Shown here piece by piece: positions 1 to 64,000 of a stretch of 64,000 bases of DNA. The translations under genes were made by a program, and so were the position numbers. The notes beneath the pieces are model-generated. The model saw only the letters and a program-made list of their open reading frames with translations. It had not been told where the DNA came from and did not search any database. Within the stretch, counting starts at the first letter, position 1. Each line of letters begins with the position of its first letter. Source of the DNA: Botryllus schlosseri (Eukaryota); NCBI GenBank assembly GCA_051294905.1, contig CM119372.1, positions 7,318,001 through 7,382,000 of the forward strand, given 5' to 3'.

Positions 1-295
1 ATCAAAACAGCAATCCCATTGCGACACATACGGTCATATAACACGACGACGCTTACGTTGTACAACATGACGTATGGACGTTGCACGTTGCGACATTGCG
101 GTTCCATTATCCTCTCTCTTTTTTATTGAACTCCATTAGTCCTCGCTATGGAATTAAGCAAACTGAATATTGTCAGCAACTCCGATGCGGCAATAATGCA
201 AACAATGAGGCGTCACGCTGGAATGACTCCGCAGAAATATAATTAGAAAGGTTTTACTGGTGGTGTTAGCATACGTAACGCGATAGAAAGCAGCT

Positions 296-1732
296 ATGTC
301 TTCCTACATTACGGATAAAGCGTATATCAACGGCGTATGGTGCCCAACGGCAACCACCTTTGAAGTGACGAATCCATTTTCCGGTGAAGTGATAGGAAAG
401 GCAGCCAATTGTGATGAAGCATTGACAAAAACGGCAATTGAAGCAGCGAGCAAGGCGTTCGTTGCATGGAAAGGTTTAACAGCCAGGGAAAGAGCCGTCA
501 TATTTAGCAAATGGACGGATTTAATCCTTTCTGAGAAGCAAGCACTTGGCGAATTGATAACTTTAGAAAATGGAAAGCCTTTAGCACAATCTATCGGGGA
601 GATCGCGTACGCTGCAAGTTTTGTTGAGTGGTGCTTGGAAGAAGGGAGAAGAACCTATGGAATCACTGTACCCAGTCCGCATCCGTCAAAGCGAATGATG
701 ACTATCAAACAGCCGATAGGTGTAGTGTCGATGATAACGCCATGGAATTTTCCCGCGGCCATGGCTACGAGAAAGGCTTGCGCCGCACTAGCGGCTGGCT
801 GTACAGTTGTGTTGAAGCCTTCAGAAGAAGCACCCTTTTCGGCACTCGCACTGGCGCGCCTTGGGCAGCAGGCGGGGATTCCACCTGGCGTTTTTAATGT
901 GATACCGACATCCCGCGCCAATGTCGCGCAAGTCGGGACCGTTTTATGTACTCATCCGTTGGTTGCAGCAGTCTCTTTCACTGGATCGACGGACACTGGG
1001 AAAATTATCCTGAAGCATGCGGCTTCAACGGTGAAGAAAGTCGCGTTAGAACTTGGCGGCTTAGCGCCACTCCTCGTATTCGATTCTTGTGACTTGCAGA
1101 AGGCCGTCCAAGGAGTCATGGCTTCCAAGTTCCGATATTCTGGCCAGACATGCGTGTGCTCAAATAGAATTCTAGTACAGTCCGGTATTCACGACAAGTT
1201 CGTTGCTGCTTTGAAAGATGCCATGGAAAAAGAATTGGTACTGGGTGATGGCATGAAACCTACCACCACCATCGGCCCATTGATCAACGAAGCAGGCTTG
1301 CGAAAGGTGTCTGATCAGGTTAAGGATGCAATTGATAACGGTGCTACATTGGTTACCGGTGGTCAAGCAGTGGGTAGAAATATGTTCGAACCAACGTTGA
1401 TTACAAGCGTCAAGACCTCAATGAAATGTTTCAACGAGGAAACATTCGGGCCGCTCGCCCCAATATACAAATTTGACACCGAGGAGGAGGCATTGTCCAT
1501 AGCAAATAACACAGATACTGGCTTGGCGAGCTACCTGTTCTCGGGTGACGTCAGCCAGTGCTGGAGAATTGCAGAAAAATTGGAAACTGGTATTGTTGGA
1601 ATTAATGAAGGCCTGTTCAGTGTTCCGGAGGCTCCTTTTGGGGGATTCAAGGAATCTGGATTAGGCAGAGAAGGATCGACGTGTGCTTTGGACGAATTTA
1701 TGGAGATAAAATATATGTGTTGGGGAATATGA
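296..1732 (+). CDS. ALDH5A1: Succinate-semialdehyde dehydrogenase (ALDH5A1/GabD family), uninterrupted 478-aa ORF
   Basis: ALDH motifs ITPWNFP, KPSEEAP, SFTGST, ELGG (catalytic Glu), GQTCVCSN (catalytic Cys), EETFGP, APFGGFKESGLGREGS. SKFR..GQTCVC, ELGGLAP and the IPTSR..V..VG..LC segment resemble animal SSADH. In-frame TAG at 284-286. Confidence 0.92.
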   Translation: MSSYITDKAYINGVWCPTATTFEVTNPFSGEVIGKAANCDEALTKTAIEAASKAFVAWKGLTARERAVIFSKWTDLILSEKQALGELITLENGKPLAQSIGEIAYAASFVEWCLEEGRRTYGITVPSPHPSKRMMTIKQPIGVVSMITPWNFPAAMATRKACAALAAGCTVVLKPSEEAPFSALALARLGQQAGIPPGVFNVIPTSRANVAQVGTVLCTHPLVAAVSFTGSTDTGKIILKHAASTVKKVALELGGLAPLLVFDSCDLQKAVQGVMASKFRYSGQTCVCSNRILVQSGIHDKFVAALKDAMEKELVLGDGMKPTTTIGPLINEAGLRKVSDQVKDAIDNGATLVTGGQAVGRNMFEPTLITSVKTSMKCFNEETFGPLAPIYKFDTEEEALSIANNTDTGLASYLFSGDVSQCWRIAEKLETGIVGINEGLFSVPEAPFGGFKESGLGREGSTCALDEFMEIKYMCWGI

Positions 1733-2599
1733 TACACTTACTGCGTCAGTAACTTGTCAATTACATTTGTCAAATTAAATCTGAATCGAATCAACTGATT
1801 GTACGAGTGAGGGCAGTGGGAATCATGCTTACGGTTGACTTTAGTTTGGCCTGCATCTAAACGGACTCTTACGTTAGTCGTGTCGATCCAGTTAATGATT
1901 AAGCTGGAAATATTACCGTCATATATTTGCAGACAATCAGCTGCCAGGTCGCACTGAAATTTGGAGGTTAACGAATTCGAAAACGGCTCTAGTTACACTC
2001 AGGAGTGTCGGCGGGCATTATTCGTTGAGCTTTTGTTTATAGATTGTTTTTTATTATAGTATTCCTTTACCGTTGGTCTATTCTTGTGGGGTCATGTCAA
2101 TCAACGAGTACAATAAAAGTTGATAGTACGCATTGCGTAGCGTCACGATGGCAAAATTGACTGATAGCATTTTCGAAACGACCACCGAGTAACACACTGC
2201 TTCAGTACAGCTACTTGTTCCAATGGACTCGGTGCATGATACGATTCTGACGAATGCACACGACCATTAGAATGTCATGACTGATATTCGCATTTATGGC
2301 CATCAGACCGATTTATACTGTAGCCCTCCGCTTAAAAAATATTGTAAATGACTTTTCCTTGTTTGTGTGTACTTGTGTACATTGTAGAGCGGGTAGGAGT
2401 TCGTCATACCATCAATAATTATGACATTTCGACCACTATCATATAGGTTGCTCAATCTAATAGCCATTATGCACAATTGCGCATATACACATTATCATAC
2501 ACCTTTCAATAACCTACCCAGCAACCCCCACCAAAGTGAGATATGCAAAGTAATTATATTTGGACAAAACCTCTAACCATTTACTGACGTCATAAATAT

Positions 2600-5500
2600 C
2601 TAACTATGTGCTGAGGATTCTTCCCGAACGTCCTCCATTTGGCTCACAACCTGAAAACAAATGGAACTTATATGACTATGGGCATGTCTTCAATACGCAT
2701 TGAAAATAGTTTTGCCTTTCCGCCTTGAGTCTCTATTGTTTTCACGACGACCTTCTTGGTGGTGACAGTCTCCACATCATCACCGGCTCTAGCGTCTGCA
2801 GCTTCACTTTGTATGTTCGCATAAACTTTAGACAAATGATATCCGTTAATTTCTATACTGTGGGAAGAGGGGTTTGCGCTTAGGCTACATATAGAGCAAT
2901 CTTACTTATTCTTACGTATTATATAAGACATTTTGCGTTACGCCCACAATCGGTGAAACTTACCGGATCGCTGCTGGAGTGGCGTACTAACCGACATAGA
3001 GGACGACAAATTTCGAGCCTTATCGCCGATCCTGTATGCAACAAATCGTTATTCTAGAGTAGACTATAGTCATCGTGACATCAATGTGTAGCGTACGGCG
3101 GACTGGAGTCGGACAGTTTCCCCCATACTGCGTCACTAATTTCCCACCGCTTTGAGTCATGAGTGAGGTTGAATCTAGAATGTCTACCTAAATGTTGAAG
3201 CGTCACCTATATAGGCTACGCTTCTCATCCCCACCAAATTAGTTTACACTATGATGTTGCCAATGCTGAAGCCTTGAACCAAAGTGGAACGCGCTATAAG
3301 CCGGCAGAAATGGCTTCGTCAATAAATGAGTTGGCCGCGGTGTAATATTACCGTATAGATATCGAATACCGCAGGACCAACACCCCAACAGCATCACACA
3401 GCAATCAAATATTCGTTGCCTGATAATGTATACCGCCTTAATATATTGAAGTGCATAATGTGTATCAATTTCGTAAATCGCGATTTACGCTTAACTGACA
3501 GACCTTATTTCCTCCCCTTCCAGTAGCTTCCTGTACGTTGCTATTTCAATGTCAAGTGCCATTTTAACATCCATGAGATCTTGATATTGTCGCAGTTGCT
3601 GAGCCATTTGTACTTTGAGATCTTCATAATCACCCTGCCATTATTGTCACCAATGTTAAAAGTCAGCGGGCATGTTTACATATTTTCCATACCTGCAGAT
3701 CCTTAATAATTTCCCGCTTGGCTTCCAAATCTTTAGCGTGTCGATCTTCCATATCGTTGATGTTCCTTTGTAATGAATCATTCTAGGATAAAACGTAATG
3801 TTTGTGTTATCTAAAAATAATTGGTATAGACGTCGATGTCGCTACCGTTCCTCGCATGGAATCGATTTCCATATGAAGTGTTTGAACCGTTTTTCTGTAT
3901 TCGCTCAATTCGTTCCTGACACCCCGCAAAGCTTCGTCATTTTCAACTGCTTTTGCCTTCAGCTTTCCGACCTGAAATATTGGCATGGAATTACAATGTT
4001 CGATAGCACTAGCGATCGGAGATACGTCATCAAACCACGATATTGTTTTCACTGAATCCTTCAGGACCACAACGAACCTTATCATTGTACCATCGCTCTG
4101 CCTCCTCCCTGTTCTTCTTCGCAACATCTTCATATTGAGCGCGAACATCTCGGAGTGCTTCCTCGAGATCGGGTACTGGTGCTGTATCAACGACGATTTC
4201 GGTGTTTCTAATTCTTTCCTCGAGTTCCAATATTTCTTGCTCGTGCACCTTTTTCATAAATTCAATCTCTTCCTGCACGAAAAAGAGTTCACTTTTTTGC
4301 ATATGGCAGGGTTGCCATACGTTCTCCTTTAGGAGGATTTGTCAACCTTTTCAGGTTTTTGAAATTGTCCTCCGAGTACGTCTAAATAATGTACTCCTTT
4401 TCGAAATTGTGTCCTCTTTTTTGATAATCTCGATTAAATATAGTGCCAAATTCGGATGAGATACAGTAAATCAGCACTGAAGTAACGCCCCGGCGGCTAT
4501 TTCGGTAGCTGAGCCGGAAAGTTGACCCTTTTTTAGTCAACCACCCATAGATTTGAAATAAAACCTGTATTTGGGGTGCTGAGCGAGGAAGTTGACTTTT
4601 TTTTAGTCAACCACCTATAAATTTGAAAGAAAAACTGTATTTTGGGTGCTGGGCGAGAAAGTTGACCTTTTTTAGTCAACTGACCGCGAAGTGAGAAAAA
4701 TTTACCATTTATTCAAGATTTACCTCCGGTATTCTAAGTTAGAAAATTTTAATGTCAACCTTTCCCGATTCCAAAATATGGTAACCCTAGCATATGTACC
4801 CTATTACGGGCGTGGTGTCGGGATGATATCTTGGCGAACGCACTCCGAAGCGCGCAGTGAATTAATTTACGTATACGTAGGCCTATTGTTGCAAATTCCA
4901 TGATGCGGTCCCGATCATGATATCTGTTGTATTCGGGGACTTTTGAAAACTGACTGTAACAGTTTATGCACTTGTAATGTGCATGAAACATACATATTGG
5001 ATAACCCTACGGTCTTAACATATGCTTTCCCATAGGGCTGCCATCTGTCCGGAATTTTCCGGACACGTCCGGAATTTCACAGTAAAAACTGCGTCCGGAA
5101 GGAAATTCTAAAATATGCCTAAATGTCCAGAATTTGGAAGGCGTGAAGTAGGCTCAATATTTATTCGTAACCGACATAAACAATATTATTTTTAAACAGA
5201 TTTATGCTGTTTATAAATTTTCTTCGCGCTGCGCGAGATTTAATACAACGTATATTGATATTAATATGGGGACCACGCTCCACCGTAGCGAAAAATGCAA
5301 TCAAAAATAAATAAAAATAACCATCATTTACTGAAATAAGTGTAATTGTAATCGCAATTATAAGATAACGGTATATTACCAGGGTTGGTTAAGGCCGTTT
5401 GGATGCTTCAGTTTAGTCAAAGACAGTTTTTCTAAACCTGGGATCGTTTGCCTCTGTTCTGGGGATCGCAAAGATGTTGGACGTCATCAGCTTCCAGAAT

Positions 5501-7345
5501 AGGTCGTGAGTAAATATGGGCAAGCTGATTTTTTTTAGTAATCAGCCCATCATTTTTTGAGCTGGACCACGGCCATAAAAGGTTGGAAACCATCGGATGC
5601 GCAATCCAATGGTGTATTATATAGTAATATATGGAGGAACCAATATTATTGACAGAATTCATTCACAAAATTTAACAAGCAAAAGCATATTGTAAGCCCA
5701 CAAGAAGTTGCATCGATTACATGGTGGGCCCAAGATTCATGATTTTGTGGAGGCAGGGGGCTGAAAAAATGTTGTTTCGGACCTGGTTACAACACACAAC
5801 CAGGTAACCGCACCGACCTAACACAACAAACACACAACTTCGGACCGGATAGGGTCAACAGACAATTTCATTCGGCTCGTGAAGAAATCTGCTGCAGACC
5901 CAAGCAATCACCAGAGCTCACATTAGAGATGGCCCAATTCAAAACCTATGTTTCACTCCACTCCCGTATACAGTCGATAGGCCAAGCTTCACTATTGTGA
6001 CGTCATATAGACTGACGATGTGTTTATACCTTATTGTAGAATCCGCTAGTGGGCGCTAAAGAGTACCCGGAATTTGATCAACAAAAATATGGTAACCTTA
6101 CTTTCCCATCAGTCGCTAGCTCACATATATTGATTCGAAAAGTACTATACCTGACCCCACGAAAAGTAAGGCCAACGGCTGCGTTCATAAATAGCTTCTC
6201 GTTAAAATAAATATCGAGCAAGTCACCTGAAGTGTTTCCAGCCTTCTCTCCATATCAAGTCTTACTAGAGTTGCGTCGTCGCAGTCCTTTCTCATACCTT
6301 GCAAATCTTCTTCCATTTCTTTTCTGGAAGTCTGTTCTTCCTCATACCTACATTCCGCAAAGATATTCACTTATCATGTATGCTGTATATTATCATGTCA
6401 TGATCAAACATTTCTTTCCACTTGGCGGCATCGATGAGAGAATTCTCCAAACGCATTTCCAAAGATGATTTCTCACTAACAGTCGTATCTATTTGACGAC
6501 GCAATCTGAAAAGGAAAATTTAGAAATAAAGGCGAAACAAAGGAAGTGCATGGCATACCTGTTTATTTCGGCCTCGTACATCTCAGCAACTCTGGAAGGT
6601 CCGACAGCCGACAACTGCGCAAGTTTTTCTTCTAACACCCTATTCGATTGCTCCAAATTGCGCACCTTAAAACGCAATATACATATAGAATTACATATTG
6701 GCATAAAGAAGTCTTGCGAATAGCAGAATTGAAGCCTTCCTTCCCCAATCTCTCATTTATGACAGTATGGGTTACATTCGTCTCCGAATACCGTATTGTT
6801 TCAATAAAATCTCACGTCAGACCTAATTTGACGTCTAGTTCTAGCAAGTCTCTCCATCCTCCATCCGGATAGCGTATCTGGATCCAGCATTCATTCTCAG
6901 CCTGTCTATTTGTGGCGTCAACAAACAAGATACATACCTTCGCAATATAATCGACAAATCTGTTATTGAGACATTGCAATTCTGCCTTTTCGTTGATACG
7001 CATGTCTTGAAATCTTTCTCCCAAGCTATCCTCCATGTTGTTGATCTCTGTCATCGTAACGCTGCTGTTAACAGGGATGCTCCGTCTCAGCGACACATTT
7101 TCATCGACGAAAGGTGGTAATTGGCGGAAACTGACTCTGGAGTAGCTGAAACGGGTTTCGTAAACGACCACGGTCATGACGAAAAATTACAGCCCGATGG
7201 CTTACTTATTGGCTCCATGATGTGAAGTTGCTTTCCGGGTTGACTCGCTTGAGTAATCGAAAAGCGATCTGCTTCCTCCGAAGTGTCGTTTGTAACTAGA
7301 CATCCTTTCTTCGGTCATTCTCTTGCTAGCTGCATGACGGGACAT
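2600..7345 (-). CDS. Cytoplasmic intermediate filament protein, type III (desmin/vimentin)-like, 12 coding exons
   Basis: Hand-spliced exons: 7345-7206, 7145-6938, 6665-6559, 6505-6410, 6347-6227, 4272-4078, 3971-3846, 3782-3693, 3634-3504, 3031-2964, ~2825-2716 (an in-frame acceptor ~30 nt upstream is also possible), 2650-2600. Head motif SSYKRHFGG, coil-1[25 protein letters not shown], rod end [26 protein letters not shown], tail [17 protein letters not shown]. Short coil 1b and no lamin-tail domain. Confidence 0.92.
4307..4789. mobile_element. Non-autonomous hAT (Blackjack-like ends) MITE in IF intron 5
   Basis: Ends CAGGGTTGCCATA / TATGGTAACCCTA, TSD GCATATGG/GCATATGT (7/8), three ~63-bp internal tandem units at ~4508-4680. 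Confidence 0.75.
5033..6100. mobile_element. Non-autonomous hAT (Blackjack-like ends) element in IF intron 5
   Basis: Ends TAGGGCTGCCAT / ATGGTAACCTTA, perfect 8-bp TSD CTTTCCCA (5025-5032, 6101-6108), subterminal CCGGAA motifs. Confidence 0.85.
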
Positions 7346-8336
7346 GCTATAATGCTATATCTATGTACGGTCGCGAGATCGGCTGTACGCGAATTATATG
7401 CTGCTGGGCCTCGAAATTTAGGAACAAGGTCTAAGCAAACTTAACTACAAGAAGCGAGACCTTGTTGACAACGGAGTTACACCGTGTTTATGACGTGCGA
7501 CGATCACAAACTTGCCTTCAACAGTGGAGGTATTAATGCGCCGACTGGTTTTATAAGTGACTGGCAATATTACCATATCAGCAACACTTATCGGTTAGCA
7601 CCGTACGAATCGATTAGCAGCAGTCTGTGATTACCTCACGACAAGTGACGATGAGAAGACTCCCACCAAGTCTGCAAACATCAACAAGTGTCAGTTAGCA
7701 TGACGGGAATACTTTAAATAGTCTTCACTTAACGTAAGCTAACTGGTGTCAGAGGTGATGCTGTAATCTGCTATCATACCATCTAGCTTTCTACTAATGA
7801 TGTCATATTCAAACTACCCAAATCTAGGATCATTATTTGCAATAAAACACATGGTATTTCAAAGGTCAAATCGCTTGAACAATTTTCAATATTGACAACG
7901 AAGATCATCAATCCATGAAAGTCTAGCACAAGAACACAGTTACAAAAAAATCCTTAACGAAGTATTGCAACCAATTATAATTGTAGACCTAAACTTGCTG
8001 CATTTGCGTCTGGCTTCGTGATACCTAAGTGTAATAATTAGGACATGCATTATGCGTCTCATGGGAAAGTCCATCCCACCACCGCGTGCACCAAGAGATT
8101 TCGTGATTCTTCTTGATTGTTACAGAGTTTATAATATTCAAGTCTAATATTTTTGAAGAATAGCATCAGATTTGATGAACTTTGCTTGGTGTGGAAGGCA
8201 GGGCTTGTAATCAATTTTGAAAGTGTCACTTCCCCCAATTTGTGGTAGGATAAGTTCAATAACTTCTTAACTGAATTTTTCAGTTTCCAATATATCCTCT
8301 CACATATACCGAATGCAAATGCAATAGAGAACTCGG

Positions 8337-8584
8337 TTATAAATGTGGATCAAAAGTGGCATCATATCTTTGACTTGGTCGTAATGTGTTCGACTTTTTC
8401 CATTTCATTCGTCGGTTCTGAAACCAGATTTTGATTTGTCGCTCGGTGAGACTCAGATCTTGAGCGATCTCGATTCTTCTGCGCCTCGTCAGATATTGGT
8501 TAAAGTGAAATTCCTTCTCCAATTCCAAAGTCTGAAACCTAGTGTAGGCGGTTCTCGGTCGTTTAAGCTGATCTGTTGTCTGGT
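8337..8584 (-). CDS. Hox5: Hox gene (PG5-like) exon 2, homeobox
   Basis: Acceptor TTTTTGCAG, then (N)[65 protein letters not shown]...PHL*. Phase matches the phase-1 donor after 29224. An Antp-class homeodomain is certain; the paralogy group is less so. Confidence 0.9.
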
Positions 8585-9004
8585 CTGCAAAAAATATTGG
8601 TCGTAATATTACATCCGCTTTATCTACTTCTCTTAATTTTTATCATAGGTACCAAACTTCTTACATGTAAGGAGGGTACTTTTTTGCTTTACGATGTCGT
8701 CATTACTTGCTACGGTACAGACATAACTGACAAGGCATGATTTTATCAACAATTGGTGTCTTCACTTTATATTTCATGAATGAGCCTGTAGACAGGTGTT
8801 GTTTTTCAATTGAATTTAAGAAAGAGACAATCGGTCTAGTTTCGATGATCAAATAATTTTCCTTTCCCACTAAAAATGGTCGTACCGTATATGACAAAAG
8901 GATAATAATGCCAGTTTTACCTTCTTATCAGTTTTTAATCAATGACCATATTATAGAGCCCCATGCAACGAGGAACTCATGATGCTACTGTTATTAGTAG
9001 GATG

Positions 9005-9535
9005 ATTTTTGTCAAAATTGTAGCGTTAAGTCAAAAGATCTCAAAACTGACAACCTGAATTTCGTTTGTATCGTAGATTTTGCACTGTCGGTGAACTTAT
9101 CATTTGACATTTTACAACTTGTAGCCTACTTTATCGGCCTACCCTTGTAGACGGTCCATTGTCTGCTCATTGTGAATCATAGACATTCAAATGAAACAAA
9201 TAGGTTTACATGGTGTTATGCTGAACGTACTTCAATATCCTAGCTGAAGCAAGACTGCGTGGGCATTGCATGGTTCTTATATCACGAAGCGCATGATGAA
9301 AAATTATGATGTAGACAGCATTGTCAGAGTAAAGCAACACGGTTTGTCACCAGCAGTGTACACACAACTTCAGTGTTGTCAGCCGACAACTGATGCTGTT
9401 GAACGTTCTTTCTCCATTGTTGACAAGCTACTTAGTAAGGACAGACACTTTCTACCGAAAATGCAAGAAAGTATCTTTCTTTGTGTACTAAAACAAATTT
9501 GATTTATTTCTGCCATAATACGTAACGTATCTACT
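9005..9535 (+). mobile_element. Degraded hAT transposase 3' remnant
   Basis: ORF 9266-9502 contains PTTDAVERSFS..KLLSKDR, like the hAT C-terminal dimerisation region. A second copy lies at ~33890-34044 plus ~35551-35975. Boundaries approximate. Confidence 0.6.
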
Positions 9536-9649
9536 GGTTGCGGCCCCTCGTCGTCATCCTGGTCCGTACCGGATTCTCACTGGTGTGACAAATAAATGAT
9601 TGATCGATTGATTATTATTTTTTGTTGTGATTGTCAGGTTTCCATGACA

Positions 9650-9799
9650 ATGTAATTGAAATTGTAATTGAGCAAAATTTTTATCAAATTACAATTATAA
9701 TTACAATTACACAAAATAGAAATGCTTCAATTACAATTACATGAAAAAATGTTATAATTACATTCAGCTCAATTACAAATTATAATTGATCCCACTCTG
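9650..9799. repeat. AATTAC/GTAATT motif array, probable truncated MITE end
   Basis: Inverted then direct (C)AATTAC repeats ending in GATCCCACTCTG. No matching left end or TSD seen. Confidence 0.5.
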
Positions 9800-10092
9800 A
9801 TGTACAGTACATGTATGTGGGGCGTGAGTAGTAGGGTTTGATCAAATATACGCAGGCCCTCAGGCTATTTAGAATGTAAACTCTCTCATAATATAATTTG
9901 CGGTGGACTATGCCCGGTTTATGCAGTAGGTTATAGGCTCGATTCCCACTTATTCTGTTATGTGTATTTTCCTGGATATTCTATTATGTATATTTGTATT
10001 AGTGAAATGCGACTTGATAATATTAGTGCGTTAACTTTCGAGAAATAATTTTTGTATATTTCGGACTATGTATGTTCGCGAAGACTGTAATT

Positions 10093-10245
10093 AGCGAGTC
10101 TAATGAATATAACGACAGACAACAAGTTAGTTGAACGAACACCTTCGCCGCAGGTACGCGATCACCGACGTTATAATGATAGGGACAAATTAGCCGCATG
10201 AAAGCGAGTCTAATGAATATAACGACAGACAACAAGTTAGTTGAA
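10093..10245. repeat. ~43-bp direct repeat pair near the element end (mirror at ~26560-26712)
   Basis: AGCGAGTCTAATGAATATAACGACAGACAACAAGTTAGTTGAA occurs twice, ~110 bp apart. Confidence 0.85.
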
Positions 10246-11805
10246 AAGTAAAACTAATCGTGACCGGGGAAATTAGAGTCGCTGCACCATTTTACAGGCA
10301 GTCTCACACACTTTGCTGCATCTGAGCTTCGTACTAATACATGCATAATTTTGGCATGACGAGAATACGGGTAATACGGTCAATTAACGCCGGAGGCGAG
10401 TCATTTAAACCTTGTTGCTAGATAATACCGCTTTCGGCTACAAAAAAGTTGCCCTGCAAGAAAAAATAGAAGCCCTATGCAAAAGTCGATATTGCTTTGT
10501 GATGATTTTGATGTTGTTCCATACCGATTGGGAAGATAGCACACCTAATTTCGTAACTAACTACAAAATCTCTAGTAACGTAGTAAGACGCATAATGGAA
10601 TTTACGCAAAATCGGTATTGCTATGCGATAATTTTGATCACTATGTTTTGATAATGACTTGCTTCCGAGAAATAAATAACATTCATTATACGTTAGATGA
10701 TACTTTTCCTTGATATTCTATCATGTGTATTTAGGACTAATGCGACATCACTATGTTTACGACAGGTCTGATTTGAACACACACTAATTTTGCGTATCAC
10801 ACCACAAACTGCGCAAGCCTTCAAAGTTGATAAGTAAACAAGTATTTGCACTCCATCAGAATACTAAAGTATAGCTTTTCGCGTAGATATACCTAATACT
10901 AATGTGTTTATGATTTCAGATTGCTTCAACTTCATGAAATTTTCAGTATTAAACAGAAATATAGACCTAGATGACTAACTTTTATTCGTAAATAGCTACT
11001 TCTACCTTAATTTGATGGATTTATCTGAGATCATTGCTTTACTTAATCTCTCCAAGATGTGCATTATACATGTACGTCACCATCGAGACCCTCTGGCTAT
11101 AACTATCTGGCAGTATAATTGCAGCAAATACTCGGGCACTAATTTTAAAGTAGCGTAGGTATCTAAATGAGCTCTGAGTCGCTGTTATTTTGAATCTGAC
11201 CATGGAGTCAACACCACTATTACCTTCGCTCACTGATGAAAAAGATGAAAGTTATTAAAGAAAGCAGATTTGTATGAAAACTCGTTAAATAGAAGTAAAA
11301 GTAGCCTAGAAACATAACAACTTACTGAAAAATCGAACATAACCACTTACTCACTTTGAAATCTCAACTTGTACTTGTATTCGTACTTTACCTTTACACG
11401 TCGTCTTTGTATAATAAATACTAATTATATTAAAAATAAATAAAAAGCACGAAAAATTACATTTTATCCCGGAACGTAGCAAAAAAAAAAAATCGTATAA
11501 ACTTTGTAAAGTAGATAGAAAACTACACCATTCCGATGCAGTGAAGACTCTTACACTCAGGATTTTGTGCAGTACATACTAATTTTACATTGCGGAGTAT
11601 TCCATAAACGTTTATCCAGTGATCCTCCTTCTATTTTCAATCACGATCCGTTTATTATTCCAGGCTTCGAACCCCGTACCCAGTACGTTTTATGGGGATT
11701 AATATTTTTAGATTAAATATAGCGTGTCGAGACTTCGTGAAACTTACTTGGAAATAGTTATTTCTACCCTAATTTAATAGATTTCTCAGACATCGTAGCA
11801 ACGGA

Positions 11806-11861
11806 ACTGGGTTGAGAGAGCGGTTAAGGCGTTGGACTTAAGTTTCAATGAACAAGTGTTC
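11806..11861 (+). pseudogene. tRNA-Leu(TAA)-derived 5' fragment
   Basis: ACTGGGT..GAGCGGTTAAGGCGTTGGACTTAAGTTTCAATGAACAAGTGTTC: D-loop/A-box, anticodon arm with TAA and long variable arm. T-arm absent. Confidence 0.7.
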
Positions 11862-11866
11862 TAAGG

Positions 11867-14207
11867 CAGTGGTTCTCAACCGCCGGTCCGCGGACCGGTG
11901 CCGGTCCGTGACGACATTCCTACCGGTCCGCAGGTATGTTACAAATTTATACATTAATTTCAAGATGCGATGTTGAAGGCTTGTCCATTGATAAAATAAA
12001 TATAGCCTAACGTCAAATTTTAAACAGATTAAAAACTTCGTGAGGTAACATTAGGGCTGGAAACATGTTCGATCTGACTTAAAGTTCAGGACGTTTCATT
12101 TGACGTCATGCGAGCAAAAGTACAGAATAGATACGAGCTCACTCATCGCTAGACATCGTAGTTTAATCATTGGTTTTCGATTCATTCATTTTATGCAGGA
12201 CCGTAACTGGGGCACCCCAAACCATCCATTTGAAGAGGTGCCGAGCCTGAAGAGAGCCCAAAATTATTTCGCAAATGAACATGATTCATAGCGTATTTAT
12301 TTGAAACTTTGTCCAACATTTTTTCAATTTCTTTTCGGGCTTTGTACGATTTAGTTTCCCGTGTCCCTACATTTTTTGCTTATTAGGTGCCATTCTCCGA
12401 GAAATACGCATGATTTATAGGTATTTCGGCGTCAGCCATTACCGCGCCACGACGTACCAACACATAATGTAGTTTAGGTTGACATGGGGCTCCTAAAGGT
12501 GGGCCAAAAATTCGACCGCGAGAAAACCGCTTCAGTCGTGAATGATCGAAAATTTTCGCTATTGTCGCGATAAGCTACGTAAACTCTCTGTTTACGCTGG
12601 ATAGAATGGATGTGATCACGCGTACATGTGAAAACATCCAGACGAGTATAAAGTCTGGAGGTGAATCCCCGGATGATTGACTTATCGCCCTGTTGAGGCT
12701 CCTAGATCAACGTTTTTGGGGTAGGCTGACGAAGTGCTTTTCGGCCCGGATTTGCGGATGGCCGGTATAACTGCAGTAATGTGTTTTCTTGCGACGCGCA
12801 TTGTGTTTGTAGTGGTCCTAATAAACTGCGTCTGGTGGCAGTGGGAAATGATCGAGCAAGGTAGCACTACAAGGCAGTGTTGGGATCAAGTCACTACCTT
12901 CAGGTCACGAGTCATTTCGAGTCATTGCACATTTTGACTCGAGTCAAGTCAAGTCAATCGATTTTCAAAGGTGACTCGAGTCAAGTCAAGTCACTCGATT
13001 TTTGGAGGTGACTCGAGTCAAGTCGAGTCAAGTCAAGTCAAATCACAAGTCAAGTCACAATTCAAGTCAAGTTGCCTTTTCGAAGTATGGGGCATGATTA
13101 CGTCACTGCATTTTGCTAGCTGTCTGAAGTACATATTGAGTGGTCATTGATTCTGAACCGCTAAACGAATATAGAGTTGAATATACACGCAGGAAGGCGC
13201 TGTATCGCTCACATATATGTAGAAATGATAAACTACGTAAATAATTACATAGCCTCAGTCGATAGTTACTGGCCAAAATAGAGAATAGAGATTTGATTGA
13301 GAACGAATTGATAAGACGCAATACATTATCCATGATAGAATTCGAGCCTGCGCCAATGGTTGGGGACTATACAAACAAAAACATATTCGATTTCAATAAA
13401 ACATGAGGTTTTTGTTAAGGTGAGAACAGAAATATACATTTTGCCATTCAATTACTTTACTACTAGTTTACGACAACGTGAGCCATCAGCTTCGATCCCT
13501 TCGTTTGCGGTCAATTTATTTGTGAGATAACAATTGAGGCTCAGTAAAATGCCCGATCATTGAATGTGGCCGCAGTCTCATGGGTTACACCAGCGTTTCG
13601 TGAAAATCCAAACATATTACAGATACAGATTTTTATCGACACCGATTACTTGATGACTTGAAATTGACTCGTGAATTTTGCTCCGAGTCTCGAGTCAATC
13701 CACATTTCTGATACGATGAGTCAAGTCAAGTGAAGTCATTTTAGCAAAGTGACTCGAGTCAAGTCAAGTCATACGAAAAAGGTGACTCGAGTCTGACTCG
13801 AGTCATCCCAACACTGCTACAAGGTGCGTGGTTGACTCCGATACACTTCTTCTCTCGATATTGTCAGAGAGAGGAATATTATTGAAGTTGGCGTGGCCGG
13901 TTAAACCCACGGCTTTCGGCATGAAAGACTGTAAACGACCCTCGGCGGTAGCACGTTTAGCTGGACAAGCCAATTTTATCTCGACTCGGCAGACTTACTA
14001 ACTACCATAAGATCACATGAATTTCATCATGAATATAATTAAATACGATCAAAATCCTCTAAATGTCACTCTCTAGCACCATATAATTGCAAAAACGGTT
14101 GCATACTTTACATTTTGGCTTCATCTCAATTTTAAAAGTTCGCCGGTCCGCCAGACATTTTTTGAAATTTTACCGGTCCGCGAAGCGGAAAAGGTTGAGA
14201 ACCACTG
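11867..14207. mobile_element. Non-autonomous hAT (Buster/Charlie-type) element present only in the left palindrome arm
   Basis: TIR CAGTGGTTCTCAACC / GGTTGAGAACCACTG, perfect TSD TTCTAAGG. Single empty site CCTTAGAA at 24939-24946 in the right arm. Homologous to 50382-54092. Confidence 0.95.
12875..13816. mobile_element. hAT MITE with GACTCGAGTC/CAAGT subterminal arrays, nested in 11867-14207
   Basis: TIR CAGTGTTGGGAT / ATCCCAACACTG, perfect TSD CTACAAGG. Empty site at ~53703-53710 in the other host copy. Confidence 0.95.
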
Positions 14208-14373
14208 TTCTAAGGGACTCATGTTTTAAGATAACCTAAACGCAAAGTGCACGAATTTCCATATTGATCAAATACCACAAACTTTGCTTGCTTTCAGAGT
14301 TAGTAACCAAGCGCGTAACAGAATTTACCTAAAAAAGTCAGTACTCCGAAAATTTTGTAAAGTCTAGCTTTTT

Positions 14374-14434
14374 GGCGTTGGACTTAAGTTCCAATGAACA
14401 AGTGTTCACGTAGGTTCGAATCCCACACCCACTA
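14374..14434 (+). pseudogene. tRNA-Leu(TAA)-derived fragment lacking the 5' end
   Basis: GGCGTTGGACTTAAGTTCCAATGAACAAGTGTTCACGTAGGTTCGAATCCCACACCCACTA: anticodon arm, variable arm, B-box GGTTCGAATCC and 3' acceptor strand. Confidence 0.75.
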
Positions 14435-15211
14435 CGTTTTACGAGAATTAATAGTTTTAGATTCAAATTTAGCGTATAGAGTACTTTTTCTGCCGTTTCA
14501 GCGCATTAGAGACGTTTACACTATGGATTTCGCGAGCTTTACTTTAGTTTTATAAATTAACGTAAAACTAGTCATTTCCGAGTAAGTAAAGCGTTCGTAT
14601 TGTAGGTTCAATTCTGCTTAATACTATAATTATCATGGAGTTGAAGCAGTCCAATATCAAAAACACTCGAAAGTATTTGTTGCATATAGCTAAAAACCTA
14701 ATTGAGTACTCTGAAGAAGTACAAGTAGCACAGTTTGTGGTATTCGTATGACATCGAAATTTAGCTAACCAGAACGTATACTTGAATACTCCGAAATGTA
14801 CAAGTACTTTACCTTTACACGACGTTTCTGTAAAATGAATACTAATTTTATTAAAAAATAAAAAAGCACGGAAAATTACACTTTATCCCAAACCACCAGA
14901 ATACTAAAGTAGCTTATCGCGTTTATGTACCTAATACTAAAGTGTTTATGATTTCAGTTCGCTTCAACTTCATGACATTTACAGTATTACACAGAAGTAT
15001 AGACTTAGAATGCTAACTTTCTTCGTTAATAGCTACTTCTAGCTTAACTTAAGGGATTTATCTTAGATCATTGCTTTACTTAATCTCTCCAAAATGTGCA
15101 TTATACACGTACGTCACCATCGAATCCCTCTGGCTATAACTATATGGCAGTATAATTGCGGCAAATACTCGAGAACTAATTTTAAAGTAGCTTTGGTATC
15201 TAAATGAGCTC

Positions 15212-16972
15212 TAGGACATTGTGAATATGCAGCATACAAAATTTAATCACACATTTCATGATGGAACAACTTTAAAACTAACGCAGTCGAATACCGACTT
15301 TTACGCATATCTGTTTTGCCTGAAAATAGCATATACTTATGCATAGTCAATTTTAATAGCAGAATTACCATGCTAAACATTGAATTCCCACCTTGAAAGT
15401 TGGTAGGCGGTTACAGGACATTATACCAATGCACCATACCAAATTCCGTCACACATTTCATGATGGAACAACTTTAAAACTAACGCGGCTCTACGTCGAC
15501 TTTTTGCGTACATCTGTTTTGCGGGAGCGTATAGCACGTACCCATACATAGTCAACTTTACTAACGAAATTACCATGCTTAACATTGAATCCCAACTCGA
15601 AACTTGATACGTAGTTGTAGGACATTATGGCAATGCACCAGGCTAAATTTCATCGCACATCTAATCATGGAACACCTTTAAAATTAACGCGGTGGAATAC
15701 CGACTTTTACGCATATCTGTTTTGCGTGAACATAGCATAGACCTACACATAGTCAATTTTAATAACAGAATTAGCATGCTAAACATTGAATTCCCACCTT
15801 GAAAGTTGGTAGGCGGTTACAGGACATTATACCAATGCACCATACCAAATTCCGTCACACATTTCATGATGGAACAACTTTAAAACTAACGCGGCTCTAC
15901 ATCGACTTTTTGCGTACATCTGTTTTGCGGGAGCGTATAGCACGTACCCATACATAGTCAACTTTACTAGCGAAATTACCATGCTTAACATTGAATCCTA
16001 ACTCGAAACTTGATACGTAGTTGTAGGACATTATGGCAATGCACCAGGCTAAATTTCATCACACATCTAATCATGGAACACCTTTAAAATTAACGCGGTG
16101 GAATACCGACTTTTACGCATATCTGTTTTGCGTGAACATAGCATAGACCTATACATAGTCAATTTTAATAACAGAATTAGCATGCTAAACATTAAATTCT
16201 CATCTTGAACGTTGGTACACAGTTGTAGGATATTATAACAATGCGCCATACCGAATTCCATCACACATTTCAGGATGTAACACCTTCAAAACGAACGCAG
16301 TTCTTTGTAGACTTTTGCGTAAATTTGTTGTTCGGTAGCGTAGCACGTACCTATACATATTAGGCTTTAATAACGGAAGTACCATGCTAATAATCAAATC
16401 CCCACCCTGAAACTTGTCACGCAGTTGTATGACATTGTGAAAATACACCATACCAAATTTCGTCAGACATTTCATGATGTAACACCTTTAAAACCAACGC
16501 AGCTCTATACCGACTTTTGGCCAAATCTGTTTTTCCGTAGCGTAGCACGTACCTATACATAGTCAACTTTAATAACGGGATTACCATGTTAATAATCGAC
16601 TCCCCAACTTGAAACTCGGTACGCAGTTGTAAGACATTATGAAAAGGCACCTTGTAAAATTTTGTTACGCATTTCATGATTGAACAACTTCAAAACTAAC
16701 GCAGTTCTATACCGACTTTTGCGGGAGCGTAGCACGTACCTATGCATAGTCAATTTTAATAACGGAATTACCATGCTAAACATTGAATGCGCAACTTGAA
16801 AATAGGTTCACGGGTGTAGTACATTATGACAATGGAACATATCAAATTTCTTCACACATTTCATGATGGAACACCTTTAAAACTAACGCAGTTCTATACC
16901 AACTTCCACGTGAATCTGGTTGAGGGAGCGTAGCACGTACGTATGCGTAGTCAACTTCAATGACGGAATTAC
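15212..16972. repeat. ~202-204-bp tandem array, ~9 units, with a 406-bp dimeric higher-order repeat (left arm)
   Basis: GGACATT-type unit starts at about 15214, 15416, 15620, 15822, 16026, 16228, 16430, 16632 and 16819. Alternate units in ~15360-16190 are nearly identical. Confidence 0.92.
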
Positions 16973-18249
16973 AGATGTAATTAGGTTTCAACACTTTTAC
17001 AATGATTCGTCTTGCTTCCTATAACGTCCCACTCGAAGCCCTCGTTATTAGGCTGTGATCTCAGCCTGAGCTATGTCTAGAAGCCTACGGGTTTATGCAA
17101 ATTGTTTCGATTTATTCTACCCGTTTCAATTTGAGATAAGGAAGCCCATTTCACTTAATGTATCGATGCCTACGGTAGGCTACTCTACAAAATTTTCTGA
17201 TTAATTCTCCCTATGTTAATTTATCATCAGAAAGATGATTTGACTCCTAAAGTACGAAATATTTGTTCGCTTGAGCTAAGCTGCAGGGCTTGGAGTGGAA
17301 TTTTACGAGGTATGCGGACTCATTTCGAGGGGCTCTATGCCATAGGAGCATACTTCACGCTCCAATTCGATTCCCACACATTACATGTAATTACTAACAG
17401 AACCATTGAGTACCAGCCTTGACATTTTACGTAGTACTAGATGGCATGTATACAATTTCATGGCATCCGACAGTACGACGGAGACTATCAAAATATCAAA
17501 AGAAGCCCTCTATTCTTTTCTGAAATAATCAAGGTTTTATCAGGACTTCCCTTCATATAAACTCCAGCAGAATCACTACTAACCTCTCAAGTTTACTCAA
17601 TTTACTGTAATTTGATACTCAAGTACTAAATCCCTATTTTCCGCAAGTATGATAGAGGCTGTCGCTCGATACTCAACGCTTCGTAATTTTGCTGGAATAC
17701 AAGTACAATTAGGGATTAAAAAGTAATATAGGTGGTTATGTTTGTAGATTTACACTTCTACTTACCGGTTTTTCAGGAGAAACTACCTACTTTTAGGACT
17801 TTATATTTTAAAGTAGTTTGAAGTTACGTTTGTATCACCTTGGCAAGTGCTATCATCAAAAACTGCTTTTGCTAAACTCTTACACTTTCACTAAACTTCT
17901 AGACTGAATCTTGTAAAGTAGATAGAAAAGGAAAACTATTAACATAAGGTAAGTGAGAAGCACGTCAAATTCCGATTGCATACAAATGCCACAAACTGCG
18001 CTAACTTCCAGAGTTGTTAAGTATAGAATTACTCGTACTTCTTGAGAATACCCAAGTAGGTTTTTTGCCTACATGTATCAAATACTCTCAAGTCCTTATG
18101 ATATTGGAGTACATCAACTTCATGATAGCTACAGTATTAAACAGAAATAGACCTAGAGTACTAACGTTTTTGCGCAGTGAGAGTTTGCAAATTCTCGAAG
18201 TATTTTTGTTATTTTATTGCGATAAGTCATTCTGCAGCGCAAAAAGGCG

Positions 18250-19300
18250 TCTTAGGATATAGATGAAACCAACACCACTCATCAAGACCACCGAAAACAG
18301 TACATTTCAACATTTAGTAGCATTAAATTTCTAGTGATGTACAAGAAGTGATGATTTCCGAGTGAGTTAAAAAGTAAGTATTAAAGCTATAGTTTACCTA
18401 AAAACCGAAACTCTGAAATAGAAGCAGATGCAGTGTAAATAGCTAATCACTTGATTAAGTCTAGTGCAAGCAGATAAAACCTATATTTGAGTACTACAAA
18501 ATGCACGAATACTTCGCTATCGACTCCATCCACGTAAAAAGTGGCTACGGTTTAAAACTACTTTTACCGATACTCGACGGTTCAGCTTTAGATAAAATTC
18601 GGAAACCGAGTAATTTCATAAACACAAGCTAATTAAATGAATTTACTCGAATGTAGTATGCCGCGTTGATAAGATTAATTATAATATACTTATCATGTTA
18701 CAGTGATTTTTCTAGCGTAGAAAATCTTTAAAATGTAGTAAGCAGGCCAATATGAAGATATTCGCTGAGCTGAATAAACATTAAAAATACTCTAGACTAC
18801 TTTATCGGTACTTGACAGTTTCAGTTTTAGATAAAAATTTTCCCTTTCACCTATAATTACAACTCTTCGCTATCTAAACATGTTCAGAATATATTATTTG
18901 AGATGATATCAACCCGCAAAGTACTCAAGTAGCTTTTCGTAGGATATAGATGAAACTGACACCACTCAACAAGACCACTTACCCACTGAAAAAAAGTACA
19001 TTTCAACATTTTAGTAGCAGTAAATTCCTACTAAAGTACAAGAAGTGATGATTTCCGAGTGAGTTAAAAAGTAAGTATTGAAGCTATAGTTTGCTCGAAA
19101 ACCGAAAAACTCTGAAATAGAAGTAGATGCAGTGTAAATAGTTAATCGCTTCATTTAGTATAGCGCAAGCAGGCCTAACCTATTCTTGAGTACCCCAAAA
19201 TGTACTAGTACATCGCTATGTAGTCCCTCCACGTAAAAAGTGACTAGGGTTTAGACTACTTTTTCCATACTTGACAGTTTCAGGTTTAGATAAAATTTGG
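18250..19300. repeat. Diverged ~350-bp internal duplication near the palindrome centre (mirrored in the right arm)
   Basis: TAGGATATAGATGAAAC...TTAGATAAAATT occurs at ~18253-18600 and ~18940-19297. Confidence 0.75.
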
Positions 19301-19555
19301 TGAGACTTTAAATTTTAAAGTAGTTTGAGCTTACGTTTATATCACCTTGACAAGTAACATTATCAGACACGAAAATGATATTATCACCTAATGCAAAAGT
19401 TAACACACGTCAGTGTGCTTAGGAAGTCACGAAAAATTGCTTACTAAGAGAAGTATATTCTTGTATACACAACAGTGGAGAGAATCTTTAAAATGTAGTA
19501 GGCAGGCCGATGGGTATTCGTTGCAATGTATAAGCATAAAAAACATTCCCGCGCG

Positions 19556-19598
19556 TCTTAGTAGTAGGTGGTAGGGTAGGAAGTGTTAGGTTTAGGAG
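19556..19598. other. 43-bp G-rich spacer (loop) at the palindrome centre
   Basis: TCTTAGTAGTAGGTGGTAGGGTAGGAAGTGTTAGGTTTAGGAG, flanked by TTCCCGCGCG and CGCGCGGGAA. Confidence 0.95.
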
Positions 19599-22181
19599 CG
19601 CGCGGGAATGTTTTTTATGCTTATACATTGCAACGAATACCCATCGGCCTGCCTACTACATTTTAAAGATTCTCTCCACTGTTGTGTATACAAGAATATA
19701 CTTCTCTTAGTAAGCAATTTTTCGTGACTTCCTAAGCACACTGACGTGTGTTAACTTTTGCATTAGGTGATAATATCATTTTCGTGTCTGATAATGTTAC
19801 TTGTCAAGGTGATATAAACGTAAGCTCAAACTACTTTAAAATTTAAAGTCTCACCAAATTTTATCTAAACCTGAAACTGTCAAGTATGGAAAAAGTAGTC
19901 TAAACCCTAGTCACTTTTTACGTGGAGGGACTACATAGCGATGTACTAGTACATTTTGGGGTACTCAAGAATAGGTTAGGCCTGCTTGCGCTATACTAAA
20001 TGAAGCGATTAACTATTTACACTGCATCTACTTCTATTTCAGAGTTTTTCGGTTTTCGAGCAAACTATAGCTTCAATACTTACTTTTTAACTCACTCGGA
20101 AATCATCACTTCTTGTACTTTAGTAGGAATTTACTGCTACTAAAATGTTGAAATGTACTTTTTTTCAGTGGGTAAGTGGTCTTGTTGAGTGGTGTCAGTT
20201 TCATCTATATCCTACGAAAAGCTACTTGAGTACTTTGCGGGTTGATATCATCTCAAATAATATATTCTGAACATGTTTAGATAGCGAAGAGTTGTAATTA
20301 TAGGTGAAAGGGAAAATTTTTATCTAAAACTGAAACTGTCAAGTACCGATAAAGTAGTCTAGAGTATTTTTAATGTTTATTCAGCTCAGCGAATATCTTC
20401 ATATTGGCCTGCTTACTACATTTTAAAGATTTTCTACGCTAGAAAAATCACTGTAACATGATAAGTATATTATAATTAATCTTATCAACGCGGCATACTA
20501 CATTCGAGTAAATTCATTTAATTAGCTTGTGTTTATGAAATTACTCGGTTTCCGAATTTTATCTAAAGCTGAACCGTCGAGTATCGGTAAAAGTAGTTTT
20601 AAACCGTAGCCACTTTTTACGTGGATGGAGTCGATAGCGAAGTATTCGTGCATTTTGTAGTACTCAAATATAGGTTTTATCTGCTTGCACTAGACTTAAT
20701 CAAGTGATTAGCTATTTACACTGCATCTGCTTCTATTTCAGAGTTTTCGGTTTTTAGGTAAACTATAGCTTTAATACTTACTTTTTAACTCACTCGGAAA
20801 TCATCACTTCTTGTACATCACTAGAAATTTAATGCTACTAAATGTTGAAATGTACTGTTTTCGGTGGTCTTGATGAGTGGTGTTGGTTTCATCTATATCC
20901 TAAGACGCCTTTTTGCGCTGCAGAATGACTTATCGCAATAAAATAACAAAAATACTTCGAGAATTTGCAAACTCTCACTGCGCAAAAACGTTAGTACTCT
21001 AGGTCTATTTCTGTTTAATACTGTAGCTATCATGAAGTTGATGTACTCCAATATCATAAGGACTTGAGAGTATTTGATACATGTAGGCAAAAAACCTACT
21101 TGGGTATTCTCAAGAAGTACGAGTAATTCTATACTTAACAACTCTGGAAGTTAGCGCAGTTTGTGGCATTTGTATGCAATCGGAATTTGCGTGCTTCTCA
21201 CTTACCTTATGTTAATAGTTTTCCTTTTCTATCTACTTTACAAGATTCAGTCTAGAAGTTTAGTGAAAGTGTAAGAGTTTAGCAAAAGCAGTTTTTGATG
21301 ATAGCACTTGCCAAGGTGATACAAACGTAACTTCAAACTACTTTAAAATATAAAGTCCTAAAAGTAGGTAGTTTCTCCTGAAAAACCGGTAAGTAGAAGT
21401 GTAAATCTACAAACATAACCACCTATATTACTTTTTAATCCCTAATTGTACTTGTATTCCAGCAAAATTACGAAGCGTTGAGTATCGAGCGACAGCCTCT
21501 ATCATACTTGCGGAAAATAGGGATTTAGTACTTGAGTATCAAATTACAGTAAATTGAGTAAACTTGAGAGGTTAGTAGTGATTCTGCTGGAGTTTATATG
21601 AAGGGAAGTCCTGATAAAACCTTGATTATTTCAGAAAAGAATAGAGGGCTTCTTTTGATATTTTGATAGTCTCCGTCGTACTGTCGGATGCCATGAAATT
21701 GTATACATGCCATCTAGTACTACGTAAAATGTCAAGGCTGGTACTCAATGGTTCTGTTAGTAATTACATGTAATGTGTGGGAATCGAATTGGAGCGTGAA
21801 GTATGCTCCTATGGCATAGAGCCCCTCGAAATGAGTCCGCATACCTCGTAAAATTCCACTCCAAGCCCTGCAGCTTAGCTCAAGCGAACAAATATTTCGT
21901 ACTTTAGGAGTCAAATCATCTTTCTGATGATAAATTAACATAGGGAGAATTAATCAGAAAATTTTGTAGAGTAGCCTACCGTAGGCATCGATACATTAAG
22001 TGAAATGGGCTTCCTTATCTCAAATTGAAACGGGTAGAATAAATCGAAACAATTTGCATAAACCCGTAGGCTTCTAGACATAGCTCAGGCTGAGATCACA
22101 GCCTAATAACGAGGGCTTCGAGTGGGACGTTATAGGAAGCAAGACGAATCATTGTAAAAGTGTTGAAACCTAATTACATCT

Positions 22182-23942
22182 GTAATTCCGTCATTGAAGT
22201 TGACTACGCATACGTACGTGCTACGCTCCCTCAACCAGATTCACGTGGAAGTTGGTATAGAACTGCGTTAGTTTTAAAGGTGTTCCATCATGAAATGTGT
22301 GAAGAAATTTGATATGTTCCATTGTCATAATGTACTACACCCGTGAACCTATTTTCAAGTTGCGCATTCAATGTTTAGCATGGTAATTCCGTTATTAAAA
22401 TTGACTATGCATAGGTACGTGCTACGCTCCCGCAAAAGTCGGTATAGAACTGCGTTAGTTTTGAAGTTGTTCAATCATGAAATGCGTAACAAAATTTTAC
22501 AAGGTGCCTTTTCATAATGTCTTACAACTGCGTACCGAGTTTCAAGTTGGGGAGTCGATTATTAACATGGTAATCCCGTTATTAAAGTTGACTATGTATA
22601 GGTACGTGCTACGCTACGGAAAAACAGATTTGGCCAAAAGTCGGTATAGAGCTGCGTTGGTTTTAAAGGTGTTACATCATGAAATGTCTGACGAAATTTG
22701 GTATGGTGTATTTTCACAATGTCATACAACTGCGTGACAAGTTTCAGGGTGGGGATTTGATTATTAGCATGGTACTTCCGTTATTAAAGCCTAATATGTA
22801 TAGGTACGTGCTACGCTACCGAACAACAAATTTACGCAAAAGTCTACAAAGAACTGCGTTCGTTTTGAAGGTGTTACATCCTGAAATGTGTGATGGAATT
22901 CGGTATGGCGCATTGTTATAATATCCTACAACTGTGTACCAACGTTCAAGATGAGAATTTAATGTTTAGCATGCTAATTCTGTTATTAAAATTGACTATG
23001 TATAGGTCTATGCTATGTTCACGCAAAACAGATATGCGTAAAAGTCGGTATTCCACCGCGTTAATTTTAAAGGTGTTCCATGATTAGATGTGTGATGAAA
23101 TTTAGCCTGGTGCATTGCCATAATGTCCTACAACTACGTATCAAGTTTCGAGTTAGGATTCAATGTTAAGCATGGTAATTTCGCTAGTAAAGTTGACTAT
23201 GTATGGGTACGTGCTATACGCTCCCGCAAAACAGATGTACGCAAAAAGTCGATGTAGAGCCGCGTTAGTTTTAAAGTTGTTCCATCATGAAATGTGTGAC
23301 GGAATTTGGTATGGTGCATTGGTATAATGTCCTGTAACCGCCTACCAACTTTCAAGGTGGGAATTCAATGTTTAGCATGCTAATTCTGTTATTAAAATTG
23401 ACTATGTGTAGGTCTATGCTATGTTCACGCAAAACAGATATGCGTAAAAGTCGGTATTCCACCGCGTTAATTTTAAAGGTGTTCCATGATTAGATGTGCG
23501 ATGAAATTTAGCCTGGTGCATTGCCATAATGTCCTACAACTACGTATCAAGTTTCGAGTTGGGATTCAATGTTAAGCATGGTAATTTCGTTAGTAAAGTT
23601 GACTATGTATGGGTACGTGCTATACGCTCCCGCAAAACAGATGTACGCAAAAAGTCGACGTAGAGCCGCGTTAGTTTTAAAGTTGTTCCATCATGAAATG
23701 TGTGACGGAATTTGGTATGGTGCATTGGTATAATGTCCTGTAACCGCCTACCAACTTTCAAGGTGGGAATTCAATGTTTAGCATGGTAATTCTGCTATTA
23801 AAATTGACTATGCATAAGTATATGCTATTTTCAGGCAAAACAGATATGCGTAAAAGTCGGTATTCGACTGCGTTAGTTTTAAAGTTGTTCCATCATGAAA
23901 TGTGTGATTAAATTTTGTATGCTGCATATTCACAATGTCCTA
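22182..23942. repeat. ~202-204-bp tandem array (right-arm mirror)
   Basis: Reverse complement of 15212-16972, with identical mirrored ORF translations. Confidence 0.92.
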
Positions 23943-24719
23943 GAGCTCATTTAGATACCAAAGCTACTTTAAAATTAGTTCTCGAGTATTTGCCGCAATT
24001 ATACTGCCATATAGTTATAGCCAGAGGGATTCGATGGTGACGTACGTGTATAATGCACATTTTGGAGAGATTAAGTAAAGCAATGATCTAAGATAAATCC
24101 CTTAAGTTAAGCTAGAAGTAGCTATTAACGAAGAAAGTTAGCATTCTAAGTCTATACTTCTGTGTAATACTGTAAATGTCATGAAGTTGAAGCGAACTGA
24201 AATCATAAACACTTTAGTATTAGGTACATAAACGCGATAAGCTACTTTAGTATTCTGGTGGTTTGGGATAAAGTGTAATTTTCCGTGCTTTTTTATTTTT
24301 TAATAAAATTAGTATTCATTTTACAGAAACGTCGTGTAAAGGTAAAGTACTTGTACATTTCGGAGTATTCAAGTATACGTTCTGGTTAGCTAAATTTCGA
24401 TGTCATACGAATACCACAAACTGTGCTACTTGTACTTCTTCAGAGTACTCAATTAGGTTTTTAGCTATATGCAACAAATACTTTCGAGTGTTTTTGATAT
24501 TGGACTGCTTCAACTCCATGATAATTATAGTATTAAGCAGAATTGAACCTACAATACGAACGCTTTACTTACTCGGAAATGACTAGTTTTACGTTAATTT
24601 ATAAAACTAAAGTAAAGCTCGCGAAATCCATAGTGTAAACGTCTCTAATGCGCTGAAACGGCAGAAAAAGTACTCTATACGCTAAATTTGAATCTAAAAC
24701 TATTAATTCTCGTAAAACG

Positions 24720-24780
24720 TAGTGGGTGTGGGATTCGAACCTACGTGAACACTTGTTCATTGGAACTTAAGTCCAACGCC
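24720..24780 (-). pseudogene. tRNA-Leu(TAA)-derived fragment (mirror of 14374-14434)
   Basis: Reverse complement of the left-arm copy. Confidence 0.75.
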
Positions 24781-24943
24781 AAAAAGCTAGACTTTACAAA
24801 ATTTTCGGAGTACTGACTTTTTTAGGTAAATTCTGTTACGCGCTTGGTTACTAACTCTGAAAGCAAGCAAAGTTTGTGGTATTTGATCAATATGGAAATT
24901 CGTGCACTTTGCGTTTAGGTTATCTTAAAACATGAGTCCCTTA

Positions 24944-24999
24944 GAACACTTGTTCATTGAAACTTAAGTCCAACGCCTTAACCGCTCTCTCAACCCAGT
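24944..24999 (-). pseudogene. tRNA-Leu(TAA)-derived 5' fragment (mirror of 11806-11861)
   Basis: Reverse complement of the left-arm copy. It is also truncated here although no hAT insertion is present. Confidence 0.7.
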
Positions 25000-27900
25000 T
25001 CCGTTGCTACGATGTCTGAGAAATCTAATAAATTAGGGTAGAAATAACTATTTCCAAGTAAGTTTCACGAAGTCTCGATACGCTATATTTAATCTAAAAA
25101 TATTAATCCCCATAAAACGTACTGGGTACGGGGTTCGAAGCCTGGAATAATAAACGGATCGTGATTGAAAATAGAAGGAGGATCACTGGATAAACGTTTA
25201 TGGAATACTCCGCAATGTAAAATTAGTATGTACTGCACAAAATCCTGAGTGTAAGAGTCTTCACTGCATCGGAATGGTGTAGTTTTCTATCTACTTTACA
25301 AAGTTTATACGATTTTTTTTTTTTTTGCTACGTTCCGGGATAAAATGTAATTTTTCGTGCTTTTTATTTATTTTTAATATAATTAGTATTTATTATACAA
25401 AGACGACGTGTAAAGGTAAAGTACGAATACAAGTACAAGTTGAGATTTCAAAGTGAGTAAGTGGTTATGTTCGATTTTTCAGTAAGTTGTTATGTTTCTA
25501 GGCTACTTTTACTTCTATTTAACGAGTTTTCATACAAATCTGCTTTCTTTAATAACTTTCATCTTTTTCATCAGTGAGCGAAGGTAATAGTGGTGTTGAC
25601 TCCATGGTCAGATTCAAAATAACAGCGACTCAGAGCTCATTTAGATACCTACGCTACTTTAAAATTAGTGCCCGAGTATTTGCTGCAATTATACTGCCAG
25701 ATAGTTATAGCCAGAGGGTCTCGATGGTGACGTACATGTATAATGCACATCTTGGAGAGATTAAGTAAAGCAATGATCTCAGATAAATCCATCAAATTAA
25801 GGTAGAAGTAGCTATTTACGAATAAAAGTTAGTAATCTAGGTCTATATTTCTGTTTAATACTGAAAATTTCATGAAGTTGAAGCAATCTGAAATCATAAA
25901 CACATTAGTATTAGGTATATCTACGCGAAAAGCTACTTTAGTATTCTGATGGAGTGCAAATACTTGTTTACTTATCAACTTTGAAGGCTTGCGCAGTTTG
26001 TGGTGTGATACGCAAAATTAGTGTGTGTTCAAATCAGACCTGTCGTAAACATAGTGATGTCGCATTAGTCCTAAATACACATGATAGAATATCAAGGAAA
26101 AGTATCATCTAACGTATAATGAATGTTATTTATTTCTCGGAAGCAAGTCATTATCAAAACATAGTGATCAAAATTATCGCATAGCAATACCGATTTTGCG
26201 TAAATTCCATTATGCGTCTTACTACGTTACTAGAGATTTTGTAGTTAGTTACGAAATTAGGTGTGCTATCTTCCCAATCGGTATGGAACAACATCAAAAT
26301 CATCACAAAGCAATATCGACTTTTGCATAGGGCTTCTATTTTTTCTTGCAGGGCAACTTTTTTGTAGCCGAAAGCGGTATTATCTAGCAACAAGGTTTAA
26401 ATGACTCGCCTCCGGCGTTAATTGACCGTATTACCCGTATTCTCGTCATGCCAAAATTATGCATGTATTAGTACGAAGCTCAGATGCAGCAAAGTGTGTG
26501 AGACTGCCTGTAAAATGGTGCAGCGACTCTAATTTCCCCGGTCACGATTAGTTTTACTTTTCAACTAACTTGTTGTCTGTCGTTATATTCATTAGACTCG
26601 CTTTCATGCGGCTAATTTGTCCCTATCATTATAACGTCGGTGATCGCGTACCTGCGGCGAAGGTGTTCGTTCAACTAACTTGTTGTCTGTCGTTATATTC
26701 ATTAGACTCGCTAATTACAGTCTTCGCGAACATACATAGTCCGAAATATACAAAAATTATTTCTCGAAAGTTAACGCACTAATATTATCAAGTCGCATTT
26801 CACTAATACAAATATACATAATAGAATATCCAGGAAAATACACATAACAGAATAAGTGGGAATCGAGCCTATAACCTACTGCATAAACCGGGCATAGTCC
26901 ACCGCAAATTATATTATGAGAGAGTTTACATTCTAAATAGCCTGAGGGCCTGCGTATATTTGATCAAACCCTACTACTGGCGTGAGCATCAACACTTAAT
27001 TATGTCCAATATTATATTCATTTATAGTGGAATCAACTTTTGATACTTCAATCGGGGTAACTTTGGGTCAAGAGTGGGGTGGACTCGCAGTCGAGTTACG
27101 TGTGATTTTTAAACACCGATAACGAATAATCCTCGCCTTTCACTGCAGACGTGAATTGATTATAATCGCCCCGTCAGGTGATTTTTCACCATCGTTGACG
27201 CTAAACGCTGACATCGTTAAGGAATTCCTGATATTGATTTTAAAAAGTAACACCTTTATCGTTATCTGAGCGAGTAAAGTCATATAACAACAAGCTGCTT
27301 TCAACTTGGAAAAGTGTCTAAGTTTAAATAAAGTTCAACATAAGTTATAATGTATCTTTTATAAATGATCTGTTCTACAGCATGCTAGGAAAAAAAGTTT
27401 ACGAGATCGAGGCAGTATCATGTCATGGTGAATATATTTCATAAAATCGACTATAGGTATGTGAAATCATTATAATGTCGGTAGGTCAATTGTGTACAGA
27501 CGTTTAAATTTTACATAGACTACACGGCAATGTCCTCTACAGTAAACGAGAATGGGACATTGCACGCTATATGCAGTAAAGATACATTTAACAAGTCAAT
27601 ATAATCGTTAAAATGAGCGCGAAAATTGATATACTGTCAGAAATTTGACACTTGTTTGAATTTCGTAAGGAGCAATTATGTTTTAGATAATTCCTTCGCT
27701 AGCAGTAAAGCGAACGTGAGCGTGAAAGTGAATGTGAATTTTACAAGTCGAGATTAACTAGATTGCACATAACCTTCGGGTTTTAATATTTTCTCGTTAT
27801 AAAATGCATATCAAAATTCTGAACCGCAAAGAAGGTTCTTAAAGTAACCACATTGTGGGCAAAGTGATTTGATTGATGGCTCCCAATGTGAGTGATAGGT

Positions 27901-28049
27901 GCCAGTTGACCTGTGCGAAACGATATCGACAGTAGCGTATAAGACAAAGAAGATGTTTGCGGCGCAGAAAATACGAAAACGATTTCGCAATGAAGTGATT
28001 TCTCAGTGCCATTGTGACATCACAGAATTTGACATCAAAGTGTCATGGG

Positions 28050-28647
28050 AAGGGCAAGTTTTTGCAACTTTTGCAACTTTTCTTTACAATTTCCGGCAGC
28101 TTCCTAAATACTCATAAGTTACGTAGTATGGTATTTTAAGCTGTTTGGGGAATCTTATATTGCAACGTTTTGCAAATTTTCTTCATTTTTTTATGCAACT
28201 TCGTGCAACTTTTGCGATTTTTTATGCAACTAACTTTTTACTGTATATATTTGGCCCTATATGTAAATAGATCGCTTGATTAATTCACTGCCATTTAAAT
28301 TTGAGATCCTTTCTGGTTTGACGTACATCCTGGCCTAGTAGGCCATGCGTACATCCAGGCTAGACCGCCGAAAATTATACTTTTACTGGGTCAATTTTAT
28401 AAGGCTATTGATTTTATTGAAGTGGCCAACATCAAGTTTTGCTACAGTGCCTTGAATACAGAACGATTGGATTATCTCCTACCCTAATAATTTCAAGGAA
28501 CTTGTCCATAAATGCAACTACTTGATGCAACTTTTGTGAAAATTAAACGTATTTTTAGTGCAACTTTTGTGAAAATTAAATGCAACTTTTTACTGTAACT
28601 TTTGTGAAAAAATTTCCGCGGATTTGACTGCAACAAAACTTGCCTTA
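28050..28647. mobile_element. Probable MITE with TGCAACTTTT subterminal arrays
   Basis: Ends AGGGCAAGTTTT / AAAACTTGCCTT and many GCAACTT motifs near both ends. TSD not recognisable. Confidence 0.55.
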
Positions 28648-29223
28648 GTTAAGAGTTAACAACGTCTCTTCGTGTACCAATGTTATAACCAGAACAGAAA
28701 TTACGTGACGCATCGATGTCTATAATAGTGGTTCTTAGCCTTCGCAAACCTGCGGAATACTATACTTACTTACTTACTATAATAATATGCAAGCCTTCAC
28801 GGAACCCCAAATTTTCGATGAGTCACAAATACAAAAATCGACCACAATGCACGCCTATAACCACACATCTGACGCACAAAATGAACTGCGGATCAACAGA
28901 GTGTTCTTGATCGGTGGATAATCTGAGAATTATCATCGAAAATTCACGTAACTCCGCTTCTACTGGTCGGAATTGAGTCAAATTTGTTTTGCATCGTCTT
29001 TGAAGACAGCTCAACAATTTGATGGGGTTGGCAAAATATTTTGAATTTTTTTTTTAATTTTCCCTAATAAATTAATTAATTGGATCTGCGGAGTCCTATA
29101 CTTGTCAGAATTGAACCAAATTTGGTGTGCTGCGTTTTTTAGGGTAACCTGACAATTTGGTCAGTGAATGGCTGGAATCCGGGAAAAAAAGTTATTTTTG
29201 AACGGCCTAAACATGATACGAAC

Positions 29224-29752
29224 TTGGTTTGGTATGAATCCTTCTCATCCAAGGGTAGATAGCGGTATCTTTCCCTGCCGTCATATTCATCCATGGAAAA
29301 CTGTTGATTGTCGAGCCTGGATTGCTGCCATCTCGAATTTCAGAAACTTGAAGAGAATGTTCTTGTGACGAATTCCTCATCGTATTATAGTTCGGTGTCG
29401 GTGTGAATTCTGTGTGCTTTTTATTGGAGATCTCTTGATTTGTTTCTACTTGTGGCAAGCAACATGGATTCGACCCGATTCTGTCTTGCAAATCTAGATT
29501 TGACGAGACGAGATTGCCGTGTCCTGGACGATGGCCGAAATGTTCTGTTGCGAGCAGTGAGTTTGATAGCCAACTGTTCGATCCATATGTGGATTTTTCA
29601 TTCCCCTGTCGAGCATAATCTGAAAAGTTTCCTCCCGGGGTATTGATAAGTGACGAGGATGCTGATGTTTGACTGCTGCTGAAATAATCGCCAATTTCGC
29701 AGTCACGGTATGCATACCGAGGATAATCAGAGTCCGTATTATTGACTGACAT
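29224..29752 (-). CDS. Hox5: Hox gene (PG5-like) exon 1
   Basis: MSVNNTDSDYPRY...SFPWMNMTAGKDTAIYPWMRRIHTKP, with a PG5-like IYPWMRRIH hexapeptide followed by donor A|GTTCGT (phase 1, compatible with the homeobox exon). Start Met is inferred; the ORF stays open further upstream. Confidence 0.85.
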
Positions 29753-31888
29753 TTTCAGCAATAATAATTTGCGCCAATGATGTACATCTCGTTTACATAT
29801 ATGTTGACGATACTCTTCTCGATTAACCCTGCCGCAGTAAAATTTTACCATCAAACACATTGCTCGTTTCCGATACGTCATACTGTACGTGAACTCACAC
29901 AAGATCTTGCGCCTCTGTCAGATCTAATACGTTTTAGCAAGCAAGTATCAAAAGCTTCTCTACTTATACCAGTCGTTATTCAGCTGTGGGCGTCGGGAGC
30001 ATTTTGGACTAATTGGAAAATCATGAGGTCTGTAAAAACTTTAATTTCATCCGTATATTTATTCCAGACATGTTTCTGAATTTTTTTAATTGGTATTTAA
30101 ATAATAATTGATACGAACTCGAATGAACAGAAGCAATAATTTAAAAATCGACCGCCATAGGTAACTGGCAGTCTCCACTGTCTGCTCACTTGTCATTAAG
30201 ATTGTCACAAAGATTTTTGGAATTACTCCAATATTCCCAGCCGGTACCTTACGTAATATTACCAAAGCGGGTATACTGGGCTACGATGATAAACGGAGAG
30301 ACTTGAATACACAGAAAATATAATATGGCATAAGAGGCCCTTCTTTTCCTATGATGAATTAGCGCCAAATATACCTATTGCACAGATCCGATCATTGCAG
30401 GCCAAATTCCCAGGCTCCACTAAGATTTTAACATATATGTGACTTAATTACTACGTTGTTTCCCATTATGCTTGACATGATCCGTATACATTGCCTGCCG
30501 AGTAATCAACTAATCAATACGGAAAGTGAAAGTTAATTACCAGCTCCATTTCGAATACAACTATGTTTAATGATATGTAGGTAAGACATTATCTGGTTCG
30601 CGTCAACGCAAACTTGTGAAAAGTTAGTCGTGAACACGAACGTAAGGCCACCAAGTCTCATGCCAGATACACTGAATCCGAAACCCCTAGGCAACACTAG
30701 ATAAATAACACGGTATATTCAACGGTTTTGTTAGTGGGGCACAGATCCATTATGTCCTCAAGCATAGGTTTGCGACGAGGGTTATGCCCTATTTCTCGGA
30801 CGTCGTACTTCCACTTATAGGCTACCTATGATATAGTGCACCGTGGTACAATGCTGTATTGGAAAAATGCTGTGATGTATCTATCAGCTAACATTCTCAT
30901 TCTGTAAGTTTTAAATTGGCAATGTGGACATGGGGCCTGAAGAGAATTTATTCTTATGATAAATTGTTTTCTCTGTGCTGATATAAGCATTAAGCAATAA
31001 CGAGTATAGAGCGAACTTGAAATTCAGATAACAGTGTCGAAGCTCACGAGTCTCGTTCGCGAGAATGCGTACCTAAGTTCATGCCACCATCCATAACCAA
31101 TACTATACTTCACTTATATTATAGTCTATAGCGCCGCTTGAATCATGAACACAGTATCTCATATTGGTTCTATTTTCATGCTAAATGCATGTAGCCGCGT
31201 ATCCATATATACCTAAGCCTTGTATTCCCTCTTGATAATATTCATAAACAATGCACTGTACGTACGTACATGCAAGTATAGATGGACACGTCGCTCTCCC
31301 ACTATAGAGATGGTTCATCAATACAATATACATACATACATGAACTTCTCTCGACAAACGTTTTGCACTTATATTGGTTGCATTCTAACCTATAAATCTG
31401 CTGTGTTATATCTCATTCGCTAAACCCTTCTCTGCATAAAAGAACCATACAGTAAATCGCAACTTACCTCTGCAAACAATGGAGATAAGAGCGTCAATTC
31501 ATCATCGCGGGATTCTTTGAAATTCCGCGATCTCGATTTATTCATTCTTCAGGATAAAAGTTCGCAACTCCCCGCCCTTGTATTCATGACGCTTTTCGCA
31601 TGGCAGAAAATTGTATCGGTTTTGCTCCTGTACGGTACTGTTTCGTGATTACTCCTCGTAAACTATTGCGATTAAAAACTTACGTTGCATTAGTCACGTG
31701 GGCCTATAACAGAAAAATATTATGGACACCATTAACCATTATTATATATTATCAGAAGGGCGATTATTTTTGACATGTCAAAAAGGTCAAAATTTTGTCA
31801 AAATTGTAATATTTAGGTCGAAAAATTGTCGAAATTGTTAACGAAGTCACGATTTTTTTGCACACTGCATTTCGTTCGTGTCGTAGAG

Positions 31889-32700
31889 CAGTGGTTCTCA
31901 ACCGGGGGTCCGCGGATCCATGGGGGTCCGCGAAGCATTTTTAAGGGGTCCGCGAAAAGTGGTTGATAACCTAATTTGTATTTATTTAAATTAGGCAAAT
32001 CATGAGGAAGTTTCTCTTAATTACGGGTAAAACTCCAGGACTCACATCAACAGACTGGCCGTCAGAGATGAAATATCCTACTATGTGAACTCATTTTAAT
32101 TGCTTAATTGCCAATAGCCTACCGATACAAACATATTGCTGTTTAGAGATGTTTTGTTGAGGATTGTGGAAAAATAAGAAGTTGAAGTAAAAAGGTCAAT
32201 CACGATGACTTCGAAATATTAGCAGACATCCATTTTCTCCGATGATATACACGCCACTATTCCATAATAAATTCAAGATGAGCTACTAAATAAAAATGAC
32301 CAGACTGGACGTTATATGTTCATTAAAAATCTTGTTTTTAATTTTGTTATCATATTTGTTCCAATCTTACTCAAATGTATCGTGAGGAGCGTTGCGCGTT
32401 ATTACCACATTCATCACCACTTGTCTTTGTGGAAATGAAAATAAAAAACTCGTTCATATCTAATCAAAGGCGCAGAAGTTCCAGGCATGACCACGCAGTG
32501 GCGAGACAGTGGATTCTAATCCGACCGAGGTCGATTCCAGAAATACATAAGTGTTGGCAGTTTATCTAGGCCAGTGGTTCTCAACCTTTTTGTCTTCGCG
32601 GACCCCTTTTCGACAGTCATAGACCCCCGCGGACCCCCCAAATTTTCAGTTCAAATTTAGCTCGTGCAATCGTCATCTGTCCTGTGCAAATGATCTGTCT
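31889..32700. mobile_element. Two same-orientation hAT MITE ends (CAGTGGTTCTCAACC at 31889 and ~32573), truncated or rearranged
   Basis: TIR-like starts with GGGTCCGCG/CGCGGACCCC subterminal motifs. Partner ends and TSDs not found. Confidence 0.5.
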
Positions 32701-34044
32701 TGGGCAAATAACTGTAGGCTAGTGATAAACAGCAACAAAATGACTTTTATTGAAAATAACACCATACTATTTATGTAAAAATTGGGTTGACTTTTAATAT
32801 TTCAAAGCGTATTCTGCATCTGCATTTCTTTAAAATCACGGTCGTGTCTTTAAAATCCGCGCCTTCCATTTGATATGAACTAAAGTTCCGAATATCCATT
32901 CCCACAAAGATATGCCATATTTCTATCCCTGTATGGCGGCGATAATCCAGAATTTCGCAATGCAATGATTTCCGGAGGACGGAAATTCTCGGATGGTAAT
33001 ACTAGGGAGGCGCAATTATATTTTACAGTGCAAGATAATGCTTACTGTCTATTGTTGTACTGAAGATGTTTTAAACTTAGGAGGAAAAACTGTTGCGTTC
33101 GTGCATTTATGCTGGTAACCTTTGACGCTGATTTGTGTAGTACTAGTTATTACTATAATTTTCTTCTGTGGCTTGCTTTCGTAGTTATACCTCATGTTTC
33201 CTGATGTGCCAGACTCGTGTCCAACTGATCTCTGACAAAGTAGCTTAATCACAGCGCACTCTCCTGTGTTCGTGATTTCGTGGTTGACTCTGTTGACAAT
33301 GAATTCGTATTTGAAGTTCGTAGCGTATGTCTTACTGTCCTAACAAAGGCATAAAACGTAACACAGACCTTGGCATATGGCGACTGTCGACTGCATCTGC
33401 TGACTCTCTCCTATTCTGTCGCAATAACATTCGCCATAGAAGTCATCTATGGCCTGGGTCATGATTTCTTGATACCAAAAAACAACCCTTTCTTCAACTT
33501 GATTAAATGATTAGTGTTGTATTTTGTTTTGAATAATCTAAATCTTTGCAACGTGTGTTTCGTCTTATCAAACCCGATAATATTTGTAATTCATCTGTGA
33601 TTGACTTTTACGGTTACATGGTGAATCCTCTAAAACAGTGTTTCAGTATTATGTATTTGTGATGATTTCAAGCCAGTGTGCGGTATGAAAATGACGTCCT
33701 GAACTCAAAAGACCCGTCATAGCAAGGTTTTCTAAAGCTGTATACCACTCTAACTGCAAAAAAAGCTACTACTATCCGAAAATATTCGAAACAAAGTTTG
33801 AAATAGAATCCGTGTGCGATCCGATAGACATAAAATTGACTTCGAATCATAAGCGAATCCTTATGATGCTCATCACTAGAGCATTTTTATAACATGTCAA
33901 AAAAAGTCAAAATCAGGTCAAAATTGTAGCGTCAAGTCTGAAAAAGTCAAAATTTTTACAAAGTCAAAAATTTTTTACAACCTGCATTTCGTTTGTATCT
34001 TAGATTCTGCACTGTCGGTGAACCTATCATTTGACATTCTACAG

Positions 34045-35542
34045 CAGGGGTTCTCAACCCGCGGCCCGCAGAGGTTCATTTTGCGGCCCACGGCCTCTTT
34101 CATTATGAACGCAATTACTAATGGCACAGCATTGTTGCATATTAATTTAGCTACTTAGCTCCCTTATCGCACCGTCGCACTCACCAACTCACCTCGCGGT
34201 CCCTTGCACAATAGTGCGTAAGGACTGAAAGACAGGTCATCACTTCGGCTATTTTGTGCGCAGCTCAGATTTTTCTGTGTGTGGCGACTTTGTCAGCCGT
34301 GTGCGGCCGCGCACGCGCGCAGCTTAGAGGGAGCATTGGTCTGGACTCTGGGTTACGATAATACCGCTCTTTAGTATACTTTAAAAGAGTGCTTCACTCA
34401 CCGCGAATGGTTTGAACAGAAGCAGGACCAAGGAACGGCGAAAACTGGGTTTGCAACTCTGCGTGGAACAATGAATTTGCTTTCTGATATATAAATGGAA
34501 AACCTATATCTGTCATATTTGTCGAAGAACAGTTTTTGCAACGAAGCGTAGAAGCTTAAAACGATACCACGAAAGTTTCTTTTAGGTTACATATAGCCTG
34601 CGATCTTGAAAAAAACATTGCTGCCTAGGTGTCAAGCTCAGCAATCCATAGTTCGAGGAACTGTTACAGAGGCATTGGAATATCGCTAAACCCAAGAAAT
34701 CTGCTAGAGAAGGAGTGAATTCAATAATACTTTAACATACTGTGCGAATGTTCGCTGTTTTCGGGACATCACCTAACAAATTGCGAAGCTAAAGTTGTCC
34801 GATTCAACTGTGACCAGAAGAGTAGCCAGTCGACCTTTTATCGCATGTTCTGAAACACGTTGCCGCGTATACTACTTTAGCCTAGCATTGGACGAATCCA
34901 CCGACTTTACAGACATTGCATAGCTAATTTTCTTCGTGCATTTTATCAGAATGGACATATTTGCAGAACAAATGCTGGTAAGGCAAACGTGGGGAGGTGG
35001 CCAGCGAAAAACATCAACTTGACAAAGTTGACTTTTGTAACTATTGGTGGAAGGCTCCAGCCATGGAAGGAAATGACATGGGTTAATTGGTTTGTTCAGA
35101 AATGATCCCGAAACGACAGACTTCTTCTCATATCGCTGGGAGCTCTAAGTGATAACGGCCTCCGAAAAAGTGACCATGATTTTATACTTGCTCGCTCACG
35201 CATGGAAACAGCGCATTCCGTTCTATGGTGGAAAGGTTTCAAGGTGCATATCCTGACTTGGCAATGAATGCAATGCACGCTCCGTGAAATGATTTACTTC
35301 CGACGCTGGAAGATAAATATTCCCACAAAACAGCCATTGCAGACTTACGAACGCTGTCCATTAATGCTTTAGAATGCATAAAAAATGGACTAGGCGCCCG
35401 TATACGACTAATAAGTAGCCTAGGCTCCAGTAGCCTAAATTCGATAGAAGCTCACAAATGCATGGCAAAAATGTTTTGCGGCCCGCAGCGTCTTTTGCTG
35501 GTAAAATGCGGCCCCTTATACATGGGAAGTTGAGAACCCCTG
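34045..35542 (+). mobile_element. Internally deleted Buster/Charlie-type hAT element with transposase remnant
   Basis: TIR CAGGGGTTCTCAAC, perfect TSD TTCTACAG, remnant YFSLALDESTDFTDIA at ~34872-34920. It interrupts a copy of the 9005-9535 family, whose empty site is at ~9110. Confidence 0.9.
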
Positions 35543-37792
35543 TTCTACAGTTTGTAGCCAAATTTATTGGCCTACCGTTGCAAACGGCCCATTGTCTGCT
35601 CCTTGTGCATCATAAACATTCGAATGGAACAAATAGGTTGCCATGATGTTATATTCAACGTACTGCAATATCCTAACTCAAGCAAGATTGCGTGGGCATT
35701 GCATGGTTCTTATATCAAGAAGCGCTTTGTGAAAAATTGTGATGTAGGCTAGACACCATTGTCAGAATGAAGCAACAGGGCGTGTCACCGTAATGTACGC
35801 ACGCACAACTTCAGTATTGTCAGCCGACAACCGCTACTGTTCAACGTAATTTCTCTATTCTTGGCAAGCTACTAAATAAGGACAGACCTTTCTACCCTAG
35901 AATGCAGGACAGTGTCTTTTGTTGTACTACAGCAAATTTCAATTATGTCTACCATATACGGGATGTAAGTACTGGAATTCTTCGTAGTGTCAGATTTCGT
36001 TAAAATAAAGTGTTTTCATGAAAAAAATGTCAGTTTTTGAGTCAAAAAAGTTTTTTTCAGGCCAAACTACTTCGTAAGGACGAACAGTTCGAACCATAAA
36101 TGAAGATAAGTAGTACAATTCTAACATTATGTGGGAAACACCTAATTTGCATACCTTAGGTCGAAAGTTATCATAATTAAGTTTTTTAAGGTCCAAAAAT
36201 GTCAAAATTCTGATTTTTTGGTCACAATCCTCCGTTTTTTAGGTAAAAAAAATCTCCCTACTCATCACAGATGTGAACTATGACGGTAGAAACGAACGGC
36301 CACGAGAAAAACATTGAAACAAGAAGTATAATAATCAACAGTACACAAAAACTACCCATGACGCTTCTAGCAATCCGCATTTCGTCACGATGCGCAATAT
36401 TACAGGAGCCGATCACGTACACAATATAGTTTACTGCTAACCTAAGGAACTAATGCTCACTCTGTATATTTTATCAGTGGTTTTAGCTGCTATAAAAGAC
36501 AGGTAATTGCAGATTAACGACAATTGAAAACCGCCGAACTCGTCGCGTTACTCTTTGAAAAGCTCTCGCGTACCACTAGTCACTCGAGTGCAGTGGTTTT
36601 CAAATTTTTTAGTAGCGCGTACCACCTCGAGGTTCTATGGTTTTGTTGCGCAGCAGTAATTTATAAGAAAAATTATCTTGGCTCCCAATGCATATAGGAT
36701 TACTAACATGACAGGACTAGCAAATAAGTCGGCCCGGAAATTTCGAAAGAAATGCGGCCCACGATCGGGTCCGCGCTGATCATTTATAAATAACACACAC
36801 TAACAAGGCAAAATTTAACGTGATGGTTGCATTTTTTCTTCTCTACAAGCTGATCTAGGCGGAGTTGTTTTTTTTAATCGTATTCATGGTGTTTTTGACT
36901 GCAATGGCCATTTGCATCAGGGCGATATTCTTTATTATGACTCGTATCTGCCGACTTTTAGGACGGCCCACCCACCTCTTATCCGGATCACATGTCGAGG
37001 AGATCAAACTAGGTAACTTAACTTTCACTTATTTAGTTCCAACCGATTAGGTATCCCGACTCATAAAGTATTTAATTATCCGCGAAGACATTTCTTACTC
37101 TAGGAAAAGGTACGTCAACGATTTGTAAAACTGTACTTTCACTTAAAAATATGCATTTTCTCCACACTATCAGACAACTACTACGTCGTTTACCGCGTAC
37201 CATAATAGTGACTGTACCACTGCACTATGATGAGCGAACCACAATTTTTAAGAACTACTGGTACGGAATTGCGATAAAAGTGTACTACCGAGTTTTGCGA
37301 AAATAACATTCAAATAACCTGAAATCACTTCGTAGCTTCCGAAATTGAATGAATCATGAAGACATCTGAGAAGTTATATTTCAACAGAAGCATGTATTAA
37401 TAGTATCGGAAATGCAGTATTGAATGAAGTTGCAAGTTTAACCGGCCCGCGTGGTCGAAAAGGTCGAGAACCCCTGGTCTACATCTGCTTGGACGATGGA
37501 GAAGTAAAGTCAACACAAAAAGGAAACATACGCAAGTAGTGATAGTCAGAGTATCTCTTTACCCTGCATGTTAGTATTCGAGATATGTGCCCGTTGTAAG
37601 CTTACGTATACGCATTTTGTCCGCGTTTACGCCGCAATACTCGTTACACACGTATACTCGACACTAAATCGACAAAGCTGGATATATATGTGCGGTCGTC
37701 GTGCTCTGATGAATCCCGCAGCTTCGGCCCGCAAAGCCCATAACGTAATTTTTCAGTGCATTTTAGTAATGCAATACCTATAGGCTGCTGTG

Positions 37793-39300
37793 CAATGTTC
37801 CCTCGAATTTTTCACGAGTCTGCGCAAACACGCCAACTCACTGCGCAGGCCCTTGGACAACTGTGCGCAACCACCCTCCCATAGGATGATAAAACTCACT
37901 TCTGGGGGACTCCACCCCCAAGACCCCCCTCGAGCTATGGCCTTTTTTTCGGTGCTTGTTATCTAAATTGGGTACCCGTTTAGTGTTTGTTGTCGCCTGA
38001 ACGCGCGAAGCGCGAAAAAATTATATAATTAATGATTGCATAGGTCAATATGATCGGGAATTGCATAATTTTTATCCTCTACCTGCTCACATAATCAGAT
38101 TTACCGGTAGAGCTGATCGAGTGAGGTGTGTTGGAATAGACAGGGCCTCTAAAAAATAATAAAAGATCTTCGGGCGTACCCGTGGGTATAATGACTTCGT
38201 TATATGATGCTATTTCGTGACCTTCTATCTGCTATGTCAAAAGATATTGAAATCGCCCAAACGTGGTAAACTAAAAGACGTAAACGATTTCAAATTGGTA
38301 CTTCTTTACTGGAAAATAATGTTCCCTCGATGTGACATTTGTCCTGTTGTTGGAATCGGATCGCCATCGCCACAGGAATATTCGGCGCCAGCCATTTAAC
38401 CACCTATGAACACGGACAATTGAACATATATGTATGTATATATATATATCGAAGTTTTCGGTCAGCACAAGGGCAGTCTTTTTCGGCCAAGGTTTTCTCG
38501 CTGATGATCGGCGCACTTCTCGGAGTCACATGTTACATAGCCTTTAACTTCATATGTTTTGGAGCGTCATGGTGCGGTAATGGCCGACGCCCAAGTACCC
38601 ATTTCTATAAATCATGCGCATTTTTTGTTGGGAAAGGCTACCCAATAATGAGGATATCTTACAATATTAAATCGCGCGTAGCGCGAAAAAAAATTTCGTT
38701 AAAATACCAAATAAATACTCCATGATTTATGTTATTTAACGAAATAATTTTGGGCCCCATTCGAGCTCGGGCCTCCAATTGGCGGGTTTGGGGTGCAGCA
38801 GTTACGGTCCTGAGTAAATCTTACGCAATGTTCATGCCACGCGGAGAAGACTATTCGTTAGTTTATCGCAGATTAACTTCGAGCTAGCCCATTGTTATTT
38901 ATAACTTTTTTAAACCATGTTATTTCGCCATTCCCAGAAAATAATGCGCTATTGAAATGATATCTATATCGCTCACGCGTACGACACCATACTAAAAAAA
39001 ATATCTTCCGTGAAGCGCACGTGACTGTAAATTCTCATTTCTTCACGGAGCGCAATATTTACCTTTGCGGGCCGAACTTGTACCTCGGTTTCCGACTTCA
39101 GTGATAACACTATTTGGCCCTGGCAATGTTCCATCTAATTTTTCACGAGTCTGCGCGCCTGAGTGGTCCATTGGACAACAGTGCGCAACGACTAAAAAAA
39201 CATCACTTCGGATTTTTTGTGCGCAGCTCGGATTTTCTGTGCGCAGAGACCGTTTCAGCACTGCGCATTTGCGCACGTGCGCAGCTTAGAGGGAACATTG
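37793..39300. mobile_element. 1.5-kb non-autonomous hAT-like element, copy 1
   Basis: TIR CAATGTTCCCTC / GAGGGAACATTG, TSD CTGCTGTG/CTGCTATG (7/8), near-identical to 48141-49653. Confidence 0.92.
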
Positions 39301-39379
39301 CTGCTATGCTATGGTCATTGGATACCGAAAAAGCAACGTGTAATTGTAAACTGCAATATGTATTTCTTATACGCAATAC

Positions 39380-39886
39380 CATAGAGGTGGTCAGTATAAC
39401 GAGGTGCTTCTACTTCTTCGGAGTACTCAGGTATGGTTTTGGCTACTTTCTCTACTTGCATAAGTGGTTATAGTTTTTGATTTCTTCCAGTTCTACTTGA
39501 ACAGTTGCTCAGAAAAAAAACTTGCCTTGCGCAATTCGAATACGGAAACTAGAAAGTACCTTCGGGATAAGGGTACTCCACTTTTATGAGTGAAATAGTA
39601 ATGAGAACAGGGTGAAATAGTACTTGTATCACCGTAACTGAATATCTTTTCGAAAGTTGTACCTATTCGTATTATCATTATTCATTATTCGCTGGCCGCG
39701 AGTCCTTTTTGAAACAATACTTACTCGTCTACTTTTCATGCCTTTGCTTTTCTTCATCCACTTGATGCAGTACTGACATGTCTTGGAAGCTGCCATGCAG
39801 TTCTACTTGTAATTGAGTAGGAATTTCTGGCATTGCTTCTATTTCTACTTGAGTCCAAACCAGGCTGGCTAGTTTGACCACCACTG
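39380..39886. mobile_element. Old hAT-like MITE with CTACTT arrays
   Basis: Degenerate ends ..GGTGGTCA / TGACCACCACTG, TSD CGCAATAC/CGCATTAC (7/8). Confidence 0.6.
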
Positions 39887-40903
39887 CGCATTACCAGCAA
39901 CTCAAGAACGCCGCTTAAAAGTAACGTGTAATCATTAATCTTATTTGAAAATTGAATAAATCAGTAACTGCTGCAAGGGTCCTATACTTGTCTTGCTGTC
40001 TTCTGCGATGCTCAGGTTCCGTACAATATGGTTAAGTAGATATTGCTTGTCAACCAAACTGTTACTCTGTTGCGAAATCGTAACCACACATGTTGCTGTT
40101 GTTGGTGTCCAAAGCGATTTTCAAGGTCTTGTGGTTTATAAAGGACTCAACATGTGAATCATAGGCATGTGCTTATGTATCCGGTTGCACGATCTTCCAA
40201 TGAAACCGAAAGAGTGTTGATGTATAAACACTAAACAGTTATGTCGGTAATCATTGGGTATTCGATGGAAACAGAAGCTGACAGTCGAAAAGTCAGTGAT
40301 TATAGGAAAGGATGTAGGATACTGTGCAATCCGATTTTGAGAGAGATTTGTCTCGTAATACCATGATGAACTTGGTCATTCGACCCATTGTTCGTTTAAA
40401 CCAGACATGAGTTCCAATAGAGCAAATATGTCGACTTACGACATACGACTACCGAGTTTTCAACCGATTGGGCGTAAAGCTGCAAGATTGACGTCGTCGC
40501 AGCTATTGACCATGAAATAATGATGTTGGTTTTGCGTGATAGAACTTGATATTTTTTGATATGATCGATCATGCATAAATAGTCATTTCCCAAACCTGTC
40601 GGCTCCATTCGGGCCACTTCTCTGTAATTGGTGCTGCCTTAGCGAGACGGATAGAATAATTAATGGCGTAGTAGACGAGATTCAGCTGCAGCAAACCACA
40701 ATTGTAAGGTCAGGAGGCCGTATATGTCAGACTTGCTGGTTTTAACCTGTGCGAAGATTCGATCAGATTGTAAGAAAGCAAAGGAGGAAAATTTAGTATT
40801 ATGGTTGTGTCTATCTTGGTATTTACAGTTAAATTGTGACTTTGGCGCTTTGCTAATTAATGTCGGAAACGTTTCTCCACGATTGCCATTCGTTCAATTA
40901 GAC

Positions 40904-41793
40904 CAGGGGTTCTAAAAGTATGGGCCGCGAAGTATACATTTAGGTCTACATGAAATTTCTTCGGGCCTCGCGCGATCTCCTGTGGATAGTTTGTCAATGA
41001 CCGAGACCAATGTCACTGTGCTGGGTAATATATTCAATCAGCGAGACACGCAGAAAAGTGGTTACGACAGTCGACAATATGGATTGATCATGAAAATGTG
41101 CCGATCTTTGTATTACACAAATTGGTTTGATGTTATGATGAGATTTATCTGACTTTGGCTTCTCTGGAAAGCTCTCACTTAAGCGGGTAATACTCGGGAA
41201 GGGTAAAGGGGGAAACAGCGGGACCGTAATGCCACACCCCATATTTTTTCAATACATATAATTTATTTTAAAAAATGAATATAACTGTATTCGCAATTGT
41301 GAAAGAACGGTATCTTCCTCGTATAGCACAACGCTGTCGGAGACCGTTGGTACGCTTTAGTCTACGGGACTTTAAGAAGATGGTATTTCGAGGCCGACCC
41401 CTTCCGCTCCAGGGCACTTGAAGACATGAAGTTTTAAACAACACGAGGCTGGTCAAACTGGCGACGATAAAACCTGGGCTCGAAATGACAGTCGTTGCGG
41501 TTAGCCAAAACCTTCGATATTGATATGCTCGGTCGTCAATATGGTCGGCACTGAACAATGCCGTTGGCTCCATAATTTGAAATCACGTGCATCACATGCG
41601 TTTCTTAGAACTGCGTTTCTTAGAACTGCGTTGCGTACGACTGGTTGTCTGCGCCATTTCTATTTCATGTATGACCGCAAAAACGTAGTGTACTGACTTT
41701 AGAAATACATCATTTCGATGAGCGAGGCTTGGGTCGCGAGATGTCAATAAGACTCATATTTGGGTCGCGGTCGAAAAAGTTTAAAAAGCACTG
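40904..41793. mobile_element. Old Buster/Charlie-type MITE
   Basis: Ends CAGGGGTTCTAAAA / TTTAAAAAGCACTG, TSD AATTAGAC/AATAAGAC (7/8), GGGCCGCG/GGGTCGCG subterminal motifs. Confidence 0.65.
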
Positions 41794-42657
41794 AATAAGA
41801 CGGATTTACCATTTCACATGAAAAATGTTTAAAATTGTCGCTAGTTTTGCGCACCGACACTGCAAGGTAAATGGGTTGTAATTTTCATTTCATCAATTTC
41901 GAGGTAAATGAAGAATTTCGTATTATGGCGTATTCCATGACGGTCCATTCTTTTGTAGAATGCCATATATAGTTTTGGCGATGAAATTGTACGCATTGTA
42001 TCATTAGGCTACAGCCACCACCTCAAGGATTCTATCTGCATAGTTCATGTGAGTGTCAGGCTTCCTATATCCCACAGTGAATTGCAAGATCCGTAACTAA
42101 CATACGCATTGCGTAATTTTTACATTCTGCAAACGGCCCACCCAGATAGGTTGGATATTCCGGTCGTATATTCTGGAAGCAGCATTCATTGTATCTGTCT
42201 TCGCGGTCGAGCGAGCGTTTCAGCGCTGTTCATATTCTCTCGAGCAGAGTTGCTTTGCGCTCCAATGGTTTATGCAACTATGGGTATTCTCGTGTATGAA
42301 GGCGGTCTGACTTAATAGTTTTTGCTCGGTGATTGCCGGACGCCGTCAATCATCTATTTCCTGATTTGAACATGGTATCGGGATTAATGATGTAATTTTA
42401 TTTTATCGTGTTTTAAAAAATGAATGAAAAAATCAAATGATGGGAAGGGAATACTCACCTATATTGCATTGCATATTTTAGAAGATGGTTTAGGCTGGCG
42501 GGCATAGCAAGACAGTAGTCTACCACGTGGTTCTATGATCCTGATTGATGATGTTGCAGTTGCCGTTTCTTGTACGTTGCTGTCCCCGCTAGTTCCCACC
42601 TCTCTATAAATGATATTTCGATTATGAACCTGGATTTAGCGGAGGTATACTATAAAC

Positions 42658-42996
42658 TAGGGTTACCATATTTTGAGATCCGACAAAGAGGACAATTTTC
42701 AAAAATTCTGAAAGCTCCATCACCGAAAAATAACACTGCTAATTTTGCAACCTTTTTGACCGATAGTACTGTGTTGACAAAAAACGTCAACACTCTGACT
42801 CGACTCCCGCTCTACCCGTTTTTTTTACGAAACTCTGACGTTCGCTGCGTCGGGGTCGAGTTTTCGATCGCATTTTAATACTTTTTCTAGAAAAAGAGGA
42901 CAAGTTCCCAAACAAGGGGACATTTAGGCGTCCTCCGAGGACACTTTCAATTTACTGAGGAAAGAGACAAAATCACGAGGACATATGGTAACCCTA
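42658..42996. mobile_element. Blackjack-like hAT MITE
   Basis: Perfect TIR TAGGGTTACCATAT / ATATGGTAACCCTA and GAGGAC subterminal motifs. TATAAAC flanks both sides once 43000-43174 is removed. Confidence 0.85.
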
Positions 42997-42999
42997 TAT

Positions 43000-43174
43000 C
43001 AGGGGCGGCCAACCCGTGGCCCGCGAGCTAATAATATAAATCTTGTTTTCAACGTTACCTAATTCGGTTCACTCCTATCGGACGGCTAAAAAAAGGTCAT
43101 CAACATTCAAGTGGCCCGCGCAATGGTTAGTAAATCGTATGTGGTCCTTTGGCCGAAAAGGTTGGCCATCCATG
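43000..43174. mobile_element. 175-bp Buster/Charlie-type MITE inserted at the right end of 42658-42996
   Basis: Ends CAGGGGCGGCCAACC / GGTTGGCCATCCATG, perfect TSD CCCTATAT. Confidence 0.85.
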
Positions 43175-44937
43175 CCCTATATAAACAAGTCGGAATCTTG
43201 AGAATTTCAGTCCAATCGAAGTTGAATTCAGGATCATGTCCAATTCCCACTCCAGATCGCATCGTAACTAACAAATAACAAACCACCAAGAATCTAATAT
43301 CTAATATCACCCAAACCCTATTCGAAAGCAAGCTCCAAATTGTATAAATCCCGCAACTATATTCAAATCCATTTTTCTATAATCCAGATTCCTACAAATT
43401 AATGTCTGGTCGTTGCCACAAGATAACGAAACGTGATAGCACCAGAGAAGTGCTTCCTAACCGGTATTCTATGAAACACTAGGGGTACACTGAACCAGTC
43501 TCAGGGGTTCCCTGGAGGTCAAGTCGCGCACTCAACCCACCAAAATAATTCGTGATGATACGGCCGTATTTGCCATCGCTCGTTGCAGTCAATTAGTCCC
43601 GATCAGTAGTCGAATTGGGGCTGCTATGGTATAGTACGTCGTGTGCAGTGACGCACGCAGGGGATGTTATGATTCGAAATCGATCTGTGCATCGGTCATC
43701 TATATCAATGCATTGGATGTACATAGTGGAATATGACACAGCGCAAATTTGGGGTTCCGCGAAGGATTGCGATTAGCGTAGTATTCCGCAGCTTAATAAA
43801 GTTTAAGAACAACCGCACGGGGTTTTCGAGTTCATAGAATATCGTATAATAAAAAGGTTTGACATAGCTACTAGCAGGACAAGGTATTCGACAGCAAAAA
43901 CACCAAATCAGATGGAGAAGTCGCAGTAGGCCTGTTCAGGGAAGTGTGGGGTTATGTGGACATTGATGGGAAAATAGACCAGTTCCCGTATTGTTAGATT
44001 TTTTGTGGAAAATTTATTTTTGGTATTGGTAACGTTATTCTGATGACTTTAACCGCGAGACTGGAGGGGACTGGAAGACACGAATCAACATTGTGGTTGG
44101 AGGAGTGATTTTGATGATGAGGAGGACCTAGTGGTTATATTTAGTGTGCATGAATTCCCATTGGCGAAATCAGCATAAAAGTGGGTTCATTTCACCTTGT
44201 ACCTACCTGGTCAAGCTGTGGAGATTAGTAGTTCCGTGTGAGAGGACGTCAACTAGCTGACCATCTCCGTGGGTCGTTTGCAAAATGTTGAATTATTGAT
44301 GCTAGATTTCGCGTTGATCACCCAGATACTAACCTTGACGGACTGCAGTGATTGAATAATTGAATATATATGTATATATTAGCATACGCTACATGAGGTT
44401 TTTGTATATTTTGTACTTAAACTTATAGAGACGCCCCCTTATACAATTCTAGCAAAACTGGCACCTCACCTTGTTTCGTTATAAACATTAAACAGAACAG
44501 CAATTCAATTCAAGATGAGTCGGATTAATGCAAATGATGCAGTCCTACCTGTTTCTTTATGCGGAATGTTTATTTTCAGGATTAGTATCATACAATTTAC
44601 ATCTCAGATCGACTTCACATTGAAGTTTGTTACTAAATTTAGGCTCTATGCCCACGAGAGTAGATAAGCCATTTTCGCAAAAGCAGATGAAAATGGAAGA
44701 AGTATGCAGACACACCCACACTCTTGCAAATGCACACATATTTCGCAAAGAACCCGGTCTGTGGCATTAGTTCAAAGTTATTCCTTACAGGAAAATTGCA
44801 TTTTTGCTCCAAGTATTCCTCTTGTAAATTGTCTGGAAGAATTTCTCGAAGAAATTCTTCGTCATCTTTTATTTCGGAAGTCAGGTGTCACCCAAGTGTA
44901 CAAAATACCGTTCCCGTTGAAGTCGGTTTTTCTAGAT

Positions 44938-46496
44938 CAGGGGTTCTCAACCCGCGGCCCGCGGGCCGCATGCGGCCCGCAGACGATGATTTTGCGGCCC
45001 GCGACACCTTTCATTATAAACACAATCATTGCTGACACGGTATTGTAACAAATTAATTTAAATACTTAGCTCTTTTATCGCACCGTCCCTGTTTCGTGTG
45101 ATTACTAATTTTTGAATGCAGTGGTTCTCAAACTGGGAGGCGCGCCCCTTAGGAGCGTGAAAGCCTCTGAAAGGGGTGCGACGCTGCGGTCAACTGAAAA
45201 AAATTTCGCGCTGCGCGCAATTTCTCTTCAGTTCATAGTTATTTCTCTGTGTATAGTCCGAATTTCATATTTGAGAATTCTCTGATCAACAGTCATAACC
45301 TTCCATGCCATCAAACTAGCCGTTTGTATCATTCTGGTTGCATCCTGTTATATGACGATAAGGGGGCACGATATTATTCTCTATCAAAAAGGGGGCGTGT
45401 CTGAAAAAGTTTGAGAGCCACTGCTTTAATGTGCTCTCGTTTCTTGATATATGCTCGACTTCAGATTGTTATTGTTTTGAATCGGTATTCTGCTGGGCTT
45501 TGGTTCAAGAGAATCCCGCTACGTAGTTGGCCTGCAATTATAAAGAGTGTTTGACTCACTGCGAACGGTTGTTGAGATTGCCGACAACGTTATAGACGCA
45601 TCGTTCAAAATCACTTGGAATATCGCTAAATCCTAGAAATCTGCTACAGAAGGTGCGATTTCAATAAGACCTTAACATACTGTGCGAATATTTACTGTTT
45701 CCGGAACCTAGCAGCAAAAACAATATCACTTGACAAATTTCGAAGATACAGTCGTCTGATTCAATCGTGTCCAGACGAGTTACGTCAATGTCAGTCGGTC
45801 GCATGTTCTGAAACACGTTGCCGCGTAGACTGCTTTAACCCAACCTCGGACAAATCCACCAACATTGCAAAACTAATTTTCTGGTTGAATTTCATCAGAG
45901 TGGACCTGGACATATATGCAGAGGAAACGCTGGCTGGACAAACGTGCTGAGGGGGCCAGCGAAAAATATTAACTTGGCAAAGCTAACTCTGTAACTGTTG
46001 ATGTAGGGCCCCAGGCATGGAAGGAAAAGAGAATGGTTGATTGGTTTGCTCAGAAATGGCCCCGAACGCCAGACTTCCTCTCATATCACTCAGAGCTCAG
46101 TCTGATAATGGCCTCTGTAACGCAAAAGTTACCGTAATTTTATAATTGCTCACTCAAGCATTGAAACAGAGAGTTCGGTTCTCTGGTGGAAGGGTTTTAA
46201 GTTGCATATACCGACTTGGCAATGAATGCAATGCACGCTGCATGAAGGGATTTAATTGCGGCGCTAGAAGATATATATTCTCACAATAAGCAGCAGCTGC
46301 AAACTTACGAACGCTGTCCATTGATGCTTTATAATGCATAAAAATGTACTAAATGCCCGTATACGAGGGGTAAATAGGCTACAGTAGCCTAAATTTAATT
46401 GTAGCCCACAAATACACGGTAATATTGTTCTGCGGCCCGCAGCGTCTTTTGCTGTTGAAATGCGGCCCGTTACACAAGAGAAGTTGAGAACCCCTG
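44938..46496 (+). mobile_element. Second copy of the 34045-35542 family
   Basis: TIR CAGGGGTTCTCAAC, perfect TSD TTCTAGAT, collinear internal homology. Confidence 0.9.
45119..45423. mobile_element. ~300-bp MITE nested in 44938-46496
   Basis: TIR CAGTGGTTCTCAAAC / GTTTGAGAGCCACTG, imperfect TSD TTTGAATG/CTTTAATG. Same family as 46674-46931. Confidence 0.8.
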
Positions 46497-46673
46497 TTCT
46501 AGATAGTATCAACGTAGCCAAATGAGACTGCATGGCTTTCCTCTTGAACTCAACGATGCCACAGTTCCAGCTTTGCCATGAGAGTACAGATGACATCACA
46601 GTCTTATATGCTGTATTTATTCTATCATTTCATACATTCAAATTAGCATATTACCTTTTGACAACAACCAAAC

Positions 46674-46931
46674 CAGTGGTTCCCAACCTGGGGGCGCGAA
46701 GAAGCAGCCAACTGAAAAAAATTTCCCTCCAATCCACGCATGTTTCTCTATATATAGACTGAATTTCATATTGTTTAATTCTCTCATGAACATCATAACC
46801 TTCCATGCCGTCAAACAATCTGTTGGGGTTGCTAGCATCCCGGTTGGATTTTGTGATATGACGATAAGGGGGCGCGAAATTTTTCACTATCATAAAGGGG
46901 GGCGTGTCTAGAAAAAGGTTGAGAACCACTG
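46674..46931. mobile_element. ~260-bp MITE
   Basis: TIR CAGTGGTTCCCAACC / GGTTGAGAACCACTG, TSD AACCAAAC/CACCAAAC (7/8). Confidence 0.85.
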
Positions 46932-48140
46932 CACCAAACGGTTGTATGAGACAGCGGACATTGACAATGACATCTTTATCAAGTCAAACTTCAGACACTT
47001 CCGATATTTAAATTCTCAGATGCTACAAAGCAGGTGCGTGAAACCGCTTTCACAAACGGATATAGATATATATAATGCAGCGCAACCGCTGGTCACTGCA
47101 GGGTTCATAACCTCGAATTGGTAACGATGATGCTGAGCGATATGAATACAGTACGATATCTATCGAAATTTCAACGATCTACACTTGTTTCAGTCGTATA
47201 AACAAGCACATACGCTGGATTACCAAGTAAAAGTAAATTCTTTTAAGCGAATTTTCTTCTCTTGTAAGTGTGCCGCGAAGATCGTACAAATTTTCTAGCG
47301 TACCACAAGCTGAAGAGGTTTGGGAACCCCTGGATTACATCGCTACTATACAACAGCAGAACAATCATTGACAATCACGTGTCTTACATTCAAGATGCAA
47401 TGTTTTGGTATATCTTCCTTTGCGCTTACGGATATCCAATGTCTTTGTATACCCACAACAAGAGTTATGAATAGACGACAGTGTTTTCATCCGCGAGAGA
47501 TCACTAAGCCAAACCGCAGTAATCGCATTCACAAATCTATAACATATTGTTACTGTAAAGTTTGAACGTTTTCAGAAATTACAGCCTAAGCCATCAATAG
47601 ATTATAAGGCTGCGCGCCGCGCTGACAATTTCAGATCAGAGAGATCAGAGAGAAATCTAGTATCAATAATAATATAACATTTAGCAACAAGCGACTCAGC
47701 TGACTAAATGACACCAACCTACCCTCCTCTACAGTCAAGCCCTTTAAGGTACAACGTGAAATGAAGATACGTTCAATTGTTTATGTTGATTTAACGAATA
47801 GGATGTCCGGCTAACTACATATAACCATGAGAATCACGCCTCCATTTGTGTCTAAGAGGGGTTTCCCCTCCAGCCTCGCTCTCCGATTTATCAGGCTAAT
47901 GTTATCAACAGCAGACGAACCATTCCTCATGAAATCCAACTATGAGTGAACGAACAGATCATATTTCTGAGCAACATCGACACAATGAGTCCAATCCCCT
48001 GAGCTGACACAGCGTGATTTCTCGCTTTGACGCGAATTTTCGCGAGGCCGAACGGCGAACCCCTTTGACTAACATTAGTAGCAGTGTCAAACCATTTTAG
48101 CATACGATATATGAACACACAACAGTGAACACCCCGTATG

Positions 48141-49653
48141 CAATGTTCCCTCTAATTTTTCACGAGTTTGCGCAAACACGCCAACTCACTGCGCTGGCCC
48201 TTGGACAACTGTGCGCAACCACCCTCCCATAGGATGATAAAACTAACTTCTGGGGGACTCCACCCCCTAGACCCCCCTCGAGCTATGGCCTTTTTTCGGT
48301 GCTTGTTATCTAAATTGGGTACCCGCTTAGTGTTTGTTGTCGCCTGAATGCGCGAAGCGCGAAAAAATTATATAATTAATGATTGCATAGGTCAATATGA
48401 TCGGGAATTGCATAATTTTTATCCTCTACCTGCTCACATAATCAGATTTACCGGTAGAGCTGATCGAGTGAGGTGTGTTGGAATAGACAGGGCCTCTAAA
48501 ACATAATAAAAGATCTTCGGGCGTACCCGTGGGTATAATGACTTCGTTATATGATGCTATTTCGTGACCTTCTATCTGCTATGTCAAAAGATATTGAAAT
48601 CGCCCAAACGTGGTAAACTAAAAGACGTAAACGATTTCAAATTGGTACTTCTTTACTGGAAAATAATGTTCCCTCGATGTGACATTTGTCCTGTTGTTGG
48701 AATCGGATCGCCATCGCCACAGGAATATTCGGCGCCAGCCATTTAGCCACCTATGAACACGGACAATTGAACATATACGTATGTATATATATATATCGAA
48801 GTTTTCGGTCAGCATCAAGGGCAGTCTTTTTCGGCCAAGGTTTTCTCGCTGATGATCGTTCTGGCGCACTTCTCGGAGTCACATGTTACATGATAGCCTT
48901 TAACTTCATATGTTTTGGAGCGTCATGGTGCGGTAATGGCCGACGCTCAAGTACCCATTTCTATAAATCATGCGCATTTTTTGTTGGGAAAGGCTACCCA
49001 ATAATGAGGATATCTTACAATATTAAATCGCGCGTAGCGCGAAAAAAAATTTCGGAAAAATACCAAATAAATACTCCATGATTTATGTTATTTAACGAAA
49101 TAATTTTGGGCCCCATTCGAGCTCGGGCCTCCAATTGGCGGGTTTGGGGTGCAGCAGTTACGGTCCTGAGTAAATCTTACGCAATGTTCATGCCACGCGG
49201 AGAAGACTATTCGTTAGTTTATCGCAGATTAACTTCGAGCTAGCCCATTGTTATTTATAACTTTTTTAAACCATGTTATTTCGCCATTCCCAGAAAATAA
49301 TGCGCTATTGAAATGATATCTATATCGCTCACGCGTACGACACCATACTAAAAAAATATCTTCCGTGAAGCACACGTGACTGTAAATTCTCATTTCTTCA
49401 CGGAGCGCAATATTTACCTTTGCGGGCCGAACTTGTACCTCGGTTTCCGACTTCAGTGATAACACTATTTGGCCCTGGCAATGTTCCATCTAATTTTTCA
49501 CGAGTCTGCGCGCCTGCGTGGTCCATTGGACAACAGTGCGCAACGACTAAAAACATCACTTCGGATTTTTTGTGCGCAGCTCGGATTTTCTGTGCGCAGA
49601 TACCGTTTCAGCACTGCGCATTTGCGCACGTGCGCAGCTTAGAGGGAACATTG
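48141..49653. mobile_element. 1.5-kb non-autonomous hAT-like element, copy 2
   Basis: TIR CAATGTTCCCTCTAA / TTAGAGGGAACATTG, perfect TSD CCCGTATG. Confidence 0.95.
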
Positions 49654-49794
49654 CCCGTATGCTTTCGGGCCATAGAGCGATTTCGCGATTTCACTTTATC
49701 GTTTGCGTGCTCGTGTCGTAAACAACGCCGCGATGGAGTATTTTTACTGATATTACCGCGATATGCCAGCATTTATGTCAAGTTATGTTTATAT

Positions 49795-50358
49795 TAGAGG
49801 TCGACCGATATCGCTTTTTACATGCTGATACCGATACCGATATATCGGTTCACTCACAAGGCCGATACCGATATCATAGGCCGATATTAATATGGAAGGA
49901 GCAGAGAACAATTTCACCAAAAATATTGTATATTAGGCAAGATGGCACTTGTAGATGCCACAGAAAGCTGAACAACAAACGAGAAAACTGAAATTGAAAA
50001 GAATTATTGCTTAATCGTGCACATTCGATGAAATTTGGGATAACCCAAAAAGCTAAATATGATACAGAACCGCAGATCAGTCCAGAAAAGGTGGATTGTA
50101 ATGCAGGAAGCATAGTTTCTCTGCATGCTCACCCAGCTAAACTCGTCCTGCAAGGGTAGATCTGTCATATATCGCCCTTTGCGTCGTCGATTTCTTGAGA
50201 TTGAGAACACGGAGCATTGAATTTCCGAAATTTTTGAATTTTTTTTAAATATAAAATATCGGCCGCGATATTGGCCTTCATAGGCCGATATCGATAATCG
50301 GGAAAGCTCTAAATATCGGCCTCGATAATCGGCCATGTCGATAATCGGTCGACCTCTA
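49795..50358. mobile_element. Ac-type hAT MITE with CCGATA arrays
   Basis: TIR TAGAGGTCGACCGAT / ATCGGTCGACCTCTA, perfect TSD GTTTATAT. Confidence 0.95.
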
Positions 50359-50381
50359 GTTTATATATTCGTCGTCTAAAC

Positions 50382-53300
50382 CAGCGGTTCTCAACCGCCG
50401 GTCCGCGAGGCATATTATAATTTTGTACCTTAATTTCGAGGTGCAATATTTTAAAGGCTGGCCCATTGATAAAATAAATTAAACATCAAATCTTAAACTT
50501 ATTCAAGACTTCGTGAAGTAACATTAGGTCTGGAAACATGTTCGACTCGAAGTGTCATTTGACGTCATACGAGCGACATGTACGAGCTGACTCGCTAAAC
50601 TGCACAGTTTGCGCGATCATTTCTTTTTGATTCATTCAGTTTGCGAAGGATCGTAATTACCGCACCCCCAACCTCCCAATTTGAGCGGGGTCGAGTTTGA
50701 ATTATTTCATGACTGTACAACAGCATTTTTGTTTTTGAAACTTCATCCAACTTTTTTCAGTTTTTATTCGCGCTTGGCGCGGTTTAGTGTCACTATATGT
50801 TTTGATTATTGGTTGTCCTTCCCAAGAATTAATATTGATTAACAGAAATAGGTATTTCGGCGTCAACCATTATCACGCCAACACATAATGAAGTTTAGGC
50901 TAACAAAGGACTCCAAAAAGTGTGCTAAGAATTCGCCAGCGAGATAACCTTGGCCGAAAAGGAATGCCCTACCGAAAACTTCGATATATATTATATATAT
51001 GTCTAATTTTGTCCATAGGATCCAAAATGGCTGGCACCGAATCTCGCTGTTCTGGCAATCTGTACCCCATACGACAAATGCCAGACCACGGAACAATATT
51101 ATTTTCCAGTGAAAAAATACCAATTTGGAATCGTGTGCTGGAGTTAGTTTAGTACGCTTGGGTGATTTCAATATCTACTCACCCTCAATCAACTCTACCG
51201 AAAAATCTGAATATTCCAAGAACATGAAAAGTTACAGCAATATCTGCAATTACCAATATTATTTATCAATTCAGTCATGAATTAAAGAAACTTTTAACGC
51301 TTCGCGCGATCATGTAACATGAACTTTCTGCATACACTGACTAGAATGACTGTGTTGACAAGTACTGGTGAAAACACCCAACTAACAGTGGGGTCTGGGA
51401 GTGACGCCCCCTAGAACTTTGGTTTATCATCCGATGTGGGCCAAGACCAGGGTTGTAATGACTCGAGTCATGACTCGACTCGAGTCAGACTCGAGTCACG
51501 ATTTTTTTGTGACTCGACTTGACTCGAGTCATTTTCTTAAAATGGGAAAATGACTCGACTCGACTCGAGTCAATATTTGGATTGACTCGACTTGTACTCG
51601 AGTCATTACGCATGACTCGACTCAAGTCATTGACTCGGCTTATTTTATGTGACTTGAAGGGGAAGAAAGTTGCGAATCACAATGGTTAGATCAACGCATG
51701 TGACGAATTCTGTCGACATCGCTATTTGTCACCACTGCTTTCGTTGCACTCGTCTGATATCAGATATGCGCCGACGTAAAAACAAAAGACAATTGTACAT
51801 AGTAGCAAAGAGCAACGCATTGTACAAAATTATCCAGTGATGAAGAGGTAATAGATCCTCCGCCATCAAAGTACTCAAGACATTTCAATTATACAAGCAA
51901 ACAATCGAAGCAAAGTCCAATTATAGCCAAAGAAATGACTCAGATGGTCAAGTAGCCTACTTGGAAGAGACTGATAAGCTCATGTGTAGATATGAAGGCG
52001 ATGATTCTTTGCATTTTTGGCCGACTAAGAATGGATGAGAATCTAATGCTCTTCAGTGTGATTCAAAATTGCTTTTCAATTCCTGCATCTAATGCACCAG
52101 AGGAACGTGTATCCAGTGGATGTGGATTATTCTAAGGCCATGCCGCCTCAACATATATGAGAATCTCCTTTCCACTTTAGTATTTTTCAAGTGTAACTCA
52201 TTGATTTGATCTGCTGTCTGTGAAAACACACAATACCCTCCGTCCGTTTGACGTTTTGTTAGGTATGTGCATTGTGCATGTGATAATATTGAATGGCTAA
52301 TGTTGTGTGATATTTGTACAATAGGGCCGATCAAAAATACCTTCTTTTTTATTCTACTGGGTGGCTACTTGATAAAATTGCTGCGTTGCATAAAAAGAAC
52401 ACTGAATCTGGCCTAATTTGAAAAAGTGGAATCAATGAAATGAGAGGAGAAAATTTTGGATTTGAAAATACATGGAGTATTTTTAGTGAGAAATGATTTC
52501 ATACAATATAATTACATATTAGCAGTAAGTCGACTATTTTTTCATATCCAAAATATTCCACTCTAATAACTCCGCTTCTTCTAGTTGGAATTGAGCCAAA
52601 CTTTCTATGAATCATATTTTTACACAATCTAACAATATCATGAGGTAGCCGGTATATTTCGAAAGTCTCTATTTGTAATTAATCCAAAATATTTTCTCTT
52701 AGCATTGCTTTCTACTGGTTGGGATTAAGCCAAATTTAAGTTCTTTTAGATAATCCAACAATTTTAAGAAGTAGCCTCTTTTTTGAGATTCTGTCCTCAT
52801 TTTTGAGAATTTTTTTGGTAAATGTAGGGCAAATTCGACTAAGACAACAGTAAATCAGCACTAAAGTAACGCTGCGGCGACTATTTCGGCAGCTGAGCAG
52901 GAAAGTTGACCTTTTCTCTGGTTAACCACCTGATATGATGTGAAAGCAAAACTGTACCTCTACATATCTGTTGATTCTTTACCAGCTTGTATCTAGCTAG
53001 GCGTGAATTCGTAGGTACTCTATCAGATAGTATGTAGACGTGAATTCGTTAATTCTCTATAAGCTATTTGTGAGCAGTCGTCGATGTGCTCGTAATAAAA
53101 ACTGAATGCTTTTATTTGTGAAATATCAGACTGACAAGACAGATATTTGATTTAAAGTTCTAAGATTAGTTACGTTATCGTATTGGCGGCCTATCTCGTC
53201 TATCTGTAGCATCGGTATATGAGGCCGGGAACTGTCTGCTATCTGCCTAACTAAATAAACTTGTGCCAAGACTATGATAGAGACAAAATAAGCATGTTTG

Positions 53301-54092
53301 GCAAGCAAGGAATTCGATATCACCCAAGCAGGATTGAAAACATAAGTTGAACATGACTTCAATACTGTGACTTGGACTCGACTCGAGTCATAACACTATG
53401 ACTCGGACTTGATCCTTAAAACGGTGACTGGGACTCGGACTCGAGTCGGTGATGGATTGAAAATGACTCGACTCGACTCGAGTCAAAACCACAAAAGTCA
53501 GATTGACTCGTGACTCGGAACCATGTGACTTGGTTACAACCCTGGCCAAGACCGACGTTTTTGGGCTGGTAAGCTGACGATCGGCCCTGATTTTGTGGAT
53601 GGCCAGGTATAGCTGTTGTCGGGTGTTTTCGTGCGGCGCATTGTATTCATAGTGGCCAGAGTAGCCTACGGCTGGTGGTAGTGGGCAATGAGCAAGGTAG
53701 CACTACAAGGTGCTGGGTTCGACTCCAAAACGCATGTTCTCTCGATATTGTCGAAGAGAAGAATATTATTCGAGTTAGCATGGTCGGTTAAATCAATAGC
53801 CTTCGGCGCACAAGACTGTAAACGACTCTCGGCTCTAGCACGTTTATATGGGTAAGGCAATTTTACCTCGACTCATTAGACTCACGACGGTAAAATCACA
53901 TGGATGCCATCATGAACATAACTAATTACGATCAAAACCCTCAAAATGTCACTCTCTAGCCCCATATACTTGCAAAAAACGGTGGCATACTTCACGTTCT
54001 GAGTTGATTTCAATTTTTGAAAGTCCACCGGTCTGTCAAATATTTTTGGAAATTTTACCGGTCCGCGAGGTGAAAAAAGTCGAGAACCACTG
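50382..54092. mobile_element. Buster/Charlie-type non-autonomous element (same family as 11867-14207)
   Basis: Ends CAGCGGTTCTCAAC / GTCGAGAACCACTG, perfect TSD GTCTAAAC, collinear similarity with 11867-14207. Confidence 0.92.
51448..53544 (+). mobile_element. hAT element with GACTCGAGTC arrays and transposase remnant, nested in 50382-54092
   Basis: TIR CAGGGTTGTAA / TTACAACCCTG, perfect TSD GCCAAGAC, remnant LLSIPASNAPEERV at ~52069-52112. Confidence 0.92.
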
Positions 54093-54965
54093 GTCTAAAC
54101 TGCTATAAGATATGGATTTATTCAATTTAAAGTGAATCATTAAACTGGTACGATTGATTTTCAAACCAAGACAGTTTGATACATTCCAATACAAATCCAA
54201 GAGTAATTCACACTCCTACTGTTAATAATAGCGTTGCATTTAAAACAAAAATCAAATTAAAACACGTTTTCGTCGTTATTTAATCACGACTGCGCGAATT
54301 TTTGATTGTGACGTCACCGTGAATTGACATTGACAGTTGAAAATATAGAGTGAACACCTGAACACGAGCACGAGCATGGCTCCTTTCACGAAGAAGGCTT
54401 CCGATCCGTCATAAACGTACCAAAAACATCTTTAACCAGGATAATATCGTTATGCAGCATTTTTACGGTAGGGAGTCATCATCATCGAAAAACCCTTTCG
54501 CTACCAATGATCGATATCTATACGACGTATACGTGCTATAACTGTTGAATCGACGATGATTTCAAGGGCTCCACTTCCAATCATTCCATACCGTATACGT
54601 CGACTATATTGGGTGCAAATCATCCGTAGGTTCCTACTACATTTTTGTCGAAAGTATTTACGCAATTATAGCATATAATTATCCAACATTTGGAAGAAAA
54701 GAAAAACATTTTTCAAACACTGTTTAGAAAATGTTTTAAACAAAGGACACCATTTGTTCTAAATGCAACCCTAGTTAATAGCCATGCAATCGCGGATTTC
54801 ATCAAATACAGGATGCGGTTATTCATGCACTAACCAATAACCACAACAGAAAACAGAAAAATCAGCACAGCAACAGATAGGTAGTACCTGACTAGTATAG
54901 TTGTATATAAAAGGGGAGCGCATTGTAGCTATCGACTTATACTGCTATAGTATGTATGTATGTAT

Positions 54966-55150
54966 CAGAGATGAGCATGGATTAGGATTAGGTTTTGAAA
55001 AAACAGGATTTGTGAAATTTTGTCGGATTTGGATTGGATTTGGATTAGACATTTTTTTCGGAACGGATTAGGATTTGGATTGGATTTGGACTTGAAGGTT
55101 CGGATTTGGATTGGATTAGGACATAGAAATTTCAAATCCGCTCATCTCTG
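54966..55150. mobile_element. 185-bp Ac-type MITE with GGATT arrays
   Basis: TIR CAGAGATGAGC / GCTCATCTCTG, TSD GTATGTAT. Confidence 0.9.
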
Positions 55151-55236
55151 GTATGTATGGATAGAATACATCAATGCAACGTCTTGCAAATATATGAAAA
55201 GCGTCTGTCGAACTCAAGTGTGCGTATTGTTAGTTT

Positions 55237-55260
55237 CACACACACACACACACACACACA
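55237..55260. repeat. (CA)12 microsatellite
   Basis: Read directly from the sequence. Confidence 0.95.
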
Positions 55261-56394
55261 TGTCATTGGATCATAGTATAGACTCATAAATTGTGCTGAA
55301 TGGGCCTCAGAGAAAATAGAGTTTGCCGTTTTCAGACTCAACGGCATTATCGGGAGTAATCCGACATACTTACATCTTCCATGAGCAATCGGTGCTTTCG
55401 CGTTCTATGTGAATTCCTAAAAGGCACTGAAATTTTTTAGCGGATAAAGGGGGTGGAAAGTTACTGCTTTTTAAAGTCTTAAATCATGCTGCTCGCACGA
55501 GTTCTCGAATAACTACATCTACCATATCTACCTAAATCGACGTGCTGTTATTTATGGTGGTCTTTGCGCTTAAAGTGGTCAAAGCAGCTTCTGAGTTTTT
55601 CTTTGTGCTAATCTGATGGCTTTATTTGAAATACGAGTCTATTTCTGGAATTATGAGTAGTACCGACTATCTGATATTTTCGAAATCCTCAATCATAATG
55701 AAAGCAACGATAATCATTCCAAATCATGGGTGCTAACGGTTTTTCGAAAGCGTTTGAATTACTCAATGATTTCGTTAATATAGCAGGCGATGAGAAAGTA
55801 CCACATATATATGCACGGTCGCCAAGTCGACTTCACCGTTATAAAAGTATATAGGCATAGCTCAATGTCCCAGGATTATCGCGAGGACAGGGGTGGTCAA
55901 CCAGTCATGACCGAAGAGCCGCGTTGAATTTAAAAATCAGTTCCCGAAGAGTCTCGTCGTAGGGGCTCAGAAAAGCGCCATGTCTTCTCATACTCTTCCG
56001 ATTTGACAGGTTTAATGAACATATAGAACATGTATTAAAATCCAGGAGAAGAAGTTGATAAGATCAGGAAGTTATTGCCATTACGATCGACAAAAAATAT
56101 CAAGTCTCCTATTTTCAATCGTCTTATGTTGATCGTCATATTTTCTCTTAGCTGATATAATTTCACCGTGACACTTAGATGTCATTTAACGTCCGAATAA
56201 TGTGAATACATTCGAAGTTGATGTCATGAAAGCGGTGTTTTTCTCAAATTAAATTACAATTAGAATAATATGTATATACATTTTTCCAAATTAGATTAGA
56301 AATTGAATCACTAAATTCGTCAGAGATCAAGTTCACTTTATATCAAATTCTTTCTCATAAGCGCAAGAATGTCAAATGGCTCGACAGTCTACAC

Positions 56395-57743
56395 CAGAGG
56401 TCTCAAACACGCGGCCCGCGAGACCATTTTCTGCGGCCCGCGAAGGCATTTTGGAATTTCAAGTATTCGACAATATATTCAAGTGTCATATATCTTTTTT
56501 AGATTTAAGAACTTGAAGTTCACTCTAAAATTACTATAAAAACCTGAAATCTCAACAAACTTCACTATCACATCACTTCTAAAATCTACCATGAGGTGGA
56601 AAATCGCTATTACGTCACATTTCTAGTTCATCATGATAAAACATGACCCGTTGATGATTCGTGACTGAAAATTGTGATTTTGTTTGCGTTGCGTGGAATA
56701 TATCTAATCAGGTCAGCATGGAGTCCATTGGCATTCTGTGGCCCCGTGACGTATATTTGGTTAAATCTTAAGTATCGTTTGTTATCTTTATCTATGTTAT
56801 TATCAATGGCAAGTAAGGCAGTGGCACGCTCCACAGCTGTATCACCAATGGATTCTTCGGCGATTGGACATTTCTATTCCAGAGGTTCTTAACCAGGGGT
56901 CCGTAGTCCATTCGTGGTACGAAGCACCACATCAGGGGGTACGAGATGCATTGTGGAAATAGGCCTATATGCTGTGGAATATTTTCCGGGCCAATTTATT
57001 CAACTGGAAAATATTCTTTGCGCCATACGCGCGATTTTATGCGAATGGGCTTTCTGATTTTTATATAGGTACCATCAGAAATCTTGTTGAAAATGGTCAG
57101 GGGCCCGGGAAATCTTATTGAAAGCACAATGGGTACGATCGCTAAATAGGTTAAGAAACAATGCTTTTACTGTGGCACAATAATAATATTTATATTTAAA
57201 TTGTTATTAATATGTTGCAATATTAATCGAAGAAAATATAACGCTGATTTAATTTGACTTCGGCAATTATAGTGACAATAGCCTACTTATCACGACTATA
57301 TCAGAAGCCCAGATTAGGCTATACACCGCTCACATGTTCTGATGTCAGATCAATCTTAAATACATTTTAAAATATTCTACATAAGATTATGGCAGGTCAA
57401 AGTTCCACTATAAGCTGCATTATTATAACCCGACAGCTCTTACGATGTCATCATCCGTCCTCTTGCATGATGTCTTTAACTCATTATTTTAACAAATTAT
57501 GCCCAGCACAAAAATTATTTTATTAAAATGTTTGAAAATGTCATTTTTTCGTACCAAGCGTGAATAGTATAATTGTAAATTACATTGTCGCGATGTTTGT
57601 GAAATGACTGTCTGCAGGGTGCCGTTAAATAAGGCCTACCTCGATATTATACATTGAATACCCCTATTAATGATGCTGCGGCCCGCGGTGTCATCAGAAA
57701 TTAGGCAATTGGCCCGCGAGCACATTTGAGTTTGAGACCTCTG
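56395..57743. mobile_element. Buster/Charlie-type non-autonomous element, with a probable older nested MITE at ~56880-57163
   Basis: TIR CAGAGGTCTCAAAC / GTTTGAGACCTCTG, perfect TSD GTCTACAC, GCGGCCCGCG subterminal motifs. Confidence 0.92.
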
Positions 57744-59042
57744 GTCTACACCAAGTCTGGCTCGTTTCACACTATATAGAGTTCTCCTGTATCATTTGCA
57801 GGAAAACCTGAAATTAGATTAGAATTAAAATTAGAGCATAGAAACATTTCACAAATTAGATTAGAATAAGATCACCGGCAATTAATTAGTCAACTATAAT
57901 TATCTAGTTTTCAAGAGTGCTTAGACTGTGCCGATTAGTATTAATAAGTCAAACCTAAATAGCTAGCAACAAATGACCTCGATCTGTCGAAAATGGTTTT
58001 TACCGAGTAAAGATACTGACAACAAATCCATATGTTCTGAAGGCCTATATAGGTGGTATTTCGTTAATTCGTCCGTTGTCGTTAATTTTGATTGGTCAGT
58101 CAGCACATTTGGGTACGATGCTCCATTGCTCATTGTTGAAAATATCCTCTCAGTTTGCAGCATATTATTTCAATTATAGGCACCTTCAACAATTCGGACT
58201 ATTCATCTGCTATGTTTGATTGGTAATGTGAATCATCAATTCGGCATGGCTAATAGGTGTTTCAAAATATTCCTGATTACGGTTGTTGAGATCTCGATTT
58301 TCTGGGGGAACGAACACTTTGTATTGTGCCATGACAGACACGGATCGCATTTACCCGAGCGTCCAAGTCTTGGAAATAATATAGTTTCGAATTCAAGATT
58401 CATGCAAAGAACTGATATAAGTAAAAAAGAAGAAATTATTATTACAAACGAAAGACCGAGCGCATCAACGCGCTTTCGGATTCCGTTGAAGATACTAAAG
58501 GAATCCTACTACCGCAGCCGGAGACATCTCAAGTTCGAGCATCAACTGCGGAAAAAGGAGGTCGCGTTGTCTTTGACCAGTTTCCATCACTCTGCGGTCA
58601 GATTCCGCGTTTTGTACGTGTATGGTGATGTTGTCGCGGGAAGACCTATGAGAGATCTGGAGAGGAGACACAGGCTCAAGAAGATCGGTGAGTTTTAGGT
58701 TCTGGTGTATCATTGGCGCTGCCACAACAACCGAAATCAGGGGATATTCTAAATTTTATGCTGTTGTGTGGCGATTCCCAGCTTTAAAATGGTCAATTAT
58801 AAGCTACATTGAAATCTTTTCACGTCAACATATAGTAGACCTACCATATGTCCTTTTTGGGGAGGATTTGTACTCTTTTTTTAAGAAAAATGACTAGTCC
58901 TCCATGGACGCTATAATTGCCTAAATGTCCTCTTGTTTGCAGTTCGAGTAAGTTCCTTATTCTTACACCAATGCTTTTAGGCGAGACGCTTATGTCAATT
59001 GGATATTTGACCCCATTTTAGGCCCCTGTCTCGACTCTTATG

Positions 59043-59270
59043 TAGGGTTACCAGCATATGTCCTTCTTTAGGAGGATTTGTGCTCCTCGTTCAGCAAATC
59101 GAAAAAGCGAGTAATTCGGGAGCGGAGTCACCGTGGTGACCCTTTTTTAGTCAGCACAGCATGATTTCCAGTGAATATTTCCAAATCAGCTGTTTTCAAT
59201 GTCGGTTCACTAACTTTTATTATTTGATAAAAGTGTCCCCCTTTCCCGATTCCAAGATATGGTAACCCTA
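59043..59270. mobile_element. Blackjack-like hAT MITE
   Basis: TAGGGTTACCA / TGGTAACCCTA ends, internal similarity to 4307-4789. TSD not recognisable. Confidence 0.7.
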
Positions 59271-59752
59271 TTTCCTTTCTTACCAGGTTTATAACAGTTC
59301 GTCACAGTGTGTCATGCAGGATTCAGGCCTTCATTATCACACGAAGGAAGTATAAGCAATACTTTCATAGCTAACTAATGAATATAGCGGACGTATTAAA
59401 TGGCAACGAAAGTTTGTATTGTATCCGGTTCCGCGGTTGTTTCAATTCAATTTTAATCGGAGGAAATTGGCATCCTTGATCATCATGTACCGTTCACCGA
59501 GACTAATTAGTAATTATGTCAGTTAAATTCGACCATAGAACATTGCTTTTTTTGCATATTTCGATTCATATAGAGGTCATATTCCTTTACATTTCTCATT
59601 TAATGTGAACCGTCAAGAAGTTTATCGACATGATATATTAGAAATGTAGCAAAGTTGACTCATATAAATTCAATCGACTATAATAGTCTACCATTTTTAA
59701 GGACTTTCATGTGTCTGCTTGATTTATTAGACGGCCAGTATGGTGTGTAGTA

Positions 59753-60383
59753 TAGGGATGGTGTGAACGTGAGGTTCACGTTCACAAACGAACCTTGGTA
59801 GGTTCAGCACTGTGAACATTTTTCATATATTACAATTTTCACTTGATTAATAACATCTTTGGTTGAAATTTATTGCATTTCAAGTGCGGGCCATTATATG
59901 GATGGCGCTGGCAGTAAAAAAAAGTCACTAAACGAGCATGCACCTTGACCGTCTCAAAAATTTTACTCGCTTTGTTACAAATGTTTGCTCGAATATTTAG
60001 TGACTCTCCGCTGTGAGGTTGACCCGCAATCACACAACATAAAGAACGAAATACACTGATTGTAGGTAGTCAGCGAATGATGCTTATTCAACCAATCACT
60101 GAAATTGATATCGTTATCTGATGTAAAGAATATTTGTAAAGAAAACATTTTCACGCTGTAAATGTCCGAATGTAACAATCAAGAAATTGCTGTTACAAAA
60201 TAATGACAGCACAGCGATACTACGTGAAATTCAGTGAGACAGGGTCCCGAATATCGAAGTGATGATTCACATGCAGATGCAGTACATGATGGAACAATCA
60301 GTTTGATAATAAAAGTCAGTGAGGCTTGTTGAAGCAACAAATAACACACACATCTATCTTCTGATCGAAACTTTACTATTTAG
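59753..60383. mobile_element. Left part of an Ac-type hAT element (TAGGGATGGTGTGAAC end), interrupted by a copy of its own family
   Basis: ~59753-60130 is collinear with 60384-60763 plus 63444 onward. Its right end is not within the window. Confidence 0.75.
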
Positions 60384-60763
60384 TAGGCATGGTGTGAATG
60401 TGAGGTTCACGTTCGCGTTCTGTGTGTGAACCTCAGAATTCTAGAGGTTCTCGTTCACAAACGAACCTTGGTAGGTTCTGCACTGTGAACCTTTTTCATA
60501 CATTACAATTTTCACTTCATTTTAACATCTTTGGTTGAAATTTATGGCATTTCAACTGCGCGCTACTCTATGCATGGCGCTGACAGTACAAAAATCAAAC
60601 CTAATCGAGCATGCACCTTGACAATCTTACAAAGTATACCTGCTTTGTTACAAGAGTTCGCTCGAAATATCCAACTTTCCGTATGTGAATATTTAGTGAC
60701 TCTCTGCTGTGACCTTGAACCGCAATCGCACAACATCAAGAGCGAAATACACTACCTGTAGAC

Positions 60764-63435
60764 CAGGGGTCACCAACCTTTTTGCAACCGAGGGCTACTT
60801 TTGAGTAATGATTGAAGCGGCGGGCTACTATTTACTCCCGCCGTTTACCCGTACCACACTGAATTTCCGCTTTGATATTCATAGCACTGGGCAGGACTGG
60901 ACATCATGTTATCTGTTTCTATAGCAGTCAGTGGGATGCCTGGCATTGTATGATATCAACTAGTGCGCTGTACTCTGGTATGTAACTTGACACTGCAATT
61001 CTGAGTGCGTGTTCCAGATGTGCATTGATTGAGCGTGTTTGTGTTTGCTTTTGATGAAGTTCATGTCCGAAAAGGCTGATTCACAACGATAAGTTGAACC
61101 ATAGACGCTTGCAACCTTCATAGCTGCTGCGCATACACCACTGTACTTTTCCGTATCAACAATATGCACCAAACGTTTGCTGCAGACTGAGGTGGGGGTC
61201 ATTTTGCAGTGTTACAATTTCAATCTCCAACTGTTCAGCATCCAGAAATGACAAGATTTCATTATACCGGACAGCAGCAACGATTACAGAAAGTTAGAAA
61301 CATGGTATATTAAACTGCGTTGAGTGTAACAGAAACAAGCTGTGCAAAATGATGCAATACGTAATGGGTATACATATATTGAAAATCTGCTAGTAATTCA
61401 CGGCTATCTGACTCCGAATAATATTATTGTTTACTACTTTGGCATTGTCCTGGTCGTCGAGCTATCGTAACGGAACCCCCCCAACATTTTAAGAAGACCG
61501 TGGACGGCATTCCGTCATGTCGCCTTTATAGGCACTGCGCCTTATCTTGAATTTCTGGTGATTCTATCACGAACATCTATATATTACTAATTGTAATTTA
61601 AGATATTTTCAAGTGCTTATATATGTAAGTTACATGTTAGTGTGTTTTAAACAAGAATACCTGAATCAATCAATCTATATCAGGGGTCGGCAACCTTTTG
61701 CTAGTCACGGGCCACATTTCGAGTGCGCAACATTTTGGCGGGCCGGATTTTTCTTAATACTATAATTAACGCGCACGTCGGTATATTACCCTACAATGCT
61801 GCAATCTCCCTCATCCAAATCACAAAAAGAGCAAACCACATGTATTTAAACTTCAACAACGCAGGATAAATGTGACACTTGGCGCAGCTTGCTTTGTGAA
61901 CGGTTTTAAACTTCTCGTCAGATGAAGCAAGAATCAGACCATATTCTAAATGGGCGTTGGAATACGTGATCTTAGCTTGATCTTCGTGAATTTAATTGTT
62001 GAAAACTATTGTTCACATGCGTACGTGCTACCAAAAGTCGATGCCATTTCTTTTGCATTGTTGTTGAAGCTGGGATGAAGACCCATTTCAAGAACGTACT
62101 CTTTGTCAAAGTCATTCGGCGATATGCTCTTTGTATGAAATTTGGCATTCAATTCAACTGCATCGCATTTCAAATGGGCCCATTTGAAATTTTGTGACAA
62201 TGGTATTGGCGTCCACATTAAACGGAGTAGGCCTACTGAGTAGTCAGAATTTATTTTTTACAGAACGAATGTCGGAAAAGCGGGTGGAAATTCAGTAATT
62301 AAATTTCGTATATCACAGTTACAAATGTTTAGTGCTGGTACTAGGTTTAAGCCTATACTCTCCTCCAGTATAGGAAAGTGAGCATATAATTTTCTTTGTA
62401 CTTTTGACTTTCCCGGAGTCACAGTTTTGTTTCGAATGCGTCTCAACATCTCATGTATTTAGTTGTTTCCCCCTGAAGTTGCAAATTCAATATGTTTTGA
62501 TGTGATGTTAAATGTCCTACGAAAGCAAGATTAGATACCCATTTTCGATGACAAGATTATGAGTCGGCGATGTTTGTATTTTCAAGGGAATTTGCTATTT
62601 AATTTCTCAGTTCATAGGCTACACTCGTGCAAGCATAGCTTCTCGACTTTAATGCGTGAACAAAGACATCACCATATTGATGCTCTGCTTCTAGTAATAT
62701 CTGAGGTAGGCTAACTGTCGGTGATTCAGTTTGTGAGACAAAATCAGCTTTCACCATTGTGTCCAAAACACTATTCAGGTTTGTTGTCTTGGCGTAAAAT
62801 GTCTTCTGGTGAATTAAACTACATATGACTAACATACGGAGGCTAGTTATCTATGATGAAACAGAGAAAGTTTGAGATTTTATCATTGCGTCTGTGCAGA
62901 GGAACGGCACCTTTATTGTCGCACCCTATCTGAGTGGCAAACCCTAAAAAAGTATGGTATACCTTCGGTTGCGCGATACACCCGCTTGATAAGCACTGGT
63001 CTAGTCTACTCTACAGACATTCTCCATCTCCTACTTTTAGTACGAGATAGGCTACTAGTCGACCGCCTTCGCACCAGTTTTATGGCGTAACAATTGACTA
63101 CAACGACGTAGGATACTTTATATCGGAGCGATGCCGCATTCTTTCCAAGCAGTGCTGCACTGCAGATTGGAACTCATTACGAAACGGCGGGCCGTGTTCT
63201 TGTGATACCTAATTATTTCGTCGCGGGCCGGACGATTTCGCTTGGCGGGCCGGATCCGGCCCGCGGGCCGTAGGTTGCCGACCCTTGATCTATATATTTA
63301 AAACCTCACTGGTAATAATCCGACGACTATTGGTAAATGCTGCTATTCCACCTATTTTTAGAATGGGCTCGCGGGCTACTCATCTAGTCCTCGCGGGCTA
63401 CCTGGTGCCCGCGGGCACCGGGTTGGTGACCCCTG
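60764..63435 (-). mobile_element. Buster/Charlie-type element with transposase C-terminal remnant
   Basis: TIR CAGGGGTCACCAACC, perfect TSD CTGTAGAC, remnant VYGSTYRCESAFSDMNFIKSK (ORF 60960-61202). Confidence 0.93.
61681..63287 (-). mobile_element. Buster/SPIN-like element with degraded transposase
   Basis: TIR CAGGGGTCGGCAACC / GGTTGCCGACCCTTG, perfect TSD ATCTATAT, remnant FGSTYACEQ plus further frame-shifted fragments at ~62000-62835. Confidence 0.93.
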
Positions 63436-64000
63436 CTGTAGACGTAGTCAGCGAATGATGCTATTCAGCCAATCAATGAAATTGATATCATTGTCTGATG
63501 CAAAAAATCTAGCAGGCGTACGAACCCAACAGCGATTGCAGGAGAAACCCGTTTTACACTCTGCTCAATATCAACCTAGCAATACTCCGACGCCGAATAC
63601 ATTGCCCGGTCTGGCCTAGACCGTTAACGTGTAAGCTTATATTCCCTTAGAAGTCCTCGTCGAAATTGTTGGCAAAGCGACGGAAGATTTCGATTTAATG
63701 GGATTGTTATATCATTTGATTGCCCCAGTTGATACATTCGGCTACGTTCAAAACGTCAATATGTATTTTAGCATTATGGCATTATGTGGCCCGAGTCGTC
63801 GCTAGGTATCAATTCTACATTAATATAGGCTATCACTTCACTGAAATGTAGGGTTGGAATTAGCAATATGACGTCACGCGACGTCATGAGGTGCACGTTC
63901 GCGTTCACGCAGGACCTTTCAAGAAGGTTCGCGTTCACACGAACCTGAACCTTTCAGAGGTTCACACCATCCCTACTATTTAGCAGTAGAAATAATATGA

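Follow-up and report, generated by a model that had tools for sequence, protein, structure and literature searches.

Transposons that fold back within introns, are edited as RNA and yield siRNAs are known already, among them the Hoppel killer and FB4 of Drosophila; Mu killer of maize is a similar case. The Hoppel killer is said to be the subject of the study by Savva et al. (2013), and non-autonomous Polintons were reportedly described by Kapitonov and Jurka (2006). Hyper-editing of intronic fold-back elements in Drosophila is described in PMC5502491 and PMC5558901; for FB4 it was predicted in 12 copies and clone-checked in one (PMC5502491). Mavericks (Polintons) are delimited, according to the account in PMC8097293, by ends of the form 5′-(AGT)2//(ACT)2-3′ or (AG)3//(CT)3; their mean length is 16.9 kb (range 12.7–24.6 kb), and the terminal inverted repeats (TIRs) of vertebrate Mavericks measure 46–1,447 bp.

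We analysed a 64-kb stretch of Botryllus schlosseri DNA (the window), in which the intron of a predicted Hox5-type gene harbors a palindromic element with ends like those of this group (see table). As the best explanation of the whole locus we propose, with a probability of about 0.6, a recent Maverick-type insertion whose hairpin is spliced out with the intron and which persists as a tolerated passenger.

Table. Features of the Hox5-type locus and of the element in its intron (positions in the window)
Feature	Position	Strand	Remarks
Homeobox exon through stop codon	8337..8584	−	Pfam PF00046, E 7e-24
Predicted intron	8585..29223	−	20,639 nt, GT..AG, phase 1
High-copy repeats, remaining 3′ intron part	8968..9787		by DNA depth; 81% and 93% matches elsewhere in window
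Target-site duplication, left copy	9821..9826		GGCGTG, 6 bp
Gene-less palindromic element	9827..26978		17,152 bp, ends AGTAGT...ACTACT
Outer left arm	9827..11866		pairs with 24939-26978, 2,040 bp; 3 substitutions, 2 small indels
Non-coding TIR element, left arm only	11867..14207		8-bp target duplication TTCTAAGG at 11859-11866 and 14208-14215
Second (inner) TIR element, within the first	12875..13816		8-bp target duplication CTACAAGG
Inner left arm	14216..19555		pairs with 19599-24938, 5,340 bp; two 1-bp indels
Tandem array of 202-bp units, ~8.8 units	15212..16972		mirrored at 22182-23942
Central loop	19556..19598		43 nt; contains copy of first 9 terminal bases
Right arm, uninterrupted, transcribed first	19599..26978
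Target-site duplication, right copy	26979..26984		GGCGTG, 6 bp
Hox5-like coding exon 1	29224..29752	−	open frame; YPWM hexapeptide and second FPWM motif

The homeodomain is identical to named vertebrate HoxA5 and HoxB5 proteins at 51–53 of 60 positions and to a HoxC4 at 48 of 60. This type of homeodomain, the upstream hexapeptide and a linker of 13–14 residues across one intron are features of Hox group 5; judged by identity and linker, the gene appears to be an ascidian Hox5-type gene. The orthology of central Hox genes in tunicates is considered ambiguous (PMC7337526). As far as the shared exon end, exon 1 is 76% identical to a relative (protein P0001), from which the putative start codon was placed. 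The donor GT directly follows position 29224 and the acceptor AG directly precedes 8584. The predicted junction leaves 13 residues between YPWM and the homeodomain, the length found in 39 of 62 single-homeodomain Hox5-like matches (14 residues in 12, 6 in one, motif absent in 10); three of the 65 matches, in which the count of homeodomain motifs was not exactly one, were excluded. The consensus of splice donors is GTRAGT; the sequence here, GTTCGT, deviates from it and looks weak.

Two other arrangements of the gene were considered and rejected. The six frames of the 64-kb window contain no other homeobox or hexapeptide motif, thus excluding within the window that exon 1 is spliced to a different homeobox. 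An operon or outron linking Hox5 to the downstream filament gene does not fit either: the filament gene shows a TATA-like motif at about 7549-7556 and RNA coverage from about 7490, and an acceptor is absent there. The search for a spliced full-length relative protein returned only P0001, an exon-1 read-through product (one of 30 candidates; one match in a repeat search), and none of 202 pattern matches to exon 1 in metagenome contigs was confirmed as a locus.

An earlier note on this DNA had claimed two exons with intact frames and compatible splice phases 20,639 bp apart, in an intron that would measure ~3.5 kb without the insertion. Both statements hold: the exons are open and compatible in phase (phase 1) on the minus strand, and removal of the element and one target-site copy leaves 3,481 nt, so that the inflation is 5.9-fold. 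The accompanying premise, that Hox introns are short and repeat-poor, does not carry over to tunicates, where the clusters are broken up; a Hox locus poor in repeats is chiefly a mammal-type pattern. In what remains of the Hox5 intron, ~0.8 kb is itself high-copy repeat, with a DNA depth (run X1) of 16,600–162,000 vs 12–40 in single-copy bins.

The arms of the element pair over 2,040 + 5,340 = 7,380 bp with only 3 substitutions and 4 small indels, and the longest perfect run in the inner arms reaches 3,749 bp. The ~7.4-kb hairpin described in the earlier note is thus correct in paired length and not in continuity, as a left-arm-only insertion of 2,349 nt splits the duplex; in folded RNA it would form a one-sided bulge. 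The longest ORF of the right arm has 104 aa, compared with 104 ± 16 aa in 100 shuffled sequences. No Pfam family was found in any of the five element ORFs scanned (from a total of 15 with at least 60 aa), and no Rfam family matched anywhere in the window.

The element ends fit the Maverick motif 5′-(AGT)2//(ACT)2-3′, the target duplication of 6 bp is that of Mavericks and Polintons, and the length of 17.2 kb falls within the Maverick range. Two characters set it apart from them: the inverted repeat takes up ~7.4 kb per arm, nearly the whole element, vs the 46–1,447 bp mentioned above, and the core genes of autonomous members (protein-primed polymerase, integrase, ATPase, protease and capsid proteins) were not found in it. 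For this non-autonomous, wholly palindromic transposon, the ends and the target duplication make a Maverick/Polinton link likely. Its terminus had no exact match in viral and metagenome contigs, and no autonomous partner was found there. A literature search by titles and abstract openings, with subscription papers mostly outside it, found no report of wholly palindromic Mavericks.

Since the right arm carries the empty site of the TIR element at 11867, this smaller element is shown to have landed in one arm after the palindrome was inserted. We take it to be hAT-like from its ends and its 8-bp duplication; both nested elements have the 8-bp target duplication and short TIRs of hAT-type MITEs. 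A related copy near 53546-54098 shows the empty site of the second, inner element.

The insertion itself is shown by its target duplication, by flanks that are unique on either side, and by the one-arm insertion with its own duplication and an empty site in the opposite arm. The substitution rate between the arms is 0.04% (95% range 0.008–0.12%), which is 21- to 635-fold lower than the divergence of the flanks from three contigs of other haplotypes (2.5–5.3%). Three arm substitutions against such divergence between haplotypes suggest a young, rare allele, and we consider it quite likely that the insertion is of low frequency and not fixed, the site being presumably polymorphic. Gene conversion or assembly polishing could also give old arms a young look.

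Reads were compared over the window part 7000-11900 in four of the 24 listed runs (~6% of run X23), none of them from a known carrier. No run in the list is recorded as RNA. In the neighbouring filament gene there is a 60-nt intron at 7146-7205; we judged X5 to be RNA by a contig without it, and X6 to be DNA by one contig that retains it and spans the Hox acceptor. Among the alignments listed for the two RNA runs (X5 and X23), on the acceptor side only, none contained the spliced Hox5 junction: the sole listed X5 contig over position 8571 (8455-8657, depth 7.85) continues through the acceptor without splicing, and for X23 the stretch 8476-8639 is empty of reads. Nor do the listed alignments include an empty insertion site. 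In DNA run X1 the arm bins are covered ~300 times as deeply as single-copy DNA (lowest 59 times), a rough sign of abundance only; by this sign the element family is abundant and the element at Hox5 is one of many copies. RNA depth in X5 is 99–3,007 in the arm bins vs 2.5–7.9 over the homeobox exon; most RNA of the family therefore comes from other loci. Sites with A>G or T>C changes numbered 31 in X23, 32 in X5 and 103 in X1 and X6 together; those with G>A or C>T changes numbered 36, 24 and 82. No A-to-G excess appeared in the RNA runs (Fisher p 0.20 and 0.88), in what is a weak test, with unmatched DNA, only reads at least 90% alike and an arm depth in X23 of at most ~5.

According to the proposed explanation, during Hox5 transcription from the insertion allele the second arm would zip up with the first, starting at the central loop and moving outward, and the zipped transcript would contain 5.3 kb + 2.0 kb of duplex. 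Given that transcription gets through, ADAR is likely to hyper-edit this duplex; hyper-editing occurs in an ascidian, Ciona savignyi (PMC9989829). The donor lies 2,239 nt from the element and the acceptor 1,236 nt; with both splice sites over 1.2 kb away from the hairpin, the whole structure should leave with the intron. Splicing thus probably yields a normal Hox5 mRNA some minutes late (~4–17 minutes, at an assumed 4 to 1 kb per minute) and perhaps less of it. The density of AATAAA and of splice-like motifs is not raised in the element: 0.76, 1.57 and 1.11 per kb, vs 0.74, 1.53 and 1.71 in the 34 kb upstream. The insertion would then be a passenger that a relaxed Hox locus tolerates, and would have no role as a regulatory device. 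Knock-down of Hox1, 3 and 5 in Ciona left motor-circuit neurons unaffected (as described in PMC5054439), and in C. elegans, by the account in PMC6239182, expression is high for genes predicted to form dsRNA structures. Counting against this explanation are the weak-looking donor, 13 added AATAAA sites, and junction reads and a full-length spliced protein that were not found. The earlier inference of a double-stranded transcript with consequences stands in part: the potential for kilobases of dsRNA follows from the sequence and editing is plausible by precedent; in tests of low sensitivity, with no known carrier, the two RNA runs gave neither a junction read nor an A-to-G excess.

An unlikely alternative is that the allele is null or weak because full-length Hox5 mRNA is blocked by premature cleavage at a poly(A) site of the element, by cryptic splicing or by heterochromatin seeded by repeats; little full hairpin RNA would be made, and the allele would survive through heterozygosity and a small role of Hox5 in ascidians. 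The donor fits this reading, as do the 13 AATAAA and 27 GTRAG sites on the element sense strand; their densities are, however, ordinary for this genome, both exons are intact, and the splice sites are distant from the element. Published accounts in its favor describe C. savignyi repeats as hardly transcribed (2.6% at 2x RNA cover, PMC9989829), a Botrylloides reference transcriptome without Hox5, whose function is unassigned there (PMC5882950), and Polinton insertions that altered how C. elegans eri-6/7 is spliced and expressed (bioRxiv 2024.01.15.575659). It is quite improbable that the insertion dates far back and is fixed or common, with gene conversion or palindrome repair keeping its arms alike and with the hairpin intron as a permanent part of Hox5, whether tolerated or selected. 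Great age would have given the 2.3-kb element enough time to land in one arm, and several letters common to both arms differ from the common family contigs; the inner nested element may nevertheless have come inside its host element as a single unit, the target duplication is perfect, seven small arm differences and the 2.3-kb insertion still persist, and the adjoining intron varies between haplotypes (the X6 match ends after 8793). We give almost no credence to an assembly artefact of fold-back (chimeric) long reads. Arms 99.9% alike could arise in this way, and none of the alignments listed spans an element junction, but the flanks are unlike, unique and bear a 6-bp duplication, the one-arm insertion has its own 8-bp duplication, the arms differ at seven places and enclose a unique 43-nt loop, and the Hox gene picks up correctly on the other side of the element.

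In a strong form of the earlier note's reading, Hox5 transcription would produce a 7.4-kb duplex that Dicer would cut into siRNAs silencing the family in trans, along with any helper sharing its ends and maybe Hox5 itself. We regard it as very improbable. Heritable silencing requires germline expression, both RNA runs give a low signal on the Hox exon, and the family signal in X5 is far higher; with the family this abundant, a weakly expressed Hox gene is unlikely to be the main source of silencing RNA, and as each transcribed copy would be its own hairpin, the locus should add little to family silencing. Precedents for it are the intronic ~2-kb Hoppel fold-back, which is edited and whose siRNAs silence other Hoppels (described in PMC5558901), and the ~4-kb hairpin of Mu killer, which arises by read-through from a flanking gene (described in PMC3440606); the duplex at Hox5 is longer and nearly perfect. 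Against this reading stand the description of Ciona Hox5 in larval neural cells (PMC5054439) and the competition of ADAR editing with Dicer (PMC5558901). There is a slim chance that the allele acts as a natural ‘Maverick killer’ in a chordate, with a duplex driven by the Hox promoter whose siRNAs would silence palindromic satellites and helper and feed back on Hox5 as an epiallele. If so, its 7.4-kb duplex would exceed the killer hairpins compared here (2 and 4 kb), and intronic copies of the family would be polymorphic dsRNA sources throughout the genome that limit their own spread.

Under the preferred reading of a tolerated passenger, the insertion illustrates how much mobile DNA an ascidian Hox gene can accommodate. 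A carrier animal, if found, would offer a clean natural test of what becomes of several kilobases of perfect intronic dsRNA in a chordate, addressing editing vs dicing, splicing across a giant hairpin and transcription delay, with the bulged one-arm insertion as an internal unpaired control. Absent a carrier and its RNA, the locus adds just another transposon insertion to a genome full of repeats, and the element family is more interesting than the site.

Mobile elements in and beside Hox genes have been described in lizards, including hAT elements in Hox introns and a ~9-kb HoxC1 intron (PMC9498476), and the chaetognath Hox1 region has polymorphic insertions, among them a ~90-bp palindrome beside Hox1 (PMC2997562). 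The available text of these two papers reports no perfect palindrome of multi-kilobase size in the intron of a Hox gene, and our search by titles and abstract openings, with subscription papers mostly outside it, found no such report. As described in PMC5502491, FB4 is likewise almost wholly inverted repeat, internally repetitive and located within host genes (in Drosophila introns); it measures ~1–4 kb among the rows listed, whereas the Hox5 element measures 17 kb, has ends of Maverick type and is flanked by a duplication of 6 bp. Mu killer resembles the Hox5 element in its inverted transposon sequence and in host-gene read-through into a long hairpin, but it contains transposase sequence and has been shown genetically to be a dominant silencer (PMC3440606), whereas the Hox5 element is without coding sequence. 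The Hoppel killer (Hok) of Drosophila melanogaster shares with it a perfect intronic fold-back derived from a transposon, a host promoter and the sequence of an abundant family; it differs in being ~2 kb long and made of two adjacent inverted copies, and its editing and siRNA silencing have been demonstrated (PMC5558901, PMC5502491), while the Hox5 element is known from DNA sequence. At Hox5, unlike Hok, one self-palindromic element provides 7.4 kb of pairing, and each copy of its family is a hairpin.

The intron of the Hox5-type gene spans 20,639 nt, of which 17,152 nt belong to a single palindromic element with the ends AGTAGT...ACTACT and a perfect 6-bp duplication on both sides. Removal of the element and one duplication copy leaves 3,481 nt, an inflation factor of 5.9; the earlier note had put the intron at about 3.5 kb before a sixfold expansion, and both figures hold. 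The arms pair over 7,380 bp, interrupted by 3 substitutions and 4 small indels. The claimed ~7.4-kb hairpin thus stands as total pairing, but a 2,349-nt one-sided bulge splits the duplex into 5,340 and 2,040 bp. The left arm alone carries a 2.3-kb terminal inverted repeat (TIR) element with an 8-bp duplication, the right arm having the empty site; another TIR element, also with an 8-bp duplication, is nested within it. A related copy of the outer TIR element elsewhere in the window lacks the nested one and keeps the single 8-bp target intact. A fold-back read artefact was considered and is countered by the unique flanks, both target duplications and the one-arm insertion.

Features of the Hox5-type locus and its surroundings (window positions)
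Feature	Position	Strand	Remark
Succinate-semialdehyde dehydrogenase ORF	287-1732		uninterrupted, 478 aa from ATG
Intermediate-filament gene	3807-7490	minus	start about 850 nt past Hox stop codon
Intron of intermediate-filament gene	7146-7205	minus	60 nt, spliced in RNA run X5
Homeobox exon	8337-8584	minus	
Hox intron	8585-29223	minus	
Palindromic element	9827-26978		
Outer paired segments	9827-11866; 24939-26978		
TIR element	11867-14207		left arm
Nested TIR element	12875-13816		
Inner paired segments	14216-19555; 19599-24938		
Tandem array	15212-16972; 22182-23942		202 bp, higher-order period 406 bp; one copy in each arm
Central loop	19556-19598		43 nt
Exon 1	29224-29752	minus	
FPWM and YPWM motifs	29246-29299	minus	14 residues apart
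Direct 1.5-kb copies	37791-39310; 48139-49663		97.9% identity
Related TIR copy	53546-54098		

No coding signal was found in the element (longest ORF 104 aa versus 104 ± 16 in 100 shuffles), no Pfam family in the five ORFs scanned out of 15, and no Rfam match. It shares the end motif, the 6-bp duplication and the length range described for Mavericks (PMC8097293) and differs from them in lacking the core genes. By these sequence features the element behaves as a non-autonomous Maverick derivative, a membership that is likely, not proven. Within the central loop the first 9 bases of the element recur, and on one strand degenerate G/T-rich repeats come after them; the 9-base copy may be a relic terminus marking the fold-back origin.

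The homeodomain matches PF00046 and is identical to named HoxA5/HoxB5 proteins at 51–53 of 60 positions and to a HoxC4 at 48. Since orthology of tunicate central Hox genes was termed ambiguous (PMC7337526), 'Hox5-type' is the safe name. The gene model, with its predicted splice, is well supported, because the match of exon 1 to P0001, an unnamed protein (76% identity), stops just beyond the predicted donor, the 29224-to-8584 join gives a single open frame, the YPWM-to-homeodomain linker becomes 13 residues (as in 39 of 62 single-homeodomain matches) and a search of the whole window found no other homeobox with which exon 1 could pair. The claim of intact, joinable exons is therefore borne out. 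Both hexapeptide-like motifs of exon 1 are retained in P0001.

The 34 kb on the upstream side of the gene and the 8 kb on its downstream side hold no Hox neighbour. The window is ascidian DNA: among named relatives of its aldehyde dehydrogenase ORF, the best is that of Styela clava (72%), followed by Ciona (64%) and fish (59%). The closest matches of the succinate-semialdehyde dehydrogenase have 478–480 aa while Styela has a 523-aa form besides, which suggests a short paralogue without presequence.

The premise that Hox introns are short and repeat-poor does not carry over to tunicates. Human Hox clusters exclude repeats (about 2%), whereas lizard clusters have about 15%, with hAT elements in introns and a ~9-kb HoxC1 intron (PMC9498476); insertions are polymorphic in a chaetognath Hox1 region (PMC2997562), and in tunicates the clusters are fragmented (PMC4122922, PMC7337526, PMC5882950). 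Here, 27% of the DNA upstream of the gene matches other parts of the window, and high-copy repeats make up 820 of the 1,242 nt of remaining 3′ intron. A haplotype in DNA run X6 matches 7000–8793 and then has no depth (8794–8967); the remaining intron thus seems structurally polymorphic too. The direct copies upstream of exon 1 are another young mobile element. Given such precedents and surroundings, a transposon in this intron is unsurprising; the size and shape of the element are surprising.

In DNA run X1 the median depth of 11 arm bins was ~300x (lowest 59x) that of 12 single-copy bins, a rough sign that the family is abundant and not a copy number. Divergence between the arms is 0.04% (95% range 0.008–0.12%); for flanking single-copy DNA in three other-haplotype contigs, divergence from the window is 2.5%, 4.5% and 5.3%. 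Assuming arms that started out identical, the haplotype split would be 21 to 635 times older than the insertion, and a neutral allele of that age would be expected at a frequency below about 0.5%. The apparent youth could also come from gene conversion or polishing, and the two arms have letters in common that depart from the common family contigs. We infer that the insertion is polymorphic.

During transcription the polymerase would first cross 2,239 nt of intron, then the right arm and the loop, whereupon the left arm would zip back onto the right (the loop fold is shown locally; the whole duplex we infer). Pairing would pause at the bulge and resume for 2,040 nt, leaving 1,236 nt before the acceptor; both splice sites would lie outside the hairpin, neither hidden. 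The main rival to such a duplex-forming transcript is a weakened Hox5 allele, because the 17-kb element brings in 13 AATAAA sites downstream of a donor that looks weak; against this, poly(A) and splice-like motifs occur in the element at background density, and the splice sites stay outside the hairpin. Ciona savignyi has ADAR-type hyper-editing and hardly transcribes its repeats (PMC9989829), so by analogy a host promoter would be a route to exposing the duplex. In Ciona, Hox5 knock-down left the tested neurons unaffected (PMC5054439), which goes some way to explaining tolerance of the insertion.

RNA and DNA were compared over 7000–11900 in 4 of the 24 listed runs; the RNA runs, X5 and X23, are not known carriers of the insertion allele. 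In X23 (raw RNA) homeobox exon depth was below 1, and zero at 8476–8639; in X5, depth over the exon and 3′ region was 2–8, versus roughly 0.5 expected of DNA-like background. The sole X5 contig over 8571 runs unspliced through the acceptor; as contigs drop rarer forms, it may be pre-mRNA, and for this sample it is weak evidence against efficient splicing. Among the loose ends listed, which excluded 1,232 others, none fell at 8584. As a measure of editing, A>G plus T>C versus G>A plus C>T places numbered 31:36 (X23), 32:24 (X5) and 103:82 (X1 plus X6), with no editing excess in RNA (p 0.20 and 0.88) in a weak test that used reads at least 90% alike and had X23 arm depth of at most about 5. With X1 as the reference and two junction bins excluded, arm bins in X5 exceeded five bins of ordinary repeat about 3.7-fold (p 0.009), and those in X23 were not raised (p 0.21). 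Thus the family is transcribed somewhere; X5 arm depth (99–3,007) was far over that of the Hox exon.

The palindrome-inflated Hox intron is therefore confirmed, and its interpretation supported only in part. A role of the locus as a source of silencing RNAs against the family is unlikely, because each copy in the family forms a hairpin by itself and the Hox5 signal is low. No report combining a long duplex, Maverick-type ends and a Hox setting was found in literature mostly outside subscription journals. For the proposed consequences there are direct precedents: Hoppel killer, a ~2-kb fold-back within an intron, edited and giving rise to silencing siRNAs (PMC5558901, a review), FB4 elements in fly genes (PMC5502491), Mu killer (PMC3440606) and Caenorhabditis elegans genes that bear dsRNA structures and stay highly expressed (PMC6239182). 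Three things are unusual here: how long the duplex is, the Maverick-type ends of the element and its Hox setting.

Follow-up and report, generated by a model that had tools for sequence, protein, structure and literature searches.

Kapitonov and Jurka are said to have described, in 2006, a 6-bp duplication together with 5'-AG...TC-3' ends as the hallmark of Polintons. The genomes of incomplete adenovirus particles are of the snap-back, or inverted-duplication, defective type, and the rDNA of Tetrahymena is a further example of a giant palindrome. Polintons are given a usual length of 15-25 kb in PMC6431247, and for the adintoviruses homologues of Bcl2 and IAP have been reported (PMC8502044). 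Butterfly polintons are described as having gene-bearing terminal inverted repeats of about 2 kb (10.1101/2025.02.07.637071), AAV snapback genomes are presented as defective DNA virus genomes of the snap-back or inverted-duplication kind (PMC8235507), and giant palindromes that arise at short inverted repeats are described for yeast minichromosomes and amplicons (PMC7999016).

Here we consider a palindromic element in a window of 64,000 nucleotides, i.e., the whole stretch of Botryllus schlosseri DNA that was analysed. The element is one of several hundred gene-poor Polinton hitchhikers in this genome. We regard it as probable, with room for the alternatives discussed below, that the element is a non-autonomous, wholly palindromic satellite of Polinton/Maverick, adintovirus-like elements in the same genome, moved by the proteins of these helpers. 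The initial annotation knew of no described family with such an architecture, and our search of the literature likewise found no published family of wholly palindromic Polinton satellites.

Structure of the palindrome

The element occupies window positions 9827-26978 (17,152 bp), has AGTAGTAGGG as its first and CCCTACTACT as its last bases, and is flanked by the unstranded target-site duplication GGCGTG, with the left copy at 9821..9826 and the right copy at 26979..26984. The right arm (19599..26978, minus strand) is an uninterrupted 7,380 bp and terminates in CCCTACTACT. The left arm (plus strand) is divided into an outer part, 9827..11866, which pairs with 24939-26978 at 99.66%, and an inner part, 14216..19555, which pairs with 19599-24938. 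Between the two parts lies a hAT-like, non-autonomous, unstranded insertion of 2,341 bp (11867..14207) with inverted ends CAGTGGTTCTCAACC and GGTTGAGAACCACTG. Its 8-bp duplication, TTCTAAGG, occupies 11859-11866 and 14208-14215. The insertion is missing from the right arm, and it is a passenger that arrived later and stands outside the palindrome proper. When it is removed, two arms of 7,380 bp remain around a spacer of 43 nt (19556-19598), and the arms are 99.88% identical, with 3 substitutions and 6 gap columns that correspond to 4 indel events. The ends, the GGCGTG flanks and the sizes of arms and spacer given in the initial annotation are thus all reproduced in the window, and the palindromic, GGCGTG-flanked element is confirmed as real.

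The outer left arm starts with an invariant AGTAGT end, followed by a TACGC...CCCTCA box at about 9849-9862, and both motifs are common to 11 copies of the element. Further in, a tandem array with units of 202/406 bp extends over 15212..16972 of the left arm (plus strand), with its mirror copy at 22182-23942, and such an array is present also in most relatives.

The longest open reading frame of the element, counted from stop to stop, is 104 aa, so that the earlier limit of 90 aa has to be raised. The description of the window copy as gene-less stands: Pfam-type genes are absent from all frames, and 12 proteins borne by Polintons, used as tblastn queries, give zero matches in the element. It has neither a protein-primed family B polymerase of its own (frames of at most 104 aa, tblastn negative) nor a retrovirus-like (rve) integrase of its own.

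A family with a common apex

At the centre of the palindrome is an unstranded apex hairpin (19538..19616) with a fold z-score of -21.7. Its stem has G+C-clamped ends, AAAAAACATTCCCGCGC, at 19538-19554 and, inverted, at 19600-19616, and these enclose the spacer, or loop, which is non-palindromic and G/T-rich (19556..19598, plus strand). Among six aligned copies, three have the spacer core, TTAGGTGGTAGGGTTAGGA, in exact form; the window's copy is one of the three in which it is near-exact. The adjoining block of about 1.4 kb (18169..19555, plus strand; mirror at 19599-20985) contains two direct repeats, each about 360 bp long. Of 10 other copies compared, 8 retain this block at about 89-92% identity, and the remainder of the arm is a mosaic. 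A genome search with the apex motif gives 560 matches and a control search 0; the first 100 of these 560 matches form 39 plus/minus pairs and 22 singles.

When the terminal 300 bp are used as query instead, the genome search points to 45 places, mainly plus/minus pairs spaced 3-18 kb apart. Fourteen copies were examined, namely the window's and 13 other long ones with AGTAGT ends. Six of them, including the window's, are palindromic straight through the common apex at 99.1-99.9%, and a seventh is so once insertions are discounted. None of the 14 has a transposase frame. A perfect 6-bp duplication, different in each case, flanks 10 of 15 elements, and two more have a 5-of-6 match. As the chance of a 6-bp flank match for a single element is 1 in 4,096, this goes far beyond coincidence. 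The further palindromic copies with other 6-bp duplications that the initial annotation proposed to look for therefore exist. The 11 copies identified by similarity have AGTAGT and ACTACT ends, although 2 nt are missing in one of them, and the end pattern has 387 matches in the genome versus 54 for a reversed control. Two palindromes at separate loci are 100% identical across the 2 kb compared, which suggests recent movement.

The near-identity of the arms (99.88%) is also what an assembly artefact in the form of a fold-back chimeric long read would give, as would host DNA duplicated locally in inverted orientation, with GGCGTG then being a chance match. Such an origin is hardly credible, since 3 substitutions and 4 indels separate the arms and the nested insertion is confined to one of them. 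It is contradicted at the level of the family, where the apex motif recurs 560 times versus 0 in the control and where 10 of 15 elements have different 6-bp duplications.

The G+C-clamped stem and conserved loop at the centre could be a hairpin telomere. The element would then represent two copies of a linear 7.4-kb replicon, joined head to head and integrated without having been resolved; the apex would be the covalently closed hairpin end of this replicon and AGTAGT its open end, and the two copies would normally be separated in a manner resembling the action of a telomere resolvase. We consider this very unlikely: an element of monomer length, with one AGTAGT end and one apex end, is absent among the 14 copies, and the inserted elements have AGTAGT at both ends, together with 6-bp duplications. 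Furthermore, the melted monomer is identical to the displaced strand of the model presented below, so that a separate replicon is unneeded.

Autonomous Polintons in the same genome

A helper of 17.8 kb, with AGTAGT ends and the duplication TACGTA, is located at C2:2211650-2229478. Its inverted repeats are about 257 nt long and 96% identical, and its gene content is taken from 6.0 kb of the 17.8 kb. The polymerase is a whole frame of 1,314 aa with the motifs KLCGNSAFG and GDTDS, and 12 of 46 homologues carry PF03175. There is also a 274-aa frame for an A32-like packaging ATPase (PF04665, E 1.4e-9) and an N-terminal fragment of an integrase, of which both homologues considered (2/2) carry rve (PF00665) and chromo (PF00385) domains. 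For the adenain-like protease expected of such elements, a genome search with PF00770 gave 0 matches, in a type of search that had no positive control and that missed the polymerase as well. A second copy of the helper, at C4, has the same distance of 9,130 bp from end to polymerase. The polymerase has 104 matches in the genome, which fall into four identity classes and of which 11 are 99-100% alike, and the ATPase has 67 weak-to-moderate matches, many of them adjoining those of the polymerase.

The ends of a gene-less palindrome of 16 kb are 94% identical to the terminal 235 nt of the C2 helper. The first 27 nt of the window element recur exactly at C7:29912524, with a polymerase match at 29918632 and an ATPase match at 29919991; this polymerase frame is open over 1,295 aa and lies 6.1 kb downstream of the 27-nt match. 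With one mismatch the same 27 nt are found at C4:11821006, with a polymerase match at 11826026, and with 2-3 mismatches at C13:5486129 and 5503026, where they bracket polymerase and ATPase matches. Autonomous Polintons with the same termini, for which the initial annotation proposed a search, are accordingly present, and its interpretation of the palindrome as Polinton-related is supported.

IS3EU and Dada elements make 6-bp duplications, Foldback makes 9-bp duplications as compared to 6 bp here, and Foldback and Galileo have ends and duplication lengths other than those of the present element. The 202/406-bp arrays in the arms recall the repeats described for Foldback and Galileo (PMC3573991), and one may ask if the palindromes belong to a different cut-and-paste superfamily with long repetitive inverted repeats (Foldback, Galileo/P, IS3EU or Dada type) and have Polinton-like ends by coincidence. 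This is highly improbable, as the ends and the 235-nt terminal repeat are common to elements that bear polymerase, ATPase and integrase, and as all 14 copies are devoid of a transposase frame. With regard to Foldback in particular, arrays are present, yet the element has Polinton-type ends and a 6-bp duplication.

The apex 17-mer was found neither in the 17.8-kb helper at C2 nor within 15 kb of the polymerase loci on C1, on C2 and on the listed part of C3, which extends to 11.1 Mb. This means that an ancestral fold-back site was not found in a helper at those loci.

Arm cargo and concerted evolution

In the C2 helper, a Bcl-2 gene sits just within the left inverted repeat, and in 6 of the 14 copies examined this gene, whole or in pieces, is present in both arms. 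Judged from this position next to the helper's left repeat and from its recurrence in the arms of 6/14 copies, the arms probably come from the end of a Polinton. The term gene-less applies to the window copy; some of its relatives have a Bcl-2 or BIR gene in each arm. The likeness of the window copy itself to the helpers is confined to the end, and it has no trace of a Polinton gene.

When three close copies are compared, 51-89 substitutions have a mirror counterpart in the opposite arm, as against only 6-13 that are private to a single arm and 3-8 one-arm states that copies share. The arms evolve in concert. The 3-8 shared one-arm differences imply, at the same time, that copying does not reconstruct one arm from its partner every time. 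Chromosomal gene conversion from arm to arm would be an equally good explanation of this concerted evolution.

Consider, then, the case where nothing but an extreme inverted repeat sets the element apart from ordinary non-autonomous Polintons. Fold-back repair by the host, at a chromosome break beside a short inverted repeat, would have made the palindrome, gene conversion between the arms would maintain it, and the helper integrase would merely move the elements, with no hairpin intermediate and no advantage in replication. In yeast as well as in mammalian cells, giant palindromes are described as arising from short inverted repeats at breaks (PMC7999016), and the inheritance of one-arm differences by sister copies means that the arms are not remade in each cycle. 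Against such a host process stands the fact that hundreds of copies have one apex in common even though their sub-families differ in arms and ends, from which it follows that the palindromic form itself has long been propagated. In addition, a long palindrome that is nearly perfect and has a short spacer is described as a stability risk (PMC7999016), and the lengths of the elements cluster around that of the helpers. We find this explanation rather unlikely, though worth serious consideration.

A model for propagation

In the satellite model that we prefer, the terminal protein and polymerase of a helper would initiate replication at the AGTAGT ends, where the trinucleotide repeat would fit a jump-back initiation by analogy with adenovirus. 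The displaced single strand, self-complementary throughout, would snap back to a hairpin of 7.4 kb, the paired end of which would again be a double-stranded origin, so that second-strand synthesis could take place without a partner. This route would be the 'panhandle' of Polinton and adenovirus taken to its extreme. Mismatch repair in the hairpin would keep the arms similar, and integration of the duplex by the helper integrase would create the 6-bp duplication.

We infer a single origin of the first palindrome: a broken or displaced strand may have folded at a short G+C-rich inverted repeat around a 43-nt loop and been extended to its end, and ends and cargo may later have been exchanged with several helper lineages. 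An origin by snap-back or template switching is compatible with the data. What has to be modified in the initial idea of a defective genome is that it was not a single event, as the lineage is old and diversified around one common apex. The usual length of about 15-16 kb, near that of the helpers, may reflect packaging. When 37 end-paired elements are considered, 16 span 14-18 kb and the others range from 4.7 to 34 kb, and with this wide spread selection of size by packaging is only suggestive.

A stronger version, which we put forward tentatively and hold to be possible rather than probable, is that an endogenous animal virus, the Polinton/adintovirus, has given rise to snap-back 'defective interfering' genomes, and that the palindromes are a lineage of these which sustains itself. 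They would replicate through full-length hairpins, use helper capsids, and have long been transmitted and reinserted, with the apex as a cis-acting signal and some copies armed with two-copy anti-apoptosis genes. If so, the mode near 15-16 kb would follow from packaging in helper capsids, and the full-length hairpins could supply a small-RNA defence of the host against the helpers.

Comparison with known systems

The palindromes share with Polinton/Maverick elements (polintoviruses, adintoviruses) the AGTAGT...ACTACT ends and 6-bp target duplications, the window element is close in length to the 15-25 kb given as usual in PMC6431247, and helpers with a protein-primed polymerase, an A32-like ATPase and an rve/chromo integrase reside in the same genome. 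The Bcl2 and IAP homologues reported for adintoviruses have their counterparts in the Bcl-2 and BIR genes of the relatives and in the Bcl-2 gene of the helper. Unlike Polintons, the window copy is free of genes and its inverted repeat is the entire element, and the point at which the family turns is a conserved hairpin apex, not found in the helpers checked. Butterfly polintons, as described, have repeats that grow inward and duplicate genes to two per element, in the same way as Bcl-2 or BIR occurs in both arms here; but their repeats of about 2 kb surround a full gene set, while the present ones, of 7-8 kb, meet at the centre and enclose nothing.

Very long inverted repeats, internal tandem arrays and many non-coding copies are features in common with Foldback and Galileo of Drosophila (PMC3573991), which are assigned to other superfamilies, Galileo with a P-type transposase, whereas the ends here are those of polymerase-bearing Polintons. 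The giant palindromes of the literature resemble the element in that a non-palindromic spacer with a short flanking inverted repeat is the exact centre of a palindrome of many kilobases; they are described as rearrangements of chromosomes or amplicons, and the element here is mobile and makes target duplications. With snap-back defective viral genomes, finally, it would have in common the mirror duplication of one genome end, the retention of the origin and the dependence on a helper. The inverted duplication of an origin-bearing end is seen here in the helper-type ends that start the arms and in the Bcl-2 gene of 6/14 copies. The viral forms are described as transient by-products in particles, while the palindromes are integrated in the germline, long-lived and diversified, with a conserved apex of their own.

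Structure of the Window Element

The insertion extends from 9827 to 26978 (17,152 bp), starts with AGTAGTAGGG, finishes with CCCTACTACT, and is immediately flanked by GGCGTG at 9821-9826 and 26979-26984. When the window is compared with itself, two pairs of blocks with inverted identity appear, 9827-11866 against 24939-26978 and 14199-19555 against 19599-24955. The left arm carries a nested insertion of 2,341 bp (11867-14207) with inverted ends CAGTGGTTCTCAACC and an 8-bp duplication TTCTAAGG, and the right arm is uninterrupted at the matching point. Without the nested insertion, each arm is 7,380 bp long, and the arms are separated by a spacer of 43 nt. They differ by three substitutions, all in the outer 2 kb, and by four indel events, with an identity of 99.88%, and each contains a 202/406-bp tandem array. 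The ends, flanks, and sizes given in the initial annotation were right in every number; its ceiling of 90 amino acids for open reading frames was too low, as the longest stop-to-stop frame has 104 aa. Rfam and tRNA scans of positions 9000-28000 returned no family and no tRNA. The whole is a non-coding palindrome whose ends are those of a Polinton and whose target duplication is of the Polinton type.

The nested insertion (11867-14207) is hAT-like and non-autonomous, with internal TGACTCGAGTCAAGTCAAGTCA-type repeats. Four sequencing runs mapped on positions 8500-28400 gave only short contigs of repeats; in every run, contig depth was far higher over the inner part of this insertion than elsewhere, which suggests that it belongs to a very high-copy family. 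Among the 32 pieces listed from these runs there is none that spans a junction, and no link between 9826 and 26979 occurs among the 15 joints listed (of 199); the bin 27092-27755 is covered in run X1 only.

Elsewhere in the window, a single open frame of 481 aa at 287-1732 contains a whole, uninterrupted aldehyde dehydrogenase domain (PF00171, E 1.9e-158) and may be an intronless gene or a retrocopy. Two direct repeats of about 1.4 kb (37791-39198 and 48139-49553), 97-99% alike and 10.35 kb apart, enclose no frame of at least 160 aa, and might represent either an LTR-like pair or a duplication of local origin.

A Family of Palindromes

The terminal 300 bp of the window element have 45 matches in the genome (495.5 Mb, 219 contigs), mostly in plus/minus pairs 3-18 kb apart. 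Eleven copies found in this way and two of other end types were read besides the window element, i.e., 14 palindrome-family copies out of hundreds. Six of the 14 are palindromic straight through the centre, at 99.1-99.9%: the window element itself, C3a (12.4 kb), C15, C11, and C3b (15.4 kb), and C2y (16.0 kb). Copy C4 is palindromic except for insertions; C31, C16, C5, C7, C12b, and C1x have arms of 2.8 to more than 8 kb around centres that are small, unique, or rearranged; C12a has repeats of 316 nt only.

All 11 copies found by similarity start with AGTAGT, with 2 nt missing in one, and have in common a TACGC...CC(CTCA/AATC) box about 20 nt inside the end. When one autonomous element is counted as well, a perfect 6-bp duplication, each time a different one, flanks 10 of the 15 elements read (ggcgtg, tacgcc, ttcgtg, gttcca, cgtgtg, cctaca, aatagg, atcatg, tatata, and tacgta). 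Among the other five, two duplications match at 5/6 positions, one is shifted, one element has none, and one is not covered. The expectation in the initial annotation, that the terminal 300 bp would lead to other palindromic copies with different 6-bp duplications, is thus borne out. Genome-wide, the end pattern has 387 matches, against 54 for a reversed control, and the first 100 of the 387 pair into 37 elements of 4.7-34 kb, 16 of which are 14-18 kb long. The family has hundreds of members, the window element among them, and some copies are very recent.

Autonomous Polintons with the Same Ends

One candidate helper, by which is meant an autonomous Polinton of the same genome, is a 17.8-kb AGTAGT-ended pair at C2:2211650-2229478, of which 6.0 kb were read. 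It is flanked by the duplication TACGTA, its terminal repeats of about 257 nt are 96% identical, and a weak A32-ATPase match lies exactly mid-way between its ends. The 3-kb centre is not palindromic and encodes the last 407 aa of a polymerase, including KLCGNSAFG and GDTDS, which we take to be polymerase motifs; the complete frame in the genome has 1,314 aa. The 407-aa fragment has no match in Pfam or among solved structures, and its identity as a polymerase follows from these motifs and from homologues that carry PF03175. This domain is present in 12 of 46 database homologues, which include tunicate and echinoderm proteins and several of which are named DNA-directed DNA polymerase. The helper further encodes an ATPase of 274 aa (PF04665, E 1.4e-9) and an integrase-like frame, of which the N-terminus was read and whose two homologues both have rve and chromo domains. 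Contig C4 has an identical copy, in which end and polymerase are likewise 9,130 bp apart.

With the polymerase as query, 104 loci are found in the genome, which fall into four classes by identity (about 100, 70, 67, and 42%). At most of them the frame is open over about 1,290-1,314 aa, and 11 copies are 99-100% alike. A six-frame genome search with the Pfam model PF03175 gave 0 matches, a false negative given the 104 or more polymerase loci present. A family-model search of this kind can, in other words, miss divergent Polinton polymerases, and the 0 matches to the adenain model PF00770 come from the same type of search.

The initial annotation had proposed a search for autonomous Polintons with the same termini, and these were found. 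Over its terminal 235 nt the helper matches the ends of C2y, a gene-less palindrome, at 94% identity. An exact copy of the first 27 nt of the window element lies at C7:29912524, and 6.1 kb further on there is a 1,295-aa polymerase frame, accompanied by an ATPase match. A copy with one mismatch, at C4:11821006, is followed after 5.0 kb by another polymerase frame. On contig C13, a 16.9-kb element that encloses polymerase and ATPase matches has the 27 nt at each of its ends, with two or three mismatches. The same genome is full of apparently intact Polintons that share the ends of the window element. Judged from position only, the C7, C4, and C13 loci would belong to the '67%' polymerase class, the likely helper of the sub-family of the window element. 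An assignment to another superfamily (Foldback, Galileo, IS3EU, or Dada) is excluded by the ends and repeats that the palindromes have in common with polymerase-bearing elements.

Two gene-less 16-kb palindromes, at C2:1350046-1366012 and C15:7712557-7728523, are 100% identical over the 2 kb compared. From this and from the eleven nearly identical polymerase copies, helpers and satellites both seem to have moved very recently.

The Shared Apex

In all six centre-palindromic copies the turn-around has the same form: a stem ...AAAAAACATTCCCGCGCG, a non-palindromic loop of 43-67 nt, and the stem again, inverted. Three of the six have the loop core TTAGGTGGTAGGGTTAGGA without change and the other three, including the window element, have it in near-exact form; it is recognisable even in C2y, the arms of which otherwise mostly differ from those of the window element. 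About 1.4 kb beside the apex are some 89-92% identical in 8 of 10 other copies compared, and elsewhere the arms are a patchwork in which some blocks are shared and others are not. Copies C16 and C5 have the same apex region with one-sided central deletions. Since the apex is common to copies with unlike arms, the palindrome probably arose once or very few times, and would have propagated as a palindrome ever since.

The 17-nt stem motif has 560 matches in the genome (281 on the plus and 279 on the minus strand), against 0 for a control, and the first 100 of these form 39 plus/minus pairs about 60 nt apart and 22 singles. By extrapolation there are about 340 apex loci, which at about 15 kb each would amount to the order of 1% of the genome. 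Folded as single-stranded DNA, the apex is predicted to form a perfect stem with an open loop (z-score -21.7). The different 6-bp duplications, the recurring apex, and the arm differences exclude, at the level of the family, an assembly artefact, and the duplications, the motif count of 560 against 0, and the arm differences likewise exclude a local duplication.

The orientation of the loop goes with arm markers in 3/3 comparisons; this flip/flop result is non-informative, being predicted by every model except nick-and-transfer. Scans of viral contigs with the apex motif gave 33 single, unpaired matches, about what chance may give, and scans of metagenome contigs with the 19-nt loop core gave two, both without the G+C stems.

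One strand of the loop (19556-19598 in the window; the same loop lies in L033, L039, L041, L045, and L054) is almost free of C. The loop is composed of TAGG/TTAGG units, includes the telomere-repeat-like TAGGGTTAGG, and in the window element contains AGTAGTAGG, the same nine bases as the end of the element. Two further AGTAGT-ended elements, C2:17023736-17047277 (23.5 kb) and C3:4207939-4228871 (20.9 kb), have two apex hairpins each, symmetric about a new centre. As a hint only, such an arrangement would be expected if a template that was a palindrome already had folded back once more; the centre of the former has inverted arms of 110 nt and contains 100 N, and that of the latter has no inverted symmetry within 801 bp.

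Cargo Genes and the Origin of the Arms

Just inside its left repeat the helper has a 173-aa Bcl-2 family gene (PF00452, E ~5e-21) followed by a ubiquitin-E2 fragment (PF00179), and at its right end a death-domain frame (PF00531, E 8.5e-11). Six of the 14 palindrome copies (C5, C3a, C3b, C11, C15, and C7) have this Bcl-2 gene, complete or fragmentary, in both arms; the window element lacks it. The arms of the palindromes would, on this comparison, come from a Polinton end. In one long-armed element of 20.8 kb there is a 416-aa frame for an IAP with three BIR domains (PF00653, E 3.6e-46). The cell-death regulator frames lie at L057:297-818, L057:1308-1499, and L058:631-951, all in C2:2211650-2229478, and at L051:5395-6642 and L043:4948-5541. 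By these domain matches, the Polintons of this genome and their palindromic satellites carry regulators of cell death. Such a gene content (Bcl-2, BIR, death domain), taken with the tunicate and echinoderm homologues of the polymerase, suggests a marine invertebrate as host. Bcl2 and IAP homologues have been reported for adintoviruses, and the excerpted text of that report names no death-domain or E2 genes (PMC8502044).

Concerted Evolution and a Model for Propagation

Consider the three close copies C15, C11, and C3b, about 1% apart, with both arms of each aligned. A mirrored substitution is one where the two arms of a copy agree and differ from another copy. There are 51-89 of these per pair, 6-13 substitutions private to one arm, and 3-8 one-arm states common to two copies. 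Between the distant copies and the window element, mirrored differences exceed 1,100 and one-arm differences are below 40 per copy. From this large excess it would follow that a new change is usually copied to the other arm. Some one-arm asymmetries are inherited, which suggests that each round copies the molecule in full and does not rebuild one arm from the other.

These observations are most likely to be accounted for as follows. The terminal protein and polymerase of the helper would initiate at the (AGT)2 ends, for which adenovirus, with its jump-back on a terminal trinucleotide repeat, offers a precedent. The displaced strand, wholly self-complementary, would snap back and at once recreate a double-stranded origin; a panhandle or 'stem' intermediate has been proposed for Polintons (model summarised in PMC4046053). 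Mismatch repair in the snapped-back hairpin would then give rise to mirrored substitutions, and the duplex would be inserted by the helper integrase. As for how the lineage was founded, the best explanation is that a strand folded back and primed synthesis at the short G+C-rich inverted repeat found today on either side of the loop, a process that can turn a broken end into a giant palindrome with a spacer left at its centre (PMC7999016). An element length near that of the helper (16 of 37 paired elements are 14-18 kb, and the helpers 16.9-17.8 kb) may be compatible with packaging, although the spread is wide.

The one rival to be taken seriously holds that the host chromosome creates the mirror form and keeps the arms alike, the element being otherwise an ordinary non-autonomous Polinton. 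In its favour, one-arm differences are inherited, and every copy read is an integrated one. Integration of a hairpin-telomere monomer as its dimer would also give a palindrome, but no monomer is seen among the 14 copies read, and propagation through a snapped-back strand does not need this step.

Relation to Known Systems

Polintons are thought to replicate via a single-stranded intermediate paired through its inverted repeats, an intermediate that to our knowledge no one has observed. A large family that consists, over its full length, of the paired stem is natural evidence that bears on this model, and its concerted arms, together with ends common to several polymerase-bearing lineages, provide a concrete substrate for seeking the intermediate. 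Near-perfect palindromes with short spacers are held to be unstable, yet an animal genome can keep hundreds of them, 15 kb long and with no more than 43-67 nt between the arms. In practice, a palindrome of this kind is readily taken for a fold-back error of the assembly, and it will probably be broken up or masked during automated annotation.

By its ends, its 6-bp duplication, and the ends it has in common with autonomous copies, the window element is a non-autonomous Polinton/Maverick and, by definition, not an autonomous one. The initial annotation knew of no described family with this architecture, and our search of the full-text literature agrees in that it turned up no wholly palindromic Polinton derivative; Repbase and the original 2006-2007 papers could hold one. 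As far as this search shows, this virus-transposon class had no described lineage of satellites or defective genomes before, and the family would be its first. Among the closest described forms are the snap-back defective genomes of adenovirus. Those of AAV are also close (PMC8235507), as are the Foldback and Galileo elements (PMC3573991) and butterfly Polintons with gene-bearing inverted repeats of about 2 kb (preprint 10.1101/2025.02.07.637071).
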